Part shown: positions 1-64,000 of the stretch, piece after piece | How the letters are laid out: each line of letters opens with the position of its first letter | Position numbering within the stretch: position 1 is the first letter of the stretch | Virus record (IMG/VR): IMGVR_UViG_3300041411_000080 | Span: 1-64,000 of that record | DNA length: 64,000 nt | Reading direction: 5' to 3' (one strand) | Translations under genes and position numbers: made by a program | Notes under the pieces: generated by a model | The model's input: the letters and a program-made list of their open reading frames with translations, nothing else | Told to the model about the DNA's origin: nothing | Databases searched by the model: none

Positions 1-39
1 GTTACGTACTAGGTCGATAATAAGGATCTGAGAGTTCAT
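1..39 (-). CDS. 5' part of a CDS running off the window (MNSQILIIDLVRN...)
   Basis: ATG at 37-39 with GAGG SD, directly after the stop of 42..686. Confidence 0.6.
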   Translation of the reverse strand, partial: MNSQILIIDLVRN

Positions 40-41
40 GC

Positions 42-686
42 TTAGCCTCGTTTGCTACGATTGCGTGGGACCGTTTGGATTTCGCTGAACCGGATGGACA
101 GATCAGCACCGAAGGTATCAGGGAACAGAGTCGACAACTCTTCACGAAGCATTTCGCATACCGCTTCTTTGGTGATGTAGTTGTACAGAATAATCCCGCG
201 ATGGTAAACCATAGCTGGGTAAACCTTACCGCCTGCACGTACCTCAGCGAAGAAGCCACCGTAGGTAGTCGCCTCATGACGTACTTCATGACGGTATACT
301 TCGATCTGCACATTGTTAGCTGAACAGATCTGAACGAACTCGTTGGAGTTACCACCGAACATCACAGGACGCTTACGACCCGTAGTGATGTCTTGCAGAG
401 AACGCATCAACAAAGGTACGTCCGATTCCAGCGTGACCATGTCGATGATCTGACGCATTGCATCCATGAATTGCTTGTGAACGATTTCTTCGGTCTTCTT
501 CGTCCATGCACTGGTATCGGTAATACCGATGACGTTAATGCCAAACCACACGTAACCGTTGTTGTGTTTAACCTTGACGCAGAGGTGTGGAATGTTAGAG
601 AGACCAGACAGGTGCATGACAGTGTAGTCAGTCAACCGTTTGATCACGAGGGTCATATTGGGGCAAGTTACAATTTGCGTAGACAT
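42..686 (-). CDS. hypothetical protein (214 aa)
   Basis: ORF tiles in minus-strand operon with GAGG SD; no motif recognised. Confidence 0.8.
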   Translation of the reverse strand: MSTQIVTCPNMTLVIKRLTDYTVMHLSGLSNIPHLCVKVKHNNGYVWFGINVIGITDTSAWTKKTEEIVHKQFMDAMRQIIDMVTLESDVPLLMRSLQDITTGRKRPVMFGGNSNEFVQICSANNVQIEVYRHEVRHEATTYGGFFAEVRAGGKVYPAMVYHRGIILYNYITKEAVCEMLREELSTLFPDTFGADLSIRFSEIQTVPRNRSKRG

Positions 687-712
687 TGAGGTGGACCTTT
701 AAATAGATTGAG

Positions 713-1387
713 TTATTCGACAGATTGCCAGTTCAGACTACGTCCATACTTAGCCTCGTCGATATAGACCTGACGCTTCAACCATTCATCTTCCCGATTA
801 TCGAACTTATCGAGATGAGTGATGGTGAAACCAACTTGTTTAATGATGTCATTTGCTTGAGCAGTGATGAATTCATTCATTACCGTATTACGAGTACAAG
901 TCGACTGATTCAACAGACGACCGTAGAAGTTAGACAGTAACGTGTGCGTAGGTAATCCCTGACGATCAGCGATCACGAAATAATCCATGGTCGAATCGTG
1001 ACGGATCACATAAAGATTACCCGGTCCAGTAAGATTACGAGTCTTACGGAATGCCAACAAGTCGGCTGTGTATAACTCGTCTTCCAGAATTTGGGCACTG
1101 AAGATCTCAGGCTTAGTCAAGAAGTAGAGTTCAAGTCTAGCACCGCGTTTAACCGCAGCCTTTACACACTCAGCATTGTTACTGGTAGCGTAAGTGGAAA
1201 GGACCTGTTTAAAGTTACGAGTCTCGCTGAGCCATACTTCCCCAGTATCGCACATCAGGATAGCAAAGAAGCCACCCTTGTTCTTCCCCGGTACAGATGT
1301 TTGGTTGGTGACTTCTGCCATGTATTTACGGCAGATCCGACGAGCTTCCGTGTAGCGTGTTTTTGTGATTGGCCGTACAGCGTACAT
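713..1387 (-). CDS. hypothetical protein with two degenerate GIY-YIG-like segments
   Basis: GFFAILMCDTGEVWLSETRNF and GNLYVIRHDSTMDYFVI resemble the GIY..YIG beta-hairpin. Confidence 0.4.
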   Translation of the reverse strand: MYAVRPITKTRYTEARRICRKYMAEVTNQTSVPGKNKGGFFAILMCDTGEVWLSETRNFKQVLSTYATSNNAECVKAAVKRGARLELYFLTKPEIFSAQILEDELYTADLLAFRKTRNLTGPGNLYVIRHDSTMDYFVIADRQGLPTHTLLSNFYGRLLNQSTCTRNTVMNEFITAQANDIIKQVGFTITHLDKFDNREDEWLKRQVYIDEAKYGRSLNWQSVE

Positions 1388-1413
1388 TACTAGCCCTCTA
1401 GATAAAGTTGTGT

Positions 1414-2283
1414 TTATTCTTCTTGTTGGTTGACGTTGAGAATACTGTAGCGAAGACCGAAGTCAGGACATTTGAACTTGGTACCTAGTAGCGGGGTACC
1501 GGTCATTATGTGATCCATAAACTGACCGTACATCTTAGGGCCATCACTGTCAACCAATTTCCATTCTGGACTAAGGGTGTTATGACGATAGAACACGCGT
1601 ACCAGATCAGGGAAAGCCGTAGATAGACGATGATTATCGAGGTCTCCCTGATCCAGGTTACCATCACGCTTCAGTTGCAGGTAGTACTTGTAAAGCTTCC
1701 ACGCTGTACGTGGCTCACCGACGATCATGAAGTCTGTAGCCAGCCGCTTCTCGCTTGGTGGCAACCCCAACAACTTACCAAAGCTATCGCAGTTGCGCGG
1801 AACGTGTACAGGAGTAACACCTTCAACGAGGTAAGTGCGGCAACCCGGACGCATTGCAATCTTCAAAGGTGCGTTGCTACCACGATCACCGTTATCGAAT
1901 ACCCATGGGAGACGATCATCTTGCATATCAACGTCAACCGTAAAGTTCAGCTCACCGCCGAGTTCTTCCTCGAACTTCTTCAGTTGGATACCGAACGTGA
2001 AGATCGTCCACAGGTTAACTTGGCGGGTATAGCGGTAAGGACGTTTGTACTTGAAGCGGTAGACATGTTTATGAACGATCGCCCCTGATGGGAGTACGGT
2101 CTCAGTAATGTCCTTCCGAATATCGGTCTGTAGACCCAGATCGTTCTTTTTTGGCAAGGCTTCCGAAACGCGCTTCAGGATACCTTCGTTAGCCAGGTTG
2201 CTAAGAGTAGACTTATCAGGCTGACTCCAAACAACACTCACCTTGATACGGTCATGGCCGCGATCTCTTTTCTTAGAGGACAT
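1414..2283 (-). CDS. hypothetical protein, paralogue group A (289 aa)
   Basis: FMIVGEPRTAWKLYKYY and SPEWKLV echo the two upstream ORFs. Confidence 0.75.
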   Translation of the reverse strand: MSSKKRDRGHDRIKVSVVWSQPDKSTLSNLANEGILKRVSEALPKKNDLGLQTDIRKDITETVLPSGAIVHKHVYRFKYKRPYRYTRQVNLWTIFTFGIQLKKFEEELGGELNFTVDVDMQDDRLPWVFDNGDRGSNAPLKIAMRPGCRTYLVEGVTPVHVPRNCDSFGKLLGLPPSEKRLATDFMIVGEPRTAWKLYKYYLQLKRDGNLDQGDLDNHRLSTAFPDLVRVFYRHNTLSPEWKLVDSDGPKMYGQFMDHIMTGTPLLGTKFKCPDFGLRYSILNVNQQEE

Positions 2284-3244
2284 GTTCTAGAATCTCCTTT
2301 ACTTCTTTTTGAGTATAACCACGGTTACCCGGACGCTGGGTTTGAAGGACGTTCAGTACCGCCAAAGGGCATAGGCTACTACGAACCGATGCTTCATGTT
2401 TAAACGGTTCTTCTGAATCCAACCACTTATTCATCTGCTTCGTGTAACGATGCAATGGTCCGTAAATATCTTCATCGCTCAACTGCCATGGTTTAGGATG
2501 AACGATAATCCATTCAGGATCAACCCCATTGCCAGCGATACATTTAACCAACAAGATAGCCTTATTATCCATCTTATCAGTCAGGTTAGCAAAGATCGCA
2601 TCATTGGTCAGTGACTGATGATCTTCAGTGAAAGCCCGGCGTGCTTTGGAAGCTAGACGACCCGCTGCACAAGCCTCACCAATCGCCCATACGGCTTCAA
2701 CGCGAGTATCGTAATAGATACTAGCTTTACCCTGTACCGGGTAGGTAACGATCGGTTCCACGTTGTTACCCAGTTGACACGACTTACCGACATAATGAAG
2801 GCTGATAGGTTTCGAGGTATTAACCAGAATACCAAAGTCATGTTCCCATGTAAACCATTCAGGACGAGCCTTAGTGGAGAACTTGGTTGACATCGATCCG
2901 CCGTCCATGAATGGCTTGGCGGTATCAAGCATTTCACCGATGTCAGACATCAATGCCTTCCAGAGCTTTTCAGAACCCAGTTCCTTACAACTCCCCGAGA
3001 TACGGTACTGAGTAGGACCAGCAGCATCCGAGATACCACCTTCTTTCAATACGATCTTCTCGATACGTACCTGCGGATAGATGAAGATATAATCCGCAGG
3101 GCGAACATCGTCCAGTAGTAGACGATAATGCGCAACGATTTCTTTGATTCGGTATTGAATCCACTTACCAGCCAATGCCATCTCTGGTGTCTTCGGTACA
3201 CCACGTCTTACCCACAAGGTAAGCTCATCTTTCACACGACTCAT
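2273..3244 (-). CDS. hypothetical protein, paralogue group A (323 aa)
   Basis: VWAIGEACAAGRL and DPEWIIV; AGGAG SD downstream of an early promoter. Confidence 0.75.
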   Translation of the reverse strand: MSRVKDELTLWVRRGVPKTPEMALAGKWIQYRIKEIVAHYRLLLDDVRPADYIFIYPQVRIEKIVLKEGGISDAAGPTQYRISGSCKELGSEKLWKALMSDIGEMLDTAKPFMDGGSMSTKFSTKARPEWFTWEHDFGILVNTSKPISLHYVGKSCQLGNNVEPIVTYPVQGKASIYYDTRVEAVWAIGEACAAGRLASKARRAFTEDHQSLTNDAIFANLTDKMDNKAILLVKCIAGNGVDPEWIIVHPKPWQLSDEDIYGPLHRYTKQMNKWLDSEEPFKHEASVRSSLCPLAVLNVLQTQRPGNRGYTQKEVKEILEHVL

Positions 3245-3275
3245 TGGATACTCCTAATGTTTGGGATACACAGCT

Positions 3276-3296
3276 GTAATGTAGATGTGAAATAAA
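3276..3296 (-). promoter_or_regulatory. phiKZ-type early promoter
   Basis: minus strand TTTATTTCACATCTACATTAC, variant of a motif recurring 10 times. Confidence 0.6.
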
Positions 3297-3298
3297 TT

Positions 3299-3320
3299 GA
3301 GATGGCCAAAAGGCCACCTC
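3299..3320 (-). terminator. intrinsic terminator
   Basis: GAGGTGGCC-TTTT-GGCCATCTC followed by AATTTATTT. Confidence 0.65.
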
Positions 3321-3332
3321 GATCAGGTTTAT

Positions 3333-4289
3333 TTACACTTCAGCGACTTCACCAACAGTCTCATCTTCAATAGCCAGAGCTGTACCATCATAGACGGTTT
3401 CTTCTTGGGTTTCGAAGGTTGCGTATTCCATGGTCTTGAAGAAGCGCATGTCAGTTGTGTCGATTGCGCTGTTCCAACGAAGGGAAGTGAACGGCAATGG
3501 AGTTTCCATCATGTTCTTCATGTTGATGTTCACATAGCGAACACCTTCCACCACCCAACGATTGCTTTCGTCAAGGTTACTCACAACCCAGTTACCACCA
3601 GCCGGATTCTGGACGTGTACCCATACCAACAGGTTATGCCATTGGATGTTCGGGTGACTACGCATCATCTGCTTGATGTTGATGCGCGCGCCAGTACCGA
3701 CACCGGCTTTAAACATACTTTCACGCTCAGCAGCAATACGACCAGCGTGACTACGGGCGTAGTACTGCCATACACGACGGAACTTATCGACCGCAGTCGG
3801 TTCACCCATTACGGTCAGGCCGTTCAGTGGGGAATTGAAGTGACCGTCCCAGCTTGGGATGTCGTCGCCGGTTGCGTTCCACTGTTCAGCACCTTTACGG
3901 AGCAGTACTTGTGCAGGGCCAGCAACCATTGCCCACGGATCAGGCATCCCACCGTTATCCAGATAGGATTCCAGACGTACGAACTTGCTCTGGTACTTAG
4001 CCAGAATAGCTGCCAGCTCTTGCAGGATGTAGTGCAGGCGAGCGAACTGGTATTGGTTTGTACCCGTATGGCGGATAGGGAATACCAAGGTCAGGTTGCA
4101 ACCATAGCTCTCGTTACCGTTATGGGTAACAGCAGGCTTGACGTGGTCATGGTGATCCATCAGCTCTTTATGAACCGACAGCAGCGCATTGATGTCAGCC
4201 AGCAGATCGATTTCATTTTTGAATGCTTCACGGTCGTTAGCGCCTTGCATGTAAGCGATAGTTACACTAACGGTGTTCGGTTTGGACAT
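3333..4289 (-). CDS. hypothetical protein, paralogue group A (318 aa)
   Basis: LTVMGEPTAVDKFRRVWQYY matches the motif in 1414..2283. Confidence 0.75.
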   Translation of the reverse strand: MSKPNTVSVTIAYMQGANDREAFKNEIDLLADINALLSVHKELMDHHDHVKPAVTHNGNESYGCNLTLVFPIRHTGTNQYQFARLHYILQELAAILAKYQSKFVRLESYLDNGGMPDPWAMVAGPAQVLLRKGAEQWNATGDDIPSWDGHFNSPLNGLTVMGEPTAVDKFRRVWQYYARSHAGRIAAERESMFKAGVGTGARINIKQMMRSHPNIQWHNLLVWVHVQNPAGGNWVVSNLDESNRWVVEGVRYVNINMKNMMETPLPFTSLRWNSAIDTTDMRFFKTMEYATFETQEETVYDGTALAIEDETVGEVAEV

Positions 4290-4360
4290 TACCTTTCCTC
4301 GGAATAATTAAGATGGTTGGGGAACAGTGTCCCCATTGTATTAGCTTAGCCCGTATTAGC

Positions 4361-4834
4361 TTACTTCTGTGGTGGTGCTGCTGGCAAGAAGCTAATGGTT
4401 TGCTGGAGATAGCCCATGTCCTGGAGGTTGAATCGACCTTTATTAACCGGGTTATGTGCAATCTCACCAAATGAAAGAGTCGTGCCACCTGGATTGAGTG
4501 GTTGGCTCGAGACGCTGTTCTTAGTTACTGTGATGATCCAGCCATCGGCAATCACGACAACCGTCACATTGGTCTTACCGATGAAGTCACGAATATGATC
4601 GGCAGTCAGACAGGTTTTATCCTTGAGCTTATGCTCGATCTCCAGCAATGCATCGATGTGACCGATAGCGAAATAAGCTTGTACCTGTGGGCGGTCCCCG
4701 GTCTCGAACAGGTATTCAGAACGCATGCGTGGAGCGCCTTCAGCAGTTCTCAGTGCCTGAATAAAGGTTACATTGTCGTTAGCGCGATAACCGTAAACAA
4801 CACCTTGTGGTACAGCGTGAAGAATGAAAGACAT
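4361..4834 (-). CDS. hypothetical protein, possible Ntn-hydrolase/proteasome-beta-like fold
   Basis: MSFILH start, YFAIGHIDAL, VVVIADGWIITV, LSFGE pattern. Confidence 0.4.
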   Translation of the reverse strand: MSFILHAVPQGVVYGYRANDNVTFIQALRTAEGAPRMRSEYLFETGDRPQVQAYFAIGHIDALLEIEHKLKDKTCLTADHIRDFIGKTNVTVVVIADGWIITVTKNSVSSQPLNPGGTTLSFGEIAHNPVNKGRFNLQDMGYLQQTISFLPAAPPQK

Positions 4835-4843
4835 CTTGAATCC

Positions 4844-5011
4844 TTAGCGGTGAATGATCAGAGTAGACCAAGTGGATACGAGTAACAGAATGAGTGCAAC
4901 AGTCAGAACTTCACGACGGGCGGGAGCATGGCTCTTAAAGCACAATGCTAACCAGCCCATCCAAGTAATGATCGTAACAACCCACAACAGTCCGATGAGT
5001 GTAGGGTCCAT
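4844..5011 (-). CDS. 55-aa two-TM membrane protein (below ORF-track cutoff)
   Basis: MDPTLIGLLWVVTIITWMGWLALCF...VLTVALILLLVSTWSTLIIHR; AGGA SD; fills the gap exactly. Confidence 0.75.
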   Translation of the reverse strand: MDPTLIGLLWVVTIITWMGWLALCFKSHAPARREVLTVALILLLVSTWSTLIIHR

Positions 5012-5018
5012 AAAGGTC

Positions 5019-5453
5019 CTAGAAGTAGTTGGTTGAATCGACGGTCCAGTGCAACGGAAGTTGAATCCCCTTCATCGCCGATTGTACCTCAGAAGGAGTG
5101 CAACCGATACTGAAAGCATGGTTCCCTTCCACGTAATCTTCGAACGTTCGGGCAGCGTTGCGGTAAATATAGAAGCGCTTGGTGGTAGCCACGAAGATAC
5201 GCACGTCATGCTGACTGCTGAGTTCGATCAGCTTTTCTTCAGACAGATTGTTAGTGAGCCGCAATACGGTAGCCACGAAATTAGTCTGGACAGCCGACCC
5301 GGTTACCCACAGTCCGATTGGAGAACAGATGTTACCATCAGGCTCTGTGAACAAGCGTGCTGTCGATTGGGAAATGTAAGCCCAATCCTTAGCGATGGAT
5401 TTCAACCCACCGAACTTAAGGGTCCGTTCGGTGATGTCAATATAGAAGCTCAT
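5019..5453 (-). CDS. hypothetical protein, possible Ntn-hydrolase-like fold
   Basis: MSFYID start, LWVTGSAVQ, RIFVATTKRFYIY, AFSIGC. Confidence 0.4.
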   Translation of the reverse strand: MSFYIDITERTLKFGGLKSIAKDWAYISQSTARLFTEPDGNICSPIGLWVTGSAVQTNFVATVLRLTNNLSEEKLIELSSQHDVRIFVATTKRFYIYRNAARTFEDYVEGNHAFSIGCTPSEVQSAMKGIQLPLHWTVDSTNYF

Positions 5454-5695
5454 GCCGTCTCCTTGGGTTTGATCGCCCGAATGTTAAAACCTTCAGGGAT
5501 GTCAGCAATCTTTTGACCGAGAGTGTTAACCCGGAAGAAGAAGTCATAACCGAAGAGATGTTTCTCTTCGTCATGCACCAGTTGCACACTACCGTCTTGA
5601 ATGTAGATGTCACGAGCTGGGAGGAACTTGTGACCATGCGAACGAGATTGGTAGATACCGTTCGGCACCGTTTGACCATTTAGTTCACGACTCAT
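5450..5695 (-). CDS. hypothetical protein (81 aa)
   Basis: ORF tiles in operon. Confidence 0.7.
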   Translation of the reverse strand: MSRELNGQTVPNGIYQSRSHGHKFLPARDIYIQDGSVQLVHDEEKHLFGYDFFFRVNTLGQKIADIPEGFNIRAIKPKETA

Positions 5696-5698
5696 TAC

Positions 5699-5887
5699 TT
5701 AATCCTTTTTGTAGTACTTCGATTTAAGACTGTCTGCCAAACCATAGTCCGGGTCACGTACGGGTTCAATCCCATCTGTTGTACCGGTCATGATACGAGG
5801 TGGTGCATGACGAGGCATTTCTGCTACTACACGAGTATTAGTAATGCCTGCCTTCAATACTTCTTCTCTTAACTTTTCCCAATTCAT
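5699..5887 (-). CDS. 62-aa stand-alone fragment of ribonucleotide reductase alpha (NrdA-like)
   Basis: NWEKLREEVLKAGITNTRVVAEMP...TGTTDGIEP matches the class Ia NrdA WE.LR..I...G..N....A.MP...T.GIEP segment; AGGAG SD before ATG 5887. Confidence 0.7.
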   Translation of the reverse strand: MNWEKLREEVLKAGITNTRVVAEMPRHAPPRIMTGTTDGIEPVRDPDYGLADSLKSKYYKKD

Positions 5888-5936
5888 CTTATACTCCTGA
5901 CCACATAAAGCCCCTGCTATTAAGCAGGGACCTATG

Positions 5937-6767
5937 TCAGTGTCGAACGGTTTCGATTTCGTGAGTGAGAGCCATAGTGACAACCGATTCGTGGAATGGG
6001 TTACGACGACTTATTTCATTATGCTTGTAATCACGCAGGGTGACCTGTAAAGGAAACTTACGATACCCGTTGTAGATCAACTTGGTGACGGCTTCGTTGG
6101 ACAACGGTTCTTCTGGTCGAACCCAACTCATTCCACTACGAGTTAGTTTGATCATAGTTCCGACATCGGTGATCAGATACATGGTTGCCCATGCACCCAG
6201 TGCTTCAGCAATGCGTTCCAGTTGTAGTTCAGTCATCCCTCCACACGCAAAATAGCTGGATTCGCGCACTTCCCGTTTTGCATGCTTGTAATGACGCATG
6301 GCATTACGAACACCAACACTACTACCAACGAACAGGATGTCTTTGATGACCAAGCCATGTGCTGGGTAACCACTGATGTCCCACGGGCGATTGCAAACGT
6401 CCTCGCCTTCGAACTGGATGATCTCATCACCGGGGGCAACCCAGATTGATGCACGGCCATCGCCATGTAACTTCAGCACGTGACGGGAATCAGCGTAACC
6501 GGGATTATGGCAGTCGAGTGCGTTATGGACGTTCTGGGTCTCAGCCATCTTTTCAAACGCGTGACGCAGTTCCCAACTAGGGAAGAAGATAACTGCCTCG
6601 TACAACCCTTTCGAGTTACGCGATGGTAAATCGACCCAACGAATGATGTCGACTTTCTTCTTACCATGGTGAGCTTTGTTGAGATCAGCCATTGTCCCAT
6701 GCAGTGCTACTAGGTAGGGAGCTGGGCAATCACGTTTAACGAACAACTGGTATACTCGACCGGACAT
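5937..6767 (-). CDS. hypothetical protein (276 aa)
   Basis: ORF tiles; C-half ILFVGSSVG / MYLITDVGTMIKL resembles 4361 and 5019. Confidence 0.75.
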   Translation of the reverse strand: MSGRVYQLFVKRDCPAPYLVALHGTMADLNKAHHGKKKVDIIRWVDLPSRNSKGLYEAVIFFPSWELRHAFEKMAETQNVHNALDCHNPGYADSRHVLKLHGDGRASIWVAPGDEIIQFEGEDVCNRPWDISGYPAHGLVIKDILFVGSSVGVRNAMRHYKHAKREVRESSYFACGGMTELQLERIAEALGAWATMYLITDVGTMIKLTRSGMSWVRPEEPLSNEAVTKLIYNGYRKFPLQVTLRDYKHNEISRRNPFHESVVTMALTHEIETVRH

Positions 6768-6768
6768 A

Positions 6769-7092
6769 TCAGTTCACCTTTTCGAATTTGAATTCTTTAT
6801 CCGCAGCTTTCCAATTGGGCCAGTAGATCCCACGGATCATAATCCGCTTAGTCAGGATGCTGCTATCTGGGTCCATAGTGAAAAGACGGATCTGGAACGA
6901 GTCACCCGGTTCGATATCGGTGAGTTCGTTAAGTACCGGACGAATGCGTTCCAACACCATGTCTGGATCTGTACCCAGATCGACCAGATGCTCGATAGTG
7001 CTAGGGTTGGAGATAACCCCAACGAGATTGTCAATCGAACCACAAGCGTAGTAAGCCTTGTCCTCAGACAGGTTGTAGAATTCAACGTACAT
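6769..7092 (-). CDS. hypothetical protein (107 aa)
   Basis: ORF tiles in operon; AGGAG SD. Confidence 0.75.
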   Translation of the reverse strand: MYVEFYNLSEDKAYYACGSIDNLVGVISNPSTIEHLVDLGTDPDMVLERIRPVLNELTDIEPGDSFQIRLFTMDPDSSILTKRIMIRGIYWPNWKAADKEFKFEKVN

Positions 7093-7095
7093 GTG

Positions 7096-7389
7096 TTACT
7101 CCTGATTGATAAATGTGTAAAGTTTGCTACGGCTGGTAGTCGAGTCCTTAACAGACTTAACCGAGATATTGACGGGCGCAGTGTGTTCCGAATCTTTACG
7201 GATCAAGCCACGCATTACTTTAGGGAAAGCCGCCATCAACTGTTCTTGTACGGCTGTAGCCAGATCACGAGTGCGGTATTGCTGTGCACTGCGTTGTTTG
7301 GTAGTGGTACCGAAACCTTTCTCCGATTCAGTCAGGAGCAGCTTCTCTTGATCAACACCCAAACACAACTCAATAACGTACGATGCCAT
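7096..7389 (-). CDS. hypothetical protein (97 aa)
   Basis: ORF tiles in operon. Confidence 0.7.
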   Translation of the reverse strand: MASYVIELCLGVDQEKLLLTESEKGFGTTTKQRSAQQYRTRDLATAVQEQLMAAFPKVMRGLIRKDSEHTAPVNISVKSVKDSTTSRSKLYTFINQE

Positions 7390-7678
7390 GATTAGACCCC
7401 GCTACACGTTTGATACTGACCATGATTTTTTGACCAACGTACTCCACCAGATCATTAGCTGGATGATCTTTGAAAGCAAGTACGATATCTTCACCCATGT
7501 CACGGAAGATATCAGCAGCTACCATCGCATTGCCAGCAGACAGATAACCCGGTACTTCGAACTGGTTGTAGTTATCCACGCTATCAGGCCAAAACAGACG
7601 GACACCGACCGTGTAGGTATCTGGGATAGTAGGAGACAGACTTTCCACGATTTCTTGTAATGTAAAAACGCGTTCCAT
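7370..7678 (-). CDS. hypothetical protein (102 aa, start MERVF)
   Basis: AGAGGT SD before ATG 7678. Confidence 0.7.
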   Translation of the reverse strand: MERVFTLQEIVESLSPTIPDTYTVGVRLFWPDSVDNYNQFEVPGYLSAGNAMVAADIFRDMGEDIVLAFKDHPANDLVEYVGQKIMVSIKRVAGSNHGIVRY

Positions 7679-7680
7679 TA

Positions 7681-7806
7681 TTAACCTCTTGAAATCCAGA
7701 TAAGGGCAACACTGCAAATAATCAAGAATAGCAATACCGCTGCCCCTACTTGGTTACTTGCATCGCCGTGTACTTGACGATCGTAATCTTCATCGCTATA
7801 ACGCAT
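7681..7806 (-). CDS. 41-aa single-TM microprotein
   Basis: MRYSDEDYDRQVHGDASNQVGAAVLLFLIICSVALIWISRG; fills the gap. Confidence 0.65.
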   Translation of the reverse strand: MRYSDEDYDRQVHGDASNQVGAAVLLFLIICSVALIWISRG

Positions 7807-7811
7807 CACGA

Positions 7812-8342
7812 TCAGATCTCGATATTAACTGTCAGGAGGACTTCGGTTGGTTCCAAAGTACTCAACTGTTGACGACGGAAAAGATGCAACATCGTTTCCA
7901 TTGGAGTATGGGTATCGACCTTTGGTGCGTCGATAAAGCTGAACGTGAAAGCTTCAGTCATCAATGGATTCATTGCCCAAGAGACTACATCGGTTTCAGT
8001 GTTAAGCTTAGCCAGCAACACTTGGAAGGTATCACCAGTCTCGCCGTGGATATCAACGTAGTCATCCGAGTAAGTCTTGATGTATTGGGGATTACCCTCA
8101 GCGTCTTGAATTACGATACCATCGATTTCCAGTGACTCTTGACGCTCACCGTAGCTGGTGAGGTTCAAACGAATTGCATAGTGATCCCGTGGGACCTGCA
8201 CATAACCTTCAGCCAATCGGTTCATCGCAGTGTTAGCCTCGAAATAAGACAACACGCCATCAGCAACTGTAGCTGGATTCCCTTCGGTATCGATCGCGTA
8301 GGAAACACCAGTGAGTTGATTTACGAACAGAACTTTAGACAT
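7812..8342 (-). CDS. hypothetical protein (176 aa)
   Basis: ORF tiles; GAGGTGA SD. Confidence 0.8.
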   Translation of the reverse strand: MSKVLFVNQLTGVSYAIDTEGNPATVADGVLSYFEANTAMNRLAEGYVQVPRDHYAIRLNLTSYGERQESLEIDGIVIQDAEGNPQYIKTYSDDYVDIHGETGDTFQVLLAKLNTETDVVSWAMNPLMTEAFTFSFIDAPKVDTHTPMETMLHLFRRQQLSTLEPTEVLLTVNIEI

Positions 8343-8350
8343 AGGTCACC

Positions 8351-8701
8351 TCAGATAGATAGTTCGAATGTGTACAGTCTTTTACCGGATGCATCTACAA
8401 CAGACATGCCATACTGGCCTTCCGGGTATTTCTCAAAACGCAGTGTCTCGATAAGGTCTGTAAAATCTCGAGCATACAACCCAAGATTGTAACGAGCTTG
8501 TTCAACGTCGTCTACATAGACGATACGGTGACCATGATCGATGAACTTATCTTTAACAAAGAACGCTCGCTTGGAGTCGATTAAGGTAACCAGTGTTAAA
8601 CACCGATTATCATCTTTGTCATACACGGCGTAGTGATAATCTCGGAACAGGGTCCAATTCATATACGCTGGACGTAATGAATCGATATCCTTTACAGCCA
8701 T
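8351..8701 (-). CDS. hypothetical protein (116 aa)
   Basis: TAATG coupling. Confidence 0.75.
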   Translation of the reverse strand: MAVKDIDSLRPAYMNWTLFRDYHYAVYDKDDNRCLTLVTLIDSKRAFFVKDKFIDHGHRIVYVDDVEQARYNLGLYARDFTDLIETLRFEKYPEGQYGMSVVDASGKRLYTFELSI

Positions 8702-8964
8702 TAAGCCATACCTGGTGGACGCACACCAACCTGAGTAGGATCTTTACGCAGTTGCCCTTCACCTACCCAGACGCGATGGATATCACTCGCTGGAGTAATG
8801 CCATCACCTAAAGCCCGTACACTGTGAGGTGTATCGACCTTGCCCGGATCATAAGCCATGATTTGAAGACGGCCATTCTCTACCGCAAACACTTCACCCT
8901 TTGGACCCATCAGGTCCGCCCCAGCCAAACAAAACTCCCCAGTAAAGAAATTACGCTGCTGCAT
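8701..8964 (-). CDS. hypothetical protein (87 aa)
   Basis: ORF tiles in operon. Confidence 0.7.
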   Translation of the reverse strand: MQQRNFFTGEFCLAGADLMGPKGEVFAVENGRLQIMAYDPGKVDTPHSVRALGDGITPASDIHRVWVGEGQLRKDPTQVGVRPPGMA

Positions 8965-9556
8965 TTAAAACCCCCGTTGTGATAGGCTTAGGAATCGGAG
9001 TGCCGAATGGAACGTAGTCCAGTAGTAGTTGATTTTTAGAGGACACAATCGGGAACTCCGTATCGCCCGGATTACGCCAGACGATCTGTATTGCCTTTGC
9101 TTGTTCAAGATGATTCTGGTCTACCAGCCAGTGACGCAGCATTTGCGCTTGACCGTATACCATGCGCTCAGCGTCCACAGGACGCACTTGGAAGAACTGA
9201 CCTATCTCGGTGTTAGCCAATTCACGGTTCATCGCCATAGCGACTTCCTGAGAGGTCTTAGCGCCATAGCCGTTCTGACTCAACCAACTGTGCATCGCCT
9301 TGATGTGCGGATACAGTAGGTTATAGTTGAAGTCGTTGATAGCAATACCGGAGACGTAAATCTCAGGTAGGTTGAAACGAGAGAACCCGACAGTGTAGAA
9401 CCCGTAAGGGATACCATCATTAGGTTGACCGAACAATGGACGCACTGTGAACTCGACCCGATCCAGTTGATCGTTGATCTGTTCCAGAATTTCTTTTATG
9501 TCGCGTTTAAACAGATGTGCCGAACGAACATAGTCGCTCTTAGTGTACGCTGTCAT
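8951..9556 (-). CDS. DUF4262-like protein
   Basis: FYTVGFSRFNLPEIYVSGI and C-terminal IQIVW....FP. Confidence 0.5.
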   Translation of the reverse strand: MTAYTKSDYVRSAHLFKRDIKEILEQINDQLDRVEFTVRPLFGQPNDGIPYGFYTVGFSRFNLPEIYVSGIAINDFNYNLLYPHIKAMHSWLSQNGYGAKTSQEVAMAMNRELANTEIGQFFQVRPVDAERMVYGQAQMLRHWLVDQNHLEQAKAIQIVWRNPGDTEFPIVSSKNQLLLDYVPFGTPIPKPITTGVLNAAA

Positions 9557-9743
9557 TCAATACCTCGATCTGATCACTGGTGGCATAGAAGTCATTCATT
9601 GGCTCACTAACTTTAGCAACCTGAAAGACTTTACCGTTACGAGTTTCGTCTAGGATGTAAAGTTCATCACCAGCTTCGGCCATAGTGCAATCTACATCGA
9701 GTACAGTAATGACGATCTTGCGTAAAGCCCTTGCCCTTTTCAT
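9540..9743 (-). CDS. hypothetical protein (67 aa)
   Basis: ATGA coupling. Confidence 0.7.
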   Translation of the reverse strand: MKRARALRKIVITVLDVDCTMAEAGDELYILDETRNGKVFQVAKVSEPMNDFYATSDQIEVLNDSVH

Positions 9744-10027
9744 AACTCTCCCCCGAATACGGAATCCATATCTGTTAGCTGAACGGTTTCGATCTGATCA
9801 TGGTTGTCGCAGTTCATGACTCGGAATCCACCACCTGGGTTTTCCGTATCTTCACTGAGTACCATCAGGTCATCACCTTCATTTGCAAACTTTACTTCAG
9901 TATAGCCTTTCTCACGATCTGTGCGATGAATGAAAATGTCGTTAGTCGCTTGTAATAACATACCACGCGCTACATCACTCTTCGAGATGCCATCGATCAG
10001 TTGTGTAAGGTTCTTGAAGAAGCACAT
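9740..10027 (-). CDS. hypothetical protein (95 aa)
   Basis: AGGGG SD, downstream of an early promoter. Confidence 0.75.
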   Translation of the reverse strand: MCFFKNLTQLIDGISKSDVARGMLLQATNDIFIHRTDREKGYTEVKFANEGDDLMVLSEDTENPGGGFRVMNCDNHDQIETVQLTDMDSVFGGEL

Positions 10028-10122
10028 GTTATTTCCCCTGCTCAGTAATTGTTGGCTTCTTTCTCCAAGATTGGTCTAGGATACTATTTGTTGCCAGTTG
10101 AGATAGTGTTGATTGCACAGAC

Positions 10123-10140
10123 ATGATGTAAATCTGAATT
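10123..10140 (-). promoter_or_regulatory. phiKZ-type early promoter
   Basis: AATTCAGATTTACATCAT. Confidence 0.6.
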
Positions 10141-10157
10141 CCGTTGTACTGACATAA

Positions 10158-10177
10158 AGCCTCCCCGAAGGGAGGCT
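10158..10177 (-). terminator. intrinsic terminator, cUUCGg loop
   Basis: AGCCTCCC-TTCG-GGGAGGCT then TTTAT. Confidence 0.8.
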
Positions 10178-10182
10178 ATTTA

Positions 10183-10626
10183 TTATTCGATGAATTGAAA
10201 CAAAGCCCCGATGATTGGTGAACCTTCATCCGCCCGAATGTAGGTACGACCAGACTGCCAACTGAAATGGATGTTGATGCCCCAACGTTTTCCATTGATC
10301 TTGGTAACGTAGCCCGTATAAGTATTACCGACACCCTTCTCGATTGGATGAGGGTTACGCGGTTTTAACTTAACGATCTGTACATTACCCTCTTCGTCCA
10401 GATAGCTGATCTCACGAATGTAGATATACGACCAGTCTTCATTCGTACCGTAGGCTTGTCGGAAATCGAAAGTACGTCCATCTGCCAAGATGTGCACGGT
10501 CTTCTCGAATTCTTGGTTAGCCAACATCACTTGCACTTCGTTCCGTTGGAACCAAGGGTGAAGAATGTTGAGGTTGTAACATGGTCCCGGTTTAGGGAGG
10601 CTGTTAGGTCGGGATGTGTTGTACAT
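10183..10626 (-). CDS. hypothetical protein (147 aa, start MYNTS)
   Basis: AAGGA SD before ATG 10626. Confidence 0.7.
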   Translation of the reverse strand: MYNTSRPNSLPKPGPCYNLNILHPWFQRNEVQVMLANQEFEKTVHILADGRTFDFRQAYGTNEDWSYIYIREISYLDEEGNVQIVKLKPRNPHPIEKGVGNTYTGYVTKINGKRWGINIHFSWQSGRTYIRADEGSPIIGALFQFIE

Positions 10627-11035
10627 AAACGTCCTTTTCATTAACTGGGCCTTCAAAGGTCTCAGTCAAGAAGTTGTAGTTACGACCGGGTACACTTGCG
10701 CTACAGCTTTTAAACTGTACGAAGTTATTGTATCGATCGAAGTTGAATACGAAGACTGGTTGACCCAATACCCTAGCAAGCGACGCTTTCTTTGCGTTAT
10801 GGGTGAAACTTGCATTACCCTGACCTTTGCAGATCAAGTACTGTGTAAGTTTACCTTTAGGTAACCGAATGTGAACTGGGTCAGTAAAGGACATATATCG
10901 AGTTGGATCAAACTCACTGAGTGTAATCCATTGACCGTCACGTCGATTCTGCCAGTTAGCTAGGAGACTCCCAACCTTCCAACCCCCTATTACTATTAGT
11001 GCCGCTTTAAGTATGACGAGTATAGTCATGGTCAC
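10604..11035 (-). CDS. membrane-anchored hypothetical protein (143 aa)
   Basis: N-terminal hydrophobic helix TILVILKAALIVIGGW. Confidence 0.7.
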   Translation of the reverse strand: MTMTILVILKAALIVIGGWKVGSLLANWQNRRDGQWITLSEFDPTRYMSFTDPVHIRLPKGKLTQYLICKGQGNASFTHNAKKASLARVLGQPVFVFNFDRYNNFVQFKSCSASVPGRNYNFLTETFEGPVNEKDVYVQHIPT

Positions 11036-11307
11036 CCCGAGAATGGTTTCCCGATTACCAGATCCCGATGCAGGAAATGTTGTTTCGGTACTACCACTTC
11101 TTTCAATTCGGTTCCGGTGCGGTTATCGGCGATCTTCAAGATCTCACCCTGAGGTGTAATCTCAATTCTAACTGGAGGGATACCCACCAGACCCATGGAT
11201 ACGAAATCGAGATCATCGACCGTAGACATAGCGACTTGGTGATCGTGTCCCATCCAATCAGCAACCCAATGACCGCACTCGGTACGCTTTAGCTTAAGTT
11301 CGCTCAT
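11032..11307 (-). CDS. hypothetical protein (91 aa)
   Basis: GAGGG SD; ORF tiles. Confidence 0.75.
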   Translation of the reverse strand: MSELKLKRTECGHWVADWMGHDHQVAMSTVDDLDFVSMGLVGIPPVRIEITPQGEILKIADNRTGTELKEVVVPKQHFLHRDLVIGKPFSG

Positions 11308-11335
11308 AGTCCCTCTTAGGGGACCAGAGTCCCCG

Positions 11336-11827
11336 TTAGTTCAAAGTCTCGCGTGTGTGGTACTCTGCCAGATCGTTATTACCACCAGCGATCTCCATCA
11401 TATTCATTACGTTGATGAGTAGAGTACGTTGCACACCATTGATCTCAACACACAGCTCTACGCTGGCCGGGAAACATTGGATGCGCTGGACTTTGCCGAA
11501 GGCATAGATGAAGGTCAGCATTGGATCAACCATTGCCAGTTCGTCATCGTTCATGTTTTGCAGGTAAGGTACCAGCGTTTTCTTGACGATCCAGTTCAGG
11601 ACCGTTCCAGAATGTTGCACTTGATCGACACCCCACTGCAACAGATGCGGGATGCATTCCAGATTCGATTCGATACTGTACGCAGCATCATGCCAGGTCA
11701 TCGGAACCTTAACATAGTTATCCGATGGGAATGAGGTCACCAGTGGACCATGCTGCAAGAAGGAGACCCAGCGCAGGTAATCGTTAGTGGTGCCGTAAAG
11801 GTCGCCGTTGCTATGAACTTGTTCCAT
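11336..11827 (-). CDS. hypothetical protein (163 aa)
   Basis: GGAG SD; ORF tiles. Confidence 0.8.
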   Translation of the reverse strand: MEQVHSNGDLYGTTNDYLRWVSFLQHGPLVTSFPSDNYVKVPMTWHDAAYSIESNLECIPHLLQWGVDQVQHSGTVLNWIVKKTLVPYLQNMNDDELAMVDPMLTFIYAFGKVQRIQCFPASVELCVEINGVQRTLLINVMNMMEIAGGNNDLAEYHTRETLN

Positions 11828-11844
11828 TATCTTACTCCAGTATG

Positions 11845-12552
11845 TTATTTTTTAACGATTGTGGCGTCAGTAAAGTCGCCGTTGAATTGGACCACGTAAT
11901 TGTGGCCAACGAAGGAAATCTGCGATATATTTTCCCAGTGGTCCTCTAGGATAATTCCATTCATGAGGTGGGTCTTCAAAGCACGTTGAATGATGATCTC
12001 CGGGTTATGGAACAACTTACGGATAGTCTCACTCATCATTGTTTCAACACCGATACAAGATAACCCCAAGGCCATCATTGTTGCTTGTTCTTGTGGGAAC
12101 AACATTGCACGAAGGTAAGTAGCCCCACGCACAGCGCGGAGTGCGGGGTGCTCATCATTGTCTTTAAGGCTACCGACCACGTAAAGTTCCGGGAATAAGC
12201 GATAGCTTTTCTCACGTACCGTCACTCGGTAGGTATACTCTGAATTTTCCTCAGAGTACATTATATCGTAGGCTTGATCTCGGGTCCAGATTTCGCCATC
12301 TGAATTCAACTCAACCGAACTGCCGATTTTCCACGAATCACGGAATGCACACATGAACTTGGCAACCGTTTCGTGATTCACCATGTAGTGGCCGTAACGC
12401 TGGGCATCCCATGGTTGGTCGGTATCGTTGTGATGTGGATGGACCACGAAGAACTGTGTACCTCGTACCCACTCGATGTAGATACTGATGTTGGTTTCTT
12501 CAGGGTAGCCATATATGTTACGGTTGAAGCGTAAAGTGTCCAGCAGTTGCAT
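11845..12552 (-). CDS. hypothetical protein (235 aa)
   Basis: AGGAGG SD. Confidence 0.8.
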   Translation of the reverse strand: MQLLDTLRFNRNIYGYPEETNISIYIEWVRGTQFFVVHPHHNDTDQPWDAQRYGHYMVNHETVAKFMCAFRDSWKIGSSVELNSDGEIWTRDQAYDIMYSEENSEYTYRVTVREKSYRLFPELYVVGSLKDNDEHPALRAVRGATYLRAMLFPQEQATMMALGLSCIGVETMMSETIRKLFHNPEIIIQRALKTHLMNGIILEDHWENISQISFVGHNYVVQFNGDFTDATIVKK

Positions 12553-12595
12553 TAATGCCTCCTAGCGATTTAACGAAAAAAAGAATTTAGCTAAC

Positions 12596-12613
12596 GGGAG
12601 TCCGAAGACTCCC
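12596..12613 (-). terminator. intrinsic terminator, cUUCGg loop
   Basis: GGGAGTC-TTCG-GACTCCC with a downstream T-run. Confidence 0.7.
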
Positions 12614-12631
12614 ATTGGCTTATTGATCCGA

Positions 12632-12865
12632 TTAGCGAAAGAGTTCAGCTGCCAATGCCTGTTTAAAGGCAAGACGCTGCTGCTCATCGCCACCCCACAA
12701 CTCCACACTGGTAAACCCGTCTGCATTCGGGGAACCGAACGCATTACAGGTTTTACCGAGTGGGGAGGAGATGGAGTTTTGAATGATCCGCTCGCGTTGA
12801 GCGTTCATACGAACAACATCAGGGGTCAGGATCGTTACGTTTACTACGGTCTGCAAATTCAACAC
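12632..12865 (-). CDS. hypothetical protein (77 aa)
   Basis: AAGGAG SD. Confidence 0.75.
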   Translation of the reverse strand: MLNLQTVVNVTILTPDVVRMNAQRERIIQNSISSPLGKTCNAFGSPNADGFTSVELWGGDEQQRLAFKQALAAELFR

Positions 12866-12876
12866 AGCGATGCTCC

Positions 12877-13224
12877 TTATTTAGCTTCAGCGATGAGACG
12901 ATCTACCCAAGTGAGCATTTGTTGCTCAGCTTTGTGCAGGTGGAAGTTATTTGGATCGAGTTCTTCACGCACTTCATATGCAAGTACGTTCTTAGCAGCG
13001 GTCAGGGCTTCCTTCCAGCATTCTTTGGAAGCACCATTGCGCTGCATGTGATTAGTCATAGCGCGGATGCGAGCCGAAGCTTCATCAATCCAGCGCTCAG
13101 CGCGGCGGCGATCGTTTTCACGTTTGGCCACAAGCTGTGCTTGGTAAACCGAGTTAACGAGTAATGCAACGCCAACGACAGCCATGGCGCCATTTGCATA
13201 ATCTTCAAAAGTCCATCTAGCCAT
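12877..13224 (-). CDS. membrane-anchored hypothetical protein (115 aa)
   Basis: AMAVVGVALLVNSVY hydrophobic segment, then helical region. Confidence 0.75.
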   Translation of the reverse strand: MARWTFEDYANGAMAVVGVALLVNSVYQAQLVAKRENDRRRAERWIDEASARIRAMTNHMQRNGASKECWKEALTAAKNVLAYEVREELDPNNFHLHKAEQQMLTWVDRLIAEAK

Positions 13225-13253
13225 GATTTAGAATCCTTCAGCGTTTGAGTTAA

Positions 13254-13496
13254 TTAGTGCAGGGAGATCTTGCAGATTTGTTCGTCCAGCTTTTGAATAG
13301 CCGGAATGACTTCAGCACGGATGCGCGGGCAACCTTCGAAGTTGTACAGGTCCAGGTACAGCTGGTCGAAGAAGCCACGCATTTCTTCATCCGCTTCGTA
13401 GGAAGGGGTTTGAGCTGCGATCAGTTCTTCGATCTTGGTAGCTACAGCCAGGTTGGCTTGAGCGATCCAGGTGTTAACAGTAGGCAGAGTTTGCAT
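13254..13496 (-). CDS. hypothetical acidic protein (80 aa, start MQTLPT)
   Basis: AGGA SD before ATG 13496. Confidence 0.7.
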   Translation of the reverse strand: MQTLPTVNTWIAQANLAVATKIEELIAAQTPSYEADEEMRGFFDQLYLDLYNFEGCPRIRAEVIPAIQKLDEQICKISLH

Positions 13497-13530
13497 GATT
13501 AATTTCCTATAGATAAATTTGAGTTTTAGA

Positions 13531-13668
13531 TTAAGCTGGTTTATTTTCAGTGTCTTCAACGAAGTACACGTAAACAACACTAACCGTTACGACAACAGCA
13601 GTAACGGCCAACACGGCGGCTGCACCAGCAACCACCCCTTTGAAAAAATCGCGGGCTACTTCTTCCAT
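13531..13668 (-). CDS. 45-aa single-TM microprotein
   Basis: MEEVARDFFKGVVAGAAAVLAVTAVVVTVSVVYVYFVEDTENKPA; AGGAG SD. Confidence 0.75.
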   Translation of the reverse strand: MEEVARDFFKGVVAGAAAVLAVTAVVVTVSVVYVYFVEDTENKPA

Positions 13669-13692
13669 TTATTTAACTCCTGTAATTAAAAG

Positions 13693-13720
13693 AAGGTGAT
13701 ACTGGTTAGAGTATCACCTT
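13693..13720. promoter_or_regulatory. perfect 11-bp hairpin immediately downstream of an early promoter
   Basis: AAGGTGATACT-ggttag-AGTATCACCTT. Confidence 0.6.
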
Positions 13721-13721
13721 T

Positions 13722-13740
13722 GTAATATAGCGTTTAAATG
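13722..13740 (-). promoter_or_regulatory. phiKZ-type early promoter
   Basis: CATTTAAACGCTATATTAC (exact TATATTAC). Confidence 0.75.
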
Positions 13741-13747
13741 GGTTCTA

Positions 13748-14056
13748 TTATTTACGGCTTGCCAACAGGTGGCAACGACGCAAAGAGAAGATCAGTTGAC
13801 TTACCAAAGTACGAATGCACTTGATCGCTTCAAAGCGTTCAGTTTCTTCGATGCCCGGCATTTCGTTGAACTTGGTGATCTCTTCTTCAACCATGCTGTT
13901 CAGCTTGGCGATACGATCCAACCAAGGCACGTCGTCTGCATTCATCTGATCAAGCAGGTCACTGATACGTGCAGTGATCTCCATCTCAATGTGAGTTGCA
14001 GTTGGTTCAACCTTGGTCCAGCCGAAGGTGTTCATCATATCGCGGATAAAGCCCAT
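13748..14056 (-). CDS. hypothetical helical protein (102 aa)
   Basis: AAGGA SD; own promoter. Confidence 0.8.
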   Translation of the reverse strand: MGFIRDMMNTFGWTKVEPTATHIEMEITARISDLLDQMNADDVPWLDRIAKLNSMVEEEITKFNEMPGIEETERFEAIKCIRTLVSQLIFSLRRCHLLASRK

Positions 14057-14089
14057 CGTAAATTCCTTTAAGTTAGTTAATCCACAAAA

Positions 14090-14108
14090 GTAATATAGCC
14101 TTTAAAGG
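14090..14108 (-). promoter_or_regulatory. phiKZ-type early promoter
   Basis: CCTTTAAAGGCTATATTAC. Confidence 0.75.
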
Positions 14109-14118
14109 GTTTCTAATA

Positions 14119-14262
14119 TTACTCTTGCGGAGGTTCTTCTGGTTCAGGTTCCGGGTTATCTTTAAACAACCAGACTGTCAGTCCTAACAAAGCTACTGTA
14201 GTCACGACGAATCCTATCACCACATCGCGCAGCTGTATACTACTTTCTCCATGATCTTCCAT
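14119..14262 (-). CDS. 47-aa single-TM microprotein
   Basis: MEDHGESSIQLRDVVIGFVVTTVALLGLTVWLFKDNPEPEPEEPPQE; GAGGT SD. Confidence 0.75.
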   Translation of the reverse strand: MEDHGESSIQLRDVVIGFVVTTVALLGLTVWLFKDNPEPEPEEPPQE

Positions 14263-14295
14263 CTTACACCTCGAATAGTTTGCGGTTTGTAAAGC

Positions 14296-14673
14296 TTAGT
14301 AAAAGTACAGCACGTCTCGCCAGCGGGTCATCAGATGAATCCAGATACCACGTTCAGATGTAGACATGTGGTTGAAGTCATTAGGTCCATGACCCATTTG
14401 CTTCTCCAGTTCAAACTGAAGCCATGCAAAGGTACGACGATATTCCTTCTCCCGACCACCATTGCGGTTAGGAACCCTACGACAACGTTTCAACTCACTG
14501 TTGATCTGTTTGATCCAGTAGTCGTAGAACTGATGGTCTATCCGTTTCGATGGACGGGTGCAATGCCAGAATGCCCAGCCAGCAATCAGTACCATAGAAC
14601 CCATTATCGCCCAGAAGCTCCAAGGCATCAGTAGTGCAGCTTTGTAAAGTTCCTGCATGACAACTCCAGTCAA
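14296..14673 (-). CDS. membrane-anchored hypothetical protein (125 aa)
   Basis: TM segment FWAIMGSMVLIAGWAFW. Confidence 0.75.
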   Translation of the reverse strand: MTGVVMQELYKAALLMPWSFWAIMGSMVLIAGWAFWHCTRPSKRIDHQFYDYWIKQINSELKRCRRVPNRNGGREKEYRRTFAWLQFELEKQMGHGPNDFNHMSTSERGIWIHLMTRWRDVLYFY

Positions 14674-14690
14674 GATTTAATTACACGGCT

Positions 14691-14708
14691 ATGATATAGC
14701 TGTAAAAC
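14691..14708 (-). promoter_or_regulatory. phiKZ-type early promoter
   Basis: GTTTTACAGCTATATCAT. Confidence 0.6.
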
Positions 14709-14734
14709 CATTTCTAATAAACGAGGAAATCGCT

Positions 14735-14959
14735 ATGCCCACTAAGAGTCCAGCTCAAGCCAGATTGATGCGTGCTGCTGCACATGATCCAGAGTTCGCC
14801 AAGAAAGTTAAGGTTCCACAAGAAGTAGCTAAAGAATTCGTTGATGCCGATAAGAAAGAAAAAGAGAAGGCTGAGAAAGACAAGAAAAAGAAAGCGGATA
14901 AGAAAGACGATCATCACACCAAGTCTAGTATTACCACTCGATACAAAAAAGAAGCATAA
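14735..14959 (+). CDS. small Lys-rich conserved phage protein (MPxKSxAQARLMxAAAHxPxFAKKV family)
   Basis: GAGG SD; recognisable N-terminal motif; converges on a hairpin; only convincing plus-strand gene. Confidence 0.75.
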   Translation: MPTKSPAQARLMRAAAHDPEFAKKVKVPQEVAKEFVDADKKEKEKAEKDKKKKADKKDDHHTKSSITTRYKKEA

Positions 14960-14962
14960 CAA

Positions 14963-14984
14963 AGCCCCTCCAATCGGAGGGGCT
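14963..14984. terminator. hairpin terminator between convergent genes
   Basis: AGCCCCTCC-aatc-GGAGGGGCT. Confidence 0.7.
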
Positions 14985-14992
14985 ATATGTCG

Positions 14993-15619
14993 TTAGATCT
15001 TGGTATTGTGATACACTACATCATCGACGCCCAGCGTGTAAGATGGTCCACCTCCAATCAGAATACCTTTGGCCTTAACACGTTCTTTATAAGCCGCGTA
15101 TTCAGTTGGGTCAGTAGTGATATCCCAATGATCAGGTTGCTTGATATCGTTATCACATTCAATGACTTCGATTCCTGGATCGATATCACGGAGCATCAAC
15201 TTAAACTCATTAAGGACATAGGTCTTACCTGAGTTGCATTCCCCTATAAACATCGCATGGAAGATTGGTGCCTTCCCACGGTTAACGTACGCATATGCAT
15301 CCATAGAGGGCTTGGTCCGCCAAGGGGCCTGGAACACACGTACAGCTTCTCGCTGTGTAGTCATCGCGTAATGACGACCTAGGAAATGTTCAGACAAGAA
15401 CACCGGATTGATTATCAACGATGTAATCTCTTCGCGAGTCAACTCTACCACAGGCATGTAACACTGTGTATCGAATACCGCGTTACCGAAGCCTTGCTCA
15501 TTCAAACGTTGACGAAGCATTTGATACAGCTTCAACATAATAGGCTCGGCACGCAGATTGAGTTCTATGTTCTGGAGTTTACGGGAGAAAACGAATACAT
15601 CATACTTAGGGCAGTTCAT
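14993..15619 (-). CDS. hypothetical protein with a C-terminal P-loop (208 aa, start MNCPK)
   Basis: FIGECNSGKT Walker A; AAGGA SD before ATG 15619. Confidence 0.65.
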   Translation of the reverse strand: MNCPKYDVFVFSRKLQNIELNLRAEPIMLKLYQMLRQRLNEQGFGNAVFDTQCYMPVVELTREEITSLIINPVFLSEHFLGRHYAMTTQREAVRVFQAPWRTKPSMDAYAYVNRGKAPIFHAMFIGECNSGKTYVLNEFKLMLRDIDPGIEVIECDNDIKQPDHWDITTDPTEYAAYKERVKAKGILIGGGPSYTLGVDDVVYHNTKI

Positions 15620-15645
15620 TGGATTTTCCTTGAGACGAAATAAAA

Positions 15646-15663
15646 CCCTACCCGAAGGTAGGG
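15646..15663 (-). terminator. intrinsic terminator, cUUCGg loop
   Basis: CCCTACC-TTCG-GGTAGGG then TTTTATTT. Confidence 0.8.
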
Positions 15664-15671
15664 CGTGATAC

Positions 15672-16031
15672 TTAAGCGCCACCTTCAGGTTCAGGCGGTA
15701 CAACAGCAGCAGGTTTGAACGATACGAACAGAACCTTATCAGCAGGACCAGTAGAAATACCGATACCTTCAGCAGCAGGACCATATTGGTTCTCTACCTT
15801 AACGTCACTCCAACCACCAGCGGTGATCGATGCCTTGAGAGCAGTGATACCAGGAGCGGTCAGTTCCTTACCTTTGTAGGTACGGATGACAGTATGATCA
15901 GTTACGCTGGTATTCTCGAGGAATGCCAGAGTAGCCGCAGTTTGCAGGTGAGCGGTAATGTCAGCTTCAAAAGGTGCGATCTCAGCAGCGCTTACGGCTA
16001 CTTTCAGATCGGCAAGACTTGGGATTGCCAT
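15672..16031 (-). CDS. hypothetical protein (119 aa), possible paralogue of 55531..55905
   Basis: MAIP start and ..GGWSDVKV motif. Confidence 0.75.
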   Translation of the reverse strand: MAIPSLADLKVAVSAAEIAPFEADITAHLQTAATLAFLENTSVTDHTVIRTYKGKELTAPGITALKASITAGGWSDVKVENQYGPAAEGIGISTGPADKVLFVSFKPAAVVPPEPEGGA

Positions 16032-16081
16032 GGCATGAATTTCCTTTTAACATGGTCCGCGGTATTGCAGGACCTATACTA

Positions 16082-16555
16082 TCAGGAAACAGGGACAAAA
16101 TTAAACCGCACCTTAAACATCTCGACCTGATACTTACCATTCGGTTGAATATCACGGAATCGAATCTGACCATCAGATACGGTTATGGCCACAATACCCA
16201 AGTCTGATTCAATATAAGCTGACTTCGCCGCTAGGTCAGTGTCAAATTCGTAAAGCTTACCATCTTGATCGACCCGTAGATAAATGGTCTGCGAGAAGTC
16301 TCCACGAATGATTCCATCGAAGCTAAATACCTGTGGCACACGTTTATTGATGATGCCTGAGGTGTGACCACGCTCGAAACTAACTGACTGTATATAGATA
16401 GCCTTAATCACATCTCGAACATAAGTCCGCGACGCTTTCTTATCTTTGAGCAGTTCGTCTTGGTAAAATTTATCACGGTACCACTTCGGTGGAACTAAGA
16501 TAGACCAGAGGATATAAAGGATTAACGCTCCGCTGGCATAAGCTACCACATTCAT
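16082..16555 (-). CDS. membrane-anchored hypothetical protein (157 aa)
   Basis: N-terminal TM segment; ATGA coupling. Confidence 0.75.
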   Translation of the reverse strand: MNVVAYASGALILYILWSILVPPKWYRDKFYQDELLKDKKASRTYVRDVIKAIYIQSVSFERGHTSGIINKRVPQVFSFDGIIRGDFSQTIYLRVDQDGKLYEFDTDLAAKSAYIESDLGIVAITVSDGQIRFRDIQPNGKYQVEMFKVRFNFVPVS

Positions 16556-16773
16556 ACGCCGTACCCCTTAGATACAAAGAAACCGGTACTCGAGATGATA
16601 GTGATAATACCTGACCATTGCCAGAATTTAACCATCTTCGACCAGTCCGGTAGATTTGCCCCGAATGCAAATGCAATGATACCTAGTAGTTGAAACATTG
16701 ACGTAAACGAAAATGCTACTAGGCTTAAGGCCATCAATGCAAAGAATGTTACTGTTAACATTGAATTCCTCAT
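16552..16773 (-). CDS. small multi-TM membrane protein (73 aa)
   Basis: almost wholly hydrophobic. Confidence 0.75.
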   Translation of the reverse strand: MRNSMLTVTFFALMALSLVAFSFTSMFQLLGIIAFAFGANLPDWSKMVKFWQWSGIITIISSTGFFVSKGYGV

Positions 16774-16775
16774 AA

Positions 16776-16797
16776 TGCCCTCCGGTTAAGGAGGGCA
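16776..16797 (-). terminator. hairpin, probable terminator
   Basis: TGCCCTCC-ggttaa-GGAGGGCA on the plus strand; short U tract on the minus strand. Confidence 0.55.
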
Positions 16798-16804
16798 CCT
16801 TATG

Positions 16805-16984
16805 TTACTTGTAACCCAACTGCACCAGTTCACGATGGAGACGTTTAGCCACCCATGCGCGTTCTACTTGATGAGCGAGAACTTTGTTGCGCTTATTACT
16901 CGACAGGTACGCACTGTAGGGACGATCGCGATCCCAGAGATCTTTGCCACGCGAGTAATAACAGGTACGATAAGATTTTGCCAT
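16805..16984 (-). CDS. 59-aa basic Arg/Lys-rich peptide (start MAKSYR)
   Basis: GGAGG SD before ATG 16984. Confidence 0.7.
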   Translation of the reverse strand: MAKSYRTCYYSRGKDLWDRDRPYSAYLSSNKRNKVLAHQVERAWVAKRLHRELVQLGYK

Positions 16985-17048
16985 GGTACATAACCTCCAC
17001 AGGTTTACGTTAATAAACCGTGGCCACAGCTGAAAGTAAACAGGCATC

Positions 17049-17348
17049 TTAGCTACTCACTGTATTCCAATATTGTTCAGCCAGATTATCGACCGTTTCA
17101 GTATATGAAACTTTCAACAGTTGAACGTCTGGACCAACATGTCCGGGTGGTGGTACCAGATCCGTCTCAGTGTAGGTGATATCCATGAATCGCTCAACTA
17201 CCCCTAAGGCTCGAGCGATTGCCATTTCCATCATTTCTATTTCATCAGTATCCCCGCAGACTTCATTGATGACAGCTTCGGGGATCTTCCTAAGTTCACA
17301 CAATACAACTTGAACCATGCTGGGTTCAGGTACGTAAGTGTCGTCCAT
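17049..17348 (-). CDS. acidic protein, C-terminal-tag family (...QYWNTVSS)
   Basis: TAATG coupling; shared C-terminal motif. Confidence 0.8.
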   Translation of the reverse strand: MDDTYVPEPSMVQVVLCELRKIPEAVINEVCGDTDEIEMMEMAIARALGVVERFMDITYTETDLVPPPGHVGPDVQLLKVSYTETVDNLAEQYWNTVSS

Positions 17349-17677
17349 TAAGAACTCACTTGATCAAAGTAGGACTGCGCCAGATTCGCCTTGAGGCGGA
17401 TATCCACATGAACTTCTCCAGGGACTTCGGTCTTTTCGACGGAAGCTACGAAGCCGAGGAAGTTATCTTGAACTTCAGTCAGCGCGCTGCTCAAGGCATG
17501 ATCGATTGCTTTAGCAGCCGAACCTACCAGCAGGTCATGACCATCCAGACATTTGTCTTTAGCCAAATCACGCAGTGTATCCTTAAAAACCTCGATCGAG
17601 TCGGTACGAATCTTTACGAAGGTTTCGATTGGGTCAGTACCTTCAGTGATGATCTTTGGTTCAGTTGTTTGTTCCAT
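17348..17677 (-). CDS. acidic protein, C-terminal-tag family (...SYFDQVSS)
   Basis: TAATG coupling; shared C-terminal motif. Confidence 0.8.
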   Translation of the reverse strand: MEQTTEPKIITEGTDPIETFVKIRTDSIEVFKDTLRDLAKDKCLDGHDLLVGSAAKAIDHALSSALTEVQDNFLGFVASVEKTEVPGEVHVDIRLKANLAQSYFDQVSS

Positions 17678-17970
17678 TAAGAAGCCACCTCTTCGAAGTA
17701 CAGTGTAGACAGACCAGTAGAAATGCTCAGTTCAACCGAGACTTCTTCACCTTCGGAATCAGTAGCACTACCCGTAACCAGATCCGTATAACGTTCTTCG
17801 ACTACATCCAGAACCGCACCGACCAATTGATCAACACCTTTCTTAACTACGTCTTCTGGACTTTCAACACCATTGGCCATAGCCTGATGGAAGTCTTCGG
17901 ACATGAAGTAGTCCACCGCTTCGTTACGTTTCTCTTTGATTGCCGATACAAAATTGTCAACTTCGCTCAT
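17677..17970 (-). CDS. acidic protein, C-terminal-tag family (...LYFEEVAS)
   Basis: AGGTGA SD; shared C-terminal motif. Confidence 0.8.
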   Translation of the reverse strand: MSEVDNFVSAIKEKRNEAVDYFMSEDFHQAMANGVESPEDVVKKGVDQLVGAVLDVVEERYTDLVTGSATDSEGEEVSVELSISTGLSTLYFEEVAS

Positions 17971-17998
17971 ATGTCACCTGTCTATTAAAATGGTTTGG

Positions 17999-18094
17999 TT
18001 AGATGGAAACGGAATTCCACAACTCATAGAGTGGTTCAGTAATTGCTTCGGTAGGAGCTGTACGAGTAACCAGCTTGTCATCGAAGGCGTGCAT
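17999..18094 (-). CDS. 31-aa micropeptide, C-terminal-tag family (...ELWNSVSI)
   Basis: MHAFDDKLVTRTAPTEAITEPLYELWNSVSI; GAGGT SD. Confidence 0.65.
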   Translation of the reverse strand: MHAFDDKLVTRTAPTEAITEPLYELWNSVSI

Positions 18095-18101
18095 GTATAC
18101 C

Positions 18102-18350
18102 TCAATAGGAAAGCTTCAGGGGTTCCCAGAGCAACGCTAGCGGTGCATTAGGGTCAACGTACCATTGCCATACCCAGAAGCTACAGAACGCAATCAGGAA
18201 CACCCCAATGGCAATCTTACCATAGCGGTTAGATATACCGAAGATAGTTTCGATCTTGTACTTCTGTAGACGTGGGTGTTCGCCGAGGATCAACCAGAAA
18301 CCAGCAATGGTCCAACATACCACCAAGAAGAAAGTAAAGATATCCATCAA
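18102..18350 (-). CDS. two-TM membrane protein (82 aa)
   Basis: two hydrophobic helices. Confidence 0.75.
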   Translation of the reverse strand: MMDIFTFFLVVCWTIAGFWLILGEHPRLQKYKIETIFGISNRYGKIAIGVFLIAFCSFWVWQWYVDPNAPLALLWEPLKLSY

Positions 18351-18892
18351 GCTACGTCCTTCACGGTGGTAACACCAGCTTTAACCATCTGACGATACAT
18401 TTTCATCTTAGCTGCTTTCTGTTCTGCATTTCGGGCCTTGATCCAATCACCATACTTCGCAAGGGATTCTCTGGATGGGGTAACGAACTGGCCCATCTCC
18501 AGAATGAAGTTGCGGGTAAAGAAATTCCGCCAGCCAGCGAAACCACGGTAAGCGCCTAGTACCGAGTTACCGGACCAGTTCTCACGGATCGCATTAACCA
18601 GCAACGTACCCACACCTTTACCACGCCAGTGCGGTAATACGTAAAACTCACAGGTCTTCTCTTTAGGGTAGTAGAATGCATACCCCACCAGAGCACCAGT
18701 TTCAGTGTTAACTTTGGCGATATGGAAAGGTGTTTCGAACTTACCCTTTTGGTCGAAGTATTCCAGTTCAACCATCAAAATCGATTTAACGAAACCCAGT
18801 GGTTCATAGACACTCATGAGGTCAAGCAGACGAAGGAATCTGTTCTTCTCCTTGGTGTCAGTATGTTCGATCAGTGTAGTAATGTAGGTCAT
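18347..18892 (-). CDS. GNAT-family N-acetyltransferase
   Basis: acetyl-CoA motif A FYVLPHWRGKGVGTLLVNAI. Confidence 0.75.
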   Translation of the reverse strand: MTYITTLIEHTDTKEKNRFLRLLDLMSVYEPLGFVKSILMVELEYFDQKGKFETPFHIAKVNTETGALVGYAFYYPKEKTCEFYVLPHWRGKGVGTLLVNAIRENWSGNSVLGAYRGFAGWRNFFTRNFILEMGQFVTPSRESLAKYGDWIKARNAEQKAAKMKMYRQMVKAGVTTVKDVA

Positions 18893-19266
18893 GAATTTAC
18901 ATCATCCCAAAGAGTGGTTACGTAGTCGTTGAATGTGTGGGCGGCTCCATGAGCAATCAGTCCCGGAGCGTTCTCAGAACACAGGCCAAGGAAGTTCTCA
19001 TGTAGATTGACGTGGGCAGCCATGTAACTGCAAGCAAAGTTCACACCTTCGCCAATGCATGCTTTAACTACTTTCAGTTGCTGAGGTGTCATATCCGTGT
19101 AAGCTTGAATTAGCTTATTCATCCCATAGTCAACACCATCGACCATGCTTTTATGGATGCTTTCACGAGTCTGGGTTTCAAGTAATTCCATTGCTAGACT
19201 TACTTCAGTGGACACATGAATCAACTCGTCGATTTCTTGCCCACTCGGAACCTGTGCCGTTTTCAT
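18889..19266 (-). CDS. acidic protein, C-terminal-tag family (...TLWDDVNS)
   Basis: ORF tiles; shared C-terminal motif. Confidence 0.8.
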   Translation of the reverse strand: MKTAQVPSGQEIDELIHVSTEVSLAMELLETQTRESIHKSMVDGVDYGMNKLIQAYTDMTPQQLKVVKACIGEGVNFACSYMAAHVNLHENFLGLCSENAPGLIAHGAAHTFNDYVTTLWDDVNS

Positions 19267-19269
19267 AGG

Positions 19270-19611
19270 TTACACCCGTTCGACCTTACGGAACTTGATC
19301 AGGGCACTACCAATGACTACACCTGTTTCCATGTTAGTCAGTACGCCATAGGTTTGAAATGGTGGTTCACCGCTGCCATCGATCTTAGACCGTGCATCGA
19401 ATACACCAGTAGCTTCGACTGGATCAACGTATAGGAAATGTCGACCTTCGTACTCTTTAGGGATTTGTTCCCCAAGCGGCCAGACTGTAAACAACAGCTT
19501 GTTTTCGTACCAACCTTTAAAAGACAGTTGGACTACAGTGCCATAAGCTGGAAGATGGTCAGCCTCCAGTATAGGGAACTCAGCTGTATAACGTTCGTGT
19601 GGTTTAAACAT
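19270..19611 (-). CDS. hypothetical protein (113 aa)
   Basis: ORF tiles; AAGGA SD. Confidence 0.75.
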   Translation of the reverse strand: MFKPHERYTAEFPILEADHLPAYGTVVQLSFKGWYENKLLFTVWPLGEQIPKEYEGRHFLYVDPVEATGVFDARSKIDGSGEPPFQTYGVLTNMETGVVIGSALIKFRKVERV

Positions 19612-19848
19612 TTAATCTTCCTTAGGGATTAGCAGCTTCCAGCTATCGAGGTCTTTTACCTCACGCCAGTTCCACGAATCCTTTACAACGGTTAGGATTT
19701 TCTGAGCAGCTTCTTCGATAGTGGTTTCAACTGGACGCCACCATCCAGTACTACAACCTGCTGTGCCTGAACTGGTTTCATTTTGTTGTTGGTAAGCGAT
19801 ACTCAAGTTGAGTACATTATTTTCGGATACCCACCATTCGGCTCTCAT
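19612..19848 (-). CDS. hypothetical protein (78 aa)
   Basis: ATGA coupling. Confidence 0.75.
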   Translation of the reverse strand: MRAEWWVSENNVLNLSIAYQQQNETSSGTAGCSTGWWRPVETTIEEAAQKILTVVKDSWNWREVKDLDSWKLLIPKED

Positions 19849-20099
19849 GTACTTACCTCAGACCAATAGCGATTACATTCGATAGCAATCCCCTTACACC
19901 AGTGTGGATCACCATTAGATTCACATACACCAATAGCCTTCAACTCGAAGAGACCTTCAATAGCATCGGTCGTACGTAAGATTGCAGCTTCGATCAGCTG
20001 GGTCGGTGTAAGCTTGGGGCTATCTTTTATTAGCTCGTCACGAATACTATCCAGCTCGCCAAACGCCGTGTGTAACACATCTTGCTCTAGGCTAGCCAT
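19845..20099 (-). CDS. acidic protein, C-terminal-tag family (...RYWSEVST)
   Basis: TAATG coupling; shared C-terminal motif. Confidence 0.8.
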   Translation of the reverse strand: MASLEQDVLHTAFGELDSIRDELIKDSPKLTPTQLIEAAILRTTDAIEGLFELKAIGVCESNGDPHWCKGIAIECNRYWSEVST

Positions 20100-20455
20100 T
20101 ATGAATTCACCAATGCCCAGTAAGCCTCAAGTCCTTGGCCGAAGTCAGCGAACTCGCGGTGATCGATGTAGTTAGCTCCGGCTGCGATTGCCTCTTCTTT
20201 ATCCTCAGGTGGATCATACGCAATCAGGTTAACAGCAGGGAAGTGTTCACTGTTGCCATCCAGAATACCGAGAACACCACCGATGATCTTATTGGCTACT
20301 GCGGTGTCACGCGCAGCTGAATCCTCATAGGCATCCAGATAAGGATCTTGCAGAGCTTCGTCACGCATCTCTTTCAATGCGTATACGAATTGGTCACGTG
20401 CTTCACCCACAGTTACTGGACGAGGTTTGCCATTACCTTCAAAATAAATACTCAT
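20099..20455 (-). CDS. acidic protein, C-terminal-tag family (...AYWALVNS)
   Basis: ATGA coupling; GVLGILDGNSEHFPAVNL core. Confidence 0.8.
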   Translation of the reverse strand: MSIYFEGNGKPRPVTVGEARDQFVYALKEMRDEALQDPYLDAYEDSAARDTAVANKIIGGVLGILDGNSEHFPAVNLIAYDPPEDKEEAIAAGANYIDHREFADFGQGLEAYWALVNS

Positions 20456-20886
20456 AGATCTCCACCCATTGCTAGTAAAATGATTTTATTGCCTTCATCG
20501 TCATCATGGGATTTGATAACGAGGTCAAAGTTTTCTGGACGTTCGCTGGAATAATGGATTGGCGGGAAGTTCATGACAAAGAAACGATCACGTCCCGTCT
20601 TAATAATCCTTACTCTTCGGTCGTACCACATGTCGGGATACATGTTGTAGTCGGTGATAACCTCTACCTGCCATTGTCCCGCCAACTCACTGGTCGTAAG
20701 ATTTCTCAGTTGTAACGTCCACAGTACCTTTGCACTAGGGCATTGGATTAGACCCTGTCTATTAAAGGGCACCTTAATGCGTGGGTTACACAGGAGATAC
20801 TTTCGCATCTTACGTTTGAATAGCCCGGTGAACCACTCCTTACCTAGCCTACGCTTGAGTACAAGTGGGCTGTTATCAAAATGCAT
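20452..20886 (-). CDS. hypothetical protein (144 aa)
   Basis: ORF tiles. Confidence 0.75.
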   Translation of the reverse strand: MHFDNSPLVLKRRLGKEWFTGLFKRKMRKYLLCNPRIKVPFNRQGLIQCPSAKVLWTLQLRNLTTSELAGQWQVEVITDYNMYPDMWYDRRVRIIKTGRDRFFVMNFPPIHYSSERPENFDLVIKSHDDDEGNKIILLAMGGDL

Positions 20887-20887
20887 G

Positions 20888-21352
20888 TTACACCTTAGGG
20901 TTAAAAGTTATATGGTGCGGTGCTTCCAACCGGTTCAGTGCTTCGTAGATCTGGAAATCGAGCTGATCATCACTTTCATCAATCCCCAGATCTTCTACGT
21001 ACATGTAACCTTCTTGCACGATAGACGAGTGGGTTGGACTGTGGGTCATGTCAGCTGTAGGGCAAACCAGAAACAGATCTAGTTCTTCAGCACTGTGGTC
21101 GTCTTCTACAACACCGAGGTTGTACAACGACATGTTAGACACTGCTGGAGCATCTGAGCTGAACATCTTCTCGATGGCATCTACTGGAGTACCGATTGTC
21201 TTCAGTACATCGGGCTGCACCAATACGAACGAAGCGTACAACGGTGGTTCATCAGCGCGCGGTACGATAGTTACGATTGGATAAACAGCTAGATGCCAAC
21301 CATCGCTATTGTCGTAGATCCAGTTACCGTGGATGACTGCCTTCTCTCTCAT
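20888..21352 (-). CDS. hypothetical acidic protein (154 aa)
   Basis: first gene after an early promoter. Confidence 0.75.
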   Translation of the reverse strand: MREKAVIHGNWIYDNSDGWHLAVYPIVTIVPRADEPPLYASFVLVQPDVLKTIGTPVDAIEKMFSSDAPAVSNMSLYNLGVVEDDHSAEELDLFLVCPTADMTHSPTHSSIVQEGYMYVEDLGIDESDDQLDFQIYEALNRLEAPHHITFNPKV

Positions 21353-21364
21353 TGTATTACCCTA

Positions 21365-21385
21365 GTGATATAAATGTGAAATAAA
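21365..21385 (-). promoter_or_regulatory. phiKZ-type early promoter
   Basis: TTTATTTCACATTTATATCAC. Confidence 0.75.
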
Positions 21386-21390
21386 ATGAA

Positions 21391-21747
21391 TTAGAGCGCT
21401 TGACCGATGTTAGCCAAGCACGCTTCATTTACAGTACTCAGGATCTGTTCGTCCTTAAAACCTTTATGGACGTTCTTCATCAGGTCCAGTACGATGACTT
21501 GAGTATAGACCTTTGCCCCTTCTGAACCATTCCAATAGTTGGAAGGTTGGTTATTCAGCTTACTCATTACATCGAACTGAGTCTTACCAGCACGGAAGTC
21601 CGTTAGGACCTCCTGTGCGGCTTTATGAACGACTTTACAAGCCGGTCCGTTCAATGTTACGGCATTTGCATAAGAAGGCGTACAGCCTACGAAGGCAAGG
21701 ATTATGAGAGCAGCAAATATCTTACGCAGCATGTAGTATGTCTCCAT
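21391..21747 (-). CDS. secreted/periplasmic helical protein with a Cys pair
   Basis: signal peptide MLRKIFAALIILAFVGCTPSYANA; C...G and C-terminal C. Confidence 0.7.
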   Translation of the reverse strand: METYYMLRKIFAALIILAFVGCTPSYANAVTLNGPACKVVHKAAQEVLTDFRAGKTQFDVMSKLNNQPSNYWNGSEGAKVYTQVIVLDLMKNVHKGFKDEQILSTVNEACLANIGQAL

Positions 21748-22345
21748 TGCGTGAACGCAGTTCGTTGAGAAGCGTCATGTGAATCGATCCAATGACTGGA
21801 TGACTCGGACGATAGAACAGAATGTCCGAACGGTGGCGCCGAATCACGTTCTGGTAAATTTGATCAGGTTTCTCACCTGGGCGAATACCTTCGAAGGCTT
21901 CCAGTACATAAATCAGCTCGTAGATATTCATGACCATGTGAATGTCACTAAGCTCAGGGCCGGGCATCCCATTTTCTTTTTGGGTGATTTGTCGGAAGTT
22001 ATGCATGATCTTAGGAATCGTTGCACTGTCCAGAGTGTTAGTCATGTCAAGCCAGTTCTTGAACTGGAATGGTGTATAAGAAACACTGGAGATACACTTG
22101 ATCAACATTGCACTGGAGACCATCGAAGGCGAACCGTCAAACAGTGCCATGATAGCGCCTATAGCAAAGCAAGCATCCCAAGGACGGGATACTCGACCGA
22201 AGTCTGCCATGGCATCGATAGACTTAGCTCCGATAACCATGTTGGCTGCTGCACGGATAGAACCACGATCAGGCAAGTTACCTACAGTGTAACCTTTGGT
22301 CAATGCCAGTTGACGAATCTTGGCAATCAGTTCATTGTCGTTCAT
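21722..22345 (-). CDS. hypothetical protein (207 aa)
   Basis: ORF tiles. Confidence 0.8.
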   Translation of the reverse strand: MNDNELIAKIRQLALTKGYTVGNLPDRGSIRAAANMVIGAKSIDAMADFGRVSRPWDACFAIGAIMALFDGSPSMVSSAMLIKCISSVSYTPFQFKNWLDMTNTLDSATIPKIMHNFRQITQKENGMPGPELSDIHMVMNIYELIYVLEAFEGIRPGEKPDQIYQNVIRRHRSDILFYRPSHPVIGSIHMTLLNELRSRNGDILHAA

Positions 22346-22881
22346 TCAAAAATATCCTTACGTACGGCCCGGAGGAAACGATCTTTCTTATCGATGAAGA
22401 TACCACGACAACCAGTTTGGACTTCTTCATCAGAGTAAGTAACGGTAAAGGCAGGATCATCCAGACTAAGGGTGATCTCTTTATTCCGCCAACCACAGAC
22501 ATAACGGAGCCCCTTCAACGGGTGCCCTTGTTCAGTCACGGTAAACATCAACCAGACCAGATCCTTAACTTCTTCGAGGACCATGGTATTGGTTTCAGCA
22601 GTAATCTTCATCGGGGTCGGACGAATCACATCCAGACCAACGGAAGTCATCCCATCGATCATGTTCATCGCAACCGGCATAATGGTGGGTTGATACCCAT
22701 CCAAGTTAAAGGTGTGATCGTCGAAGGTTTGTAGACGACTGAGGAAGACTTCTTCACCCAGTCGATCTACCATGTAACCTGACCACATCTCGAACATTGT
22801 TTCCAGATCGTCAGCCATGGAGATAGCATTACGCGCTCCGGTGACACTCTGTGACATCAATCTCTCGATAGTGCGATCCAT
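22342..22881 (-). CDS. hypothetical protein (179 aa)
   Basis: GGAG SD. Confidence 0.8.
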   Translation of the reverse strand: MDRTIERLMSQSVTGARNAISMADDLETMFEMWSGYMVDRLGEEVFLSRLQTFDDHTFNLDGYQPTIMPVAMNMIDGMTSVGLDVIRPTPMKITAETNTMVLEEVKDLVWLMFTVTEQGHPLKGLRYVCGWRNKEITLSLDDPAFTVTYSDEEVQTGCRGIFIDKKDRFLRAVRKDIFE

Positions 22882-22883
22882 AG

Positions 22884-23324
22884 TTACTCCATTACTGCAA
22901 GGTTAGCGGCAACACTCTCAGTAGCAAGACTGATAGCATATTCGAATTCAATTGAAGTAGTCTTGCGTTGTTCTTCATCTACCGATTCATCAGTTAAGTA
23001 ATCAATCAGTACATGTGGACTCCGATCAGGGGAATCGTCTTGCAGTACCAGAAGACTTTCCTGTGACAACATCACGCCGAAGTTGTAGTTCTGGCAGAAT
23101 AGGAACTTGCGTGGACCTACATCTACTTGAATCGTTGCACGCGACTTCTGCTTACTGTCACCGATGAAATCGTGTGAGTAAGTAATGCCTTCAGCTTGAG
23201 TAACAACTAATGGTTTAAACTCGTTAAACTTACTGCGGTGAATACCACGATCGTACACCGCACGGAACAACTCACCCAGCTGACGTTGTAATAGTTCCGT
23301 ATGAATTCTTGGTTGATTGCTCAT
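22884..23324 (-). CDS. hypothetical protein (146 aa)
   Basis: GGAG SD. Confidence 0.8.
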   Translation of the reverse strand: MSNQPRIHTELLQRQLGELFRAVYDRGIHRSKFNEFKPLVVTQAEGITYSHDFIGDSKQKSRATIQVDVGPRKFLFCQNYNFGVMLSQESLLVLQDDSPDRSPHVLIDYLTDESVDEEQRKTTSIEFEYAISLATESVAANLAVME

Positions 23325-23427
23325 TGGGTTGCTCCAAATGATGATTTGTAATTACGGTCCGGTTTAGAGCGTAACCGAGACCGATTGTAAGAAACGTTGA
23401 CAGAACAAGGCTTGCGAAGATTTTCAT
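23272..23427 (-). CDS. tentative 51-aa signal-anchored microprotein
   Basis: MKIFASLVLSTFLTIGLGYAL...; fills the gap but has a weak SD and a 53-nt overlap. Confidence 0.35.
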   Translation of the reverse strand: MKIFASLVLSTFLTIGLGYALNRTVITNHHLEQPNEQSTKNSYGTITTSAG

Positions 23428-23446
23428 ATTCGACTCACGGCTAAAT

Positions 23447-23466
23447 GGAGGGGTGTAGTCCCCTCC
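23447..23466 (-). terminator. hairpin, probable terminator
   Basis: GGAGGGG-tgtagt-CCCCTCC after the 23471 stop. Confidence 0.6.
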
Positions 23467-23470
23467 TTTA

Positions 23471-24106
23471 TTAGTTGCTTTGACGTTGACGACGTACGGT
23501 TTCTTTGAAGGTCAAACGTTCAGCATCTGGATCACTATACTTTTCTTCGAACTGGTACATGTCGGTACTGGAGTACATACGGAAGCCAGCATCATGGATC
23601 TTGATCTTACCTTGAACTACATAAGCTTGCAGTGCAGCGCGAAGAGCGATCGTTGCTTCTTCCTGCCAGTTAGCTTTACGCATCTCATCGGTATACATGA
23701 CCTTGAGATCTGGCATTGGAGGGAACTCAAGTTCATCCATTACTTCCACCAACAACAGTTGGTCAGGCAGATCGGTGTTGGAGTAGATGATCCGTGGGAA
23801 CACAACAAAGAACTGGCCTACGTTGTAAGTATCTGGACCGCTGATCATGGTCTGGAAAACGTATTGACGTTGAGCTTCAAGTTCTTCGATGGTGTTTGGG
23901 ATACCATGCTTGGTCAGCCATTCCAAACCCAGTGGATGGTCATACTTGCGTTCTGGCTCAGGGGTGAACTCACCGGTATTAACTGCCACGTCGTTATACG
24001 CTTCTTTAGCGAACAGAGTTTGCAGTTCTTTCGGGAGAGTCTGCACCAGACGGAACACTTGGTTCGGTGAAACTTTGGTACGTTGTACTGGAACTTCAGT
24101 GGTCAT
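23471..24106 (-). CDS. hypothetical protein (211 aa)
   Basis: AAGGT SD. Confidence 0.8.
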   Translation of the reverse strand: MTTEVPVQRTKVSPNQVFRLVQTLPKELQTLFAKEAYNDVAVNTGEFTPEPERKYDHPLGLEWLTKHGIPNTIEELEAQRQYVFQTMISGPDTYNVGQFFVVFPRIIYSNTDLPDQLLLVEVMDELEFPPMPDLKVMYTDEMRKANWQEEATIALRAALQAYVVQGKIKIHDAGFRMYSSTDMYQFEEKYSDPDAERLTFKETVRRQRQSN

Positions 24107-24142
24107 GGAATTACCTTATTTAGATTGAATGTGTATTGCAGA

Positions 24143-24562
24143 TCATTTGGATTGTGGGTAGACTTTCTCTTCCTCATTAATCCATCGAGCTTTATAACCC
24201 TTAGACCTTACGTAGAAAATGTCTGTGTCTAGAAAGAATGGGTGAACTCGTTCGGTGAATTGAACGTAGCTTTCAGACTCATTCATAGCGGCTGCTTTCT
24301 TAGCAGCTTTACAGTTACCACGTGTCCACCAGAAAGGATGGTTAGGTTCCTTGCCTGGATCATTATTTACGTCTTGGAGAATATAACGAGCCTTGATGAC
24401 GTAAGCCTTTGGGCAGAAGAAATACTGGAACCATCCGAAGATAAGGATGTGTAGTAACCAGAAGAGCATCAACATCGCACAGAACGCAAATGTCTGCCAA
24501 TGATGATAGTATTTATTCTTGAGGCGATACCACCGGGTATCCCATGGATATTTTTGTGACAT
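24143..24562 (-). CDS. membrane-anchored hypothetical protein (139 aa, start MSQKY)
   Basis: GAGGA SD; TM segment FAFCAMLMLFWLLHILIFGWF. Confidence 0.75.
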   Translation of the reverse strand: MSQKYPWDTRWYRLKNKYYHHWQTFAFCAMLMLFWLLHILIFGWFQYFFCPKAYVIKARYILQDVNNDPGKEPNHPFWWTRGNCKAAKKAAAMNESESYVQFTERVHPFFLDTDIFYVRSKGYKARWINEEEKVYPQSK

Positions 24563-24575
24563 TGTAGTTTCCTCG

Positions 24576-24608
24576 AGACAAAATAAAAAAGAGTCCCCGA
24601 AGGGACTC
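24576..24608. repeat. 33-bp exact repeat, copy 1 (copy 2 at 45405..45437)
   Basis: AGACAAAATAAAAAAGAGTCCCCGAAGGGACTC. Confidence 0.85.
24591..24608 (-). terminator. intrinsic terminator, cUUCGg loop
   Basis: GAGTCCC-TTCG-GGGACTC-TTTTTTATTTT; identical to 45420. Confidence 0.85.
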
Positions 24609-24684
24609 ATTTGTGTAGATCAAGCAACCATTCACCATAGCTCTTTTTATAGCCATGGATAACAGCTGCTTCATAAGCACTCAT
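24607..24684 (-). CDS. 25-aa micropeptide MSAYEAAVIHGYKKSYGEWLLDLHK
   Basis: ATGA overlap with the upstream micro-ORF; SAYE.A...G....EWL motif. Confidence 0.6.
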   Translation of the reverse strand: MSAYEAAVIHGYKKSYGEWLLDLHK

Positions 24685-24731
24685 ATCCAATCTTCTTCAC
24701 GAGTGATTATGTCTGGGCGTTCATCATTCAT
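24681..24731 (-). CDS. 16-aa micropeptide MNDERPDIITREEDWI
   Basis: ATGA overlaps on both sides; GAGGA upstream. Confidence 0.5.
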   Translation of the reverse strand: MNDERPDIITREEDWI

Positions 24732-24766
24732 ACCCATTCCTCTTCAGATGTCTGGACGTACGTCAT
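24728..24766 (-). CDS. 12-aa micropeptide MTYVQTSEEEWV
   Basis: ATG 2 nt after the upstream TAA; AAGGT SD; ATGA overlap downstream. Confidence 0.5.
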   Translation of the reverse strand: MTYVQTSEEEWV

Positions 24767-24768
24767 GG

Positions 24769-24939
24769 TTAGATACCTTCGTATTCATCGCGAATACCCT
24801 CTCCTACACCACTGATGCCCCCACCCACTCCGATGCTATCGCCGAAGCCAGTGATTTCTTCACAGCCAATTTCTTGACTGCCGATAAGCAGATACATTTC
24901 TTTCATAGCAATTACCTCATGGTTGATTGTACATACCAT
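24769..24939 (-). CDS. small Gly/acidic protein (56 aa; alternative start 24906 gives 45 aa)
   Basis: TAATG coupling; GAGGT SD for the internal ATG. Confidence 0.6.
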   Translation of the reverse strand: MVCTINHEVIAMKEMYLLIGSQEIGCEEITGFGDSIGVGGGISGVGEGIRDEYEGI

Positions 24940-25172
24940 TAGGCGACCAGTTCTTTTAACCGGACTGGGTCCCAAGGAGTGCGTCCTTCCAACATCAGTT
25001 CACGTTCACTGAGTTCAGCTACGGGCTTACGACCTTCAGCTTTACGCCAAGCCTTATCGAGGTCCTCCACATGCTTATCAAGCTCTTTGGACTTCTTCTC
25101 AGTAGCCAATTCGAAGCCAGTGGTGCCAGGCTGCATCCACAACCCGCTTTTATGCCGTATTGCCTTAGCCAT
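24939..25172 (-). CDS. hypothetical protein (77 aa)
   Basis: GAGGA SD. Confidence 0.75.
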   Translation of the reverse strand: MAKAIRHKSGLWMQPGTTGFELATEKKSKELDKHVEDLDKAWRKAEGRKPVAELSERELMLEGRTPWDPVRLKELVA

Positions 25173-25353
25173 GTATTAATCCTCTTACGATTTCTTCAGG
25201 GGACGGACCCTTGTGTAATTCTGCTGGGTGGAACCGGTCTCGGATAAATTGACGACGTTGCTTACCCGTCAATCCGCGTGGAAAGCTAACTATCCCTGAG
25301 TCGATAGAAGCTTTCATTCGAGTCAGATCAAAGTTGAAGCTACCTTTAGTCAT
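25165..25353 (-). CDS. hypothetical protein (62 aa)
   Basis: ORF tiles. Confidence 0.7.
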   Translation of the reverse strand: MTKGSFNFDLTRMKASIDSGIVSFPRGLTGKQRRQFIRDRFHPAELHKGPSPEEIVRGLIHG

Positions 25354-25359
25354 GGCACA

Positions 25360-26088
25360 TTACTCAGGCTTAAACCAAATCCCCGGAATACCCGCTTCAG
25401 CACGGCGACGCATGAGGTATAGGTAATCCCCGCCATCGATACCATCGGTAGTGTCAGGCCATGTCCAATCACCCACTTTAAGACGCTGGTCACCTACACC
25501 CGTATGGATAATAAGATCACCACCGTCAAAACTGGTCTTGAAATGTTTACCGTAGTAAAGTTCGATGTCATCACGGTTGGCACCTGTCCACTGGATAGCT
25601 TCATTATTACAGTAAGCTCGACGTGGGTCCTGAGCGAACTCTTTGAAGATTACAGATATTTTATCCGAGGGGTAAAGATCGTAGTAATCTGGGTTAGTGA
25701 TATTACGAACGTACTCGAGGTAACGTTGAGTACTGTAATAGCATACCCAGTTACGTGGATCAGCCATATGGTCATAGGCTGCTGGATGATGCTCGAAATT
25801 ACGACCCCATTCAGCGATCGCGCCCTCGGTATCGTCAGCAAGGATAGCCTGCTTTTGAACTGGGTCCAGTCGGTTGTAGAGTACCCACAAGAACTTAGCA
25901 GATGGATTGTTGATCATCGGGCGTGATACGTGAACCTTCAGCATTGTAGGAATGCGGTACAGGATACGTCGCTTGACGAAATCGAACTCATCAGCAGGCA
26001 ATGTTAATGGAGCGTTATACATAAACGTGTACAGCTCAGCACGAGCGTGCTCTTCAGTTTGTTGCCAGATACGACCTAGGGTAGCCAT
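25360..26088 (-). CDS. hypothetical protein (242 aa)
   Basis: C-terminal QWTG.N...IIHT..GD...VGDW, a common phage motif. Confidence 0.75.
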   Translation of the reverse strand: MATLGRIWQQTEEHARAELYTFMYNAPLTLPADEFDFVKRRILYRIPTMLKVHVSRPMINNPSAKFLWVLYNRLDPVQKQAILADDTEGAIAEWGRNFEHHPAAYDHMADPRNWVCYYSTQRYLEYVRNITNPDYYDLYPSDKISVIFKEFAQDPRRAYCNNEAIQWTGANRDDIELYYGKHFKTSFDGGDLIIHTGVGDQRLKVGDWTWPDTTDGIDGGDYLYLMRRRAEAGIPGIWFKPE

Positions 26089-26098
26089 GGTATTTTCC

Positions 26099-26194
26099 TT
26101 ATTCGTCAGTTGAAGGGGGTTGGACAGAAGTGGTACTGCCTGACAATAGCAGGCAGGTCACAATGAAGAGTACGATTATCCCGAATGTTACCAT
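26099..26194 (-). CDS. 31-aa single-TM microprotein
   Basis: MVTFGIIVLFIVTCLLLSGSTTSVQPPSTDE; start overlaps the upstream stop; fills the gap. Confidence 0.6.
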   Translation of the reverse strand: MVTFGIIVLFIVTCLLLSGSTTSVQPPSTDE

Positions 26195-26394
26195 TTTCGC
26201 ATCTTCCCACCTGAACCACGTTGATAGAAAGGCTGATCTTTGATCTTACGGTTAGTACGCTCACCGTGATCGTTTTTCATCTCACCTTTATACGCACTAC
26301 CCCAGTGTACACCGCAAAGCTCTTCCAGCTTATCCTTACCGCTTACTCGGCGACCGAAGTTACTGAGATGAATGTCTGACATTAGTCCAAGCAT
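26188..26394 (-). CDS. 68-aa protein with DHGERTN...KDQPFY.RG..GKM C-terminal module
   Basis: TAATG coupling; module shared with the next ORF. Confidence 0.75.
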   Translation of the reverse strand: MLGLMSDIHLSNFGRRVSGKDKLEELCGVHWGSAYKGEMKNDHGERTNRKIKDQPFYQRGSGGKMRKW

Positions 26395-26786
26395 TAGTAC
26401 CCCTTCATCTTACCGTTACGACCACGCATGTAAAATGGTTGGTCTTTTAGTTTGTAGTTGGTGCGCTCACCATGATCTGTTTTGCAGTCAGGGTTAATGC
26501 GGAAGATACCGTCCTCACAACCGGCATCTGGTCCCAACCAATCTTTGTCAAGGTCCTGATGGATTTGCTCTGCCAGAATAAGCTCGGTCATAGTAGAAGC
26601 AATCAACCGACTCCTTGCTCCGAAACCGGTCACCAGTATTGGAGAAGCTACGTACTCCTCCTTTGCAAAGACTGGCATCGGTTCATTACCAGTCACGCAG
26701 ATAATCACATTACTGTCATCGGTGGCAGAGTCGTCGAACGTCATTTCGAGAACCGGTGAAGCGCCGATCGTATTCAAAGAAAGCAT
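26394..26786 (-). CDS. 130-aa protein with DHGERTN...KDQPFY.RG..GKM C-terminal module
   Basis: module shared with 26188..26394. Confidence 0.75.
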   Translation of the reverse strand: MLSLNTIGASPVLEMTFDDSATDDSNVIICVTGNEPMPVFAKEEYVASPILVTGFGARSRLIASTMTELILAEQIHQDLDKDWLGPDAGCEDGIFRINPDCKTDHGERTNYKLKDQPFYMRGRNGKMKGY

Positions 26787-27126
26787 CTATTCGTTCCCTT
26801 TCTTCTGGTGGGAGAACATGCATAGGCATGCGGTTATTTGGATAAGTGAACATACGGTGGCCTGGGCGTGGCTTAGTGGTATAATCCAATACCACGTCGG
26901 TCCACGTTACTACAAAACCACCGAACCATCCAACGATAGGCTTACGTCGCTCAATCTCCTCCCATGTAACTCTGGTGTATCCAGCGTACTCTTTACCGTC
27001 GAGATCATAGAAGCGTTCTTCAACAGTAACTTTACCTAGGAACACACCGAGGTCTTCATCAAAACATTGTTTTAATGCATCCCAAGATGGGATATCTGGA
27101 TTGGAGTCTGAGCTATACGTCTTCAT
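26716..27126 (-). CDS. hypothetical protein (136 aa)
   Basis: ATGA coupling to the RNA ligase stop. Confidence 0.7.
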   Translation of the reverse strand: MKTYSSDSNPDIPSWDALKQCFDEDLGVFLGKVTVEERFYDLDGKEYAGYTRVTWEEIERRKPIVGWFGGFVVTWTDVVLDYTTKPRPGHRMFTYPNNRMPMHVLPPEERERIDAFFEYDRRFTGSRNDVRRLCHR

Positions 27127-28565
27127 TCAGCTGCGGCCTCTTCGGCATCAGTTTCTTTCTCTTTTTGCAACAGGTACTCATTGCTGATGGCCTTGAAAGA
27201 GAAATCACGAGTGGTGGATTTGAATACGATACCTTCACGTTTTACTTCAGGAACGGTTTCGTGTTCGCCATGGATCTCAGCGTAAACACCCTTACCTTTA
27301 GCACGAGCCAATACTTCCTTCAGTGTAGCAGGAAGTACGGTCTCTTCGTTCAACACGTGGATGTATTCCATACCCATGGCTTTAACGATCTCACGGGCTT
27401 CTTTAGGAGCAACCCACAGCTTACCATTACGGTACACTTGGTATACAACGTAACGTGTGTTACCGACCTGCTCATGGTTCTTCTGGATACCCGGACCAAA
27501 CAACTCGCCTTGAACAGTGATCGAGTCGCCATTAGCTTTGTTGTAGGTAGCCAGTTTATCCAGCAACTGGTTATTCAAAGCGTAGCGTACGCAGTTGTCA
27601 TCCTTAGCACGGATAACACGTTTGAAACCAGCGTACCAGAAGTAACGTTTGAACAGGATCTCTTTCAACGCTTCCATTGGAGAGATCTTGCGTTGGCTAA
27701 CTTGACCAACGAAGTGTTTAGCCGTACGGTAAATCCCGCTGAAGCCGCCAGTGAAGGCCAGCATGTTCTGGGCCAAGAATCGACGGATCGTTTGTTCCCA
27801 AGTGAGGTGGATATCCTCCAGACTCATATCGAAGTTACGAGAGCAGACACCATAACGACGGATAGGACCAGCTTCATCCATGTCGTTAATGCTGTAGACT
27901 GTCATCGATTGCCCATCAGCTTTCACAGTCTCTTCAAACAGCTCGCCTTCTTGCGAAGCAGCTGCGAAGTGATGACCGATGTTCTGCACACGTTCTTGAT
28001 CAGACTTGGACAACTGCGAAGGCCAAGCACGGAATGGCGACTCAGCAGGCTTACCCGCAACCCAGCGAACAAAACGCTCGTACCAGCTTACCTCACCTTC
28101 ACGGTTCAGACGACCATCAAAACCATCGGTGTTCAGTACTTGCTCTTCCAGCTTACGTACGCCGAGCCGGTTAGTCAGGTTAGTACCAACCTTCTCTTTA
28201 GCGAACTCTGGTGGAACTGGGATCAACAAACCTTGCGATACTTCACCACGCAGTTTCACAGTACGAATACGAGAGTACACTACGCCATCGAAAGTCTTTT
28301 GACCTTCGCTACGTTCCCCTAGGAAAGACCAGAGTGGATTGGTGATAGGCAACAGAGAATCGATCTCGACATACAGTGCCAGACCACCCTCTTGGAACTC
28401 ACCTTTCTTTACGACACATTGCCACCCACCGACTTTAGCCAACTCAACGAAGTCAGCTTTCTTGATCGGTACGATTGCATCTACTTTAACAACCCGTACG
28501 AGTGCACGAGTGTTTTCTACGACAGCGGAATATTTAACACCAGACATTGTAAACTCCAATAGCAA
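27123..28565 (-). CDS. ATP-dependent RNA ligase (DRB0094/Rnl-type) with N-terminal OB-like domain
   Basis: GWQCVVKKGEF...YVEIDSLLP; motif I KADGQS, III QGELFGPGIQKN, IV REGIVFK, V FKAISNEYL. Confidence 0.85.
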   Translation of the reverse strand: MLLEFTMSGVKYSAVVENTRALVRVVKVDAIVPIKKADFVELAKVGGWQCVVKKGEFQEGGLALYVEIDSLLPITNPLWSFLGERSEGQKTFDGVVYSRIRTVKLRGEVSQGLLIPVPPEFAKEKVGTNLTNRLGVRKLEEQVLNTDGFDGRLNREGEVSWYERFVRWVAGKPAESPFRAWPSQLSKSDQERVQNIGHHFAAASQEGELFEETVKADGQSMTVYSINDMDEAGPIRRYGVCSRNFDMSLEDIHLTWEQTIRRFLAQNMLAFTGGFSGIYRTAKHFVGQVSQRKISPMEALKEILFKRYFWYAGFKRVIRAKDDNCVRYALNNQLLDKLATYNKANGDSITVQGELFGPGIQKNHEQVGNTRYVVYQVYRNGKLWVAPKEAREIVKAMGMEYIHVLNEETVLPATLKEVLARAKGKGVYAEIHGEHETVPEVKREGIVFKSTTRDFSFKAISNEYLLQKEKETDAEEAAAE

Positions 28566-28572
28566 AATAGAA

Positions 28573-28594
28573 AAGGGCTCCCGAAGGAACCCTT
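28573..28594 (-). terminator. intrinsic terminator, cUUCGg loop
   Basis: AAGGGTTCC-TTCG-GGAGCCCTT-TTCTATTTT. Confidence 0.75.
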
Positions 28595-28597
28595 AGG

Positions 28598-28834
28598 TTA
28601 TTTAGGTACGTTTTCTTTATCAAGCCAGTCTGAGATAATTTCATCTGTAACTTCTCGACCTTGCCTGCTGAATAAGGCTTTTACATCGGCAACTGATGCG
28701 AGGATAGGCTCCATACCACTACGGAACTTATCAAGCTGCTTACACTCGTAGTAATACACCCGCTCATCAAGTGTAAGTGGAACACCCTCAGCGATCTTGG
28801 TATCGATCTTAACACGAGTTTCAGTTTTCATCAA
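28598..28834 (-). CDS. hypothetical protein (78 aa)
   Basis: coupled to the thyA stop. Confidence 0.75.
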   Translation of the reverse strand: MMKTETRVKIDTKIAEGVPLTLDERVYYYECKQLDKFRSGMEPILASVADVKALFSRQGREVTDEIISDWLDKENVPK

Positions 28835-30276
28835 ACGGCTACCTTACCGGCGATGTGTGGATGTGATTCATACCCGAGGATAACGAAATCGTCCGGTGTA
28901 ATCTCACGCTGGTCTTTACCATACACTTCGGGCTTGAACAGGATGCGGGGTGTATCGTACGGTTCACGAGTCAGCTGAAGATCAGTTTGTTCCTGATGAT
29001 TCGAATAAATGTGGCAGTCCCCGCCAGTCCAGATGAACTCTTCCGCAGCCATGTTGAACTGGTTAGCGAGTTGGTGAGTCATCAACGAATAGAAGGTGAT
29101 GTTGAACGGCTTACCGAGGAAGGTATCCACCGAACGCTGATACAGATGGCAGCTCAGACCACGGCGTGGTGCCTGTACATTATCAAGCCAACTATGCATG
29201 AACTCTTCAGTGACATCACTTGGCTTATTCAAGGCACACAGACTACTCTTGAAATTTTCCACTGAACGAATCGGTGGCAACCCGCGAGCTGGATCAAATG
29301 CTGCTTGAGCATCTAGTCGGTCTTGATATGCATTGAGGCGTTCTTCCAGATTCAGTTCACGAGTCCAGAACTGGAAGAAGCAGTGGCATGGCGGGAGAGC
29401 CTGATCTTCTACCAGACGTGGGTCCCATGCACAGACGATAATCCGACGGGAGTCAGGACCATTAGCCAGCTGATCCATTACATCTTGCAGTTGGTCAATA
29501 CGACGACGGATAACACATTGGTCAGTCGCAGTATCTGTACCCGGAATGTCTACAACGAAAGTGAAACCACGTTTCTCGTAATCCACCCATTCCAACTTAG
29601 GGATGATACGGACATCATCGATGTTCCGCCACGTCTTACCGTACACTGCACCCAGATCACCACCGATCAAACGTTGTGGTTCGGATTTGAAGAACAGTCG
29701 ATGTAGACGCTTCATGCACTCAAAACCGAAGTTGGTCGCATGGGTAGCATCAGGTGACTCGACTTCTTTCCATTTAACAAGATTAACCTTAACGATCTTC
29801 TTAACGTCTTCACGATCTTTGATGTTAGGGTACTGTGCCCAGAATGCTTCAACTCCTTCAGGACTCAGTTCCGCGAGGAAGCTCTGGATATCCTCAATAG
29901 CGATATCGTTCTCGACGTCGAAGGTAGTGAACACAAGTACCCACTTACCGTCAATGTGCTTATCGATCTTGATGGTAAGATCGTATTCATCCAATGGTGC
30001 GTATTCAGCGGTTTCTGGTTTAACCCATTCGTTCCAGATACGTACACCATTACGGATCAGGTAGTCTACACGAGTATCACCAGAAGACATCCAGATCAGT
30101 TCATGGATTACCGAGTGAAGGTGAATCTTCTTGGTGGTTACCACAGGCAACTTATTGTTACGCAGATCGTAACGTTCGTGTTGACCAAACATGGACTGTG
30201 TGCCAGTACCAGTACGGTCACCTTTAAAGATGCCGAGGTCTTTGATCATTTGAAGCGATTGAAGATACTGATGCAT
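28831..30276 (-). CDS. thyA: thymidylate synthase with three insertions
   Basis: VTTKK, IWNEW, LGAVYG, SRRII..AW, ALPPCH, YQRSVD.FLG.PFN, GDCHIY.NH. Confidence 0.95.
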   Translation of the reverse strand: MHQYLQSLQMIKDLGIFKGDRTGTGTQSMFGQHERYDLRNNKLPVVTTKKIHLHSVIHELIWMSSGDTRVDYLIRNGVRIWNEWVKPETAEYAPLDEYDLTIKIDKHIDGKWVLVFTTFDVENDIAIEDIQSFLAELSPEGVEAFWAQYPNIKDREDVKKIVKVNLVKWKEVESPDATHATNFGFECMKRLHRLFFKSEPQRLIGGDLGAVYGKTWRNIDDVRIIPKLEWVDYEKRGFTFVVDIPGTDTATDQCVIRRRIDQLQDVMDQLANGPDSRRIIVCAWDPRLVEDQALPPCHCFFQFWTRELNLEERLNAYQDRLDAQAAFDPARGLPPIRSVENFKSSLCALNKPSDVTEEFMHSWLDNVQAPRRGLSCHLYQRSVDTFLGKPFNITFYSLMTHQLANQFNMAAEEFIWTGGDCHIYSNHQEQTDLQLTREPYDTPRILFKPEVYGKDQREITPDDFVILGYESHPHIAGKVAV

Positions 30277-30318
30277 GTATTTACCTTTAGTGAATTAGGA
30301 AGGACCACATAAGTGATC

Positions 30319-30723
30319 CTATTGGGTAGAACTTAGACCATGGAAACCTGGGATGTTATGCTCTGGTTCAACCATATCCAAATAAGCAATGTCCTGACTG
30401 AGTTCAGTAGACCGAACCCAGCCAAGCATGTCCGCCAGTGAACCCGCCGTAGCTGCACAGTAGATAGCAGCGTAAGGAACGTTAACCACTTTACCCTCTG
30501 GGAAGGTCACAGCAACGTGATCTTCATTTAATACCGTTCTGGTATTACGGGTGATAGAGCCCAAGGCTAGAGACATAACGTCGGCCCCTTCTGCACCGGT
30601 AATCAATGGCAAAACCTCAGGGGCTAATGCCACTGTAATCCAAAGATCCAGTGGATCGGCTATCATTTCCATCCGCTCGATTGCTTCACCAAGGTGTTGC
30701 TTAACAGCTTCGTCACGAGACAT
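30319..30723 (-). CDS. divergent SspB-like protein
   Basis: VNVPYAAIYCA parallels LEIPYTAVYAA of the neighbour and SspB VSVPLAAVLAI. Confidence 0.45.
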   Translation of the reverse strand: MSRDEAVKQHLGEAIERMEMIADPLDLWITVALAPEVLPLITGAEGADVMSLALGSITRNTRTVLNEDHVAVTFPEGKVVNVPYAAIYCAATAGSLADMLGWVRSTELSQDIAYLDMVEPEHNIPGFHGLSSTQ

Positions 30724-30725
30724 AA

Positions 30726-31898
30726 TTATGCTTCCGCCATGGTTGGAACTTTCTTTGGTTTACCGGTGAGCACTTTCAGCCAAGAAGGACGAGCCTTACG
30801 CTTACCCGGCCAAGTGCATTTGGTTACATCCAGATCAGGGAAGAAGCAGCTATTGCCATTAGCCCCATCGGAACGAAGCTCTGGTTGGGTAGACTTCATG
30901 GCATTCGCTATAACGAACTTATCGGTAGGAGCGAGCTTCTCAAGAGCTTCACGACGAGCCAACTTTTCACGATGTACGGTATCGATCCAAGGCATACTGG
31001 CTTGAGGCTTCTGCTTACCGCCTTCGATTACGGTCCAATTACGATCACGCATTTTAGTTTCCAATGTGTCATGGCCGATCATGCGACCCCATTCACCTTG
31101 TGGTTTAAGGTCAACCTTACCGGGAAAGTTAAGGATGGTAGCGTCACCACTGAAAGTAGCATTGCCCTTATCACCGAAATCAACTTTGAAGACGTTGGTA
31201 TCTTCTTTGATTGGACTAGCCAGTATAACCAACTTACCTTCAGAGTCAACTTTGAAACCATCACATTGAATAGACATACCTTGTTTACGCCATGATTCAT
31301 TCAATGCGTCGATTTCTGCTTGGGTTGGAATTGATACCTCAACCGTAGTACCATCAGTCTTAACTACTGATACAGTCGACTCAGGCGTAGCTACGTCAAT
31401 CGCCGCCAACTCTCGGGCTTTGATATCGGCACGGAGAGCAGCCAACTCTTCATCGGTGATCTCATCAATGCTCTCAACATGACCGTTGTTGAAAGTAATG
31501 CGATGTTTACCATTATCCAGTACTTCGACACCAACTGGTTCGATGCCATCTGGAAGATCCAATTCAACATCACCGTAATCTTCGAAGTAAGGGAAGATGT
31601 TAGGGATACCTGTGGTAGGATCTTCAGCAGCATATACTGCGGTGTAAGGAATCTCCAGTTGGATCTCCTTACCTTGACGACGGGACCAGAAACTGAACGA
31701 CTCATCACCGGTAGTGAAGTGACGGGTAGCATTCGCTGAGATGTTCAAACAAATCATCCCAGAGACGGGGTTCATATCCTCGAGGTAGTCCTTTGGATCG
31801 AACTGTGCAGCCTGTACGTAGATGTGCCATTTGGCAGCATTCTCGGTAACGAACCAATCCAGCAATGCTTGAAACGTAACTTTAGCCATGGGTATCAT
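30726..31898 (-). CDS. sspB: SspB-like ClpXP adaptor with a long acidic linker
   Basis: ALLDWF...LNISANAT...FWSRRQG..QLEIPYTAVYA; C-terminal RPSWLKV resembles the XB ClpX-binding tail. Confidence 0.7.
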   Translation of the reverse strand: MIPMAKVTFQALLDWFVTENAAKWHIYVQAAQFDPKDYLEDMNPVSGMICLNISANATRHFTTGDESFSFWSRRQGKEIQLEIPYTAVYAAEDPTTGIPNIFPYFEDYGDVELDLPDGIEPVGVEVLDNGKHRITFNNGHVESIDEITDEELAALRADIKARELAAIDVATPESTVSVVKTDGTTVEVSIPTQAEIDALNESWRKQGMSIQCDGFKVDSEGKLVILASPIKEDTNVFKVDFGDKGNATFSGDATILNFPGKVDLKPQGEWGRMIGHDTLETKMRDRNWTVIEGGKQKPQASMPWIDTVHREKLARREALEKLAPTDKFVIANAMKSTQPELRSDGANGNSCFFPDLDVTKCTWPGKRKARPSWLKVLTGKPKKVPTMAEA

Positions 31899-31932
31899 GA
31901 TTCTTTCCTCTAGTTAATGTTGCATCCAATGA

Positions 31933-31953
31933 ATAATATAAATCTCAAATAAA
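31933..31953 (-). promoter_or_regulatory. phiKZ-type early promoter
   Basis: TTTATTTGAGATTTATATTAT. Confidence 0.7.
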
Positions 31954-31955
31954 AT

Positions 31956-32174
31956 CTAGTGGTTAGTCGAATGGATGACACATAACAAACTAATAACAAA
32001 TCCTGCCATTGAAAGCCAAGTACAGATATGCCAGCGAAGTTTACCGCCATCATGGAATACGACAGGGTTATTGGGAACAGGTCCTCTCGATTGCCATGTA
32101 AGTTGGATGAATAGGAACATCAGACATATGAACACTAGTGGTGTCAAATGCCACAAGCTAAAATTGTCGAACAT
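31956..32174 (-). CDS. two-TM membrane protein (72 aa)
   Basis: two hydrophobic helices; GGTGA SD. Confidence 0.75.
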   Translation of the reverse strand: MFDNFSLWHLTPLVFICLMFLFIQLTWQSRGPVPNNPVVFHDGGKLRWHICTWLSMAGFVISLLCVIHSTNH

Positions 32175-32201
32175 AAATCACCAAAAAAGAAATAAAAGAA
32201 A

Positions 32202-32223
32202 GCTCCTACCCGAAGGTAGGAGC
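32202..32223 (-). terminator. intrinsic terminator, cUUCGg loop
   Basis: GCTCCTACC-TTCG-GGTAGGAGC-TTTCTTTT. Confidence 0.85.
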
Positions 32224-32232
32224 GATATGCCG

Positions 32233-32661
32233 TTACTGAGGGTTGTAGTCGATGTGACGAGTGGCGTCAATCATATCGAACGCAAGGATGTTAGTAATCT
32301 TACCTGCGGTGGTTTCGTGTTTACGAACCGAGATAGAGAACTCCTTGTGTTTAGGTTCTGTTTGGAGACGCACGAAAGTTTCTGCGAATGGACCGTAAGG
32401 TTCACAAGTAAAACTGACGCTATCCTCAGACCAGACTGGATTGATCAACCGGCAACATACGCGATCCATGTTAACTTCACGCATACGTCGGAACCACCAA
32501 GTGATATCCAGATCCCCACGGATAGGGGAACCGAACTCACAATACACTCCATCCTTAACACATGGCTGCTTAAGGAATTCCTCAAGTGCAATGCGAAAGG
32601 CGGGAGACTTACGGGTCAAATCGATTTCGTAATGCATATTACCCCAGCATGGCTCGTTCAC
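32233..32661 (-). CDS. degenerate T4 gp21-like (S77) prohead-protease-fold protein
   Basis: CEFGSP...DRVC...PYGP...FSISVR...FDMI. Confidence 0.4.
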   Translation of the reverse strand: MNEPCWGNMHYEIDLTRKSPAFRIALEEFLKQPCVKDGVYCEFGSPIRGDLDITWWFRRMREVNMDRVCCRLINPVWSEDSVSFTCEPYGPFAETFVRLQTEPKHKEFSISVRKHETTAGKITNILAFDMIDATRHIDYNPQ

Positions 32662-34375
32662 GGACTTGAGCGAAAGTTACTTCATTAGGGAACTTGCCAT
32701 CTTTGAAGATGACTTTCAGTTCACCCGAGGAAGTATCGATCTCATCAATCCCGAAAGTTTGGTTCTGTTGCAGAACGTAGTCACCTGCTTCATCACGGAC
32801 AACCTTCAGGAAACCTTTAGCCGATTTCTTGTTGGTTTCACCTTCGGTCTTAGGTGCTTTGAACAGTTCAACGAACAGGTCGTCTACTTGAACAGCGGTA
32901 GCTTTAACCGCAAAGCCGAAAGTGTCACGGGTGTTGTGCTGATAGGTGTAAGAACCGATACCCAGTACCCAGTTAGACGATGCAAAGCCTTTCTTCATCA
33001 GGCGACGCATGATCTCTTCGGTACGGGCTACAGTGATCGAGTCACCATAGATCAAGCCGATACGTTCGTGGAGAACTTTGAAGCCTTTCTCGTTGATAGT
33101 ACCACCGAAGGTTTCCCACAGCAGTTCAACTGCACCACGTTGTTCAGGAGTCAGTTCAACAGGAACGTATTCGTACCCATCGCGCTCCAATACAACCTTG
33201 CGGATCTGACCATCGACACTGACGTATTTACCAGTGATAGATTTACCTGCATGAATCATGTCCGAGATTTCAGACACGGTGAAGATCTCAGCGCCACAGA
33301 TTACTTCTACAGGATCACCCGAGTCAGGACGAACCACAACTTTAGCCAGACCGTTAGCATCCGGTTGACGACCGAGGATCTCAGCCTTAATGGATGGGAA
33401 GACGTTGGTCAGAACACCCCAGAAGTCAAAGCTGTCCGATACCAGAGAGATGATCCCTTTAGGTACCTTAACAGTAATGGCTTCAATGATGAACTCACGT
33501 TCTGCTTCCAGCTTCAGGGTATTGAGTTCGTCAGCAGTAAAGTCTGCTTCGGTCTTACCCAGCTCCTTCAGCTTAACAGCCAGACGGTACAGGATGTTCG
33601 AAGTGGCGACGGCGTGTTCGGTAGCTACTACGGAAGCGGCCAGGAACTCTTTGTCAGCATCTGCAAAGTACATGTCTTCAACGAAGTCAATCGCTGGCAG
33701 AGTGTCAGTACCTTTGAAGAACACCAAGTGACCAGCGTTCGAGAATGCAGCTGCTTGTGGGTTGTTGATACCACGCAGTGCAAAGTCGTGACCTTGGAAG
33801 TCAACACCTTCGATTGGAGAACCAGTCAGGTGTGCGAAGTGTTCCAGTACACGGCGATACTCGTAAGCGATGGTGGTGTTGCAGACCATAGCCCAGATCA
33901 ACGAGGACATGAAGGTTTCGAGATAGTTCACAACCCAGTAGAACTCAGGGAGCGTATTGTAGATCACGTAACCCGGAACGTTCATGTTCAGGCGGGAACC
34001 TTCTGGTACCGACAGTACAGTAATAGGCAGGTAACCCAGATCGTGCAGAGCAGCCATGGCTTCGATGTCAACCATACCTTCACCGAGGTAAGTATCCATA
34101 CGACGCTTGTAACGACGGATCACAGTGGCCTTGTCTTTCTTGAAGAAACTGGCATCCCAGATACCGGCAACTTCACGCATTACGGCTTGGATACCAAACC
34201 AAACAACTTTGTGGTCCCAGAACATCGATTGGGACTTAGAACCCAGGAACAAGCGGTCAGCACGTGGAGTACCGTTACCGTAAGCGAAGTTAGTGCCGTA
34301 TGGATACAGAGGACCGTGCCCCATTTTGTAACCATCAGCTACGGTTGGACCAAACAGTTGAAAGTTAGTAGACAT
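32639..34375 (-). CDS. nadV: nicotinamide phosphoribosyltransferase-like protein (Namat-like in the NARP1 context)
   Basis: DGYKMGH, DFALRG, ATEHAV, VSDSFD, VRPDSGDP, IYGDSIT, G.GSYTYQHNTRDTFGFAVKAT. Confidence 0.9.
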   Translation of the reverse strand: MSTNFQLFGPTVADGYKMGHGPLYPYGTNFAYGNGTPRADRLFLGSKSQSMFWDHKVVWFGIQAVMREVAGIWDASFFKKDKATVIRRYKRRMDTYLGEGMVDIEAMAALHDLGYLPITVLSVPEGSRLNMNVPGYVIYNTLPEFYWVVNYLETFMSSLIWAMVCNTTIAYEYRRVLEHFAHLTGSPIEGVDFQGHDFALRGINNPQAAAFSNAGHLVFFKGTDTLPAIDFVEDMYFADADKEFLAASVVATEHAVATSNILYRLAVKLKELGKTEADFTADELNTLKLEAEREFIIEAITVKVPKGIISLVSDSFDFWGVLTNVFPSIKAEILGRQPDANGLAKVVVRPDSGDPVEVICGAEIFTVSEISDMIHAGKSITGKYVSVDGQIRKVVLERDGYEYVPVELTPEQRGAVELLWETFGGTINEKGFKVLHERIGLIYGDSITVARTEEIMRRLMKKGFASSNWVLGIGSYTYQHNTRDTFGFAVKATAVQVDDLFVELFKAPKTEGETNKKSAKGFLKVVRDEAGDYVLQQNQTFGIDEIDTSSGELKVIFKDGKFPNEVTFAQVRERAMLG

Positions 34376-34384
34376 GTAGTTTCC

Positions 34385-35290
34385 TTAGATGGCAAGCCAA
34401 TTCATTTTTGGATTTACGAGACCGTTACCGTCAGTGTTGCCGGTAGCAGTAGGTTGGAACGAGTTGGTGGTAGTAACACGATCGAAGAGTTCGGTTACAA
34501 CTTCAGTACCGTAGCTGAAGATACCGTGAGTAACCCAGAGTTCAAGACTCAGAGGTTCGTATTCACGGATAGCTTTAGCCAGAGCAATAAAGGTACGACC
34601 ACCGTCACAGATGTCATCGACTACGAGCAGACGCTTGTTACCCACATGGGCATCAAAGCGAGTACCGGTGATTTCCATGGTTTCCAGATCACGATCTTTA
34701 GTAGCGCAGATGTAACCTGCTGCACCCAGTTCGGTAGCCAGTGCTTTAACGCGTTTCTGCGCACCAGCATCTGGAGCTACCAAATAGACTTCACTGAAAT
34801 CCATGTTACCGTAATAGGTATCACGACGCATGACATCCGCCAGAGGACGTACAACCGAACGCTTGATCAGCGCCGGAGTAACGTCACTGTGTGGGTCAAG
34901 CAAAGTCACTTTAGTGAAAGCCAGACGGTTGATTACGTCAGCAAACACTGCAATGCCATTTGCTTCACCCGGATTGCATACTCGGTCTTGCCGAGCGTAC
35001 GGCGTGTAACCCATCTCCAGAGCGACAGGCATGTCGGGATCGATACGACGGATCGCATCTACTACCAGCATCAGTTCAAAGCAAGTATCTGCCGAGTTGA
35101 GGTATGTCTTAAGTACAATCTCAGAAGCTGTGTCAATCCGTTCACGTACAGGTTGTGGAAGGCGAGGGTTTACCTCACCTCCTTTGAAGACTGGAGCTGA
35201 ACTGTTAATCCAGCTAGTACGGATGGTTTGACCCGCTTCGTGACGAACCAATTGAATTTCAATCATGATCGATACCTTGGTTAGATTCAT
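34385..35290 (-). CDS. prs: ribose-phosphate pyrophosphokinase-like protein (Adps-like in the NARP1 context)
   Basis: F.GGEV, PYARQDR, DPHS, APDAGA, VVDDICDGGRTF. Confidence 0.9.
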   Translation of the reverse strand: MNLTKVSIMIEIQLVRHEAGQTIRTSWINSSAPVFKGGEVNPRLPQPVRERIDTASEIVLKTYLNSADTCFELMLVVDAIRRIDPDMPVALEMGYTPYARQDRVCNPGEANGIAVFADVINRLAFTKVTLLDPHSDVTPALIKRSVVRPLADVMRRDTYYGNMDFSEVYLVAPDAGAQKRVKALATELGAAGYICATKDRDLETMEITGTRFDAHVGNKRLLVVDDICDGGRTFIALAKAIREYEPLSLELWVTHGIFSYGTEVVTELFDRVTTTNSFQPTATGNTDGNGLVNPKMNWLAI

Positions 35291-35299
35291 TACACCACA

Positions 35300-35319
35300 G
35301 TGATATAAATCTGAAATTT
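35300..35319 (-). promoter_or_regulatory. phiKZ-type early promoter driving the prs-nadV pair
   Basis: AAATTTCAGATTTATATCAC. Confidence 0.75.
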
Positions 35320-35330
35320 ATTGAGTTGAC

Positions 35331-35537
35331 CTAGAACCCAGCTAAAGTAGCTAACAGCTTGAAAATTCCCGCAACTACACTTAGGAGAATGCCGTAGAGA
35401 CTGATAACCCATCCAAGGGTCATCAGTCCGGCAAAGCCGGAATGGTTGTCTTTCATCAGGTAGCACATCAAAGACATGATGAAGAAGAATGTCCAGAGTA
35501 CTGTGTGTGCAATAATCATAATTAACCTTTTACGCAA
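35331..35537 (-). CDS. two-TM membrane protein (68 aa)
   Basis: two hydrophobic helices. Confidence 0.7.
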   Translation of the reverse strand: MRKRLIMIIAHTVLWTFFFIMSLMCYLMKDNHSGFAGLMTLGWVISLYGILLSVVAGIFKLLATLAGF

Positions 35538-36766
35538 ACGATTTGCTTGAGTGTATGAACGATCTCAACGAGGTCAGCCTGAGCAGCCATAACGTCTTCA
35601 ATGTTCTTGTAAGCCTTAGGGGTTTCATCCAAGACTTCTTTATCTTTACGACATTCAACACCGAAAGTATCACGTAGGTGATCTTCCATGGTGAAGACTT
35701 TCTTAGCCTGGTTACGGGACATCACCCGACCAGCACCATGAGAACACGAGCAGAAGGATTCTTCGTTACCCAGCCCACGAACGATGAAAGACTTAGCACC
35801 CATCGAGCCAGGGATAATACCCAGTTGATCTTTCTGTGCCGACACTGCACCTTTACGCGTCACGACGACTTGCTCACCGAAATGGGTCTCTTCCGACACG
35901 TAGTTGTGGTGGCAGTTAACTGCATTCAAGGTGGTGGTGATAGGACGACCCATGAACTTAGCGAAGGCTTCGATGGTGTTACGCATCATTACCGAACGGT
36001 TGAGTGCAGCAAATCGCTGAGCAGCCAGTACACCACGACGGTAGTCATTGTAGCTCTCGGTATCGATATTCAGGTAAGCGAGATCTTGATCAACAAGCTG
36101 AATACCCGCTTGGATCATTTCTTCTTTAGCCTGATTGATGAACAATGTACCGATAGCATTACCTACACCACGTGAACCGGAGTGCAACATAATCCACACA
36201 CGTTGTTCTTCGTCTAGACAGATCTCCACGAAGTGGTTACCAGTACCCAGAGTACCACAATGGTTGAATGCGTTATCCACAGCTCGCTTCAGAGTTTTGT
36301 ATTTACCCGACAGGTAAGCGAACTCTGATCTGATCGCCTGGACTTCTGTTTGCATCGCCATATCCAGCTTATCATAGACGATCGAGAAGTTACCCCATGC
36401 ACCACGGTCACCAGGACGACCGTTATTAGTGCGACCATGTGGCACTGCGGCTTCGATCAGACTACGTAGACCCGACAAGTCATCAGGTAGGTCTGATGCT
36501 ACGAAGTTGGTCATCTGTGCGGCCATACCGCAACCTAGGTCTACCCCTACAGCTGCCGGAATGATAGCTTGTTTAGTGGCGATCACGGAACCAATGGTTG
36601 CACCTTTACCAAGATGTACGTCAGGCATTACTGCAAGATGCTTGTGGATGAATGGGAGGTTAGCAATATTTTTCAATTGCTTCAGAGCTTCGGCCTCCAC
36701 AGGAACACCTTTAACCCAAGCTTTGATGGGAGTTTCGTTTTCAGCAGACAGATTAATGTACGACAT
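35522..36766 (-). CDS. rtcB: RtcB 3'-phosphate RNA ligase
   Basis: MPDVH.GKG..IG, GVDLGCGM, GTLGTGNHF, HSGSRG, HHNY, RKGA, PGSMG, HGAGR, DE.PKAYK. Confidence 0.95.
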   Translation of the reverse strand: MSYINLSAENETPIKAWVKGVPVEAEALKQLKNIANLPFIHKHLAVMPDVHLGKGATIGSVIATKQAIIPAAVGVDLGCGMAAQMTNFVASDLPDDLSGLRSLIEAAVPHGRTNNGRPGDRGAWGNFSIVYDKLDMAMQTEVQAIRSEFAYLSGKYKTLKRAVDNAFNHCGTLGTGNHFVEICLDEEQRVWIMLHSGSRGVGNAIGTLFINQAKEEMIQAGIQLVDQDLAYLNIDTESYNDYRRGVLAAQRFAALNRSVMMRNTIEAFAKFMGRPITTTLNAVNCHHNYVSEETHFGEQVVVTRKGAVSAQKDQLGIIPGSMGAKSFIVRGLGNEESFCSCSHGAGRVMSRNQAKKVFTMEDHLRDTFGVECRKDKEVLDETPKAYKNIEDVMAAQADLVEIVHTLKQIVCVKG

Positions 36767-36797
36767 TTAAAACCTCACACAGACGGAAAGAGATTGC

Positions 36798-37001
36798 TTA
36801 TTTAAGGAACAGTTGGCCACCGATGAAACCAGTGGCTAATGAAAAGACGATACCTAGTACCTTGCACCATGTGGCGTATTTGTTATAACGCTTCCATAGT
36901 TCGTAAGGTGTCCCAACCTTCTTACGGTTGAAGTAGATTTCACCGCTAGCACCAGCGAGGGCGAAAAGCAGTATCAGTGTAAATAACAGGTAAGCTGTCA
37001 T
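36798..37001 (-). CDS. two-TM membrane protein (67 aa)
   Basis: two hydrophobic helices; ATGA coupling. Confidence 0.75.
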   Translation of the reverse strand: MTAYLLFTLILLFALAGASGEIYFNRKKVGTPYELWKRYNKYATWCKVLGIVFSLATGFIGGQLFLK

Positions 37002-37276
37002 TGATGATTCTCCAATAGTCGTCTGACGGCATCACTGGTGTACGGAACATGTGACATCATCTCATTCAAGGCTTGTGCCAAGAGACTAGTGTCAGGGACC
37101 GATGTGAAACCTTTTGGAATAGGCAATAAACCCGGACGAACTCTGCGGCGGGGGTCCATTGCATAGAATCCGCCTACCAAGTATGGTTTCGGTGCCTCTA
37201 GACAACGTCTGTTCCAAAAGAACTTCGGGGCTCCATGCGGATGTGCCCATGGTGACCTAGGAAATCCGTAATGCAT
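36998..37276 (-). CDS. hypothetical protein (92 aa)
   Basis: ORF tiles. Confidence 0.65.
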   Translation of the reverse strand: MHYGFPRSPWAHPHGAPKFFWNRRCLEAPKPYLVGGFYAMDPRRRVRPGLLPIPKGFTSVPDTSLLAQALNEMMSHVPYTSDAVRRLLENHQ

Positions 37277-37439
37277 TGTACACCGCCGTAACTAAGCCAA
37301 TGAAACTAATGGTTACTCCAACCATTTGACATTTGTCGACCTTCGAGTAACGCCCTTCTTTTAAGAACCACTTAAATGGTGCAAACCCCACACCTATGGT
37401 TATTGCCGTACCGATGAAAATCAGTAACCCACCTATCAT
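37257..37439 (-). CDS. two-TM membrane protein (60 aa)
   Basis: GGAGG SD; two hydrophobic helices. Confidence 0.75.
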   Translation of the reverse strand: MIGGLLIFIGTAITIGVGFAPFKWFLKEGRYSKVDKCQMVGVTISFIGLVTAVYNALRIS

Positions 37440-37461
37440 AAAACCTCCGAGACGGTATAAA

Positions 37462-37481
37462 GGCCCTCCCGAAGGAGAGCC
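37462..37481 (-). terminator. intrinsic terminator, cUUCGg loop
   Basis: GGCTCTCC-TTCG-GGAGGGCC-TTTAT. Confidence 0.75.
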
Positions 37482-37486
37482 CTTTT

Positions 37487-37654
37487 TTATACGCTAAGCA
37501 TCATTAAGAAGCCAGCAAAAGCAACTCCAGCACCCACCAAGTACATGAGTACATTTAGGATATTACCGATACGAGATCGGCGAGTTGGAGCTGTATCAAT
37601 AAAGGTGGCAAGTGAAACCAGTGCACACCCTATGATGATCATAACTAGTGACAT
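37487..37654 (-). CDS. two-TM membrane protein (55 aa, start MSLVM)
   Basis: GAGGTG SD; two hydrophobic helices. Confidence 0.7.
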   Translation of the reverse strand: MSLVMIIIGCALVSLATFIDTAPTRRSRIGNILNVLMYLVGAGVAFAGFLMMLSV

Positions 37655-37662
37655 TACCCACC

Positions 37663-38031
37663 TCAGTTCAATGAGACTAAGTTGCCATAGTCGTTTTGCA
37701 TGCAAGTATTAAAAGATTGCACGTAAGTTTCAATTGGGGTTTTATGCCATTTGTACACTTGTGGTGCTTCTTCTATTACTCTGGGCAGAACGCGGTAAAG
37801 AACGTTATCTTTGTTGCGCACGCCGTAACCTTTCATGGCTTGAAGGTTCTGTTTCCACTTAGGGAGACTTTCACCTCGTTGTTTAGCTTCTGCTCCAGCT
37901 TTAGCCATCAAGGCTGCACTGTCACAATAAAGCTGATCAACCACCACTTGCTCGCCATGGGCCATGGTAGGGATCATTAAGACTCCTACCAGCAACCCTA
38001 GACGCAGTACGTGTGTTAAACATTGCATCAC
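37663..38031 (-). CDS. secreted/periplasmic helical protein with a Cys pair
   Basis: signal peptide ...LLVGVLMIPTMAHG; CDSAA..A....QRGES and C-terminal C. Confidence 0.7.
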   Translation of the reverse strand: MMQCLTHVLRLGLLVGVLMIPTMAHGEQVVVDQLYCDSAALMAKAGAEAKQRGESLPKWKQNLQAMKGYGVRNKDNVLYRVLPRVIEEAPQVYKWHKTPIETYVQSFNTCMQNDYGNLVSLN

Positions 38032-38078
38032 GTTGGACCTTAGTTGTTTGATTCAGAAGATAGGGTACTCAATCACCG

Positions 38079-38270
38079 TTAATAGGCTGCGAAAGCCACT
38101 CCGAGACAGAGCGCCCCGCCGATGGCTAGAATTAAACTGACCAAGAAAACGAAAGCACCTAACTCGATGTTCTCGCCGGGGTACCAACGCTTACTGGTCG
38201 TCTTAAAGATACCTATCAACCCCACTACCACCAGTGCAACCATGATCAGGATCTTAATCACTGGAGCCAC
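38079..38270 (-). CDS. two-TM membrane protein (63 aa)
   Basis: two hydrophobic helices. Confidence 0.75.
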   Translation of the reverse strand: MAPVIKILIMVALVVVGLIGIFKTTSKRWYPGENIELGAFVFLVSLILAIGGALCLGVAFAAY

Positions 38271-39168
38271 CAGACGAACTGGAACTACTCGAATCAGAAT
38301 AACTCACTGGCGTGCAGACGTAGTCACGTTCGTAGCCACTCTTCACTTCAGTACTGATGTTAGCTGGTACGCTAATAGCAGCGAACGACTCTGGGATCTG
38401 TCGACTGAGGACTTCAGCTATGTTCCTTGGCTCAGTAGACGATACGAATGACTCGCGCTCATCAATAGCACGGACGTCCAAAGGTACATCGTCCAGAACC
38501 ACGTCAGGTTTGATGTTGTGCTCTTTCCATTCCTCATATTCGACTGCGGTCAGTTCACCAACCAGAAGCCATGGGTAGGCATCTTCGATAGCTGGATCTT
38601 CGGCGTAAGCGCGCATGAACAGCAATGGTACGGCAGCATCACCCTCAGTAACTGGATCAGAGTGTTCTACCTTAGTGGTCCACAGCTGGGCTACTTCAAT
38701 GTCACTGGTGTAAGAAATACTGGTGTCTTCAGGATTATCAAAGATAGCAATAGTGATAGCGTTATGCGTAACCACTGCACCAGTCTCATCCGTCTCGAAA
38801 TCAACCTTGTATTTAAACATGGCGTTCGATACAGCTACCTGAATAGCCTGACGGTTAACGTGTGTACTAACATCACCCGGTAGCGGGTTAAAGGTGTTAT
38901 ACTCAGCTGAACCTTCAAGGAACTTCTGGCAACGCAGTTCCCATGGATCTTTCAGTTCACCTACCAGTTGAGCAGACTCGGTGATCTTAACATGAATGGT
39001 TGGATCGAATGCAGTTTCAATAACCCAGGACACGTTAAGACGAATCCACGCATCCCAGATCTGATAACCATTCAAGCCAGATTCACATTTGACTTTAGTG
39101 TAGAGTGGGAAACCCAGCGACAAAGCTTTGCTTCGTAGTGCGGCATGTGATACAACTGCAACCGGCAT
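38254..39168 (-). CDS. acidic hypothetical protein with a Ser-rich tail (304 aa)
   Basis: ends SYSDSSSSSSSGGSSD; AAGGA SD. Confidence 0.8.
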   Translation of the reverse strand: MPVAVVSHAALRSKALSLGFPLYTKVKCESGLNGYQIWDAWIRLNVSWVIETAFDPTIHVKITESAQLVGELKDPWELRCQKFLEGSAEYNTFNPLPGDVSTHVNRQAIQVAVSNAMFKYKVDFETDETGAVVTHNAITIAIFDNPEDTSISYTSDIEVAQLWTTKVEHSDPVTEGDAAVPLLFMRAYAEDPAIEDAYPWLLVGELTAVEYEEWKEHNIKPDVVLDDVPLDVRAIDERESFVSSTEPRNIAEVLSRQIPESFAAISVPANISTEVKSGYERDYVCTPVSYSDSSSSSSSGGSSD

Positions 39169-39179
39169 GTTTATTTCCT

Positions 39180-39377
39180 TCAGTTAGTTGTTGTTAGCTC
39201 TTCGACCATTCGTTTCAGAGTCGAGACTTCTTTAGTCAGCTTAGAGATGTTCTCAGCTTGAGCTGCTACCATTTGTTCCAACTCAACCAGCCGATCTTTC
39301 TTCGATGATTTCTTTTCTTTCACTGGGACTTTACCCCGACTGAATACTTTTGAAAGGAGTTGCCAAAGATCATTCAT
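39180..39377 (-). CDS. small coiled-coil protein (65 aa)
   Basis: heptad LVELEQMVAAQAENISKLTKEVSTLKRMV. Confidence 0.7.
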   Translation of the reverse strand: MNDLWQLLSKVFSRGKVPVKEKKSSKKDRLVELEQMVAAQAENISKLTKEVSTLKRMVEELTTTN

Positions 39378-39808
39378 TAAATGACGTCCTTATAACGCCA
39401 GTCACCGTAAGGTACGCCAACACGATACGCATTGGTTTCGTTTGGTTCCTGTGGTGTATGAAATACTGTCAGCATCATCGTTAGACGATAACAGTGATAG
39501 CGTTGTTCGAGTTGGATCTCATAAGTATCGTCTGTCGAGTCGATTATCACTTTACCCATGTACTTGGGTACAGCGAGTTGATACTTGTCATAGATCTCGA
39601 ACTCGAATTTACCAGTGTAGTTCTGTAGGGCTGGGACGACACTCGTATTAAAGATTGCCCAACCATCAGGGAACTGGATCTCAAGTGGCACTACCCAATG
39701 GACTTTACCATTTACCTTTCCACCATCCTTCGTCCAAGGAGATTCAAAGAGATCACCCTTAACGCCGGGATATAGCGGAATGCTAACAACTGTAGAGGCT
39801 GTCGTCAT
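39377..39808 (-). CDS. hypothetical protein (143 aa)
   Basis: GGAGG SD. Confidence 0.8.
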   Translation of the reverse strand: MTTASTVVSIPLYPGVKGDLFESPWTKDGGKVNGKVHWVVPLEIQFPDGWAIFNTSVVPALQNYTGKFEFEIYDKYQLAVPKYMGKVIIDSTDDTYEIQLEQRYHCYRLTMMLTVFHTPQEPNETNAYRVGVPYGDWRYKDVI

Positions 39809-39822
39809 AATAACCTCCGTGG

Positions 39823-40098
39823 TTATTGGTATTGGGTTCCAAGGTAATGCTCGTCCATATACTTATTCCAATCTTCAGCCACGGCCATCACGTTGTGGAG
39901 TCTGGTCGAGTTGTAATAAGCATTATTGTTAAACCGCATCACTTGTTTAAAGTCTTTGAGTGCTTTCTTCACACCCGCCGGACTAGGGTCTTTCCTGATG
40001 TCGTAAGCTACTTGACGAACGCAGTAATGCCATTCATCAAACTCCCCGTCTAGCTTACCCATCTTGTTGCGTATTCGTTGGTTATAGCCGTATTTCAT
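39823..40098 (-). CDS. hypothetical protein (91 aa)
   Basis: ATGA coupling. Confidence 0.75.
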   Translation of the reverse strand: MKYGYNQRIRNKMGKLDGEFDEWHYCVRQVAYDIRKDPSPAGVKKALKDFKQVMRFNNNAYYNSTRLHNVMAVAEDWNKYMDEHYLGTQYQ

Positions 40099-40550
40099 GA
40101 GTAGTGCCCTGTCCAGATATAAGTGGTGCAGTTAGGATCTTGTGTTATTTTAAGCCTAACTGCCATGTCTGCATAAACTAGCCCCGGTCGGTTCTGTCGC
40201 CAGTAACTACGCTTCTCACTGAGGATCACATGGAGTTCAGTAATGATGATAGTTTCCTCTACGTCAAAGATTGTAAAGACAATCTCATCGGGCTTTGGAT
40301 ACAACCGTTCCTTATGGAAGCTGATCTCTTTATGATCTTTACCTTTAGCGTAGTTAATGATCTCCACAATATCAGCATCTGAGAAACCAATCTCAGGATT
40401 ACCTTGTTTGCGAAGATCATTACCGTGTTCGTAGTAGCTGTGATTGAACCGATAGGGTAACTCGATCTCAGACGTAACGATATTGAAAGCCATGGCCATT
40501 ACCTGTAAGTTATTCACAGGATTGGTTATCGTAGACCTTCCCGTCCCCAC
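40095..40550 (-). CDS. hypothetical protein (start uncertain)
   Basis: ORF tiles. Confidence 0.7.
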   Translation of the reverse strand: MGTGRSTITNPVNNLQVMAMAFNIVTSEIELPYRFNHSYYEHGNDLRKQGNPEIGFSDADIVEIINYAKGKDHKEISFHKERLYPKPDEIVFTIFDVEETIIITELHVILSEKRSYWRQNRPGLVYADMAVRLKITQDPNCTTYIWTGHYS

Positions 40551-40801
40551 GCATTACCCATACAGTCTTTAAACATCAGGTTCATCCGAGTAGCGGTAAA
40601 CCAACGATTGGACTTTCGTACCGTACGTTTGGTGTATCGTTCTTTAAACTGCTTACGGATGAGACTGAGTGAACTACCGTCGGTTAAAGCCTCCATCAAA
40701 TACATGCGGAAGTCATTCCACCATGCTACGTATTGATCAAGGTCTTTTTCGTCCCGCCGTTTCTTTTTCGGCAATCGTGTTGCAGGTCTCGGTTTCTTCA
40801 T
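40526..40801 (-). CDS. basic hypothetical protein (91 aa, start MKKPR)
   Basis: GGAG SD before ATG 40801. Confidence 0.65.
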   Translation of the reverse strand: MKKPRPATRLPKKKRRDEKDLDQYVAWWNDFRMYLMEALTDGSSLSLIRKQFKERYTKRTVRKSNRWFTATRMNLMFKDCMGNAWGREGLR

Positions 40802-41816
40802 CTGTTGTAATTCTCCACGAAACAGTACCCATATAGACACTGTACAAAACCTTTAAAGGGGGATTCACTAATAGAGGCTGTGTATCAACGCTAGCTGGGT
40901 ACTTAGACTGATTAGTGCAATAAACACCAACCGGTACAGTTTTACCATCCCAGGTGAAGTCAATGGCGTCGGTAAAGATGTCCAGCTGATAATCACCAAT
41001 CTTGTAATCTTTTGCCAACCGTTCAATAGCGCTGACCAACAGTTCTTTAACGTAAAACGGACGGGATGCAGTAGCCTTAGAATCAGCGATGATCTCCATC
41101 GCATAATAATGAATCGGAGCGTGTGCAGTTTTCCGATGCGTGAGTCGTATCGCATGCTTGTCATTTACCGAATCCACTTTCTTTATTTCGTACCAACGCT
41201 TCGGATCGGTGTCTTTACGGTGCTTACGGTCTATTTTGGCGTCATCAAAAACACCAACTTGATTAGGGTCGAATGCTGTACCCAGTTCAGACGATGTAAT
41301 CAACCGGCGATTACCTATGTACTCTCGTGGTACTAGGATCTCTTTTTTATCGACATACAGGCGAATGTTATCACCCGAGAAGATCTCATTGGTAATTGCC
41401 ATCTCGTGCAGTCTGTAATACTGATGTGGCTTCAACCGACTGGCGATCTTCTTCAACCATGCAATGACTTCTTCACGATCGTTCTCACCTTCCTGGTCAC
41501 GCAACTCATGGAAATCACTATCCTCCAAATCCATGAGGTTAATCCTCATGTAGGCCACGTCGTCCACAGGGTTCCAATCTGAGAGCGTATCAGTTCGATT
41601 ACCTTTATGGCCAAGGACCTGATAGTGTACATCGTATCGCTTGTTGATACCACGACCACCAAGATATCTACCTGTGCCTTTAAAGTAGACCAAAGCAGTC
41701 TCTCGGTGTGCATACGCCTTAACGTAAGGAACGCCGTTGCGTAACCGTTCAGCGATCAGTTCAAGTCCTTCGTTCTTGCCGAACCAATTATCAAAAATTG
41801 ATTTTAATATTTCCAT
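40737..41816 (-). CDS. hypothetical protein (359 aa)
   Basis: long ORF coupled to the ligA end. Confidence 0.8.
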   Translation of the reverse strand: MEILKSIFDNWFGKNEGLELIAERLRNGVPYVKAYAHRETALVYFKGTGRYLGGRGINKRYDVHYQVLGHKGNRTDTLSDWNPVDDVAYMRINLMDLEDSDFHELRDQEGENDREEVIAWLKKIASRLKPHQYYRLHEMAITNEIFSGDNIRLYVDKKEILVPREYIGNRRLITSSELGTAFDPNQVGVFDDAKIDRKHRKDTDPKRWYEIKKVDSVNDKHAIRLTHRKTAHAPIHYYAMEIIADSKATASRPFYVKELLVSAIERLAKDYKIGDYQLDIFTDAIDFTWDGKTVPVGVYCTNQSKYPASVDTQPLLVNPPLKVLYSVYMGTVSWRITTDEETETCNTIAEKETAGRKRP

Positions 41817-43902
41817 CAGGATGCACCACCAAGCTTAAGAATGTAATTTCATCAGGGGATGATTGTTCGATGACCTTTTCTTCGTTGTGGATAACCCAAG
41901 GGATACCCAGCTCTTTAGCGCTGGCTAGTTTATGAGCGGTGTACTTGGTACCACAAACGATCATCGACGTTTTGGATGTAACGTCTTTAGTAATCTTAGC
42001 TCCCAAACTTTTATAGTGAGCCTCGACTTCTTTACGTTTCTGACCAGAGAAGTTGCTACCAGTTACAACGATAGATGCATTACCTAAGACACCGTCACCT
42101 TGACGCTTAGCAGGTGCTCTCAACCATTGCATCTTAGGGAAGTTCCGCCAACTAGATTCTTCTTCTGGTTTAGCACGATCTTCATCGAAGTATTCAAAGA
42201 TACATGTAGCACCAAGCTTACCGATATCTTCGACTTCTAACAGATCATTGTAGGACGCAGTAGAAAGATCATGGATATGCTGGAAGTGTTGTGCCAGTTT
42301 CTCCGAAGAGTTCTTAGCAATACCGTCAATACCGAACGACATCACCAAACGTTCCAGTGTCATGTTGGCTTGAGCGATTACGATAGCCTCTAGAAGCTTC
42401 TCAGTCTCTCGCTCAGACAGTCCAACGCTCAACAGGTCCTCACGTGTCAGATCGAACACTTTAGCAGGCTGGTAAGCTTCTAGGATCTTAGCGTCATGTA
42501 GCTGCTTAATAGTAGCTGGACCCAGACCTTTGATGTTAAAGACATCGCGATCCATGCAGTACTCTAGATGAGCAATGCGTCGACCATAGCACTGACGGTT
42601 ATCACAGTTGTCAGTTTCTTTACCATCTTTGTTAACCACGATAGAGGTTGGGGTGTTACATACTGGACAATGAGTCAGTGGCTCGTAGAGGACCTGATCG
42701 GTGTGTTCTACGGTTGTACCCATTACGTAGGGGATCACATCACCTGCACGTTTGATTTGCACGCTACAGCCTTTATAGAGCTTTAGACGGTCAACCTCGT
42801 TACGGTTATGCAACGTTACGTTAGAGATCATCGTACCATGAACATGAACTGGTTCTACACGAGCCACTGGAGTCAGTCGGCCTGTACGACCTACCTGATA
42901 CTCGACGTTGAGTAGTGGTGTTACACCTTCAGATGCAGGGAACTTAAAAGCAGTAGCCCACTTAGGTGCACGGGAAGTCATGCCGAGGAATTTACGATGC
43001 GCATGCTTAACTACCTTGAAGACGATACCATCGACTTCGTAAGGTTGCTCAGAACGAATGGACTGCATCTTCTCGATGAACTTTGGCCACCCGGTGATGT
43101 AATGATCCGATGGGTAGTTTAGTACATCAGGAATAGCCGCTACTTCGAATCCGTTTGTAGTAAGAGACTCTTGTTCATAGTACCAATCGCGATCGATTGT
43201 GTCCCCTTCACTGTCAAACGAGTATCCCACAAACTGCAACTTACGCTCAGCTGTTACAGCTGGGTCTTTTTGACGCAAACTACCGGCGGCGTAGTTTCGT
43301 GGGTTAGCAAAGGTCTTCTTACCCTCGGCTGCTAACGCATCGTTAATAGCCCTGTAGTCCGCTAGAGCCACCACCACTTCACCTGTAACCAACGTATACT
43401 CATTGGTCCAGGTAGTCAGTGTTTTAGGGATACCCTTGATCTGCAAAGCATTAAGAGTTACGTTCTCACCTGTTTCACCATCGCCACGAGTTACAGCCCA
43501 AAGCAGTTTACCATTGCGGTAAACCAGTCTTAGGCTCAGACCGTCTAGCTTCCATTCACCTCTCACTTCAAGACCCGTAGTCTCTGGATCACCAGTGATG
43601 TCGATGCTCCAGTCAACCGCTTCATCAGAATCAAAGGTGTTAGCCAGACTCAACATTGGCAAACGGTGCTTCAACGGTTTGAAGTGACCAAACGTCATTG
43701 CATGTCCGACTTTCTGAGTTGGAGAAGCTGGAGTTACCAACTCTGGGAACTGCTTCTCTATATGAACCAGTGCACGGAACTTCTGGTCATACTCAGCGTC
43801 TGGGATCTTCGCATCATCCAAGACATGGTAATGATAGTTCAGCTCATCAATCTCAGCACAGGCAATAGCATAAGCTTCACGTAGTTCTTTCATGTTCGTC
43901 AT
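41791..43902 (-). CDS. ligA: NAD+-dependent DNA ligase
   Basis: Y...DAEYD, PMLSLAN, EWKLDG, TRGDG..GE, NPRNYAAGSLRQ, DGIVFK, PKWATAFKFP, VGRTG, Zn finger CPVC, BRCT. Confidence 0.95.
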   Translation of the reverse strand: MTNMKELREAYAIACAEIDELNYHYHVLDDAKIPDAEYDQKFRALVHIEKQFPELVTPASPTQKVGHAMTFGHFKPLKHRLPMLSLANTFDSDEAVDWSIDITGDPETTGLEVRGEWKLDGLSLRLVYRNGKLLWAVTRGDGETGENVTLNALQIKGIPKTLTTWTNEYTLVTGEVVVALADYRAINDALAAEGKKTFANPRNYAAGSLRQKDPAVTAERKLQFVGYSFDSEGDTIDRDWYYEQESLTTNGFEVAAIPDVLNYPSDHYITGWPKFIEKMQSIRSEQPYEVDGIVFKVVKHAHRKFLGMTSRAPKWATAFKFPASEGVTPLLNVEYQVGRTGRLTPVARVEPVHVHGTMISNVTLHNRNEVDRLKLYKGCSVQIKRAGDVIPYVMGTTVEHTDQVLYEPLTHCPVCNTPTSIVVNKDGKETDNCDNRQCYGRRIAHLEYCMDRDVFNIKGLGPATIKQLHDAKILEAYQPAKVFDLTREDLLSVGLSERETEKLLEAIVIAQANMTLERLVMSFGIDGIAKNSSEKLAQHFQHIHDLSTASYNDLLEVEDIGKLGATCIFEYFDEDRAKPEEESSWRNFPKMQWLRAPAKRQGDGVLGNASIVVTGSNFSGQKRKEVEAHYKSLGAKITKDVTSKTSMIVCGTKYTAHKLASAKELGIPWVIHNEEKVIEQSSPDEITFLSLVVHPDGNIKINF

Positions 43903-44899
43903 TGGATTTTCCTTTTAGTAGTTTGATGGCCCATTCAGGGTAGCGTGATGTATACCCCAACTCCAACCGGCGTTGAGTCTCCAGTACCCGGAAGGTAAGA
44001 CCATCTGTCGGGAACATGTAATCATTCAAGTTCTCTGATACAAAAGACTCGATGCATTCTTCAATAGCACCGACCTCACGAACCTTACCATTGAAGACGA
44101 ATGCTGGCATGTGATGGAATCCCCAACTGGACATTATAGCCCGTAGTTCCATCAGCTCGAAGGTACAACCTGGAATGTTGACGGTGTGCGGGATGAACGT
44201 CAGACAATCTGGTTTTATCCCTTGATCACGAAACATGTTCATCATGACCTGTGTAGCTGTCATCTCAGGACCCACATCTTTCCAATCAGTTAACTCCATG
44301 TGTTCCGCTGTTGAGATAACAACTTTCCCATGGATATTAACACGCTCAGTTTCATTGATGTGTTGTGGTACACCATCAACCATGTACATGTGCATAGTGA
44401 CGTCTTTACCTACCAGACCATCACCATAATTAACGGCCTTGTGTAAAGACCCACCCACGTAAACCAACTCAACCTCAATACCTCTAAGAGCTGGCTCACA
44501 CAGGATGTCTTTTGCATCCACCGACTCAAACCAACGTCTTAGACTAGAAACGTCATGAGCTTCTCTCAGAGGTAACATTGGGAAGTCGTGTTTGGTTAAC
44601 TCCCCACGCGATAACATCTGTTCACGAATATTACGTGCTTGTGGTATGGCCGTCGCTGCATGTGGGTTCTCACGACACATACGTTCGTAATCTCGCTTGT
44701 AAATATCGTACTGCACGTCTGAGATCAATGGTTCTTTAAAGACGTGGTACATCAAGTCGTAGTTAGTGAGGGTGGCTCTCAATTCGTGGAGCTTTTGTAT
44801 CGATTGCATCGCCGTATTGCTCGGCAGCTTTGGCCCACCAGTCTGGGGTATGTGCATAGTAGTATTCACCGAAGATGTGGGTTGCGAGGGCATTATCAA
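43877..44899 (-). CDS. LigA adenylation-domain paralogue lacking the catalytic Lys (pseudo-ligase)
   Basis: ISDVQYD, FPMLPL, EPALRG in place of KxDG, GDG.VG.DVT, TDGLTF, GYTSRYPEWAIK; no OB, Zn finger or BRCT. Confidence 0.75.
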   Translation of the reverse strand: MIMPSQPTSSVNTTMHIPQTGGPKLPSNTAMQSIQKLHELRATLTNYDLMYHVFKEPLISDVQYDIYKRDYERMCRENPHAATAIPQARNIREQMLSRGELTKHDFPMLPLREAHDVSSLRRWFESVDAKDILCEPALRGIEVELVYVGGSLHKAVNYGDGLVGKDVTMHMYMVDGVPQHINETERVNIHGKVVISTAEHMELTDWKDVGPEMTATQVMMNMFRDQGIKPDCLTFIPHTVNIPGCTFELMELRAIMSSWGFHHMPAFVFNGKVREVGAIEECIESFVSENLNDYMFPTDGLTFRVLETQRRLELGYTSRYPEWAIKLLKGKSNDEHERTT

Positions 44900-45395
44900 A
44901 AGCGTCTAGCTTAGCTTGGTTGAGCTTTTTGATATTATGCTCCACCATGTTCATGAAGTGCTTGACGACAACCGACTGTGTAGCCAGAACGCAGTCAGAC
45001 TTACATGAAATGTCCACGAAACTGAGCGAATGACGATCACGTATCCCGTGACACGTTACGAGTAGGATATCTTCCACAAACAGTGAATATAATTCACGTA
45101 GGTCCTTGGAGTAGTCATCCGAGTCCTGTGTAAAGATCAGTTCCAACAGTCGGAGAGTCGGTTTAAGACGTTTAGGAATACGATCAGCGAAGCGTGAATA
45201 GTTGTCAAGGTCTTCACGATCTTTCTCCGTAAGCGTAAACATGAAACCGTAGATCGGTTCCAAGTACTTACCAGCTTTGAACAGATAAGGTTTATCCCGT
45301 TTTGGTGGTTCCCAGATGTAGTGCTTCTTAATGGTAGGTTGCTTGAACTGGTGTACCTCAATCGGTAACCCATCCGTGAATGTTAAGAAATGCAT
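44763..45395 (-). CDS. hypothetical protein (210 aa, start MHFLT)
   Basis: GAGG SD after a terminator. Confidence 0.75.
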   Translation of the reverse strand: MHFLTFTDGLPIEVHQFKQPTIKKHYIWEPPKRDKPYLFKAGKYLEPIYGFMFTLTEKDREDLDNYSRFADRIPKRLKPTLRLLELIFTQDSDDYSKDLRELYSLFVEDILLVTCHGIRDRHSLSFVDISCKSDCVLATQSVVVKHFMNMVEHNIKKLNQAKLDAFDNALATHIFGEYYYAHTPDWWAKAAEQYGDAIDTKAPRIESHPH

Positions 45396-45404
45396 GGTAA
45401 CCTC

Positions 45405-45437
45405 AGACAAAATAAAAAAGAGTCCCCGAAGGGACTC
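45405..45437. repeat. 33-bp exact repeat, copy 2 (terminator plus T-rich tail)
   Basis: identical to 24576..24608. Confidence 0.85.
45420..45437 (-). terminator. intrinsic terminator, cUUCGg loop
   Basis: GAGTCCC-TTCG-GGGACTC-TTTTTT. Confidence 0.85.
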
Positions 45438-45450
45438 CGTTTAGATGTTA

Positions 45451-46038
45451 TTACGCGATAGCATCTTGGGTGCCAGACTGACCCTGATACTTACCGTCGC
45501 CGTAACCAGACTCACATGGTTCACCTTGCAAGAACAATACCTGAGCAATACCACAGTTCAAGTACACTCGTACTGGCAAGTTGCAGTTGTTCACTACTTC
45601 TACCACAAGGTTACCTTTCCAACCCGGCTCCAGTGGCGTGACGATTACCGAGACAGCACCACGAGCATAGGTCGACTTACCGAGGCAGTTACCCAGAACG
45701 TCCTTCGGCATATCAAACCATTCAGGTGTATGACCCAACAGGAAACCGTTAGGTGGCAGCGATACGTAAGCTGCACCGTCAGTGGCGTACTTGATCACTG
45801 GTTCAATATAGATCTTTGGATCAATGTTCCGTGGATCAACTTCGACACAGTGTACGTCAGTGAACAGCTTCAGACCTTTGTCTGAAAGACTGATGTCGTA
45901 ACCATAGCTGGACAGACCATACGAAGGAACGCGGCTGCCGTCTTCGGTGTAGCGAACCTTCGTTGGATGAAACGGTTTGATCATTGGTGTGTCGCTAGTA
46001 CACAGATCACGAATTTGCCAATCGGCGAGAATAGTCAT
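45451..46038 (-). CDS. dcd: dCTP deaminase
   Basis: SYGLSSYGYD, GKSTYARG, TPLEPGW.G, IAQVLF, Y..GKYQGQ. Confidence 0.9.
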   Translation of the reverse strand: MTILADWQIRDLCTSDTPMIKPFHPTKVRYTEDGSRVPSYGLSSYGYDISLSDKGLKLFTDVHCVEVDPRNIDPKIYIEPVIKYATDGAAYVSLPPNGFLLGHTPEWFDMPKDVLGNCLGKSTYARGAVSVIVTPLEPGWKGNLVVEVVNNCNLPVRVYLNCGIAQVLFLQGEPCESGYGDGKYQGQSGTQDAIA

Positions 46039-46074
46039 TGGAATAACCTTGAATTGTTCATGTACACTATTAAG

Positions 46075-46599
46075 CTAGTAGGTAGGATCTTGCAGAGCCC
46101 CAGCTTTCTCTTGCGAAACCATATCCCAATAAGCCTGACAGATGTTGGTACATGGACGAGTAGCTTCCACTAACTTGATCTTATCGCCCTCTTTAGCCAT
46201 GGCCGGTACAGCGTAGTCACTGATAACGAACCGCGAGTCATGGATACCTGTACCTTCCAGTTTACAGATGGCATTGCCAACGATCAGATCCAAGGTCTTC
46301 ATGAACTGTTCAGGATTAACTGGAATGTTACCATGCTCATCGTATTTAATACGACTGACACATTCGCCTGGCTTTGGTAGGTCATGAATAGTGCTGCCAT
46401 TCAATGCGTTTTCGATATCGCAACGCATATCGAAGAAGACCCCGGCTGGACCACCTTTACGGATGCGGTAATCTTCCGTAAGGTCACGTTTTCTCAACTC
46501 TGGATCAACGAGTTGGAATCCCGACTGGTCACCAACCAAGGCCAATATTTCTTCCAATGGGTAGTCTTGGGGAAAGACCGGTTTAGAGGTATCGATCAT
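46075..46599 (-). CDS. hypothetical protein (174 aa)
   Basis: TAATG coupling. Confidence 0.8.
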   Translation of the reverse strand: MIDTSKPVFPQDYPLEEILALVGDQSGFQLVDPELRKRDLTEDYRIRKGGPAGVFFDMRCDIENALNGSTIHDLPKPGECVSRIKYDEHGNIPVNPEQFMKTLDLIVGNAICKLEGTGIHDSRFVISDYAVPAMAKEGDKIKLVEATRPCTNICQAYWDMVSQEKAGALQDPTY

Positions 46600-46892
46600 T
46601 ACACGTACCCCAGATATTCTTTCAGGATAGACTCAATACCCGACAGGTACTGCGGCTTCTTGATGGTCATGTTAACCAGACGCTCGCCATGGGATTGGAA
46701 GATCTCCCATTTGACTTGAATCGGATGCTCTTCATTCGGAGTGGTATAGTCAGCTGCGGTTGGGTAGATGACGATCTTGTTATGACCCGAATCAAAACTT
46801 ACCCAATCAGGAGTTTCATCTTTCTGACCACGACCCTTCCAATTAAGGTTATAGATCGTTTGTAACATTGACTCTACGGAATGTATGCTCAT
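46599..46892 (-). CDS. hypothetical protein (97 aa, start MSIHS)
   Basis: AAGGA SD; ATGA overlap with a micro-ORF. Confidence 0.7.
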   Translation of the reverse strand: MSIHSVESMLQTIYNLNWKGRGQKDETPDWVSFDSGHNKIVIYPTAADYTTPNEEHPIQVKWEIFQSHGERLVNMTIKKPQYLSGIESILKEYLGYV

Positions 46893-47038
46893 ACGGTGTC
46901 CTTCACATTGCGTGCCTTCCACCAATTCTCGACTGGTGGGATATCACATTTTGGTTTGGTCGCTATCATATCACAGATGCGAGTAGATTTACGATTCAGA
47001 TGCAGTTTACGGAACAACTTGGAATTACCGACCTTCAT
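46889..47038 (-). CDS. 49-aa basic peptide MKVGNSKLFRKLHLNRK...
   Basis: ATGA overlaps at both ends; fills the gap exactly. Confidence 0.65.
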   Translation of the reverse strand: MKVGNSKLFRKLHLNRKSTRICDMIATKPKCDIPPVENWWKARNVKDTV

Positions 47039-47826
47039 AGCGTAATACCACTCAATCCTCTTTGATCACGAGTAACGATGAATTCGTCATTGGCTTCACA
47101 GATGCACCGACGAGCGAGAAAGGTAAGTGCTGTAGGTGTAGCGATTTCGTACTTGGCATTAAGGACGATGTAGTAAGACGTAAGGATCAGTTCATTCAAC
47201 TCAGCTTCTGACAACTTATCCCATTCGTCTAGTGTGAAGTGTGGTGCAGTAGCCCATTCATCAGTGTGTTTGGACTTCACGATATCGATCGCACCCGGAG
47301 TCTCTACACCTACTACCGTAACATCGCTAAGTGGGATATACTTCTGCACTTTAGCGCAGAGCCTTTTACCAGCGGACATAGCTGAATCAAAAACAACGTT
47401 GCCATTCAGGACATCGCTGCTTATAATTTTCTGATGTACGTCACCCCATTTAAAGCCAGACTGATCACGGAGTTCAGTGAAACGACCACCTTCTTCAATG
47501 ATGACGCTATTCGGTATAAAGAACAAGACTCCCGGTACATGGCAAATTTCATCACGTGCTACATAACGAGTGAGGATCAGATGCTTACCAACGTACTTCT
47601 CTTTCTCGAGATTTGACATGAAGAACCACTCTTTGAATGGTACTACTTCAGCTTCACTCCAAACCTTAGGGAGACGAGACAACAACGTACCGAGTTGTTC
47701 TGAACTACGAGCGTTATAAACCATCGTAGTCGATTTCGGAATCCAATGAAACAGAATCTCACGGTTGTCAGGCCATTCGATATCTACCGCTTCCTTCGTT
47801 ACGCTACGTGCAAAGTTAAGTGACAT
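47035..47826 (-). CDS. hypothetical protein (263 aa)
   Basis: ORF tiles. Confidence 0.8.
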   Translation of the reverse strand: MSLNFARSVTKEAVDIEWPDNREILFHWIPKSTTMVYNARSSEQLGTLLSRLPKVWSEAEVVPFKEWFFMSNLEKEKYVGKHLILTRYVARDEICHVPGVLFFIPNSVIIEEGGRFTELRDQSGFKWGDVHQKIISSDVLNGNVVFDSAMSAGKRLCAKVQKYIPLSDVTVVGVETPGAIDIVKSKHTDEWATAPHFTLDEWDKLSEAELNELILTSYYIVLNAKYEIATPTALTFLARRCICEANDEFIVTRDQRGLSGITL

Positions 47827-47829
47827 CTA

Positions 47830-48240
47830 TTATACCTTCATATCCAAGTCGAGTTGCAATTCAAACACCACCACGTAACGATCCCATTCATTAACGATGT
47901 TCACGGTCAGTAGTTGTTTGGTCAGAGCATGTTCTGGGTTCTGCTTGAGGACTTCTGCGATAGAGTACTCTACTTCAGCACCAATCGATTCACGAACCAT
48001 TGCACCGCCAGTGATGGTCCATGGTGCAGAGTTTTTGTCACGCTTAACCGTAGTGTTAATACGGACGAATGCTGTACCCGAGGTAGGCATGCTGTAGTCA
48101 AGTATGCGATTGTATTTATCTACAATCGCAATGACCTCGTTAACTTTATCTTCTGCCGTGTAATGATAGACGATACCGTTATCAAACGTTAGGTTGATCT
48201 TGTTCAGATGACTCGCTGTTAAGACTCGACTCTTCGACAT
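47830..48240 (-). CDS. hypothetical protein (136 aa, start MSKSR)
   Basis: GGAGA SD before ATG 48240. Confidence 0.7.
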   Translation of the reverse strand: MSKSRVLTASHLNKINLTFDNGIVYHYTAEDKVNEVIAIVDKYNRILDYSMPTSGTAFVRINTTVKRDKNSAPWTITGGAMVRESIGAEVEYSIAEVLKQNPEHALTKQLLTVNIVNEWDRYVVVFELQLDLDMKV

Positions 48241-48898
48241 CTGTAATCTCCGGGTAGACGTGTTCACGAAATTCAGTGTAGCTCATGAATTCGTCGGTGG
48301 CATTGAAGTGGGTACTCCAAACGTTGTAATGGGTCCATGCGTCAACATACACTTCCTTACCGGCAGCGAATGCTGTCTCAACGGCAGAATCATAGATCGC
48401 TGTGCGGGCCATACGACGATTCATTGCAGCTAGTAGCTGGACTTTTTCATCCAGATACACGTACGCGAACTTCTTATCGTGGCGAGCAATGGACTTGGTA
48501 TTGGAGATCAGATCTGACAACTTCAGTTCCAGCGTCTTATCACAACGTGCCATTACGTGCGACCGGTCGATCCCTTTACGGACCGCACGGTTACCATCTT
48601 CTGGTGTGGAGATGTCGGTTACACCTTCAACCAGACGGGCAACTTCCTGACCGAATACTTGAGCGACGTGTGCCAGCGTTACGCTGGTATCTTCCACCAC
48701 GTCATGCAGAAGAATCGCTACCTGTTGCGCGATACTTGGTTCACAGTGCGTCAGGAGGATCTGTAATGCTTCCTCAGGATGATTATGGTAATCCTCGCCC
48801 GTGTACTTACGTTTCTGCCCGACAGCGGCATGAGCAGCGATACAGAAGGCCCTTGCCATTTCTACAACGGTGTAATCTCTAGGTGCTTGAGTGCGCAT
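48182..48898 (-). CDS. HD-domain (p)ppGpp-hydrolase-like protein (Mesh1/small alarmone hydrolase)
   Basis: AAH..GQKRKYTGEDY.NHP, LLHDVVEDT, FG.EVA.LV..VT, KLSD.ISN. Confidence 0.8.
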   Translation of the reverse strand: MRTQAPRDYTVVEMARAFCIAAHAAVGQKRKYTGEDYHNHPEEALQILLTHCEPSIAQQVAILLHDVVEDTSVTLAHVAQVFGQEVARLVEGVTDISTPEDGNRAVRKGIDRSHVMARCDKTLELKLSDLISNTKSIARHDKKFAYVYLDEKVQLLAAMNRRMARTAIYDSAVETAFAAGKEVYVDAWTHYNVWSTHFNATDEFMSYTEFREHVYPEITDVEESSLNSESSEQDQPNV

Positions 48899-49068
48899 TA
48901 GTCATCCTTCATTACGTGTTCAGCCCAACGTCTAAGGAAGTCCGCAAAAGGGCTACTGTAGGTTTCTCTGAAAGATACCCGTACCCAGCGTTTTGGATTG
49001 TACTTATCGTTAAGCTTGAGGCGATGTTTTAGTTTGGTCTTAAACCAGTGCCGACTTTGTTTTGCCAT
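48898..49068 (-). CDS. 56-aa basic peptide MAKQSRHWFKTKLKHRLK...
   Basis: TAATG overlaps at both ends. Confidence 0.7.
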   Translation of the reverse strand: MAKQSRHWFKTKLKHRLKLNDKYNPKRWVRVSFRETYSSPFADFLRRWAEHVMKDD

Positions 49069-49715
49069 TAGCGTTCACCAATAACATCGTAGGCTACAGC
49101 ACTTTCCAGTTTTGGTGTCGGGTTACTTTCCCGAAAAGCTGCTTTACGCTGCTTCTCTAGGTACTGCTCACGTTCCCAATCTTCCCGTTCAGCCTGTTCT
49201 TGTAGATGATACCAGTGGATAGGTGACCATTCCTTCACCACGAGTCCTCGATAAACCCCTGGACCCAACAGTAGGATGTAACCTTCAGGCATGTCATAGA
49301 TAACCTGATTAGCTGTAATGCATTGACGTAAAGACCGCTGCTGTTTAATGTTTTCAGGTCTGTATACGTCAACCAGATAACGCTTTTCACGGTTTACGCA
49401 CGCAACGCGAACTTGTGTATAGACCTCACCTTGTAAAGCAGCGTCATCACGATGTTGATTGACTCTGGTAACAGCGTACACCAGCTTTCCGTGATAGTTC
49501 TCTACCAGTCCACGTGCTTCACGAATATTCTTGGAACGTACTTGCTCAAAAGCCTGAACCGTAGCCTGATGTTCAGGTTGCAGGAAAGGGTTATGCTTGC
49601 GCACATGACGTTCGATCTTGGATGTAATGTATTTACTACGATCAGCCATACCCAAGAGGTTACGGTAATGTTCAATCGACATTACGATTTGTTGTTCGTT
49701 ATGATTACGTTCCAT
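49068..49715 (-). CDS. hypothetical protein (215 aa)
   Basis: GAGGTGA SD. Confidence 0.8.
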   Translation of the reverse strand: MERNHNEQQIVMSIEHYRNLLGMADRSKYITSKIERHVRKHNPFLQPEHQATVQAFEQVRSKNIREARGLVENYHGKLVYAVTRVNQHRDDAALQGEVYTQVRVACVNREKRYLVDVYRPENIKQQRSLRQCITANQVIYDMPEGYILLLGPGVYRGLVVKEWSPIHWYHLQEQAEREDWEREQYLEKQRKAAFRESNPTPKLESAVAYDVIGER

Positions 49716-49723
49716 GGTTCACC

Positions 49724-50095
49724 TCAGTTGATTAAACAGTAAGGAGCCGTGTTAGTTTCACGGATTTCCTTAAGGGTCTTTTTGATGTCTTTGTCGTTCT
49801 TGAGTGGATACTCGATAACCACGAATGTAGCTACCTTAGTCTTACCTTTCTCATCACGATTAATTTCTTGATCATGGAGATTCTGGAAAAACCGATTAGG
49901 GTGCTTCCCTGACGTCAGTAGCTTGAGGTGTTTATCAACGTCCTTAGAGACATCGCTAGACGAACCCATAATAAACCGACCTGAATCACGATGATCGATT
50001 ATGTAAGCACCTTTCTTTACGACATCACGACGACCACCTTTAATGGAAGCGCTATGCGTCCACTGGTTACCTCTATGGGTTGTCTCGAAACTCAT
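49724..50095 (-). CDS. stand-alone degenerate GIY-YIG-like protein
   Basis: GAYII....GRFIMGSS.D...H...L..GKHPN..FQ; the catalytic Arg position appears to be Asp. Confidence 0.6.
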   Translation of the reverse strand: MSFETTHRGNQWTHSASIKGGRRDVVKKGAYIIDHRDSGRFIMGSSSDVSKDVDKHLKLLTSGKHPNRFFQNLHDQEINRDEKGKTKVATFVVIEYPLKNDKDIKKTLKEIRETNTAPYCLIN

Positions 50096-50104
50096 GGTTA
50101 ATCC

Positions 50105-50470
50105 TTAGAGGCTGATGTGTTCTGACATATGCATCGCATGATCGGTGAGTGTGGCCAACGCATGGACGAACACCGTCTGACCTTCGCGCCAATTAGGGCT
50201 GAAGATGAAATCACCTTTAACATGCCAAGGGCGACCAACATCCCAGTCTACTGAATAGACCTTACCCAAGTACTGACATTCGAGGCGGTTCTTCCACAGC
50301 TGGAGTACCAGACCTTGCATAGTACGTGAGTTAAGTTTGATGGTAGCATAATCACCGTGAAAAATCATCGGAGCGATAAAGCATTGTTTCCACAACAACG
50401 GGATCTGAGTTTTGAAGGTCAACTTAATCAGATCGGCAACCTCGGTGTTAACTAGGTTGGGTTTGGTCAT
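50105..50470 (-). CDS. hypothetical protein (121 aa)
   Basis: GAGGT SD. Confidence 0.8.
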   Translation of the reverse strand: MTKPNLVNTEVADLIKLTFKTQIPLLWKQCFIAPMIFHGDYATIKLNSRTMQGLVLQLWKNRLECQYLGKVYSVDWDVGRPWHVKGDFIFSPNWREGQTVFVHALATLTDHAMHMSEHISL

Positions 50471-50477
50471 ACTTACC

Positions 50478-51128
50478 TCAGCAAAGATTTTCTAAACGTG
50501 GATCTGTTGGCTTCAGGATTTGACGCCAATCAATTTCTTCATAGGGGTAGTCTTCCTCGTAACGCTTGAGGAATTCCAATGCCCACTTAGTACCTGCTTC
50601 AGTGAACAGGTTCTTGCGAATAGGTACACCTGCTTCAATAGCCAGATGTAGGGCTGTAGCGGTGCCACCCGTAATCACTTCGCGTTTAGGGTCACCCTTG
50701 GTAGGGGCAGAATAGATAATCGCTCTCACATGCGATTTAAGGTCATGTCCAAAGATTTGGAACACGTTACGAGTATGTAGTGATTCCCCGTAATCATCCA
50801 GTCCCCTGAATGAACCTCTAGCTGACTGTGCCATAGCTCTAGCTAGATCCCAGTTCTCTGCGAAGTCTTGTGCGATCATAAAGAATGGATGTTGAGCAAC
50901 TCGTCTACGAGAAGCTTTAGACTCCACCAAATAAATTCTAGCCCCTACCTCGGAATACTTCCGGGATTGTTTAGCACCATACCAACCAGCGCGGTCAGCC
51001 CCGAAAGCATCGCCTGAACTAACAGCGATCCCTAGATCCGTATAGGTACGACCTATACGAATCAGTAGTTCAAGATCATCAAGACTCGCTTCACGCGAAC
51101 CTACTATTGCAACGTATTCTTGTTCCAT
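50478..51128 (-). CDS. SLOG/DprA-like nucleotide-binding protein
   Basis: VAIVGSR, SSGDAFGAD, GGTA.A. Confidence 0.7.
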   Translation of the reverse strand: MEQEYVAIVGSREASLDDLELLIRIGRTYTDLGIAVSSGDAFGADRAGWYGAKQSRKYSEVGARIYLVESKASRRRVAQHPFFMIAQDFAENWDLARAMAQSARGSFRGLDDYGESLHTRNVFQIFGHDLKSHVRAIIYSAPTKGDPKREVITGGTATALHLAIEAGVPIRKNLFTEAGTKWALEFLKRYEEDYPYEEIDWRQILKPTDPRLENLC

Positions 51129-51940
51129 CCATTACTCTCCAAAACATCCCCGAAGAAGAACTCTACAGGATTAGTCAGTTGAGTAATTGGTGGTAATTCA
51201 AGTTCGGTCATTATACGCGCGTCCTTAAGAATGTACCCGCCGTTTGTACGAGCGTGGTGCTTAGGAGGCAATAGATCGATGTCAGCTTGATCGAGTTTCT
51301 TATCCGTAGTTAACTCTTTCCAACCAATATAGGTACCACGTTTGAAGAAGTACGGATAGTGGTTCCAGTTCACACCGTGTTCAGACCACAACATCTCCTG
51401 AATCTCTGATGTATTCTTTTTGTGGAGTTGTTTATTGGAGAAGTAGTGGTGACCTGCCATTTGAATGGAATTCTTGGTAGCATCCCATTCACGCCAGATC
51501 AATACGTTCACAGCTTCCATGAGGTTTGGTACGTTCCATACGCGTGCATCAAACGTAGGGTTACGTTTAGCGTATTTCGGCATGTGCTCTAGGATGTACT
51601 GGTTGAAGTAAAGCGTGGCATGTGACCCTAGAAGGCTAACCATCTTCTGTACTCGTCCGTCAAACCAAGTCTTGGATTTAAATGAAGGACTAAACCAGAT
51701 AAGCGTAATCTCATCAGACTGTGTATAACCTACGGTTGCGTTAGTGTGCCTCACCAGTTCCTTAGTGGTGTGGATCATTGCTTTCGACATCGTGGCGTCG
51801 AATGGACGTTCCATACCGCGAGTGAATCTGGAGAATCCACGTCCATCAATCCGAGCTACGATTGGTACTAACGGCATAAAGCGCTCTTGCGCCATAGCCG
51901 ATTCATAAAGCTTCATACGATCGCCAAGTGCATCATTCAT
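51104..51940 (-). CDS. thg1: Thg1-like tRNA-His guanylyltransferase / 3'-5' polymerase
   Basis: RIDGRGFSRF, PFD, YTQSDEI, FDGRVQK, FDAR, WREWDA.KNS. Confidence 0.9.
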   Translation of the reverse strand: MNDALGDRMKLYESAMAQERFMPLVPIVARIDGRGFSRFTRGMERPFDATMSKAMIHTTKELVRHTNATVGYTQSDEITLIWFSPSFKSKTWFDGRVQKMVSLLGSHATLYFNQYILEHMPKYAKRNPTFDARVWNVPNLMEAVNVLIWREWDATKNSIQMAGHHYFSNKQLHKKNTSEIQEMLWSEHGVNWNHYPYFFKRGTYIGWKELTTDKKLDQADIDLLPPKHHARTNGGYILKDARIMTELELPPITQLTNPVEFFFGDVLESNGWNKNTLQ

Positions 51941-51946
51941 TTCTTA

Positions 51947-52159
51947 TTAATCCCATTCTTCATCAGATGCTTGTTCATCTGCGTTTTTACTGATAGCCCG
52001 CTTTTGTTCTATGGTAAAGGTATGCCACATTTCACGGAGGTCGTCATTGATGTAGTTCCGCCAGTTGTGAACGCGCCCACCAATTTCCCAGTTAGGTTCG
52101 TCGCAATCTACGTCAAGCACTATTGGCCTCCCGCATGCTATCGATCTCGAGTTGTACAC
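51947..52159 (-). CDS. small conserved phage protein
   Basis: VHNWRNY....W.TF..EQK...EEWD. Confidence 0.7.
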   Translation of the reverse strand: MYNSRSIACGRPIVLDVDCDEPNWEIGGRVHNWRNYINDDLREMWHTFTIEQKRAISKNADEQASDEEWD

Positions 52160-52595
52160 TAAGATCAGTTAGGAACAAGATTACCGAATGATGCATGTCC
52201 TGAACTTCAACAGGCAGCTTAGCTGCCACTAATGGATTAAATATAAGGTCGCCACAAATAATACTAATCCCAACGACTTGTGCTATGAGGATGGATTCAT
52301 CCTGAACAGCACGATTACAGCGATACGCATTGGTCTGGATGACCAATTGAACTGTGCAACCTACTGGAAGGCGATACTGATAAGTTTCAAGTACAGTTCC
52401 CTTAGCGAATGTTTCTTCACCACGCGTTTCCCTATGGGACTGACCTCTTAAAATTATGCTCCATCCTTGTTCGGTGAACGATGTCTTCTCGAGCCATTCG
52501 TTAATGAAGTAGATTGCACTTGCGTAACCACCGGCCACATTAAAGGCATGTACATCGGGTAGATCATTCATTTTCGATAGATCATTCATCTTCAA
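52113..52595 (-). CDS. hypothetical protein (160 aa)
   Basis: ORF tiles. Confidence 0.7.
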   Translation of the reverse strand: MKMNDLSKMNDLPDVHAFNVAGGYASAIYFINEWLEKTSFTEQGWSIILRGQSHRETRGEETFAKGTVLETYQYRLPVGCTVQLVIQTNAYRCNRAVQDESILIAQVVGISIICGDLIFNPLVAAKLPVEVQDMHHSVILFLTDLSVQLEIDSMREANSA

Positions 52596-53055
52596 ACCCC
52601 TTTACAGTAGTGTAGTGCTTTACATTTCCGATGGGGGCGCATTTAACAGCCTTAACCAGTAGGTCACCTTGTTTGTGTGCATCACCCCAAGCAGTTACCA
52701 AACCAGTTTTATGATCCTCATGTTCGAGCAACCATTCGGCTGCACGCTTGAGTAGTTCGTCATGATCCCAATGATGGAAACCAATCTTACCATGGTAGAC
52801 TTCTTTTGGTTCCCAACGCCACAGACGATCTTCGAAATCGTAAGGAGCACGTTTAACCATTACTTCTACCAACAACTTCCAACAGTAGGGTTGATCATCG
52901 GCAAACTTGTCTTCTTCAGGGGACAGATAGATCTCAAGAAGATTTCCACCGACACAACGTTCCATCAAGTGGACGCGACTATTGGAGTTACCGCCATAGC
53001 TGAGTTCCAATTTCATGGATCGGCTAAAAGAACGGATGATGTCAATGTGCTTCAT
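52582..53055 (-). CDS. hypothetical protein (157 aa)
   Basis: AAGGA SD; ATGA coupling. Confidence 0.75.
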   Translation of the reverse strand: MKHIDIIRSFSRSMKLELSYGGNSNSRVHLMERCVGGNLLEIYLSPEEDKFADDQPYCWKLLVEVMVKRAPYDFEDRLWRWEPKEVYHGKIGFHHWDHDELLKRAAEWLLEHEDHKTGLVTAWGDAHKQGDLLVKAVKCAPIGNVKHYTTVKGFEDE

Positions 53056-53213
53056 TTAAGTATCCTTGGTCGCAGAGATTTGATTTGCTTGATTAGATCG
53101 TTACGATAATAACGCTGACTAATATTAGCCTTAACCCGTTCAGCATGCTCCACTGTGAAGTAATGGTGTAAGTTTTCGTAGATCCAGTTGTGTTCCCATT
53201 GTAGCGGATTCAT
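53052..53213 (-). CDS. 53-aa peptide MNPLQWEHNWIYENLHHY...
   Basis: start overlaps the 53210 stop and the stop overlaps the 53055 start; AAGGA SD. Confidence 0.7.
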   Translation of the reverse strand: MNPLQWEHNWIYENLHHYFTVEHAERVKANISQRYYRNDLIKQIKSLRPRILK

Positions 53214-53641
53214 TCTACGACAGTCCTTTTAAAGAGATAACCTGTAATGTCCAAATGTTCCCAACCCTCTAGGAAATCTTTAGAGTGAGTCAATCGGATA
53301 TTACCATCGGTCATAGCCTCGAGCGAGTAGCACCATGTGTTCACATGTAGTCGATTGTATTTCGTAACTTTGAGGACTTCGCCAGTGGCTGTACGGATCT
53401 CATTCGGTGTGTTCCAATCTTCTGGTCGATAGATCGCAAAGTCAAAGCGATGGTTATCTCCGAAGTCTCCTAAGAAGCCTTCCGTCTTTAATACTCGAAC
53501 AAGGTTATTTACCTTATCAATTCTCAAGAAAGGTAACGTACCCTCAACAGCTGGAACTGTACGGTAGATAATGTCAGCAAAGTTAAGAGAAGTACCTAGA
53601 AACTCCAGTGAAGTTATGATACTAGCTTTCTTTTTCTTCAT
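53210..53641 (-). CDS. hypothetical protein (143 aa)
   Basis: TAATG coupling. Confidence 0.75.
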   Translation of the reverse strand: MKKKKASIITSLEFLGTSLNFADIIYRTVPAVEGTLPFLRIDKVNNLVRVLKTEGFLGDFGDNHRFDFAIYRPEDWNTPNEIRTATGEVLKVTKYNRLHVNTWCYSLEAMTDGNIRLTHSKDFLEGWEHLDITGYLFKRTVVE

Positions 53642-54684
53642 TATAGATCACTCATCATTTTTAGGGTGAGCGTAGTACATCTCGTATGCCCTTCAAATTT
53701 TACATCTGTCCAACCTACTCGTTGCAGATCACGGATAAGTCGTTCTCGGTTAGCCTCTAAGAGACGAAAGTCAAACAACGTAAATACATAAGCTTGAGTA
53801 GCTGGGTTGAAATTATTCCCACCAACGTTGGTCAGCGCTTTCTGTATAGTGGCCAGGCATTTATCATAGTTCTCAACTAACTTCTCCCCCGTCTGCTTAC
53901 TTACCGTAATTGGACCCATAAGCTCTAGTTGAGTAGTATTGTAATGCCATTCATTGAATGCTTCATTCCCATTGGAGAGATAATACACCACGTTAATGTC
54001 ACGGTAGAGATTTTTGCGATCTAGGAATAAGTTCTCGACATCCTCGACCTTCGATGCGACATAGGGGAGAAACCTTTGCTTTACAGTAGCGGGTGAGTGG
54101 TCGACTTTGAAAGGGGTCATAATGAATACGACTGTAAATCGACCAACGTGTTTGTTCGGTTCGACTACGAACTGTTCATTCTCGCCATTGTCGTATTTAA
54201 TTCTAACTGTAATTGGGACCCGCCTTACTCGTGCAGCTAAAGCTACTGACTCACGTAGACCATCGTAATCGTTAGCAACGACAAGATTATAGAACCAGAT
54301 GTCTTGATTGGGCGAACCATTTAAACTTCGTCCATACCACGTGTCAACATCTGTCATCTTACGTGGTAGTGATTGCTGTACAACTGGTACTGGATCGATA
54401 TCGTAACCTGTGAAACGTTCTATCTCAGCAGAGTCCTTCGGAGAAGAGGTCTGTACCGGGACAGTTGTCGGGATATCTGATTTGTCCTCGCTTGAGGGCG
54501 ATTTTCTTCGCTTCAACCCGATTGTAGAAAGTGCCGTACTGATCCACGAAGCCTTGTTCATAATCTTCCCCTGCGTATTTACGAAGTAATTTGATGCCGC
54601 CATATGCCTCAATATGACCGTACATGAGATTTGAGTAGTGGCGAGGTCCCATGACAATAATGTCTTTATAACGGTTGGCTGCAC
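53641..54684 (-). CDS. hypothetical protein (start uncertain, 54561 or 54357)
   Basis: long ORF whose 5' part overlaps 54425..54931. Confidence 0.65.
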   Translation of the reverse strand: MQPTVIKTLLSWDLATTQISCTVILRHMAASNYFVNTQGKIMNKASWISTALSTIGLKRRKSPSSEDKSDIPTTVPVQTSSPKDSAEIERFTGYDIDPVPVVQQSLPRKMTDVDTWYGRSLNGSPNQDIWFYNLVVANDYDGLRESVALAARVRRVPITVRIKYDNGENEQFVVEPNKHVGRFTVVFIMTPFKVDHSPATVKQRFLPYVASKVEDVENLFLDRKNLYRDINVVYYLSNGNEAFNEWHYNTTQLELMGPITVSKQTGEKLVENYDKCLATIQKALTNVGGNNFNPATQAYVFTLFDFRLLEANRERLIRDLQRVGWTDVKFEGHTRCTTLTLKMMSDL

Positions 54685-54931
54685 TGACTATCACAAAGTC
54701 AACTTTATGTTTATCCCAGCGCCAGCCAGTAAAGCCATCAGCATCATTCTTAATCCACGCTCGATGCATATAGCCATCAAGCAACATCTTACCTATGCCT
54801 TCAAGGCGCTTTACTGGATACTGACCTGTAACAATCCACCACAAACGTTTAAGCTTTTGACCTTTCTGGCTATGAAATGGAGTAGGATATTCTGGAACGT
54901 TATAACCTGAATCACGAGTTGGCCAAACCAT
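54425..54931 (-). CDS. conserved phage protein
   Basis: G.RH...EQGFVDQ.G.F..R.EA..IA...GQ....LFSE. Confidence 0.75.
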   Translation of the reverse strand: MVWPTRDSGYNVPEYPTPFHSQKGQKLKRLWWIVTGQYPVKRLEGIGKMLLDGYMHRAWIKNDADGFTGWRWDKHKVDFVIVSAANRYKDIIVMGPRHYSNLMYGHIEAYGGIKLLRKYAGEDYEQGFVDQYGTFYNRVEAKKIALKRGQIRYPDNCPGTDLFSEGLC

Positions 54932-55418
54932 CTTGAGTCTCCACTACGTTATAGATTTTGATGAGGTAGGTAACACCCGTAGATTCGCCGGTTATAATGC
55001 CGCGATGAGTGGTGCGAGTTTTAAATGTGCCATCCACGGTATACTCGAAACGTTTCCAACCGTTCAGTTTGAAGTAACGTGCCAACAGTTCCCAAGCAAC
55101 ATCGGAAGGCTCCTGATAGTAACCAACCATGACACTATAACCTTTACCGTTTTCATCATCAAGACGGTCGAGTTCATACGGGTTACTGAACGATTCTTCT
55201 ACCTTCTTACGTAATGCACGGAACTGACGATAGTCAAGTTCGTCAATGTCGGGATTGTTCTCAGCGAACTGGAGAGCCGATTCACACAGCTCTGGTGATA
55301 CATCTGTACTACTGAATTCATATTGGATAAAGTCGTTGGTATCCCATGCTGGTGGAGCTACTGTTAATTCACCAGCTGGATCAAGGGTGAGTCGAGTTAC
55401 TTGTTCAGTGTTAGACAT
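54912..55418 (-). CDS. acidic hypothetical protein (168 aa)
   Basis: first gene after an early promoter. Confidence 0.8.
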   Translation of the reverse strand: MSNTEQVTRLTLDPAGELTVAPPAWDTNDFIQYEFSSTDVSPELCESALQFAENNPDIDELDYRQFRALRKKVEESFSNPYELDRLDDENGKGYSVMVGYYQEPSDVAWELLARYFKLNGWKRFEYTVDGTFKTRTTHRGIITGESTGVTYLIKIYNVVETQDGLANS

Positions 55419-55451
55419 GATGTACTCTCATTGAGTTTAGGGATCAACAGC

Positions 55452-55472
55452 ATGATATAAATTTGAAATAAA
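55452..55472 (-). promoter_or_regulatory. phiKZ-type early promoter
   Basis: TTTATTTCAAATTTATATCAT. Confidence 0.75.
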
Positions 55473-55501
55473 TTGAGTTGGCAAAAAGAAAAGGGAATAA
55501 A

Positions 55502-55521
55502 GCCAGTCCCGAAGGACTGGC
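55502..55521 (-). terminator. intrinsic terminator, cUUCGg loop
   Basis: GCCAGTCC-TTCG-GGACTGGC-TTTATT. Confidence 0.8.
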
Positions 55522-55530
55522 AATATGACG

Positions 55531-55905
55531 TCATGCAGCTACTTTACTCTTGGACACAGATACTTGTACCCATGGGAATTGACTATTACCAGTCACGCCT
55601 TCATTGGTGTAATCAGCTGCTTCAATATCGACCATGTAGGCAGGTGGCATATAACCAACACGTTGCTTGAATACGTGCACATCATAACCGGCTTCACGCA
55701 GTTGCTTAGTTACTTCAATCTCTACGGTATTGTCGTAGGTGATATAGCCCGGCACATAGAAGCTGAAAAGACCGCTACCACGATAAGCGTCAGAGACTAC
55801 AGCTGGATCGGCCATCAGGGCACTGAGCTTAGCTGCGAAGCCAGTAGGTGTTTCTGGAACAGGTTTAACGATAGCGATCAGACTATCGGGCGTTGGGATT
55901 GCCAT
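55531..55905 (-). CDS. hypothetical protein (124 aa), possible paralogue of 15672..16031
   Basis: MAIP start; LREAGYDVHV; GAGGT SD. Confidence 0.75.
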   Translation of the reverse strand: MAIPTPDSLIAIVKPVPETPTGFAAKLSALMADPAVVSDAYRGSGLFSFYVPGYITYDNTVEIEVTKQLREAGYDVHVFKQRVGYMPPAYMVDIEAADYTNEGVTGNSQFPWVQVSVSKSKVAA

Positions 55906-55945
55906 GGTGTTACCTCAGTTAGGAAGGAAGTTCATAGAATCATAC

Positions 55946-56233
55946 TCAATGGTTTTCATTTACACGATGTTTGTTACGCTCGTCGTTTTTGGCTGACCAC
56001 TTGCCCGCTAACGTAGAACGACATTCAGCACCGTCACCCTCACGGAAGAATTCAGAGTAGCCACCTTCACGACGATTTCGCATTAGCTTTACAGGTTCGT
56101 AATCTCGGATTGAGGGATTACTCTTTGATAGATCGAATCCATCCATGCCACCCAGTTCAATATGAACCATAGGTACTTCTGGAACCGTTCTGTGTTCATA
56201 TCGGAAACACTTACCTCCAAACTTCCTACTCAT
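55946..56233 (-). CDS. charged peptide, array A (95 aa)
   Basis: AGGAG SD; R/E/G-rich; no hydrophobic run. Confidence 0.75.
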   Translation of the reverse strand: MSRKFGGKCFRYEHRTVPEVPMVHIELGGMDGFDLSKSNPSIRDYEPVKLMRNRREGGYSEFFREGDGAECRSTLAGKWSAKNDERNKHRVNENH

Positions 56234-56472
56234 GTAGGTCTCCTACTACCATAGTCGTTTTCAGCAAAACTACTTAATCGTGGGTCATTCCAACAACTTG
56301 TACGCCACCCTTCGTGAATTGGTCTGGTATCGAGATCATAACCATTCCCCCGTCTATGTTTGGCATTGATCCCACCGTGGTACCGGTGGCGCATTGCTAT
56401 ATGAGGTTCTAATGAACGAAAAATTACCTTATTACGGTCTAGCTGCCAAGCCTCCCCTAAGTATTTAACCAT
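56230..56472 (-). CDS. charged peptide, array A (80 aa)
   Basis: coupled at both ends; R/H/G-rich. Confidence 0.7.
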   Translation of the reverse strand: MVKYLGEAWQLDRNKVIFRSLEPHIAMRHRYHGGINAKHRRGNGYDLDTRPIHEGWRTSCWNDPRLSSFAENDYGSRRPT

Positions 56473-56785
56473 TGTGTCTACTCTGGTCTGTATCAGTGTA
56501 GTGCGACCATACCGTAGTAGCTAGGTTATGTCGTTCAGCATCGGGTGTCCATTGTTCATCGAACGCTTTGTCTGACTCGTACAACTCACGGGTTGATGAA
56601 CAACACTGCATACTCAGTTCGTCTTCAGGGTTGCGCCGATCTCTATCGATAACCCATTTGATATTGGCTATAGGACCCAAGGGGTAGAAATAGGCATGTA
56701 TGTCTGTATCGCCGTCTATACCTCGACCCATCGCTGGATGGCACTTACCCTTATAGTACTTCTCACGTGCGATGTTATTCCGCAT
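56465..56785 (-). CDS. charged peptide, array A (106 aa)
   Basis: SD present; D/R-rich. Confidence 0.75.
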   Translation of the reverse strand: MRNNIAREKYYKGKCHPAMGRGIDGDTDIHAYFYPLGPIANIKWVIDRDRRNPEDELSMQCCSSTRELYESDKAFDEQWTPDAERHNLATTVWSHYTDTDQSRHNG

Positions 56786-56789
56786 AGTT

Positions 56790-57005
56790 TCACTCTCTTC
56801 CAGTAATACCGCTAGCGTTACGTAGTTCTATACCGACGACACGGGCCCATCTGAATTGATTGCTACGTAGGCATTTATTGAGTGGTTCACTAGAGCGTTC
56901 ATGGCGAATGTCTTCAGGTTCATTACGAATAATGAACCCGCCTCGATCGGAATCACGTCTATTACCTAGCGGTTTGGTTTCAACCTTCCGAGTCGATGGT
57001 TTCAA
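56790..57005 (-). CDS. charged peptide, array A (71 aa)
   Basis: overlaps the 3' end of the QueC-like gene; R-rich. Confidence 0.65.
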   Translation of the reverse strand: MKPSTRKVETKPLGNRRDSDRGGFIIRNEPEDIRHERSSEPLNKCLRSNQFRWARVVGIELRNASGITGRE

Positions 57006-57765
57006 GTTTGTACTCCGGCGGACATTTGTAATAGTCGTAACTCGGATAACGAATGTCTACATACGAGCACTTACCCACATGTTGCATGACACGTTGTTCT
57101 GCCCGATCTGTACAGTATGGACCTTTACGTTGTGCTCTAGCCACAGCTCGCCATACCGTTTCTTCGTGTTTCTGTTTGTATTGATAAAGTGTTAGGTTAG
57201 CCAACATACAGGGAGAGCACTTCTGACAGGCTTTACCCTCAGATGGCATTTCACATACCCACACCATCGGTAGCAGTCGCTTATCAATCTCCTCAAGCAC
57301 GTTGAGTTTGGTCATATGTAGCAATGGGAACTCTAGTGGGATTGGATCACCATGAAAGCCATGCTTCAACATGCTGTTCCACTGGTCTTCAACATGCTGG
57401 AGGTGTTTACCGAAGTATGCCCCATCACTGTCGACATAAGCCACGCGAACACAACTGTGACGTTTTGCATCCAGTACACGATACGCGCCTTGCATCCAAG
57501 AATTTGGTTGATTCCACTTTTTACTTTGACCATCATGGAGATAGACCGGTTGCAAGATCTCATACTGACGTTGAATCTTGTTGGGGTATTCACGGTTCAT
57601 GAACTCAATCAAACGATCCCGAGCTTCCAACTCAAGTTTCATTTTCTCTTGTGCTTGTCCGCCGTTTACGTACAGAATATCAATCGGACCATCTTCAGCC
57701 AACATATAAGAAACGAGGTAGGTAGAATCCATACCACCCGACAACAACACCAATGGAACTTTCAT
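56980..57765 (-). CDS. divergent QueC-like PP-loop ATPase
   Basis: LLSGGMDST, GQ...E, FPLL..TK, WVC...C..C..C Zn motif; lacks QueC VP.RN and YPDC. Confidence 0.8.
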   Translation of the reverse strand: MKVPLVLLSGGMDSTYLVSYMLAEDGPIDILYVNGGQAQEKMKLELEARDRLIEFMNREYPNKIQRQYEILQPVYLHDGQSKKWNQPNSWMQGAYRVLDAKRHSCVRVAYVDSDGAYFGKHLQHVEDQWNSMLKHGFHGDPIPLEFPLLHMTKLNVLEEIDKRLLPMVWVCEMPSEGKACQKCSPCMLANLTLYQYKQKHEETVWRAVARAQRKGPYCTDRAEQRVMQHVGKCSYVDIRYPSYDYYKCPPEYKLETIDSEG

Positions 57766-57791
57766 AGCTACTCCAAAAAGAAAATATGAAA

Positions 57792-57809
57792 GGGGAGCCG
57801 AAGCTCCCC
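57792..57809 (-). terminator. intrinsic terminator, cUUCGg loop
   Basis: GGGGAGC-TTCG-GCTCCCC-TTTCAT. Confidence 0.75.
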
Positions 57810-57815
57810 AGTCAA

Positions 57816-58949
57816 TTAAGCGGCGAAACCCATACCTGTTTTCTGATGACCTTCACCAACCTCGTGAGCATTGATAGCCTCAGCGAGAGTAATGTCAGTA
57901 CGACCTTCTTTGAACTCGAACGGATCGATCGACATCATGTCACGGATATCGTTAGCCTGTTCGTTGTTCAGGTTCTGGAACTTCAGTACACGGAAGCAAC
58001 GGCCCGGACGCAGCAGAGCATCATCGATATCACGGGTGGAGGTCAAGTTGGTGCAGATGATCAGCTTGATGTCACGTGCCACGATACCAGCGGTAGCGTT
58101 GAGCAGAGCCGACATCGAGACGTTACCTTCAGTACGCTTCTTAACCAGAATATCCGCGTCTTCGGTGAGTACGATGGAACCAGCTGGCAGTTCACGGATG
58201 AAGTCAGGGAAGCCTGGGTGACCCAGTACGTCCATACGGTCAGCCAGATAGATCTTATCATCCCAACCACGGGCGTTGATAACTTCCATCATCCAGTTCG
58301 ACTTACCAGTACCCGGTACACCGTAGATCAGTGCAACGTTGGAATTCGAAACCGAGAACTCTTTGAAGAACTCTGCTGGAGTGAAGTTGAAGTACGGGTA
58401 GAACTTGTTGACATCCAGTACATCACGGTTACCTTGAATGGTTTCCATAACAGTGCACAGGTTGCCTTGGCCGTCTACACGAATACGGGTCAGGTAACGA
58501 GTAGGGGTAGCGTTCAGGTGCTTGGTGAACTCTTCTTTGAACCACTGACAGAATACTGGCAGACCGAGTACGTCATAGGTCGACTTAGTAGCAGTAACCG
58601 ATGGGTTAACGAAGGCACCGATGATGTGGGTATCGGAAACGATTACACGACCCATTACGCAACGGATCATACGCAGACCAGCTTTAGCCAGAATGTCTTC
58701 AGACACTACGCGAGTAACGTCGTTAGCCGATTCTTCTTTGGTACCACCGTGAGGAATGTCGACCAACAGTTCATGCTGTTCCGAATGTTGACCTTGGGTG
58801 GAGAAGTACAGACGCACTACGTCGTAGATGTTATCACCACGCAGTAGTTCCAGTTTGGAGTTGAAGATCTCCATACGAGCTTTCAGTTCTGGAGTGATGC
58901 CGTTGAATTCAGCGAGGTTAGCGGCGTCTTGCATTTCGATAAAGTTCAT
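57816..58949 (-). CDS. AAA+ ATPase (BCS1-like) with N-terminal domain
   Basis: Walker A YGVPGTGKS, Walker B LTEDAD, sensor ICTN, SRH DDALLRPGR. Confidence 0.9.
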   Translation of the reverse strand: MNFIEMQDAANLAEFNGITPELKARMEIFNSKLELLRGDNIYDVVRLYFSTQGQHSEQHELLVDIPHGGTKEESANDVTRVVSEDILAKAGLRMIRCVMGRVIVSDTHIIGAFVNPSVTATKSTYDVLGLPVFCQWFKEEFTKHLNATPTRYLTRIRVDGQGNLCTVMETIQGNRDVLDVNKFYPYFNFTPAEFFKEFSVSNSNVALIYGVPGTGKSNWMMEVINARGWDDKIYLADRMDVLGHPGFPDFIRELPAGSIVLTEDADILVKKRTEGNVSMSALLNATAGIVARDIKLIICTNLTSTRDIDDALLRPGRCFRVLKFQNLNNEQANDIRDMMSIDPFEFKEGRTDITLAEAINAHEVGEGHQKTGMGFAA

Positions 58950-58974
58950 TGCGTTTTCCTTTGTTTAAATTGGA

Positions 58975-59205
58975 TTAGTAAGTCATTCTTTCAACGATGG
59001 CATCGTCGATATGTACAAGTTCACGGGTACGGGAATCTACACGGTTAGCTCGGGGCGCTCGCGGTACGTCTTCACCGGTACGTTTAGAGGGTCCGATATG
59101 CGGTTTATTGCGTACGTCTACGAGATCGATCGCACAACCCTGACCAGTTACTTCAGGTTTGATGTTGTGCTTTCTCGTCCATGCGTCTGGTTCAGCTCTT
59201 CGCAT
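58975..59205 (-). CDS. charged peptide, array B (76 aa)
   Basis: AGGTGA SD; R/D-rich. Confidence 0.75.
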   Translation of the reverse strand: MRRAEPDAWTRKHNIKPEVTGQGCAIDLVDVRNKPHIGPSKRTGEDVPRAPRANRVDSRTRELVHIDDAIVERMTY

Positions 59206-59212
59206 ATGTCAC

Positions 59213-59509
59213 CTAGAGTGATGTACGGAGAAAGGTGGATGCGTGATTGGACATGTCCTTAAATCGTCGGTTCAGATCTCGAGTAAACCCCGCTTGGTCA
59301 TTATGACGAACCTCAGGAACACCCTCCTCGCCCCAACTGTGGCGATCAGCTTCACGCCGAAAGTTGTAGTAGGATTCATCATGTTGCCGCCAGAAGAGGA
59401 TGTCAGAATCACACAACTGTTCAGGATGCATCGGGTCATCCTCCCGAGAGAAGCTGGCGTACTGGCGCTCTCTTTGGTTACGGCCTTCCGATTTTAAGAA
59501 TCGCACCAC
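59213..59509 (-). CDS. charged peptide, array B (about 98 aa)
   Basis: GAGGA SD; R/D/E-rich. Confidence 0.7.
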   Translation of the reverse strand: MVRFLKSEGRNQRERQYASFSREDDPMHPEQLCDSDILFWRQHDESYYNFRREADRHSWGEEGVPEVRHNDQAGFTRDLNRRFKDMSNHASTFLRTSL

Positions 59510-59748
59510 TCATCCTCCCGTTTCTCTATACGTCTATCTAGGGTCTGTTTATCGATATCGAGCCGTTCTTCATCGTCTTCTTCATTAATAGAACGATGAG
59601 CCCAACTTCGGTCAAGTGGTCCGCGAACAACGCCCGGACACCATTCCCACTCAGCCTCCGGTGTTGTGTTTCCGTAACGAACATAATCCAACGTTTCTTC
59701 GTCGTAGGAAAATGGATCGTTAGGGTCATGCATAACGTGTTCGCGCAT
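59494..59748 (-). CDS. charged peptide, array B (84 aa)
   Basis: AAGGTGA SD; D/E/R-rich; WCPGVVRGP. Confidence 0.75.
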   Translation of the reverse strand: MREHVMHDPNDPFSYDEETLDYVRYGNTTPEAEWEWCPGVVRGPLDRSWAHRSINEEDDEERLDIDKQTLDRRIEKREDEWCDS

Positions 59749-59756
59749 AGATCACC

Positions 59757-60026
59757 TTAACAAACTAGTTCTTCATGATCTTGATCAGGTCGGTACATGT
59801 CACCATCGTCACTTGGTGGTTCCACACGTTCTCGAAGTCGATCAGGAACATAGGTGCTGGTACGGTGAACCGGGGCTAGCTTACGCTCACCTATACGCTT
59901 GTCGTTCGTTTGGCTAAACGGAATAGTCGTATCTCGATCAGGACGAGTAACGACTTTACGGTTAACTAGGGATGGTTCACCTTTACGCATTACTTCAGGT
60001 CCTGACTCAAGATCACGATGAACCAT
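59757..60026 (-). CDS. charged peptide, array B (about 89 aa)
   Basis: ORF tiles; R/D/P-rich. Confidence 0.7.
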   Translation of the reverse strand: MVHRDLESGPEVMRKGEPSLVNRKVVTRPDRDTTIPFSQTNDKRIGERKLAPVHRTSTYVPDRLRERVEPPSDDGDMYRPDQDHEELVC

Positions 60027-60577
60027 TTGGAGAAACCATTACCGCGATTAACGATACGCAGGTTCTTCCACAAGTCGGGCCGGATGGCCGACTCACGCAA
60101 CTTAACGATTTCGTCTTGTTCCATCCAGCCTGGGAAACTGAACTTAGCCGACCGCGCTACTGCACGATCGTCATGAGGGTCAGTACTAACACCAGCTTGC
60201 ATCTGTCCTGCACCAGTGATGTTATCCACTGGAGTAAAAGCCTCATTGAAGTTATGATCGGACAGCACAGTGATAATACTAAGTGCTGAAGTCGGTTCAC
60301 CTACCTCATAGAAGTCAGGAGGGGGCAGCGATGGCAACTCAGGTTCTTTTGGGGCTACTACGTGATCCACCAATGGAATCACTGAGTACGTGTCAGCTTC
60401 CGCGCCATAGATCGTTCGATCAATGAGGTGCCGGGTCATGTGTTCACGCGCTTCAGTAAAAGACGTAAAGGTTTTACCCTTATCCGACGTAGCCGCCAGA
60501 GTACCGTCTTCTTTAAGGAACGAAATCCGTGCTCCGCAAACGGTCATGATTGCGAAGCGTTGATCTAATGGATGCAT
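59990..60577 (-). CDS. hypothetical protein (195 aa)
   Basis: GAGGT SD. Confidence 0.8.
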   Translation of the reverse strand: MHPLDQRFAIMTVCGARISFLKEDGTLAATSDKGKTFTSFTEAREHMTRHLIDRTIYGAEADTYSVIPLVDHVVAPKEPELPSLPPPDFYEVGEPTSALSIITVLSDHNFNEAFTPVDNITGAGQMQAGVSTDPHDDRAVARSAKFSFPGWMEQDEIVKLRESAIRPDLWKNLRIVNRGNGFSKWFIVILSQDLK

Positions 60578-60586
60578 ATCTACCTC

Positions 60587-61489
60587 TTAGGAATCGAAAC
60601 CAAATACCATCCGCACTTCACCATACTTCTCGTGAAGACGTTTTACTTCATCGGTGAAGTAAGCGAACTCTTTATTGATTGCAGCATTATCCAGAGTCCA
60701 CTGACAACGAATGTTCAGTTTCTCTACGCGCCCGGCATAACGTCTAAGTTTAGCCAGATGCTTAAGCGCCGATTTCTTACGTTTAACTACACGTTGGCGA
60801 ACGATCTTCTCGACTTTAGGTACATGACGGAAGTTTCCTGGACGATCGAGGATACTCCACGAATCATGTTGGTAGTCTGGATGATCAGGGACCATTTTCT
60901 TAACGTGACGTCGAACCCAGCGGATTTTCTTCTGTGCTTCGTCAACTTCATTCAGAATATGCATGGCATAAGACTGACTACGGATTTTCTCCGGTGTCAA
61001 CTGCGATTGGTCAATAGTAATCTGTTTACCACCCCAGATACCACCACACCAACTTTCAGGTTGAGAGACTTTATCCCACTTGACGTACTGATCCATGGTG
61101 AGAACGCCACGTTTATGGACTGGATTGAAATGCTTGGTACCTTCCAGAATCTCAGTACTGGTCAACCAGCTAAAAGAATGATCGCCGAAACTACCACCGC
61201 ATTTATAATACTCTTCCCAGTCAGGGGCCTTCCAGTCCCAACGAGATTTTGGCTCTTCACGTTTCACAAGGTCCTCAGGTAATCCCCGTGGCTCAGCCAA
61301 AGGTTTGATTGAATCCCCAGTATCAGTACCGCCGAAGCCATAACCGTTACGAACGTTGGCCAACCAACCGAACAAGAAGTAGTGGCGGTTACCTTCGTAT
61401 TTATGATCCGTGATATATTCCCAACTGTCTTCAGCTGGGGTAGACCCCAGTACTTTACGTTGGAACGCTGGATGAACATCAGTACCCAT
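60587..61489 (-). CDS. conserved phage protein (MGxDxH...R.Y.LF..LA.VRN family) with an insertion
   Basis: MGTDVH, RHYFLFGWLANVRN, RGLPED, HSFSWL, RMVFGFDS. Confidence 0.75.
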   Translation of the reverse strand: MGTDVHPAFQRKVLGSTPAEDSWEYITDHKYEGNRHYFLFGWLANVRNGYGFGGTDTGDSIKPLAEPRGLPEDLVKREEPKSRWDWKAPDWEEYYKCGGSFGDHSFSWLTSTEILEGTKHFNPVHKRGVLTMDQYVKWDKVSQPESWCGGIWGGKQITIDQSQLTPEKIRSQSYAMHILNEVDEAQKKIRWVRRHVKKMVPDHPDYQHDSWSILDRPGNFRHVPKVEKIVRQRVVKRKKSALKHLAKLRRYAGRVEKLNIRCQWTLDNAAINKEFAYFTDEVKRLHEKYGEVRMVFGFDS

Positions 61490-61499
61490 GAATTACCCC

Positions 61500-61868
61500 T
61501 TAGTTAATGTGAAGATGTTTTTCGCGAGTTACTTTGGAAGGAACGTGTTTGAATTCCACTTTCAGGAAACGTTCCAACAGTTTGATGGCTTTAGCATCGT
61601 CGACGTAACGCAGGCAATCGCCATTGTATTGCTCAACGGTCAGATTACCCCACAACAGTTCGATGACCGTATGGATACCATCCATAGGACCACTGTAGTT
61701 AAGACTCATGGTCCCTTTAGCCGTAACACCGATCGTAAACCAAGTGTTGTCATTACGCAGGGTCTTATTGACTCGACCAGACTTACTACTGGATTTATTC
61801 TGGTAATACGTACCGATGGTCAACAGACGACGACCGAGTTTGGTCTTTGGATCGATCTTACGCAGCAT
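61500..61868 (-). CDS. basic hypothetical protein (122 aa)
   Basis: AAGGT SD. Confidence 0.75.
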   Translation of the reverse strand: MLRKIDPKTKLGRRLLTIGTYYQNKSSSKSGRVNKTLRNDNTWFTIGVTAKGTMSLNYSGPMDGIHTVIELLWGNLTVEQYNGDCLRYVDDAKAIKLLERFLKVEFKHVPSKVTREKHLHIN

Positions 61869-61869
61869 G

Positions 61870-62301
61870 TTATTTACCTTTTCGTTTTTTGAACTGTTCC
61901 CAGAAACAGATTATGAGTTGGAGCCAGACCACGATAGTGAGGCCGTAAACGAGCAATGGCCCGAAGAACCAATAAAGGTTATCACGCGGTGTTTGCTTTA
62001 TATCGAACTGACGAAGGTTTAAGGTAAGCTTTTCACCCAAGTGCATTTGTCGATACATGTACCCACTTATCTCTCGGTCAAATACGTAACCACTCTCTGT
62101 TTTAAACAGCCCTTCTAATCGTGCTGTACAACTATGCTTACCACAAGCCTGTACCGTATATTTGTCGATGAAAGTAACCGGTACGTCTTGATGTTTCATG
62201 TAGACGTTATTATTCCAAACATAGACCGACCAAGAACTAAGAGTGATGATTAGAAACAATAAGAAAAGACCACTGATATTAAATGTAGATTTACTTGACA
62301 T
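61870..62301 (-). CDS. membrane protein with TMs at both ends (143 aa)
   Basis: two TMs flanking a soluble loop with CGKHSC. Confidence 0.75.
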   Translation of the reverse strand: MSSKSTFNISGLFLLFLIITLSSWSVYVWNNNVYMKHQDVPVTFIDKYTVQACGKHSCTARLEGLFKTESGYVFDREISGYMYRQMHLGEKLTLNLRQFDIKQTPRDNLYWFFGPLLVYGLTIVVWLQLIICFWEQFKKRKGK

Positions 62302-62337
62302 GATTAAACACTCTTAGTGGATAAGTATTGCCCGTCT

Positions 62338-62357
62338 ATGATATAAATCTGAACTTT
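62338..62357 (-). promoter_or_regulatory. phiKZ-type early promoter
   Basis: AAAGTTCAGATTTATATCAT. Confidence 0.75.
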
Positions 62358-62360
62358 TTT

Positions 62361-62582
62361 CTATTGCTCATCAACTGGACCACGCTTGAATTCCATGTTA
62401 GTCCAGCTGTCATCTTCATCCATTTCAGCTCGACCGTCAACCCAATGACAGTTACGCTGTTCTTCACCTGCACCTAAAGGTCTCCGGGCTTCGGCCTTAC
62501 GAATGGTTGTGATATTGTGTTCGGATAACCTTGGGAACACCCCTCTAGCAAATAGGGTTGGTATGCAGTCACGTTTAAACAT
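62361..62582 (-). CDS. charged peptide, array C (73 aa)
   Basis: AAGGT SD; ends WTNMEFKRGP... Confidence 0.75.
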   Translation of the reverse strand: MFKRDCIPTLFARGVFPRLSEHNITTIRKAEARRPLGAGEEQRNCHWVDGRAEMDEDDSWTNMEFKRGPVDEQ

Positions 62583-62585
62583 TGA

Positions 62586-62795
62586 TCAGACCTTATATAA
62601 CCCACGTTTTATATCTGTGTCCCATATGTACCGATCTATATCCTTCCGGTAGTCATCTGCTCCACAGGTCTCATCATCAAATAACCGCCTACCTTCTAGA
62701 GGTCGGTATTCCGTCACACATCGTTCAAAGATTACATGACGTCTTTGGTCAGAGCTACGGTCATTTAAACCAACCCCCTGATAGTCTCTACTCAT
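62586..62795 (-). CDS. charged peptide, array C (69 aa)
   Basis: GGTGA SD; ends WDTDIKRGL... Confidence 0.75.
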   Translation of the reverse strand: MSRDYQGVGLNDRSSDQRRHVIFERCVTEYRPLEGRRLFDDETCGADDYRKDIDRYIWDTDIKRGLYKV

Positions 62796-62796
62796 A

Positions 62797-63039
62797 TCAC
62801 CACCACTTGTTGTCTATCAAACCCCGTTGAACATCTGTAGCCCAATCTAATTTATTTTGATCTGTACGGACACCGCTAAGATCGTCGCCATCTAACTCAG
62901 TGGTCATCTTTAACCCTTCCGGTTGGATACGTGGATGATCACTCTTACCGCGCTCACCGAACATGCGATAATCCGTTTTCTTATCCTTGATATCCACAGG
63001 TGATGTCGCGCCTGCGGTTTTATCTGAAGTTCTGCCCAT
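62797..63039 (-). CDS. charged peptide, array C (80 aa)
   Basis: ends WATDVQRGL... Confidence 0.75.
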   Translation of the reverse strand: MGRTSDKTAGATSPVDIKDKKTDYRMFGERGKSDHPRIQPEGLKMTTELDGDDLSGVRTDQNKLDWATDVQRGLIDNKWW

Positions 63040-63050
63040 GGGTCGATTAC

Positions 63051-63245
63051 TCAGTAAGTTAAATGTGATGGTCGTTCACAATCAAGTTTTGGATTAGATA
63101 TATCGAAGACAACTGGGCGCCAACTGACATGTTCGGGATTGGAGCGATTACCACTGTCTCTTAAGGATGCTCGTCCACCGACGGTTACATGTCGTCCCGG
63201 CATTAGTCTGGTGTCGAGATAGGTATCTTCTTGCTCTCTACTCAT
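63051..63245 (-). CDS. charged peptide, array C (64 aa)
   Basis: start overlaps the upstream stop; R/D/S-rich. Confidence 0.7.
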   Translation of the reverse strand: MSREQEDTYLDTRLMPGRHVTVGGRASLRDSGNRSNPEHVSWRPVVFDISNPKLDCERPSHLTY

Positions 63246-63421
63246 CGGAAGCGTCTCTCATTAACGTTAGGTTCATCATTGGTTCTAGAAACGTTTGTAT
63301 CTAGATGTACAAACTCACGGTAACCTTCACCCTTACGTTTGAGTCGCTCCGAGGACAATCCTTGTAGGCGATGAATAACCACATTACCGCGTCCATATTC
63401 TGAATTATAATCTAGTTTCAT
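63242..63421 (-). CDS. charged peptide, array C (59 aa, start MKLDY)
   Basis: GAGG SD before ATG 63421. Confidence 0.7.
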   Translation of the reverse strand: MKLDYNSEYGRGNVVIHRLQGLSSERLKRKGEGYREFVHLDTNVSRTNDEPNVNERRFR

Positions 63422-63452
63422 TGTAAACCTCATTTGTTAGTGGCGGCATAAA

Positions 63453-63470
63453 GCTTCCCCGAAGGGAAGC
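63453..63470 (-). terminator. intrinsic terminator, cUUCGg loop
   Basis: GCTTCCC-TTCG-GGGAAGC-TTTAT. Confidence 0.75.
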
Positions 63471-63496
63471 AGTATACCCATTAGATTAGATAAGCC

Positions 63497-63637
63497 TAAT
63501 GAAAGTCGAAGAAGCACGTAGTTAGGTACTGACGTTAGCTCCCGCTAATGTTCTTAACGTACCAGGTCACCTATGGCTGGATCACCCCCTTGAACGCAGT
63601 GCGTATTTGCACGGACTGCTTCTTGACTATACCATTA
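63497..63637 (-). ncRNA. candidate structured non-coding RNA
   Basis: ORF-free gap between two terminators; end-to-end helix UAAUG..AGUCAAGAAGCA / UGCUUCUU-C-GACU..CAUUA enclosing several hairpins; strand inferred. Confidence 0.5.
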
Positions 63638-63679
63638 CACTCAGAGTATTCTTTTAACCAAAAAAAGAAAAGGTATAAC

Positions 63680-63699
63680 GCCCTACCTTACGGTAGGGC
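63680..63699 (-). terminator. intrinsic terminator, GNRA loop
   Basis: GCCCTACC-GTAA-GGTAGGGC then a T-rich run. Confidence 0.75.
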
Positions 63700-63705
63700 T
63701 ATTAT

Positions 63706-63942
63706 TTATTCTAAGGTGAAGTTTCGGTATAACACAATGTCTTGCTCCAAATCGATAACGGTGTAGTACTTTGCGAACTCGTTATCGATCGGTAAATCGT
63801 AATTGTGATCTACCCATGCTTCCATCTCCTTCTGGGTATTGAAAGAGATCTTAACATAGTGCGTAGGACAGGTACGACCTGGACCCCATGACCGAAGTTT
63901 ATATTCGGCTTCAAACAATGGTTTAACGACTTTATTCTGCAT
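63706..63942 (-). CDS. hypothetical protein (78 aa)
   Basis: AAGGA SD. Confidence 0.75.
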   Translation of the reverse strand: MQNKVVKPLFEAEYKLRSWGPGRTCPTHYVKISFNTQKEMEAWVDHNYDLPIDNEFAKYYTVIDLEQDIVLYRNFTLE

Positions 63943-63964
63943 CTTTAAAATCCTTTAAGTTAAC

Positions 63965-63984
63965 GCCTTACCGAATAGTAAGGC
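63965..63984 (-). terminator. hairpin, probable terminator
   Basis: GCCTTAC-cgaata-GTAAGGC on the plus strand. Confidence 0.5.
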
Positions 63985-64000
63985 TATTGGTTACAGATGG

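What the first reader, a model, noticed from the sequence alone, without database searches (positions are those of the whole stretch)
5699..5887. 62-aa stand-alone piece of ribonucleotide reductase NrdA with its own strong SD
Seen: MNWEKLREEVLKAGITNTRVVAEMPRHAPPRIMTGTTDGIEPVRD with an AGGAG SD and clean stop. Known: class Ia NrdA carries DWE.LR..I...GLRNS...A.MP....S......TNGIEP near the substrate phosphate site. The rest of NrdA is absent around it. Inference: a retained, expressed mini-module (decoy, dominant-negative or RNR modulator) rather than a decaying remnant.
Basis: partly seen in the sequence, partly recalled or inferred. Interest (0 to 1): 0.7.

Follow-up and report, generated by a model that had tools for sequence, protein, structure and literature searches.

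The report
Conserved mini-protein derived from phage NrdA
A 62-residue gene in a 321-kb nucleus-forming Pseudomonas-type jumbo phage is an intact, selected member of a previously uncharacterised family of tiny proteins cut out of the ribonucleotide reductase large subunit, which keeps that enzyme's structural residues but has lost its substrate-binding ones.

Summary
Window 5699-5887 (minus strand) encodes a 62-aa ORF with an AGGAG Shine-Dalgarno 6 nt upstream. Residues 2-45 are homologous to NrdA residues 598-639 (E. coli numbering). No other NrdA piece lies nearby, but the phage has an intact 763-aa nrdA about 30 kb away across the genome ends.

It is not a decaying remnant:
- Against relatives about 97% identical in DNA it shows 9 synonymous and 3 non-synonymous changes (omega 0.08, the same as its neighbours).
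- Nine alleles from public metagenomes are all open.
- Homologues exist as 54-116-aa ORFs, or fused into larger proteins, in 201phi2-1, Viktualia, PhiPA3, PS119XW-like phages, Phabio, Ralstonia RP12/RP31 and about 20 metagenomic clusters. phiKZ has none.
- The mini-proteins form one group separate from all NrdAs (support 97/96).
- They share derived changes: the NrdA loop E-S-S-S is replaced by x-x-P-P-R.
- Many carry a second motif, KSKYY, resembling the NrdA Tyr730/Tyr731 strand.

Function is untested. My best guess is a catalytically dead mimic of the NrdA face that meets NrdB, acting as a binding module or decoy. Structure and complex predictions were uninformative, and no expression data were obtained.

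The parts
5699..5887 (-). mini-NrdA coding sequence, 62 codons plus TAA
   Evidence: It is intact in relatives L006/L007 and in nine alleles. Omega is 0.08.
5753..5884 (-). Core, residues 2-45, homologous to NrdA 598-639 (helix, barrel strand ending in MP, loop, GI.P.R). The NrdA loop residues E-S-S-S are replaced here by H-A-P-P.
5711..5725 (-). KSKYY motif, residues 55-59. It is a second family motif resembling the NrdA strand G-x-K-[ST]-x-Y-Y (Tyr730/Tyr731 in E. coli).
   Evidence: Conserved in many family members. The likeness to NrdA is suggestive only and is not detected formally.
5894..5898 (-). Shine-Dalgarno AGGAG, 6 nt before the ATG
   Evidence: identical in L006 and L007
5909..5933 (-). 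11-bp stem-loop between the upstream gene and the mini-ORF
   Evidence: Fold of the 81-nt stretch 5880-5960 that holds it: -27.6 kcal/mol, z=-4.3. The stem is conserved while the loop differs in L007.
5937..6767 (-). Upstream gene g276 (276 aa, unknown function, member of a ~275-aa paralogous family). It precedes the mini-module in this phage, the L034 contig and Viktualia.
5450..5695 (-). Downstream gene g81 (81 aa, phrog_10237, unknown function). It starts 3 nt after the mini-ORF stop and is fused in frame to the mini-module in metagenomic protein P0004.

Best explanation
Shown: the ORF is a real protein-coding gene under selection. It belongs to an old family of chimallivirus micro-proteins that arose once from the C-terminal barrel region of the class Ia ribonucleotide reductase large subunit, NrdA. 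The family keeps the NrdA residues that build the local fold (E. coli numbering W599, L602, A618, M620-P621, G634-I635, P637, R639). It has replaced the residues that NrdA uses for chemistry (E623 and the Ser-rich loop 622-625, N633). Many members also carry a KSKYY motif that resembles the Tyr730/Tyr731 strand.

Inferred: in NrdA these elements sit together on the face that meets the small subunit NrdB (E623, N633, R639, Y730 and Y731 are neighbours at the alpha/beta interface). The most likely mode of action is therefore a catalytically dead structural mimic of that patch. This would be a small module, disordered on its own, that binds an RNR partner (NrdB of the host, of the phage or of a competitor, or a factor that recognises NrdA). 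As a stand-alone protein it would compete or modulate. In other phages it would act as a tethering module fused to other sequences.

I put about 0.85 on 'selected NrdA-derived micro-protein family' and about 0.35 on the RNR-directed binding mechanism.
For: Homology of the core.

Purifying selection: 9 synonymous against 3 non-synonymous changes versus L006, omega 0.08 against 0.09 pooled for 22 neighbouring genes; binomial p=1.4e-4. The core has one replacement (H27R) against eight silent changes. Nine alleles are all open.

Deep conservation: homologues in PS119XW-like phages, Phabio and PhiPA3, in 201phi2-1 gp399 and Viktualia, and in Ralstonia RP12/RP31, plus 20 representative clusters in 1.8 billion proteins, mostly 60-116 aa. 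In the 8-kb loci of PS119XW, Phabio and PhiPA3, the mini-module is the only one of 17 window genes still detectable.

Single origin: the mini-proteins and the NrdA segments are split by one branch, support 97/96.

Shared derived signature: all 12 NrdAs have MP-x-E-[ST/A]-S-S and N-[GS/A]-[IMPL]-x-P. Nearly all mini-proteins have P-[PAI]-R in place of that loop, and a D/E/P/Q-type residue instead of the Asn.

Spatial neighbourhood of E623, N633, R639 and Y730/Y731 at the alpha/beta interface: PMC13585066.

NrdA barrel fragments can assemble in trans: PMC3045599.

No confident fold alone: ESM model pLDDT 0.33 and AF2 pLDDT 65 with only helix 3-13. This fits folding on a partner.

Modular use: C-terminal in Viktualia CDS0126, N-terminal in Phabio PHABIO_39, internal in P0008, P0016 and P0019.
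Against: There is no direct evidence of transcription, translation or binding. The complex prediction with the phage's own NrdB dimer scored 0.00, which the tool rates as no answer. In the Pawinskivirus lineage omega is 0.40-0.45 against 0.03-0.09 for neighbours, so constraint there is relaxed. The tail after residue 45 varies in length and sequence; 201phi2-1, Viktualia, Phabio and RP12 lack KSKYY. The KSKYY-to-Tyr730/731 equation is not detected by profile comparison and is individually non-significant in a motif search. phiKZ does without the gene. Most conserved residues are buried in NrdA, so a mimic of a surface patch is not the only reading.
Confidence: 0.4

Rival explanations
1. The family is a selected protein-binding or targeting module whose present function has nothing to do with ribonucleotide reduction. 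The NrdA-derived peptide was co-opted, for example as a tag or adaptor recognised by some chimallivirus machinery, and the NrdA-like residues are kept only because they stabilise its own small fold.
For: The module is found stand-alone and also fused at the N-terminus, the C-terminus or internally to unrelated sequences. In Phabio it shares one ORF with a piece of a DnaB-like helicase. All RNR-specific ligand residues are lost. The gene moves around within a variable block of small genes of unknown function. There was no predicted contact with NrdB (formally no answer).
Against: Residues kept across the family are precisely the NrdA signature ones, including R639 and possibly the Tyr dyad, which face NrdB in the holoenzyme. 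Every complete genome checked that carries the module also carries nrdA; nrdB was looked for only in this phage. No alternative partner is indicated by any result.
Confidence: 0.3
2. It is a functionless leftover of an old partial duplication or capture of nrdA. It persists as an open frame only because translation through this spot is needed for the operon (coupling to the downstream gene, whose SD lies in the last codons), not because of the peptide itself.
For: The stop is 3 nt from the next start, and the next gene's SD (AAGGA) lies within codons 60-62. The tail is variable, and a homopolymer indel variant changes the C-terminus without obvious harm. Omega is 0.4 in Pawinskivirus. phiKZ lacks it. 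The models do not fold.
Against: Coupling would not conserve specific residues. Yet W3, P25 and P42 are invariant, and L6, A22, P29, G39 and I40 nearly so, across 21 sequences that share only 36-60% identity (95% for the one near-copy, P0001). The core shows 1 replacement against 8 silent changes. The module survives in different gene neighbourhoods and in fusions. It is the only gene of the block recognisable between genera.
Confidence: 0.12
3. It is a scar of mobile-element activity: exon or extein flank carried along by a homing endonuclease, intron or intein that once sat in nrdA. Alternatively it is the C-terminal half of a split 'genes-in-pieces' NrdA.
For: RNR genes are frequent targets of such elements, and Aeh1 has a working split NrdA (PMC3045599). 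Phabio joins an NrdA piece to a DnaB-like helicase piece, two classic intein and endonuclease hosts.
Against: Pfam finds no endonuclease, intein or other known domain in g276, g81 or g144, and PHROGs none in the seven genes scanned either side. No intron-like RNA was found in 3000-9000. The phage's own NrdA is intact, 763 aa. The Aeh1 split lies between C439 and C462, not at residue 598. Selection on the peptide and its single ancient origin do not fit a passive scar.
Confidence: 0.05

Closest known systems
Class Ia ribonucleotide reductase large subunit NrdA (Pfam PF02867 barrel), residues 598-640 plus possibly the Tyr730/Tyr731 strand
   Same: Clear sequence homology of the core. It has the same order of helix, strand ending in MP, loop and GI.P.R, and possibly the K-[ST]-x-Y-Y strand.
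   Different: It has 62 residues instead of about 760. It has no ATP cone, no catalytic cysteines and no C-terminal CxxC. The E-S-S-S loop and the conserved Asn are replaced in every family member. It forms a separate group from all NrdAs.
Split 'genes-in-pieces' NrdA-a/NrdA-b of Aeromonas phage Aeh1 (PMC3045599)
   Same: It is a separately translated piece of the NrdA barrel in a phage, and it shows that NrdA fragments can associate in trans.
   Different: Aeh1 lacks an intact nrdA; its pieces together are a complete enzyme, split between C439 and C462 by mobE. Here nrdA is intact, no endonuclease is adjacent, and the piece has lost active-site residues.
Small intrinsically disordered RNR regulators of yeasts (Sml1, Spd1, Dif1), recalled from general knowledge
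   Same: Comparable size and predicted lack of stable fold alone. A proposed action by binding an RNR subunit would be analogous.
   Different: No sequence relationship was tested or is expected. Those proteins are not derived from the enzyme itself, and binding is not shown here.
MicroProteins and pseudoenzyme fragments (small proteins derived from a larger protein that keep an interaction surface and lack the functional residues), as a general concept
   Same: It is derived from a larger enzyme, keeps structural residues, loses functional ones, and co-exists with the intact parent gene in the same genome.
   Different: Interaction with the parent complex, the defining property, has not been demonstrated.
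PHROG families phrog_32116 (81 aa, unknown function) and phrog_36555 (172 aa, labelled ribonucleotide reductase)
   Same: The mini-ORF and its relatives match these small phage families from their first residues, so members have been catalogued before. One JGI record names P0002 'ribonucleotide reductase alpha subunit'.
   Different: The matches are weak (E 0.007 and 3e-5). No function is attached, and I found no paper on them.

Membership tests
Class Ia RNR large subunit NrdA | Complete ten-stranded alpha/beta barrel domain (about 520 profile positions) with N-terminal domains | tested here: not met
   Only profile positions 365-407 of 523 are present, and the protein is 62 aa.
Class Ia RNR large subunit NrdA | Sequence homology to the NrdA barrel | tested here: met
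   Pfam E=1e-5, over the cut-off; PDB NrdA 598-639; hhalign probability 98.5%, E=3e-15.
Class Ia RNR large subunit NrdA | Loop after M-P carrying E623 and the serines 622-625, and the conserved Asn633 before G-I-x-P | tested here: not met
   All 12 NrdAs aligned have E-[ST/A]-S-S and N. The window protein has H-A-P-P and D, and the whole family lacks them.
Class Ia RNR large subunit NrdA | Tyr730-Tyr731 dyad in the motif G-x-K-[ST]-x-Y-Y | tested here: inconclusive
   KSKYY is present at residues 55-59 and in many relatives. Profile comparison does not extend to it. In the motif HMM, mini-proteins are 6 of the 10 best hits after the phage's own NrdA, but each has E>0.7.
Split NrdA (Aeh1 type) | No intact nrdA; complementary N-terminal fragment gene and an intervening homing endonuclease | tested here: not met
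   An intact 763-aa nrdA is present. The neighbours have no endonuclease domain. The split point differs.
Decaying pseudogene remnant | Frame disruptions, further broken pieces nearby, neutral substitution pattern | tested here: not met
   The frame is open in nine alleles. There are no other NrdA pieces in 1-14000. Omega is 0.08, p=1.4e-4. Caveat: omega is 0.40-0.45 in Pawinskivirus.
Chimallivirus mini-NrdA family (defined here) | Core W-x-x-L ... A-x-M-P-x-x-x-P-[PAI]-R ... G-I-x-P-[VI]-R in a short ORF or module, in a jumbo phage that also has intact nrdA | tested here: met
   genome context; the mini-proteins form one group.
MicroProtein / dominant-negative mimic | Physical binding to the parent protein's complex | not testable with these tools
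   Complex prediction with the NrdB dimer gave 'no answer'. No experimental data.

The most novel reading that the evidence does not exclude
The mini-proteins are phage-encoded protein regulators of ribonucleotide reductase. They would be a dead copy of the NrdA patch around R639 and Tyr730/Tyr731 that docks on NrdB (of the host or of a co-infecting phage). There it would block holoenzyme formation or drain the tyrosyl radical, giving the nucleus-forming phage control over who makes dNTPs in the infected cell. To my knowledge no phage protein inhibitor of RNR built from the enzyme's own interface has been described.
Probability: 0.15. Interest if true: 0.8.

Novelty: new variant of a known kind. 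Interest (0 to 1): 0.6.

Why it matters
Jumbo nucleus-forming phages carry hundreds of small genes of unknown function. This one has a traceable origin: a piece of an essential enzyme, stripped of its chemistry but kept for a very long time beside the intact enzyme gene. That makes a concrete, testable hypothesis (binding to an RNR subunit) available for a whole family of proteins present in model phages (201phi2-1 gp399, an unannotated ORF in PhiPA3, PS119XW-like phages, Phabio, RP12). If they do act on RNR, they would be a new way for viruses to control nucleotide supply, and a natural example of micro-protein evolution from an enzyme interface. If not, they still illustrate how enzyme fragments are recruited as modules in phage proteins.

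Tried and rejected
- Recent copy of the phage's own nrdA: rejected (BLASTP E=0.31; tree).
- Recurrent birth from each phage's own nrdA: rejected. The mini-proteins group together, support 97/96, and share derived residues.
- Origin inside the chimallivirus NrdA clade: unresolved. Profile scores are similar for chimallivirus, T4-like, T5-like, cyanophage and Nitrincola NrdAs.
- Same boundary as the Aeh1 split NrdA-b: rejected; that split lies at 439-462.
- A piece of RNA polymerase beta in P0008 (weak PHROG hit): not supported by tblastn.
- Word-based searches found only near-copies (mini-ORF, g81). The pattern scan of viral contigs found nothing.
The first job was lost and was repeated.
- AF2 on the family alignment: pLDDT 65, only one helix. 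AF2 on the natural fusion P0004: pLDDT 47. ESM Atlas: only fragment clusters and a poor model.
- Complex prediction with the NrdB dimer: no answer.
- phiKZ-type early promoter motif TATATTAC: not enriched. The sigma-70 and terminator scan was uninformative.

Full report
**The sequence.** On the minus strand, ATG at 5885-5887 opens a 62-codon frame that ends in TAA at 5699-5701.
- AGGAG lies at 5894-5898, 6 nt before the ATG.
- A longer frame from a TTG at 5983 overlaps the end of the upstream gene and a stem-loop. It is unlikely to be the real start.
- All genes in this part of the window run on the minus strand and are tightly packed. The next gene (g81, 5450-5695) starts 3 nt after the stop.
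- An 11-bp stem-loop (5909-5933) separates the upstream gene g276 from the mini-ORF. The 81-nt stretch 5880-5960 that holds it folds at -27.6 kcal/mol, z=-4.3.
- The stem is conserved while the loop differs in a relative.

**Is it NrdA-like?** Yes.
- Pfam PF02867 matches residues 2-45 to profile positions 365-407 of 523, at E=1e-5 and above the curated cut-off.
- Solved NrdA chains match at residues 598-639 in E. coli numbering.
- A profile of 21 family members against a profile of NrdA C-terminal regions gives probability 98.5% and E=3e-15.
- tblastn of 11 NrdAs against window 1-14000 finds nothing else above noise, so there are no further broken pieces.

**The genome.** The window is the first 64 kb of a 320,858-bp virus record with direct terminal repeats.
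- It encodes an intact 763-aa NrdA (295,533-297,824), NrdB (387 aa) and a PhuZ-type tubulin.
- Its NrdA is 80% identical to that of Pseudomonas phage 201phi2-1, 79% to Viktualia, 69% to PS119XW, 66% to PhiPA3 and 63% to phiKZ.
- It is therefore a Serwervirus-like nucleus-forming jumbo phage.
- Near-identical DNA occurs in rhizosphere, plant and soil metagenomes.
- The mini-ORF is not a recent copy of the phage's own nrdA.

**Selection.**
- Two relatives about 97% identical in DNA (L006, L007) carry the gene with the same start, SD and stop.
- Against L006 there are 9 synonymous and 3 non-synonymous changes. This gives omega 0.08, against 0.09 pooled over 22 neighbouring genes.
- Three or fewer replacements out of 12 changes has p=1.4e-4 under neutrality.
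- Within residues 1-45 there is one replacement (H27R) and eight silent changes. The other two replacements (D52V, S53G) lie in the tail.
- Nine protein alleles from over 30 public contigs are all full length.
- One allele has an extra A in an A5 run. This changes the last residue and adds five (KKD becomes KKGLSNES).
- In an independent lineage (PS119XW against HPP-Temi and phiHQ) omega is 0.40-0.45, while neighbours have 0.03-0.09. Constraint there is weaker and the 5' end looks recombinant.

**A family, not a singleton.** tblastn and profile searches find homologues in the following phages.

| Phage | Form of the module |
|---|---|
| PS119XW, BRkr, phiHQ, HPP-Temi, HHBS36_1, phiLBG22, PA1C | 69-aa ORF annotated hypothetical (phiLBG22's record has no annotation) |
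| PhiPA3 | unannotated 72-aa ORF overlapping the start of gp344 |
| 201phi2-1 | gp399, 54 aa |
| Viktualia | last 50 residues of the 138-aa CDS0126 |
| Phabio | residues 21-68 of the 171-aa PHABIO_39 |
| Ralstonia RP12 and RP31 | 81-96-aa ORF |
| phiKZ | none found; the profile hits only its NrdA |

- An exhaustive phmmer search of 1.8 billion representative proteins returns 20 clusters at E<1e-3. Most are 60-116 aa; some are 170-458 aa with the module embedded.
- Three of the six contigs looked up show jumbo-phage markers: a 325-kb contig colinear with this window, a PhuZ-like tubulin with a divergent DNA polymerase, and a phiTE-type domain. The other three were too short or carried no marker.
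- Every complete genome checked that has the module also has a full nrdA, 22-33 kb away.
- In the 8-kb loci of PS119XW, Phabio and PhiPA3, the module is the only one of 17 window genes that phmmer still recognises.
- Its position within the block of small genes differs between 201phi2-1 and this phage.

**What was kept and what was lost.** In an alignment of 24 mini-proteins and 12 NrdA segments:
- Both groups keep W599, L602, A618, M620-P621, G634-I635, P637 and R639.
- Every NrdA has E-[ST/A]-S-S after M-P, and an Asn before [GS/A]-[IMPL]-x-P.
- Every mini-protein has lost these. Nearly all have x-x-P-[PAI]-R and T-[DE]-G-I-x-P instead.
- W3, P25 and P42 are invariant, and L6, A22, P29, G39 and I40 nearly so, across the 21-sequence family alignment.
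- A maximum-likelihood tree of the 45-residue core puts all mini-proteins on one side of a single branch (ultrafast bootstrap 97, SH-aLRT 96). They do not sit next to their own phage's NrdA.
- The family therefore arose once. Which NrdA lineage it came from is not resolved.

**The second motif.**
- K-S-K-Y-Y or a close variant follows the core, after a linker of variable length, in the window protein, PS119XW and many metagenomic members.
- It resembles the invariant NrdA strand G-x-K-[ST]-x-Y-Y that carries Tyr730 and Tyr731.
- If homologous, about 90 residues between the two NrdA elements were deleted.
- I could not establish this formally. Profile comparisons stop after the core.
- In a search with a 13-column motif model, mini-proteins are 6 of the 10 best hits after the phage's own NrdA, among 462 proteins. 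Each has E>0.7 and they are not independent.
- 201phi2-1, Viktualia, Phabio and RP12 lack the motif.
- I treat the equation as likely but unproven.

**How it might work.**
- According to a recent simulation paper on the E. coli holoenzyme, E623 lies next to Y730/Y731 and N633 belongs to the same hydrogen-bond network. R639 faces E52 of the beta subunit across the alpha/beta interface, adjacent to Y731 (PMC13585066).
- The elements retained by the mini-protein are thus neighbours on the NrdA face that meets NrdB. The chemically active residues among them are replaced.
- NrdA barrel fragments are known to assemble in trans in phage Aeh1 (PMC3045599).
- Neither ESM (pLDDT 0.33) nor AlphaFold2 with the family alignment (pLDDT 65, only helix 3-13) gives a stable fold. 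This fits a peptide that folds on a partner.
- My preferred reading is therefore a catalytically dead mimic of that NrdA patch, which binds an RNR partner as a competitor or modulator.
- The fused versions in other phages would use it as a tether.
- This is inference. The only test available, a complex prediction with the phage's own NrdB dimer, scored 0.00, which the tool rates as no answer.
- A natural fusion of the module with the downstream g81 homologue (P0004) is a simple loss of the stop codon. Its model is poor, pLDDT 47.

**Rivals.**
- A co-opted module with a function unrelated to RNR is nearly as likely (0.30). It is favoured by the variety of fusion partners and the loss of all RNR ligand residues.
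- A functionless frame kept for translational coupling (0.12) does not explain residue-specific conservation across genera and contexts.
- A scar of a homing endonuclease, intron or intein, or half of a split enzyme (0.05), is contradicted on four counts. nrdA is intact. No endonuclease domain lies nearby. No intron-like RNA was found. The peptide is under selection.

**Novelty.**
- Members of the family sit in PHROGs as phrog_32116 (unknown function) and phrog_36555 (labelled ribonucleotide reductase). One JGI record calls a member 'ribonucleotide reductase alpha subunit'.
- I found no paper that describes them.
- The concept of a small dead derivative of a larger protein is known. This instance, its conservation in nucleus-forming phages and its particular content are, as far as I can tell, undescribed.

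Noticed in passing
L005:3941-4456 (Phabio PHABIO_39): One 171-aa ORF joins the NrdA-derived module (aa 21-68) to a piece of a DnaB-like replicative helicase (aa 76-124). The helicase piece has Pfam divDNAB E=1.5e-7 and is 45% identical to phiKZ gp118. It is a chimera of fragments of two conserved replication and nucleotide enzymes.
   Followed up: partly
L011:1489-1707 (PhiPA3 record 282,736-282,954): An unannotated 72-aa ORF of the mini-NrdA family lies between gp343 and gp344 and overlaps the start of gp344 by 53 nt.
   Followed up: yes
window 5909-5933: A strong stem-loop lies between g276 and the mini-ORF. The stem is conserved and the loop differs in L007. A 32-nt near-copy lies on another contig of a relative (run X21), so it may be a repeated intergenic element. 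Only one copy exists in the window itself.
   Followed up: partly
window 6763-7089: A relative about 94% identical (run X21, 87.8-kb contig) skips 325 bp that correspond almost exactly to gene g107 (6769-7092), while keeping g276 and the mini-ORF. g107 looks dispensable.
   Followed up: no
window 5705-5710: The A5 run in codons 60-61 carries a +1 insertion in one metagenomic relative (run X6; protein P0147). This changes the tail KKD to KKGLSNES. Depth is low, so it may be an assembly error.
   Followed up: partly
P0004 (metagenomic, 170 aa); window 5450-5887: In one relative the mini-ORF and the downstream g81 homologue are a single frame, because the stop codon is lost and the internal Met is retained. 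This is either a natural fusion or a sequencing error.
   Followed up: partly
window 5937-6767; L034:6276-7951; L013:2152-3810: g276 belongs to a family of ~275-aa proteins of unknown function. It is present in tandem pairs in a related 325-kb contig and in 201phi2-1 (gp410/gp411). Similar-sized genes lie near the module in PhiPA3, PS119XW and Phabio. There is no Pfam or PHROG hit.
   Followed up: no
window 54638-54910 (+) and G000 288621-289502: A 90-aa ORF resembles part of a 293-aa protein elsewhere in the genome (pairwise E=3e-6). A few other small ORFs of this genome likewise match parts of larger ones (for example 316993-317334 against 100037-100903, and 110454-110726 against 104478-105323). 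All are of unknown function.
   Followed up: partly
L010 (Phabio nrdA); PA1C hits H50 and H104: Phabio's nrdA open frame is 841 aa rather than about 763, and it scores lowest against the family profile. In PA1C both nrdA and the mini-ORF appear in two pieces, which suggests frameshift errors in that record.
   Followed up: no
whole window: DNA of this phage or close relatives is present in at least 20 rhizosphere, plant, soil, food and freshwater metagenome runs, and in one run of a named organism. It is a widespread environmental jumbo phage.
   Followed up: no

What the first reader, a model, noticed from the sequence alone, without database searches (positions are those of the whole stretch)
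17049..20455. Seven clustered, mostly acidic proteins share a C-terminal [YL]-[FW]-x-x-V-x-[STI]-stop tag
Seen: C-termini YWNTVSS, YFDQVSS, YFEEVAS, LWNSVSI (31-aa micro-ORF), LWDDVNS, YWSEVST and YWALVNS, in otherwise barely similar sequences within 3.4 kb. Overlapping SD/start codons could explain the Val and terminal Ser/Thr in some members, but not the aromatic at -6. 17049 and 17999 have no convincingly coupled downstream start yet keep the motif. Inference: a common docking or targeting tag (shared hub, protease or compartment import), or a family of acidic inhibitors/DNA mimics with an invariant binding tail. No named system matches this to my knowledge.
Basis: partly seen in the sequence, partly recalled or inferred. 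Interest (0 to 1): 0.85.

Follow-up and report, generated by a model that had tools for sequence, protein, structure and literature searches.

The report
Shared C-terminal helix tag, jumbo phage
A nucleus-forming Pseudomonas jumbo phage ends about nine of its small acidic proteins with the same short C-terminal helix; most are diverged copies of one gene family, but related phages carry the same tail on unrelated proteins, which suggests a shared docking tag whose partner is unknown.

Summary
The strict motif occurs 7 times among 1,325 ORFs, all in this cluster, against about 0.18 expected.

The window is the first 64 kb of a chimallivirus (phiKZ-like phage) related to 201phi2-1, Phabio and PhiPA3.

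- **Descent explains most of it.** A, B, C, F, G and the 31-aa remnant D are diverged tandem paralogues of one small acidic helical family (partly PHROG 11061). With the tail cut off, the bodies still cross-match. E shares only the tail.
- **Descent does not explain all of it.** The complete 201phi2-1 genome has the same tail on proteins far from the cluster whose bodies show no detectable similarity to the family.
  - One is gp283 (= phiKZ gp186 = PhiPA3 gp222).
  - Another is gp308. Its body occurs in 44 non-chimallivirus contigs without a tail. Only the three chimallivirus copies carry a 27-aa extension ending in the tail.
- **The constraint acts on the protein.** The stop falls exactly two residues after V/I in 49 of 58 members, with or without an overlapping downstream start, and V alternates with I.

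Best reading (confidence about 0.5): a portable amphipathic docking helix shared by early, cytoplasmic, non-virion proteins, with an unknown partner. Published GFP fusions of three PhiPA3 members are cytoplasmic, which argues against a nuclear-import signal.

The parts
20099..20455 (-). Member G, 118 aa, pI 4.26. Orthologue of phiKZ gp258, 201phi2-1 gp369 and PhiPA3 gp306. Tail ...GLEAYWALVNS.
   Evidence: ORF. PHROG 11061 at E = 9e-41. Orthologues in 63 Pseudomonas phage records. AF2 model: tail forms helix 109-117, pLDDT about 82.
19845..20099 (-). Member F, 84 aa, pI 4.48. Orthologue of 201phi2-1 gp370 and PhiPA3 gp307. Tail ...NRYWSEVST.
   Evidence: The body-only HMM of this group also hits group I members. 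Some orthologues carry the motif 7-10 residues before the stop.
18889..19266 (-). Member E, 125 aa, pI 4.74. Orthologue of 201phi2-1 gp372 and Phabio gp370. Tail ...TTLWDDVNS. Linked to the others only by the last 16 residues or so.
   Evidence: AF2 model with pLDDT 90: three-helix bundle H10-55, H61-93, H101-123, with the tail at the end of H3. hhalign against group I aligns only the last 16 columns. In 201phi2-1, Viktualia and L014 the protein stops at the V.
17999..18094 (-). Member D, a 31-aa tail-only micro-ORF ending ...YELWNSVSI. It is a deletion remnant of a roughly 106-aa family gene. It keeps an ATG preceded by GAGGT.
   Evidence: The 106-aa homologue in the related genome (L010 10789-11109) ends ...AITEPLYELWNSVSN. 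The group V body-only HMM hits it at 7.9e-12. Sequence context.
17677..17970 (-). Member C, 97 aa, pI 4.05. Orthologue of 201phi2-1 gp376 and PhiPA3 gp313. Tail ...LSTLYFEEVAS.
   Evidence: PHROG 11061 at E = 2.2e-14 over residues 4-96. Group I alignment A2. PhiPA3 gp313 was detected by proximity labelling and its GFP fusion is diffuse cytoplasmic.
17348..17677 (-). Member B, 109 aa, pI 4.61. Group I paralogue. Tail ...LAQSYFDQVSS.
17049..17348 (-). Member A, 99 aa, pI 4.05. Group I paralogue (201phi2-1 gp377 type). Tail ...LAEQYWNTVSS.
46075..46599 (-). Eighth, outlying member, 174 aa. Homologue of 201phi2-1 gp330. Motif ...AYWDMVSQ followed by 11 more residues. Its central segment resembles that of group II.
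   Evidence: tblastn of gp330 against the window: 30% identity, E = 1.7e-12. Translation. 201phi2-1 gp330 itself ends ...AYWDLVNG.

Best explanation
The shared C-terminus is a conserved amphipathic helix of about 11 residues. Its consensus is L/I-x-x-x-[Y/L/F]-[F/W]-[D/E/N]-x-[V/I]-[S/N]-[N/S/T]-stop.

**What is shown**
- Pseudomonas chimalliviruses place this helix at the end of a set of small, acidic proteins, roughly 7-12 per genome in the 201phi2-1/Phabio/PhiPA3/PS119XW group. None of them was flagged as a virion protein in the 201phi2-1 annotation.
- In this window most carriers are tandem paralogues of one fast-evolving helical family, so they inherited the tail.
- The same tail also ends unrelated proteins elsewhere in related genomes. 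In one of those families it was clearly added as an extension.
- The constraint acts on the protein, not on the DNA.

**What is inferred**
The tail is a portable docking or recognition helix. Through it, these proteins would contact one common partner in the infected cell's cytoplasm. Each variable body would supply its own activity or target.

**What is not known**
The partner, and whether binding serves recruitment, regulation or turnover.
For: **Real and clustered**
- 7 of 1,325 ORFs match, against 0.18 expected.

**Paralogy**
- G and C both match PHROG 11061.
- With the tail cut off, hhalign gives I-II 80%, I-III 74% and I-V 74%, against under 1% for control families.
- Body-only HMMs cross-hit between groups I, II, III and V. 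Every cross-group hit among these groups carries a tail; the tail-less hits are phiKZ gp257, PhiPA3 gp309 and a degenerate orthologue.

**Portability**
- In the whole 201phi2-1 genome the consensus tail ends 7 of 6,245 ORFs, all of them annotated genes. Three (gp283, gp308, gp330) lie 22-48 kb from the cluster.
- The family HMMs do not hit the bodies of those three.
- hhalign between the gp283 family, the gp308 family and group I gives under 2%.
- The gp308 body occurs in 90 phage records and 47 IMG/VR loci. In 44 of the 47 loci it ends at ...ETGELP. Only the 3 chimallivirus copies have the 25-27-aa extension ending FFSEVSN, FFDEINT or FFDDINT.
- The gp283/phiKZ gp186 family keeps the tail in six of the seven genera compared (201phi2-1, Phabio, PS119XW, Noxifer, phiKZ, PhiPA3) and in the window's own genome, where it ends ...LFAEVES. 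The Psa21 copy is degenerate.

**Protein-level constraint**
- 49 of 58 members stop exactly 2 residues after V/I. Only 32 of 58 have an overlapping downstream ATG.
- All four Val codons and Ile codons are used.
- Positions -2 and -1 are S/N in 56 of 59 tails and N/S/T in 53 of 59.

**Helical**
- The tail lies in a helix in both AF2 models.

**Expression and importance**
- PhiPA3 gp222, gp308 and gp313 are among the top 25 RecA-miniTurboID hits. That is 3 of about 8 carriers, hypergeometric p about 0.01.
- ASO knock-down of the early transcript phiKZ186 strongly reduced plaque counts (10.1101/2024.07.31.605949).

**Not virion proteins**
- None is flagged by the 201phi2-1 virion mass spectrometry, unlike the neighbour gp382.
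Against: - No partner is identified and no binding has been tested.
- Both AF2 monomer models place the tail in a confident helix. In E it is part of a three-helix bundle. Its hydrophobic face may therefore be buried in the protein's own core and unavailable for docking.
- S/N/T at the last two positions are also ordinary helix-capping residues.
- The stop position is not absolute. Three members end at the V, and others run on for 1-21 residues.
- Bodies that look unrelated to sequence methods could still share a fold.
- The proximity-labelling enrichment rests on small numbers.
Confidence: 0.5

Rival explanations
1. Purely structural element. The tail is the last, core-closing helix of each protein. 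Its L/aromatic/V face packs on the conserved small-residue central helix (...IGGVL.., ..AIGGVLD.., ..CIGEGV..). Paralogy explains the cluster. The few outside cases arose by recombination with family members or by convergence. There is no common partner.
For: - Most carriers are homologous beyond the tail.
- The central helix and the tail are the two segments conserved across all groups.
- The tail has high pLDDT in the monomer models, 82 and 93-96.
- S/N/T at the end are common helix caps.
- The stop position varies in groups III and IV.
Against: - The gp308-type body evidently occurs without the tail in 44 unrelated phage contigs. The tail is there an added 27-aa extension, which a purely structural role does not explain.
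- The gp283/gp186 body shows no similarity to the family, yet it keeps the same seven residues and the same stop position in most of the genera compared.
- The polar positions of the tail are also restricted.
Confidence: 0.25
2. Turnover tag. The tail is a degron read by a protease adaptor, so that a cohort of early proteins is removed, or protected, together. One candidate adaptor is the phage's own SspB-like protein (window 30726-31898), which could hand proteins to host ClpXP.
For: - The position is C-terminal with a nearly fixed distance to the stop.
- The carriers form a cohort, and at least one is an early gene.
- The phage encodes a protein with a weak SspB substrate-binding-domain match (Pfam PF04386, E = 1.4e-4, 22.3 bits, below the 27-bit cut-off). 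The 201phi2-1 homologue is annotated the same way.
Against: - The SspB match is below Pfam's threshold.
- The tail does not resemble ssrA. It has no ...LAA end; it ends in S/N/T.
- There are no stability data.
- Three carriers were detectable 45 min after infection (and the paper's methods).
- Co-occurrence could not be tested, because tblastn finds the SspB-like gene in only 7 records.
Confidence: 0.1
3. Address label for the phage nucleus. The tail docks its carriers on the chimallin shell or licenses their import. Published GFP fusions missed this because a C-terminal tag masks the tail.
For: - Untagged PhiPA3 gp222 and gp308 were biotinylated by both ChmA- and RecA-miniTurboID, and gp313 by RecA-miniTurboID (log2 fold change 3.3). 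All values were normalised to a cytoplasmic miniTurboID-GFP control.
- The side of the GFP tag in the localisation screen is not stated in the text I could read. A later paper from the same groups used C-terminal sfGFP.
Against: - GFP fusions of all three are cytoplasmic, either diffuse or in puncta.
- Established nuclear cargo is imported with C-terminal sfGFP and has no linear signal.
- The chimallin and PhuZ termini do not resemble the tail.
- Known nuclear proteins such as RecA and the RNA polymerases are not among the carriers found in the 201phi2-1 scan.
Confidence: 0.1
4. By-product of gene overlap. The last codons are constrained by the Shine-Dalgarno sequence and start codon of the next gene.
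For: 32 of 58 members have a stop overlapping the next ATG. GAGGT or GGTGA occurs within some tails.
Against: - 26 of 58 have no overlap, with gaps up to 100 nt, yet keep the tail and the stop position.
- The V codons are GTA 17, GTG 14, GTT 12 and GTC 6, and Ile (ATC/ATT) replaces Val in 8.
- The aromatic pair and the leucine lie upstream of any SD site.
- No other coupled gene in 64 kb has the motif.
Confidence: 0.01

Closest known systems
Encapsulation peptides of bacterial microcompartments and cargo-loading peptides of encapsulins
   Same: A short terminal amphipathic helix (hydrophobic positions i, i+3/4, i+7) found on otherwise unrelated proteins. It is joined to the body by a poorly conserved, often Gly-rich linker and is portable between bodies. 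The phage also builds a protein-shelled compartment.
   Different: No shell binding has been shown. Three carriers localise to the cytoplasm as GFP fusions. The sequence differs from the known peptides. Most carriers here are also paralogues of each other.
C-terminal hub-binding tails such as the SSB C-terminal tip, or ssrA/SspB-ClpX recognition tags
   Same: A conserved short C-terminal peptide at a fixed distance from the free end, read by a common partner, in an acidic context.
   Different: SSB tails are disordered and end in ...DDDIPF. ssrA ends in ...LAA. This tail is helical and ends in S/N-N/S/T. No partner is known.
PHROG 11061, an uncharacterised phage protein family that includes phiKZ gp258
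   Same: G (E = 9e-41) and C (E = 2e-14) are members over their full length.
   Different: The PHROG has no assigned function. It does not capture A, B, E, F or the unrelated tail carriers (the gp186 and gp308 types). To my knowledge the shared tail has not been described, and the paper searches found nothing.
Small acidic phage anti-host proteins and DNA mimics (Ocr, ArdA and similar)
   Same: Small, helical, strongly acidic, early, and present as multiple fast-evolving copies.
   Different: No sequence or fold match. DNA mimicry is untested. Acidity alone is weak evidence.

Membership tests
PHROG 11061 (uncharacterised phage family) | Significant full-length match to the family profile | tested here: met
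   G: E = 9e-41, residues 3-118. C: E = 2.2e-14, residues 4-96. A, B, D, E and F have no match at E of 1 or better.
Single paralogous family (common descent of all seven) | Similarity beyond the shared tail | tested here: inconclusive
   Met for A, B, C, F and G, and for D through its intact homologue. With the tail removed, hhalign gives 74-80% against under 1% for controls, and body-only HMMs cross-hit. Not met for E, where only the last 16 columns align.
Compartment-targeting terminal peptide (BMC encapsulation peptide or encapsulin cargo-loading peptide type) | Short amphipathic terminal helix present on unrelated bodies | tested here: met
   The tail is helical in two AF2 models. It sits on three bodies with no detectable homology, and one of them acquired it as an extension.
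Compartment-targeting terminal peptide (BMC encapsulation peptide or encapsulin cargo-loading peptide type) | Carriers localise to the compartment or shell | tested here: not met
   From the literature: GFP fusions of PhiPA3 gp222 and gp313 are diffuse cytoplasmic, and gp308 forms cytoplasmic puncta (PMC10643120, Suppl. Table 3). Caveat: the side of the tag is unknown, and the native proteins were labelled by ChmA and RecA baits.
Chimallivirus nuclear-import cargo (PicA/Imp pathway) | Nuclear localisation during infection, with recognition through a folded surface | tested here: not met
   Three homologues are cytoplasmic. The pathway is reported to have no terminal signal.
ssrA/SspB-ClpXP type degron | C-terminal ...LAA-like ClpX determinant plus an upstream SspB-binding segment | tested here: not met
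   Tails end in [S/N][N/S/T], and none ends in LAA. A phage SspB-like gene exists, but its Pfam match is below threshold.
Sliding-clamp-binding motif (QL[S/D]LF) | Match to the consensus pentapeptide | tested here: not met
   The tail consensus has no Q-L-x-L-F. The clamp consensus is from my own knowledge.
DNA-mimic proteins (Ocr/ArdA type) | Fold or charge pattern that imitates B-DNA | not testable with these tools
   Acidity is confirmed. Foldseek against the PDB gave no match at E of 0.001 or better for G, and Pfam gave none.
Virion or ejected proteins | Detected in purified virions | tested here: not met
   The 201phi2-1 annotation flags virion proteins found by mass spectrometry. gp283, gp308, gp330 and gp369-378 are not flagged, while the neighbour gp382 is.

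The most novel reading that the evidence does not exclude
The tail is the first linear address or recognition signal found in nucleus-forming phages. One helix of about 11 residues would define a regulon of about ten early proteins, including the phiKZ gp186 family (where knock-down strongly reduces plaque counts). That helix would recruit them to one phage-built or host hub: the cytoplasmic face of the chimallin shell, the import machinery, or a phage SspB-like adaptor. Published GFP fusions would have missed this if the tag masked the free C-terminus.
Probability: 0.2. Interest if true: 0.85.

Novelty: new variant of a known kind. Interest (0 to 1): 0.6.

Why it matters
- Chimalliviruses sort hundreds of proteins between a protein-shelled nucleus and the cytoplasm, and no linear sorting or recruitment signal is known for them.
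- A short, portable, strictly C-terminal helix shared by about ten early acidic proteins gives a concrete handle. It defines a testable cohort.
- The cohort includes a gene whose knock-down cripples phiKZ, and three proteins found near the nucleus by proximity labelling.
- A tail peptide could be used directly as bait to find the partner.
- If the tail turns out to be only a structural cap, the result still sorts a block of hypothetical genes into one fast-evolving family.

Tried and rejected
- **Sequence family libraries.** Pfam gave only noise for the seven proteins. PHROGs gave only families of unknown function, plus a weak, probably misnamed 'DNA methyltransferase' PHROG for F.
- **RNA genes.** Rfam and tRNA scans of the window found nothing.
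- **Structure searches.** Foldseek against the PDB found nothing for G. Against BFVD, G hit only uncharacterised phage proteins and E hit nothing. ESM Atlas look-alikes scored below the noise level.
- **Family range.** An exhaustive profile search of 1.84 billion representatives found only 13, so the helical family is confined to this phage group.
- **Mimicry of phage tails.** The chimallin and PhuZ termini are unlike the tail.
- **Shine-Dalgarno or overlap origin.** Rejected.
- **Co-occurrence with the SspB-like gene.** Not assessable. The gene diverges too fast for tblastn, which found only 7 records.
- **Literature on the genes.** Paper searches for phiKZ gp258/gp257, 201phi2-1 gp369-378 and PhiPA3 gp306-313 gave nothing beyond the two data sets cited.
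- **GFP tag side.** I could not find which end was tagged in the PhiPA3 localisation screen.
- **Promoter and terminator scan.** The cluster showed nothing above shuffled background.

Full report
**1. What the window is**

The region has only patchy DNA similarity to known phages. One 254-bp stretch is 88% identical to Pseudomonas phage Phabio. At the protein level the genes match nucleus-forming jumbo phages of Pseudomonas. The 118-aa protein at 20099-20455 is 56-64% identical to proteins of Viktualia, 201phi2-1, Phabio and PhiPA3, and 38% identical to phiKZ gp258. The window is colinear with the first 64 kb of an uncultivated 320,858-bp viral contig, IMGVR_UViG_3300041411_000080.

**2.

The strict pattern [YL][FW]xxVx[STI]-stop occurs 7 times among 1,325 stop-terminated ORFs of at least 25 aa in six frames. 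All seven lie between 17049 and 20455 on one strand. Composition predicts 0.18 matches, and 2,000 shuffles never exceeded 3. The six full-length proteins are among the most acidic small ORFs of the window.

**3. The tail is not a side effect of gene overlap**

I curated 58 tail-bearing genes from 11 genomes.
- 49 stop exactly two residues after the V/I.
- Only 32 have a stop overlapping the next ATG. The others have gaps of up to 100 nt and keep both the tail and the stop position.
- All four valine codons are used, and isoleucine replaces valine in eight.

The constraint therefore acts on the amino acids. Over 59 tails the consensus is hydrophobic at -11/-10, Y/L/F at -7, F/W at -6, D/E/N at -5, V/I at -3, S/N at -2 and N/S/T at -1. 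The spacing i, i+3/4, i+7 is that of an amphipathic helix. Both AlphaFold models place the tail in a helix.

**4. Most of the cluster is one diverged gene family**

- G and C both match PHROG 11061 over their full length, at E = 9e-41 and 2e-14.
- Clustering with orthologues gives five groups: group I is A, B and C; group II is G; group III is F; group IV is E; group V is absent from the window except for D.
- With the tail removed from every sequence, hhalign still links I-II (80%), I-III (74%) and I-V (74%). Three control families from the same loci score under 1%.
- Tail-less HMMs cross-hit between groups I, II, III and V. Every such cross-group hit carries the tail; the only tail-less hits are phiKZ gp257, PhiPA3 gp309 and one degenerate orthologue.
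- The shared body element is a central helix with small residues (..IGGVL....AIGGVLD..), followed by a variable linker and then the tail.

Three further points:
- D is a remnant. A closely related genome has an intact 106-aa gene ending in almost the same 20 residues, plus a further 77-aa member that the window lacks.
- E is linked only by its last 16 residues or so and by a loosely similar ..CIGEGV.. segment. Its model is a confident three-helix bundle.
- The family is narrow. A profile search of 1.84 billion representative proteins returned 13. Copy number changes quickly: 7 in the window's cluster, 9 in its closest relative, 6-7 in 201phi2-1, Viktualia, Phabio, PhiPA3 and PS119XW, and 1 in phiKZ.

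**5. Descent is not the whole story**

I rebuilt the complete 316,674-bp 201phi2-1 genome from eight fetched pieces and scanned all 6,245 ORFs. The consensus tail ends seven of them, and all seven are annotated genes. Four are in the cluster. Three (gp283, gp308 and gp330) lie 22-48 kb away. About 0.2 matches would be expected by chance.

- **gp330.** It looks like a distant relative of group II. Its window homologue at 46075-46599 carries the motif 11 residues before the stop.
- **gp283 and gp308.** The family HMMs do not match them. Profile-profile comparison gives under 2%.
- **gp308.** This is the clearest case. Residues 9-105 belong to a domain found in 90 phage records, including FelixO1-like phages and Pseudomonas phage MPK9. 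Of 47 IMG/VR loci encoding that domain, 44 end within a few residues of ...ETGELP. Only the three chimallivirus copies continue for 25-27 residues and finish FFSEVSN, FFDEINT or FFDDINT. Here the tail was added to a foreign body.
- **gp283.** It is the orthologue of phiKZ gp186 and PhiPA3 gp222 and is present in 68 Pseudomonas chimallivirus records. The tail ends the protein in 201phi2-1, Phabio, PS119XW, Noxifer, phiKZ and PhiPA3, and is degenerate in Psa21. The window's own genome encodes a copy 12 kb beyond the window that ends ...LFAEVES.

**6. What experiments by others say**

- Enustun et al. 2023 (PMC10643120) ran proximity labelling in PhiPA3. gp222, gp313 and gp308 are among the top 25 proteins labelled by nuclear RecA-miniTurboID. 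gp222 and gp308 were also labelled by ChmA-miniTurboID. Values were normalised to a cytoplasmic control. Three of about eight carriers among 25 of about 378 proteins gives p of about 0.01.
- In the same study, GFP fusions of gp222 and gp313 were diffuse in the cytoplasm and gp308 formed cytoplasmic puncta. I could not establish which end carried the tag.
- Gerovac et al. (bioRxiv 10.1101/2024.07.31.605949) report that antisense knock-down of 'the early expressed transcript phiKZ186' strongly reduced plaque counts.
- Morgan et al. (bioRxiv 10.1101/2024.03.21.585822) find no terminal import signal in nuclear cargo. [quoted passage not shown]
- None of the 201phi2-1 carriers is flagged as a virion protein, unlike neighbouring genes.

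**7. Interpretation**

Shown:
- The tail is a real, helical C-terminal element constrained at the protein level.
- Within the cluster it is largely inherited.
- It also sits on unrelated bodies, once as an evident addition.
- At least one carrier (the phiKZ gp186 transcript) is expressed early, and three PhiPA3 homologues appear cytoplasmic as GFP fusions. The carriers are not virion proteins in the 201phi2-1 annotation, and at least one matters for infection.

Inferred, with confidence of about 0.5:
- The tail is a portable docking or recognition helix for one common partner.

The main rival (about 0.25) is that it is only the core-closing helix of each protein. The confident packing in the monomer models supports that rival. 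The gp308 add-on and the restricted polar positions argue against it.

More specific versions are a turnover tag and a shell or nucleus address label, each at about 0.1. The turnover tag might be read by the phage's sub-threshold SspB-like protein at 30726-31898. A pure overlap artefact is excluded.

**8. Comparison with known systems**

- The tail works most like the terminal amphipathic peptides that target cargo to bacterial microcompartments or encapsulins, or like C-terminal hub-binding tails.
- It fails the localisation criterion for a compartment tag on present data.
- It does not match the ssrA, clamp-binding or SSB tail consensus.
- Two members belong to PHROG 11061, which has no known function.
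- I found no description of the shared tail in the literature searched.

**9. Verdict**

The feature is real and not ordinary. It is partly explained by paralogy, with good evidence that the tail is a transferable module. The mechanism is unproven, and the decisive experiments are simple.

Noticed in passing
window 16768-17021 (minus-strand ORF 16805-17047; hairpin 16776-16797): This 254-bp stretch is 88% identical at the DNA level to Phabio, while the flanking genes share no megablast-detectable DNA similarity. It covers a small basic ORF. The conserved part begins around ...MAKSYRTCYY and has homologues in Phabio gp377 and L010 12328-12510. A GC-rich hairpin sits just downstream. This could reflect recent exchange or an unusually constrained small gene or RNA. 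Rfam and tRNA scans were negative.
   Followed up: partly
window 30726-31898 (-): A 390-aa protein whose N-terminus gives a sub-threshold match to the SspB substrate-binding domain (PF04386, E = 1.4e-4, 22.3 bits against a cut-off of 27). The 201phi2-1 homologue gp347 is annotated 'SspB domain-containing' and described as similar to phiKZ gp232. A phage-encoded adaptor-like protein is a candidate reader of a peptide tag. This is a lead only.
   Followed up: partly
window 18347-18892 (-): A GNAT acetyltransferase (Pfam Acetyltransf_7, Acetyltransf_1 and Acetyltransf_10) sits inside the cluster, and its start overlaps the stop of member E. A GNAT gene sits among the family genes in 201phi2-1 (two copies, gp373 and gp374), Viktualia, Phabio and PS119XW too. 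Any functional link to the family is unknown.
   Followed up: partly
window 17971-18101, compared with L010 10587-11137: Relative to its closest relative, the window has lost about 540 bp. The lost stretch held a 77-aa family member and most of a 106-aa member. What remains is the 31-aa tail-only ORF D, directly behind the small membrane-protein gene 18102-18350 and preceded by GAGGT. Whether D is expressed as a free tail peptide is unknown.
   Followed up: partly
L001 5273-5959 (phiKZ gp257) and L002 9188-9664 (201phi2-1 gp378): phiKZ gp257 (228 aa) is a paralogue of gp258. Its tail has decayed and been extended (...IADDISRIMR). 201phi2-1 gp378 (158 aa) contains two copies of the family's central-helix segment, which suggests a partial internal duplication.
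   Followed up: partly
window 28831-30276 (-): This thymidylate synthase homologue is unusually long at 481 aa. The Pfam match is split into two stretches, which suggests a large insertion in the enzyme.
   Followed up: no
window 15672-16031 (-): Homologue of 201phi2-1 gp382, a virion protein by mass spectrometry. It has a Pro/Gly/Glu-rich C-terminus and is followed by a strong terminator-like hairpin at 15664-15645. This probably marks the end of the long minus-strand operon that contains the cluster.
   Followed up: no
BFVD hits of the G model: The G model matches uncharacterised proteins of Klebsiella phage Eowyn, Acinetobacter phage AB1 (gp38), Serratia phage Yaphecito and Ralstonia phage RP12, with Foldseek E-values of 3e-4 to 3e-3. 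The body fold may therefore reach beyond Pseudomonas phages. I did not check whether those proteins carry the tail.
   Followed up: no

What the first reader, a model, noticed from the sequence alone, without database searches (positions are those of the whole stretch)
24607..24939. Chain of translationally coupled micro-ORFs (12, 16 and 25 aa) ending at a terminator
Seen: after 24769 stops, MTYVQTSEEEWV-ATGA-MNDERPDIITREEDWI-ATGA-MSAYEAAVIHGYKKSYGEWLLDLHK fill the gap with no spare bases. The first two share CCAGACAT DNA and an EE[ED]W[VI] C-terminus. Known: SAYExAxxxGxxGxxxEWL is a recurrent phage tail-associated motif. Inference: functional micropeptides (acidic-Trp docking motifs or decoys) invisible to normal annotation.
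Basis: partly seen in the sequence, partly recalled or inferred. Interest (0 to 1): 0.7.

Follow-up and report, generated by a model that had tools for sequence, protein, structure and literature searches.

The report
Conserved overlapping micro-gene cassette, jumbo phage
The chain of tiny reading frames is real and is a conserved cassette of four to five overlapping genes for 12-45-residue peptides in a group of giant Pseudomonas phages. At least three of them are kept by selection on their amino-acid sequence, but what the peptides do is still unknown.

Summary
On the minus strand, three ATG-started frames of 12, 16 and 25 codons are linked by ATGA overlaps and end on an intrinsic terminator. 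The pattern alone is not improbable: random genomes of the same composition hold about 24 such chains. Conservation is what makes it real. The window is a 321-kb relative of phage 201phi2-1, and I found the same cassette in 13 other phage sequences.

- **orfB** (16 aa) is under strong purifying selection, with 5-7 synonymous and no amino-acid changes against the three most distant relatives that keep the core.
- **orfC** (25 aa) is one free-standing unit of the 25-residue SAYE repeat of the phage's own tail fibre. It also occurs as an unannotated ATGA-coupled micro-gene in phages Psa21 and D6.
- **orfA** (12 aa) is not a separate family.
- In the shared block every substitution is silent in f2 and changes orfA.
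- **P1**, the upstream Gly/Glu-rich 45-aa gene, belongs to the cassette.

The docking or decoy function is untested. The cassette is a new, partly annotated family of phage micro-genes.

The parts
24769..24906 (-). P1: 45-aa Gly/Glu-rich repeat peptide with an IGCEEI motif, GxGEGI repeats and the end DEYEGI. SD GAGG lies at 24918-24915. A longer frame from ATG 24939 is probably not used.
   Evidence: The family aligns across 10 genomes, and a profile search found 8 more members. All natural indels are net multiples of 3: 21, 2+1, 6 and 9 nt. One variant changes the upstream ATG at 24939-24937 to ATT.
24744..24788 (-). f2: overlooked 14-aa frame MNTKVSNHDVRPDI. It starts at an ATG inside the D-E-Y codons of P1 and overlaps the end of P1 and the first 23 nt of orfA. 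It is in the same frame as orfB.
   Evidence: In 11 genomes all variation in the DVRPDI codons is at third positions, at least 7 silent events, apart from V to E in Phabio. Each silent change alters the orfA frame. A start codon with an SD-like stretch is present in each.
24728..24766 (-). orfA: 12-aa MTYVQTSEEEWV. Its ATG lies 2 nt after the P1 stop. Its last codons carry the SD (GAGGA) and the start of orfB.
   Evidence: Identical 39 nt in the window, L013, L015, Viktualia and 201phi2-1. Relatives carry versions of 13, 20, 41 and 44 aa. The long forms L012 and L018 give pS 0.75 and pN 0.32. In L017 this ATG is the only ATG found in frame upstream of the orfB body.
24681..24731 (-). orfB: 16-aa MNDERPDIITREEDWI, ATGA-coupled to orfA. 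An alternative in-frame start lies at 24737 (MGM...).
   Evidence: Present in all 14 cassette sequences at 16-36 aa. The core is diverged in three: L016 (NERLGVIT), L018 (end RDEDCL) and Phabio gp355 (REEDWI end only). For the 14-codon core, window vs 201phi2-1, Viktualia and L012 gives 6, 7 and 5 silent changes and no replacements. No variant in 24671-24789 in four natural strains.
24607..24684 (-). orfC: 25-aa single SAYE unit with a GYKKSYxEWLLDL core, ATGA-coupled to orfB. Its stop overlaps the terminator stem.
   Evidence: Homologues lie in the same position in L013, L015, L016, L017, L020, L022 and Phabio. Free-standing ATGA-coupled copies occur in Psa21 and D6. pN/pS is about 0.15-0.2. 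It is 54% identical to a unit of the phage's own fibre.
24576..24608 (-). Intrinsic terminator: 7-bp G+C-rich stem, TTCG loop and a T-run.
   Evidence: The same hairpin follows the cassette in Viktualia, 201phi2-1, L012, L014, L015, L017 and L022. A second copy lies in this genome at 45420.

Best explanation
This is a conserved cassette of overlapping micro-genes in a clade of plant- and soil-associated Pseudomonas jumbo phages (201phi2-1, Viktualia, Phabio and uncultured relatives).

**Layout.** One mRNA ending at the terminator carries, in three reading frames:
- P1, 27-49 aa across relatives, Gly/Glu-rich, ending EEYEG plus a hydrophobic residue.
- One or two copies of an acidic unit of the form Y-D-x-R-P-D-I-I-T...E-E-[ED]-W-[VI].
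- In about half of the genomes, a single 25-29-aa SAYE helix-loop-helix unit (orfC).

orfB is the intact acidic unit. The second copy was split by a small frameshifting deletion into f2 (ends RPDI) and orfA (ends EEEWV). Both halves have stayed open.

**Shown here.** The reading frames, their overlaps, their conservation, and purifying selection on f2, orfB and orfC.

**Inferred: how it is translated.** Ribosomes start at SD-like stretches that are themselves Gly/Glu codons of the preceding frame. They pass between frames by termination-reinitiation at TAA-NN-ATG and ATGA.

**Inferred, about 0.25 likely: what it does.** The products act as free peptides. Each acidic peptide ends in a hydrophobic or aromatic residue with a free carboxylate. 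This would work as a short 'tail-like' ligand competing for a basic or hydrophobic pocket on a host or phage protein.
For: - The cassette is present in 14 sequences.
- orfB core: 5-7 silent and 0 replacement changes against the three most distant relatives that keep the core.
- orfB and orfA carry no variant in four natural strains, while P1 next to them has 24 variable sites.
- f2: at least 7 silent events and 1 replacement in DVRPDI across 11 genomes.
- orfC: pN/pS of about 0.15-0.2, plus free-standing copies in Psa21 and D6.
- P1: indels are multiples of three, and a profile search found 8 further members.
- Rearrangements always leave a translatable route to the DERPDIIT...EEDWI body: L016 fuses f2 to orfB, L017 fuses orfA to orfB, and L014 has a deletion.
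- Neighbouring genes are only about 70% identical in DNA and 28% in protein.
Against: - There is no expression or peptide evidence. Only metagenomic contigs could be laid.
- At population scale orfC shows 6 replacements to 2 silent changes, which is close to neutral.
- orfC is absent from 5 of 14 cassettes and broken in L018.
- The conservation of the EEEWV codons of orfA is confounded by the SD and start codon of orfB.
- The N-terminal residues of orfA vary freely.
- No partner protein is known. A complex prediction of P1 + orfB + orfC gave no answer.
- No phage protein in this genome ends in the same motifs.
Confidence: 0.7

Rival explanations
1. The act of translation matters, not the peptides. 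The frames would be a ribosome relay or leader-type device that controls the terminator, mRNA stability or a downstream start, perhaps through nascent-peptide effects.
For: The frames tile the RNA up to the terminator, and the orfC stop lies on the stem. Predicted hairpins bury the orfC start. SD sequences are embedded in the preceding frames.
Against: - Amino-acid sequences are conserved through saturated silent change.
- The cassette sits at the 3' end of its transcription unit, and the gene after the terminator differs between relatives.
- The hairpin over the orfC start is not kept in L017.
- In nucleus-forming phages transcription and translation are separated (established knowledge for 201phi2-1-like phages). 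Ribosome-coupled attenuation is therefore unlikely.
- No alternative antiterminator fold was seen.
Confidence: 0.1
2. The split unit is rejoined by recoding. A +1 shift, or read-through at the f2 stop, would make ...DVRPDI-EEEWV or a fusion with orfB, which lies in the same frame.
For: f2 and orfB share a frame and are separated by one stop. The f2 upstream part and the downstream part of the orfA frame are the conserved pieces, while the N-terminus of orfA varies. ATC-TGA is kept in 9 genomes.
Against: L020 has TAA instead of TGA at this stop. There is no slippery P-site codon and no upstream SD-like stimulator. No local RNA structure is predicted (z from 0 to +1.4). orfA has its own ATG in a conserved TAA-NN-ATG context. 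That ATG is the only ATG found in frame upstream of the orfB body in L017.
Confidence: 0.05
3. The frames are decaying fragments of a once longer gene, or chance frames in an untranslated 3' region, with no present function.
For: Chains like this are common in random sequence. Frequent indels remodel the locus. orfC is lost or broken in several genomes.
Against: Purifying selection acts on three frames. Starts, stops and overlaps are kept across 14 sequences whose neighbouring genes are about 28% identical in protein. No intact longer gene was found by tblastn.
Confidence: 0.05
4. The conserved stretch is an RNA or DNA element, such as a small RNA, a protein-binding palindrome or a promoter. 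Alternatively the real gene is the 95-aa antisense frame 24655-24942 on the plus strand.
For: 39 nt are identical in five genomes. There is a GACGTACGTC palindrome. The 221-nt region folds better than shuffles, z = -4.1.
Against: - There is no Rfam match near threshold.
- The invariant block itself is unstructured.
- The palindrome is broken in L012, L017, L020, L021 and L022, and only at sites silent in f2.
- The antisense frame is 10 aa in L015, 24 aa in L014 and 14 aa in Phabio.
- All neighbouring genes and the terminator face the minus strand.
Confidence: 0.04
5. P1 and the acidic peptides are precursors of modified peptides (RiPP-like), with repeated IGCEEI/GVGEGI cores.
For: P1 is a short, repetitive, Cys-containing acidic peptide family whose modules shuffle.
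Against: No modifying-enzyme family was found in ten neighbouring genes. The neighbours differ between Phabio and the window.
Confidence: 0.04

Closest known systems
Phabio gp353, gp354 and gp355, Viktualia CDS0073, and 201phi2-1 gp358 (annotated 'hypothetical proteins')
   Same: They are the same gene families in the same order with the same overlaps. gp353 and gp358 correspond to P1. gp354 is the unsplit unit MNKYDERPDIITNEEEWV. gp355 and CDS0073 correspond to orfB.
   Different: Nothing is known about them. No record annotates f2, orfA or orfC. In the window lineage the gp354-type unit is split over two frames.
25-residue SAYE-type repeat of phage tail-fibre and collagen-like proteins (PHROGs 15437, 14726, 19976 and others)
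   Same: orfC aligns over a full unit with the phage's own fibre repeat at 54% identity and has the same length.
   Different: orfC is a single free-standing unit with its own signature (GYK[KG][ST]Y rather than GFxGTE). It is encoded among non-structural genes and shared as a micro-gene with Psa21 and D6.
Translationally coupled overlapping genes (ATGA and TAATG termination-reinitiation), common in phage operons
   Same: The same junction types are used. The SD of the next gene lies inside the end of the previous one.
   Different: Four to five consecutive frames of 12-45 codons use all three frames, with out-of-frame overlaps of 20-23 nt.
Very small phage effector peptides such as T4 Stp (26 aa), and acidic C-terminal tails such as the SSB tip and T7 gp2.5 (recalled from memory: analogy only)
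   Same: They are similar in size, and they have an acidic run followed by a hydrophobic C-terminal residue.
   Different: There is no sequence similarity, no target is known, and nothing was tested here.
Leader-peptide attenuators (trpL, tnaC type)
   Same: Frames of 12-25 codons lie next to an intrinsic terminator.
   Different: The cassette lies at the end of an operon, not ahead of it. It has no alternative hairpin and no runs of regulatory codons. The peptide sequences are conserved across genera.

Membership tests
SAYE-type tail-fibre repeat (for orfC) | A 25-residue unit with the S-A-Y-[EQD]-x-A-x3-G-[FY]-x-G-x3-[EQ]-W-L spacing | tested here: met
   Alignment with a unit of the phage's own fibre gives 54% identity at full length. 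A loose regular expression hits orfC. The PHROG fibre-family E-value is 0.05 for the window peptide and about 1e-3 for the Psa21 and D6 homologues.
SAYE-type tail-fibre repeat (for orfC) | Occurs as tandem units inside a long structural protein | tested here: not met
   orfC is a single unit with its own start and stop in 8 cassettes, and also in Psa21 and D6.
Protein-coding gene under selection (f2, orfB, orfC) | Excess of silent over replacement change in relatives that were not found through the peptide itself | tested here: met
   orfB gives pS 0.5-0.9 and pN 0-0.06, apart from L016 at 0.16. orfC gives pS 0.65-0.9 and pN 0.1-0.17. f2 shows at least 7 silent events and 1 replacement.
Protein-coding gene under selection (orfA, 12 aa) | Amino-acid conservation not explained by overlapping constraints | tested here: inconclusive
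   All changes in its first 7 codons are replacements forced by silent sites of f2. Its last 5 codons double as the SD and start of orfB. The long forms give pN/pS of 0.43.
Translated micropeptide | Ribosome occupancy or detected peptide | not testable with these tools
   Only metagenomic contigs were available for this phage.
Leader-peptide transcription attenuator | Alternative antiterminator pairing with the terminator arm, and a regulated gene downstream | tested here: not met
   The terminator folds on its own with no competing helix. The downstream genes differ among relatives.
RiPP precursor | A neighbouring modifying enzyme | tested here: not met
   Pfam and PHROG scans of ten neighbours found only an RNA ligase and families of unknown function.
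Known RNA family | Rfam match at gathering score | tested here: not met
   The best scores are 23 and 20 bits against cut-offs of 43 and 50, and both lie on the terminator.

The most novel reading that the evidence does not exclude
The cassette makes some of the smallest phage-encoded effectors yet proposed: free 12-16-residue acidic peptides. Their ends (RPDI, EEEWV, EEDWI, EEYEGI) would mimic an acidic C-terminal tail and block a tail-binding pocket of a host or phage protein, with the SAYE unit as a separate docking module. Module shuffling among P1, f2/orfA and orfB would then reflect an arms race over that pocket.
Probability: 0.2. Interest if true: 0.75.

Novelty: new member of a known kind. 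Interest (0 to 1): 0.5.

Why it matters
Genes of 12-16 codons are almost never called or studied. Here comparative data show that at least three such frames are kept by selection on their amino-acid sequence. They lie in phages that include 201phi2-1, a laboratory model for the phage nucleus.

This gives concrete, cheap targets for the question of what micro-proteins do in jumbo phage infection:
- synthetic peptides;
- start-codon knockouts;
- targeted mass spectrometry.

It is also a clear example of a short repeat unit split over two overlapping frames with both halves retained. In addition, it flags unannotated genes in five published genomes.

Tried and rejected
- **Collection scans.** Degenerate back-translation patterns of orfA and of the orfA-orfB junction were run over viral, metagenome and genome collections. 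They found only 201phi2-1 and Phabio.
- **tblastn.** P1 of the window and Phabio gp353 found nothing new.
- **Word-indexed protein search.** It refuses queries under 40 aa.
- **N4 gp8 lead.** A weak Pfam hit of the fibre repeat to N4 gp8 (E = 0.08) was followed up. The gp8 sequence has no SAYE motif, so the lead was dropped.
- **Pfam and solved structures.** No Pfam family matches any micro-peptide, and no solved structure matches the fibre repeat by sequence.
- **PhuZ-tail decoy idea.** The phage's PhuZ ends ...DDSIDDDGMVV. This is only generically acidic, so I did not pursue it.
- **Protein-atlas look-alikes of P1.** Only sub-threshold Gly-rich fragments came back.
- **Fibre model.** A single-sequence AlphaFold model of the fibre N-terminus reached pLDDT 49.6. 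I used it only for the two-short-helices pattern and did not search folds with it.
- **Complex prediction.** The rerun with window peptides alone scored 0.02, which counts as no answer.
- **Literature.** I found nothing on these peptides. The 'gp358' in PMC10643120 carries a different phage's accession (YP_009217437.1) and is not this gene.

Full report
**1. What is in the sequence**

All genes in this part of the window lie on the minus strand. Reading that strand:
- A small gene stops at TAA 24771-24769, and two bases follow.
- orfA runs 24766-24728 (MTYVQTSEEEWV).
- The last A of its final sense codon and the first two bases of its TGA stop form the ATG of orfB, 24731-24681 (MNDERPDIITREEDWI).
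- The same ATGA overlap leads into orfC, 24684-24607 (25 aa, MSAYEAAV...LDLHK).
- The stop of orfC overlaps the stem of a canonical intrinsic terminator.

The pattern itself is not rare, however. This genome has one chain of three or more ATGA-linked frames of 8-40 codons. Simulated genomes with the same trinucleotide statistics have 24.4 +/- 5.7. The case has to rest on conservation.

**2. Where the window comes from**

The record is a complete 320,858-bp virus genome with terminal repeats. The region is syntenic with Pseudomonas phages 201phi2-1 and Viktualia: an RNA ligase, then small genes, then this locus. The genome encodes a PhuZ-like tubulin. It is therefore a relative of the nucleus-forming 201phi2-1 group.

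Divergence from those relatives is deep:
- Conserved genes are about 69-72% identical in DNA.
- The 242-aa gene two genes upstream is 28-29% identical in protein.

Close strains occur in rhizosphere, soil, plant, freshwater and food metagenomes.

**3. The cassette is conserved**

I found the same locus in 13 other sequences:
- 201phi2-1 and Viktualia.
- Phabio, which belongs to another genus and carries the cassette in another genomic place.
- Ten metagenomic contigs. L012-L017 were reached through flanking proteins. L018 and L020-L022 were reached through a P1 profile.

The general order is as follows:
- P1, then a TAA-NN-ATG or overlapping start.
- One or two acidic units, with ATGA between them.
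- An optional SAYE unit.
- The same kind of terminator.

The orfA-orfB ATGA junction is present in 12 of 14 sequences. Phabio's annotators called three of the frames (gp353, gp354 and gp355, of 27, 18 and 29 aa). Viktualia's called one, and 201phi2-1's called P1 (gp358).

**4. orfB is a gene under strong selection**

The core DERPDIIT + [RQN]EEDWI is identical in protein, or differs only at the residue before EEDWI, in the window, L012-L015, L017, L020, Viktualia and 201phi2-1.
- L021 and L022 each carry one further replacement.
- L016 (NERLGVIT), L018 (end RDEDCL) and Phabio gp355 (REEDWI end only) are diverged.

Against 201phi2-1, Viktualia and L012 the window has 6, 7 and 5 silent differences and no replacement in 14 codons. 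That gives pS of 0.63-0.88 and pN of 0.

In four natural strains 3-5% diverged from the window, no variant at all lies between 24671 and 24789. P1 next to it has 24 variable sites. Length varies from 16 to 36 aa through in-frame insertions before the core. One strain in run X5 begins orfB like 201phi2-1 does.

**5.

Phabio gp354 is an 18-aa unit, MNKYDERPDIITNEEEWV, clearly a paralogue of orfB. L020 differs from it by a 5-nt deletion, and the window lineage by 8 nt. The deletion puts the N-terminal half and the C-terminal half in different frames.
- The N-terminal half survives as f2 (window 24788-24744, MNTKVSNHDVRPDI). It starts at an ATG inside the D-E-Y/E-Y-E codons of P1, downstream of an SD-like AGGTGA or GGAGAGGG.
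- The C-terminal half survives as orfA.

Across 11 genomes, every change in the DVRPDI codons is at a third position. I count at least seven independent silent events. The one replacement is V to E in Phabio. Each silent change alters an orfA residue: T/M, Y/C/F, V/A, Q/L, T/I. So f2 is the selected frame in that block.

The 39-nt identity among five genomes first looked like an ultra-conserved element. It dissolves into three overlapping constraints:
- f2 coding;
- the GAGGA Shine-Dalgarno and ATG of orfB;
- the single Trp codon.

The block has no predicted RNA structure and no Rfam match.

orfA itself is probably also translated, for these reasons:
- Its start sits in a conserved TAA-NN-ATG context.
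- In L017 a 20-nt deletion fuses it in frame to the orfB body, and it is then the only ATG in frame upstream of that still-conserved body.
- It exists as 20-, 41- and 44-aa versions, which share SDGWEDY...FWDLVLKSD in L012 and L018 with pN/pS of 0.43.

Selection on the 12-aa form could not be separated from the overlapping constraints.

**6. orfC**

The phage's own 1,448-aa collagen-like fibre has many tandem 25-residue SAYE-type units, and these match tail-fibre PHROGs. orfC is exactly one unit, 54% identical to a fibre unit, but it has its own signature, GYK[KG][ST]Y.

Homologues follow orfB in L013, L015, L016, L017, L020, L022 and Phabio. The last two are a 29-aa Trp-rich variant. The copy in L018 is N-terminally broken. 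Five cassettes lack orfC.

The best tblastn hits elsewhere are unannotated 24-25-aa frames in Psa21 and D6. Each is coupled by ATGA to an unrelated small gene near the tRNA cluster.

Between relatives pN/pS is 0.15-0.2. Among close strains there are six replacements to two silent changes. Constraint on orfC is therefore weaker than on orfB.

A low-confidence model of the fibre suggests each unit is two short helices.

**7. P1**

P1 most likely starts at 24906. It has a GAGG Shine-Dalgarno 7 nt upstream. The ATG at 24939 is ATT in one strain and is absent from L014.

P1 is a repeat peptide with MKE at the start, IG[CSA][EQD]E[IVM] motifs, GxGEGI repeats, and the end EEYEG plus a hydrophobic residue. 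It is highly variable, but all its indels are net multiples of three.

A profile search of 1.84 billion representatives found 12 members of 29-49 aa:
- One member ends in QEEEWI.
- Several members carry the TKEWS module that also begins orfB in L012.
- One P1-like gene stands alone in an abundant 210-kb scaffold (L019).

Short modules are evidently shuffled among the cassette genes.

**8. How it most likely works**

Shown:
- five overlapping frames;
- conserved starts, stops and overlaps;
- purifying selection on f2, orfB and orfC.

Inferred: expression from one mRNA by internal initiation and termination-reinitiation.

The products, apart from orfC, are strongly acidic. Each ends in an acidic run followed by a hydrophobic or aromatic C-terminal residue. 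My best guess, at about 0.25, is that they are free tail-like ligands competing for a binding pocket.

Ribosome-coupled attenuation is unlikely, for two reasons. These phages transcribe inside a protein shell that excludes ribosomes (established knowledge). The gene after the terminator also differs between relatives.

Recoding at the f2 stop is not excluded. It is made less likely by the TAA stop in L020 and by the lack of any stimulator.

The 95-aa antisense frame is an artefact of acidic codons, and it is 10-47 aa in relatives. No modifying enzyme is nearby.

**9. Verdict**

This is a real and conserved family of phage micro-genes. It is only partly annotated and is functionally unknown. 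The overlap architecture is unusual, but it belongs to a known kind of feature.

Noticed in passing
L005 2501-2575 (Psa21, NC_062581) and L006 2501-2578 (D6, OQ363659): Unannotated 24-25-aa SAYE-unit frames. Each is ATGA-coupled to a 56-59-aa gene in an array of small paralogous genes next to the tRNA cluster. In D6 the next gene starts on an overlapping ATG.
   Followed up: partly
L008 2643-2732 (Phabio, NC_062582): Unannotated 29-aa Trp-rich SAYE-like frame. It is TAATG-coupled to gp355 and followed by a terminator. L022 has the same variant.
   Followed up: partly
L002 3018-3278, minus strand (201phi2-1, NC_010821): Unannotated 86-aa frame between gp358 and the cassette, where the number gp359 is missing from the record. 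Its last residues are the f2 peptide ...MTKYDVRPDI. A terminator-like hairpin lies just upstream.
   Followed up: partly
G000 129985-134331, minus strand (L007): A roughly 1,450-aa collagen-like fibre protein with many tandem SAYE-type 25-residue units interleaved with GTNGTNG stretches.
   Followed up: partly
window 24576-24608 and about 45420: The same terminator sequence occurs twice in the genome. Public assemblies break or branch at it.
   Followed up: partly
window 26188-26394 and 26394-26786, minus strand; Phabio gp356 (L008 2769-2930): Small genes sharing a C-terminal motif GERTNxKxKDQPFYxRGxxGKM (phrog_32646). They lie near the cassette in both genera.
   Followed up: no
window 24620-24720, minus strand: Two strong predicted RNA hairpins. 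One buries the orfC start and the other lies inside orfC (region z = -4.1). The first is not kept in L017.
   Followed up: partly
L019 1195-1317: A P1-like gene without an EYEG end and with no acidic peptides after it. It lies in a 210-kb scaffold, and its protein is recorded in 158 blocks of the public collection.
   Followed up: no
window 24727, run X5: A second strain in one freshwater metagenome has orfB beginning ATGAACAAAGAAAC (MNKET...), as in 201phi2-1, directly after the conserved block.
   Followed up: partly
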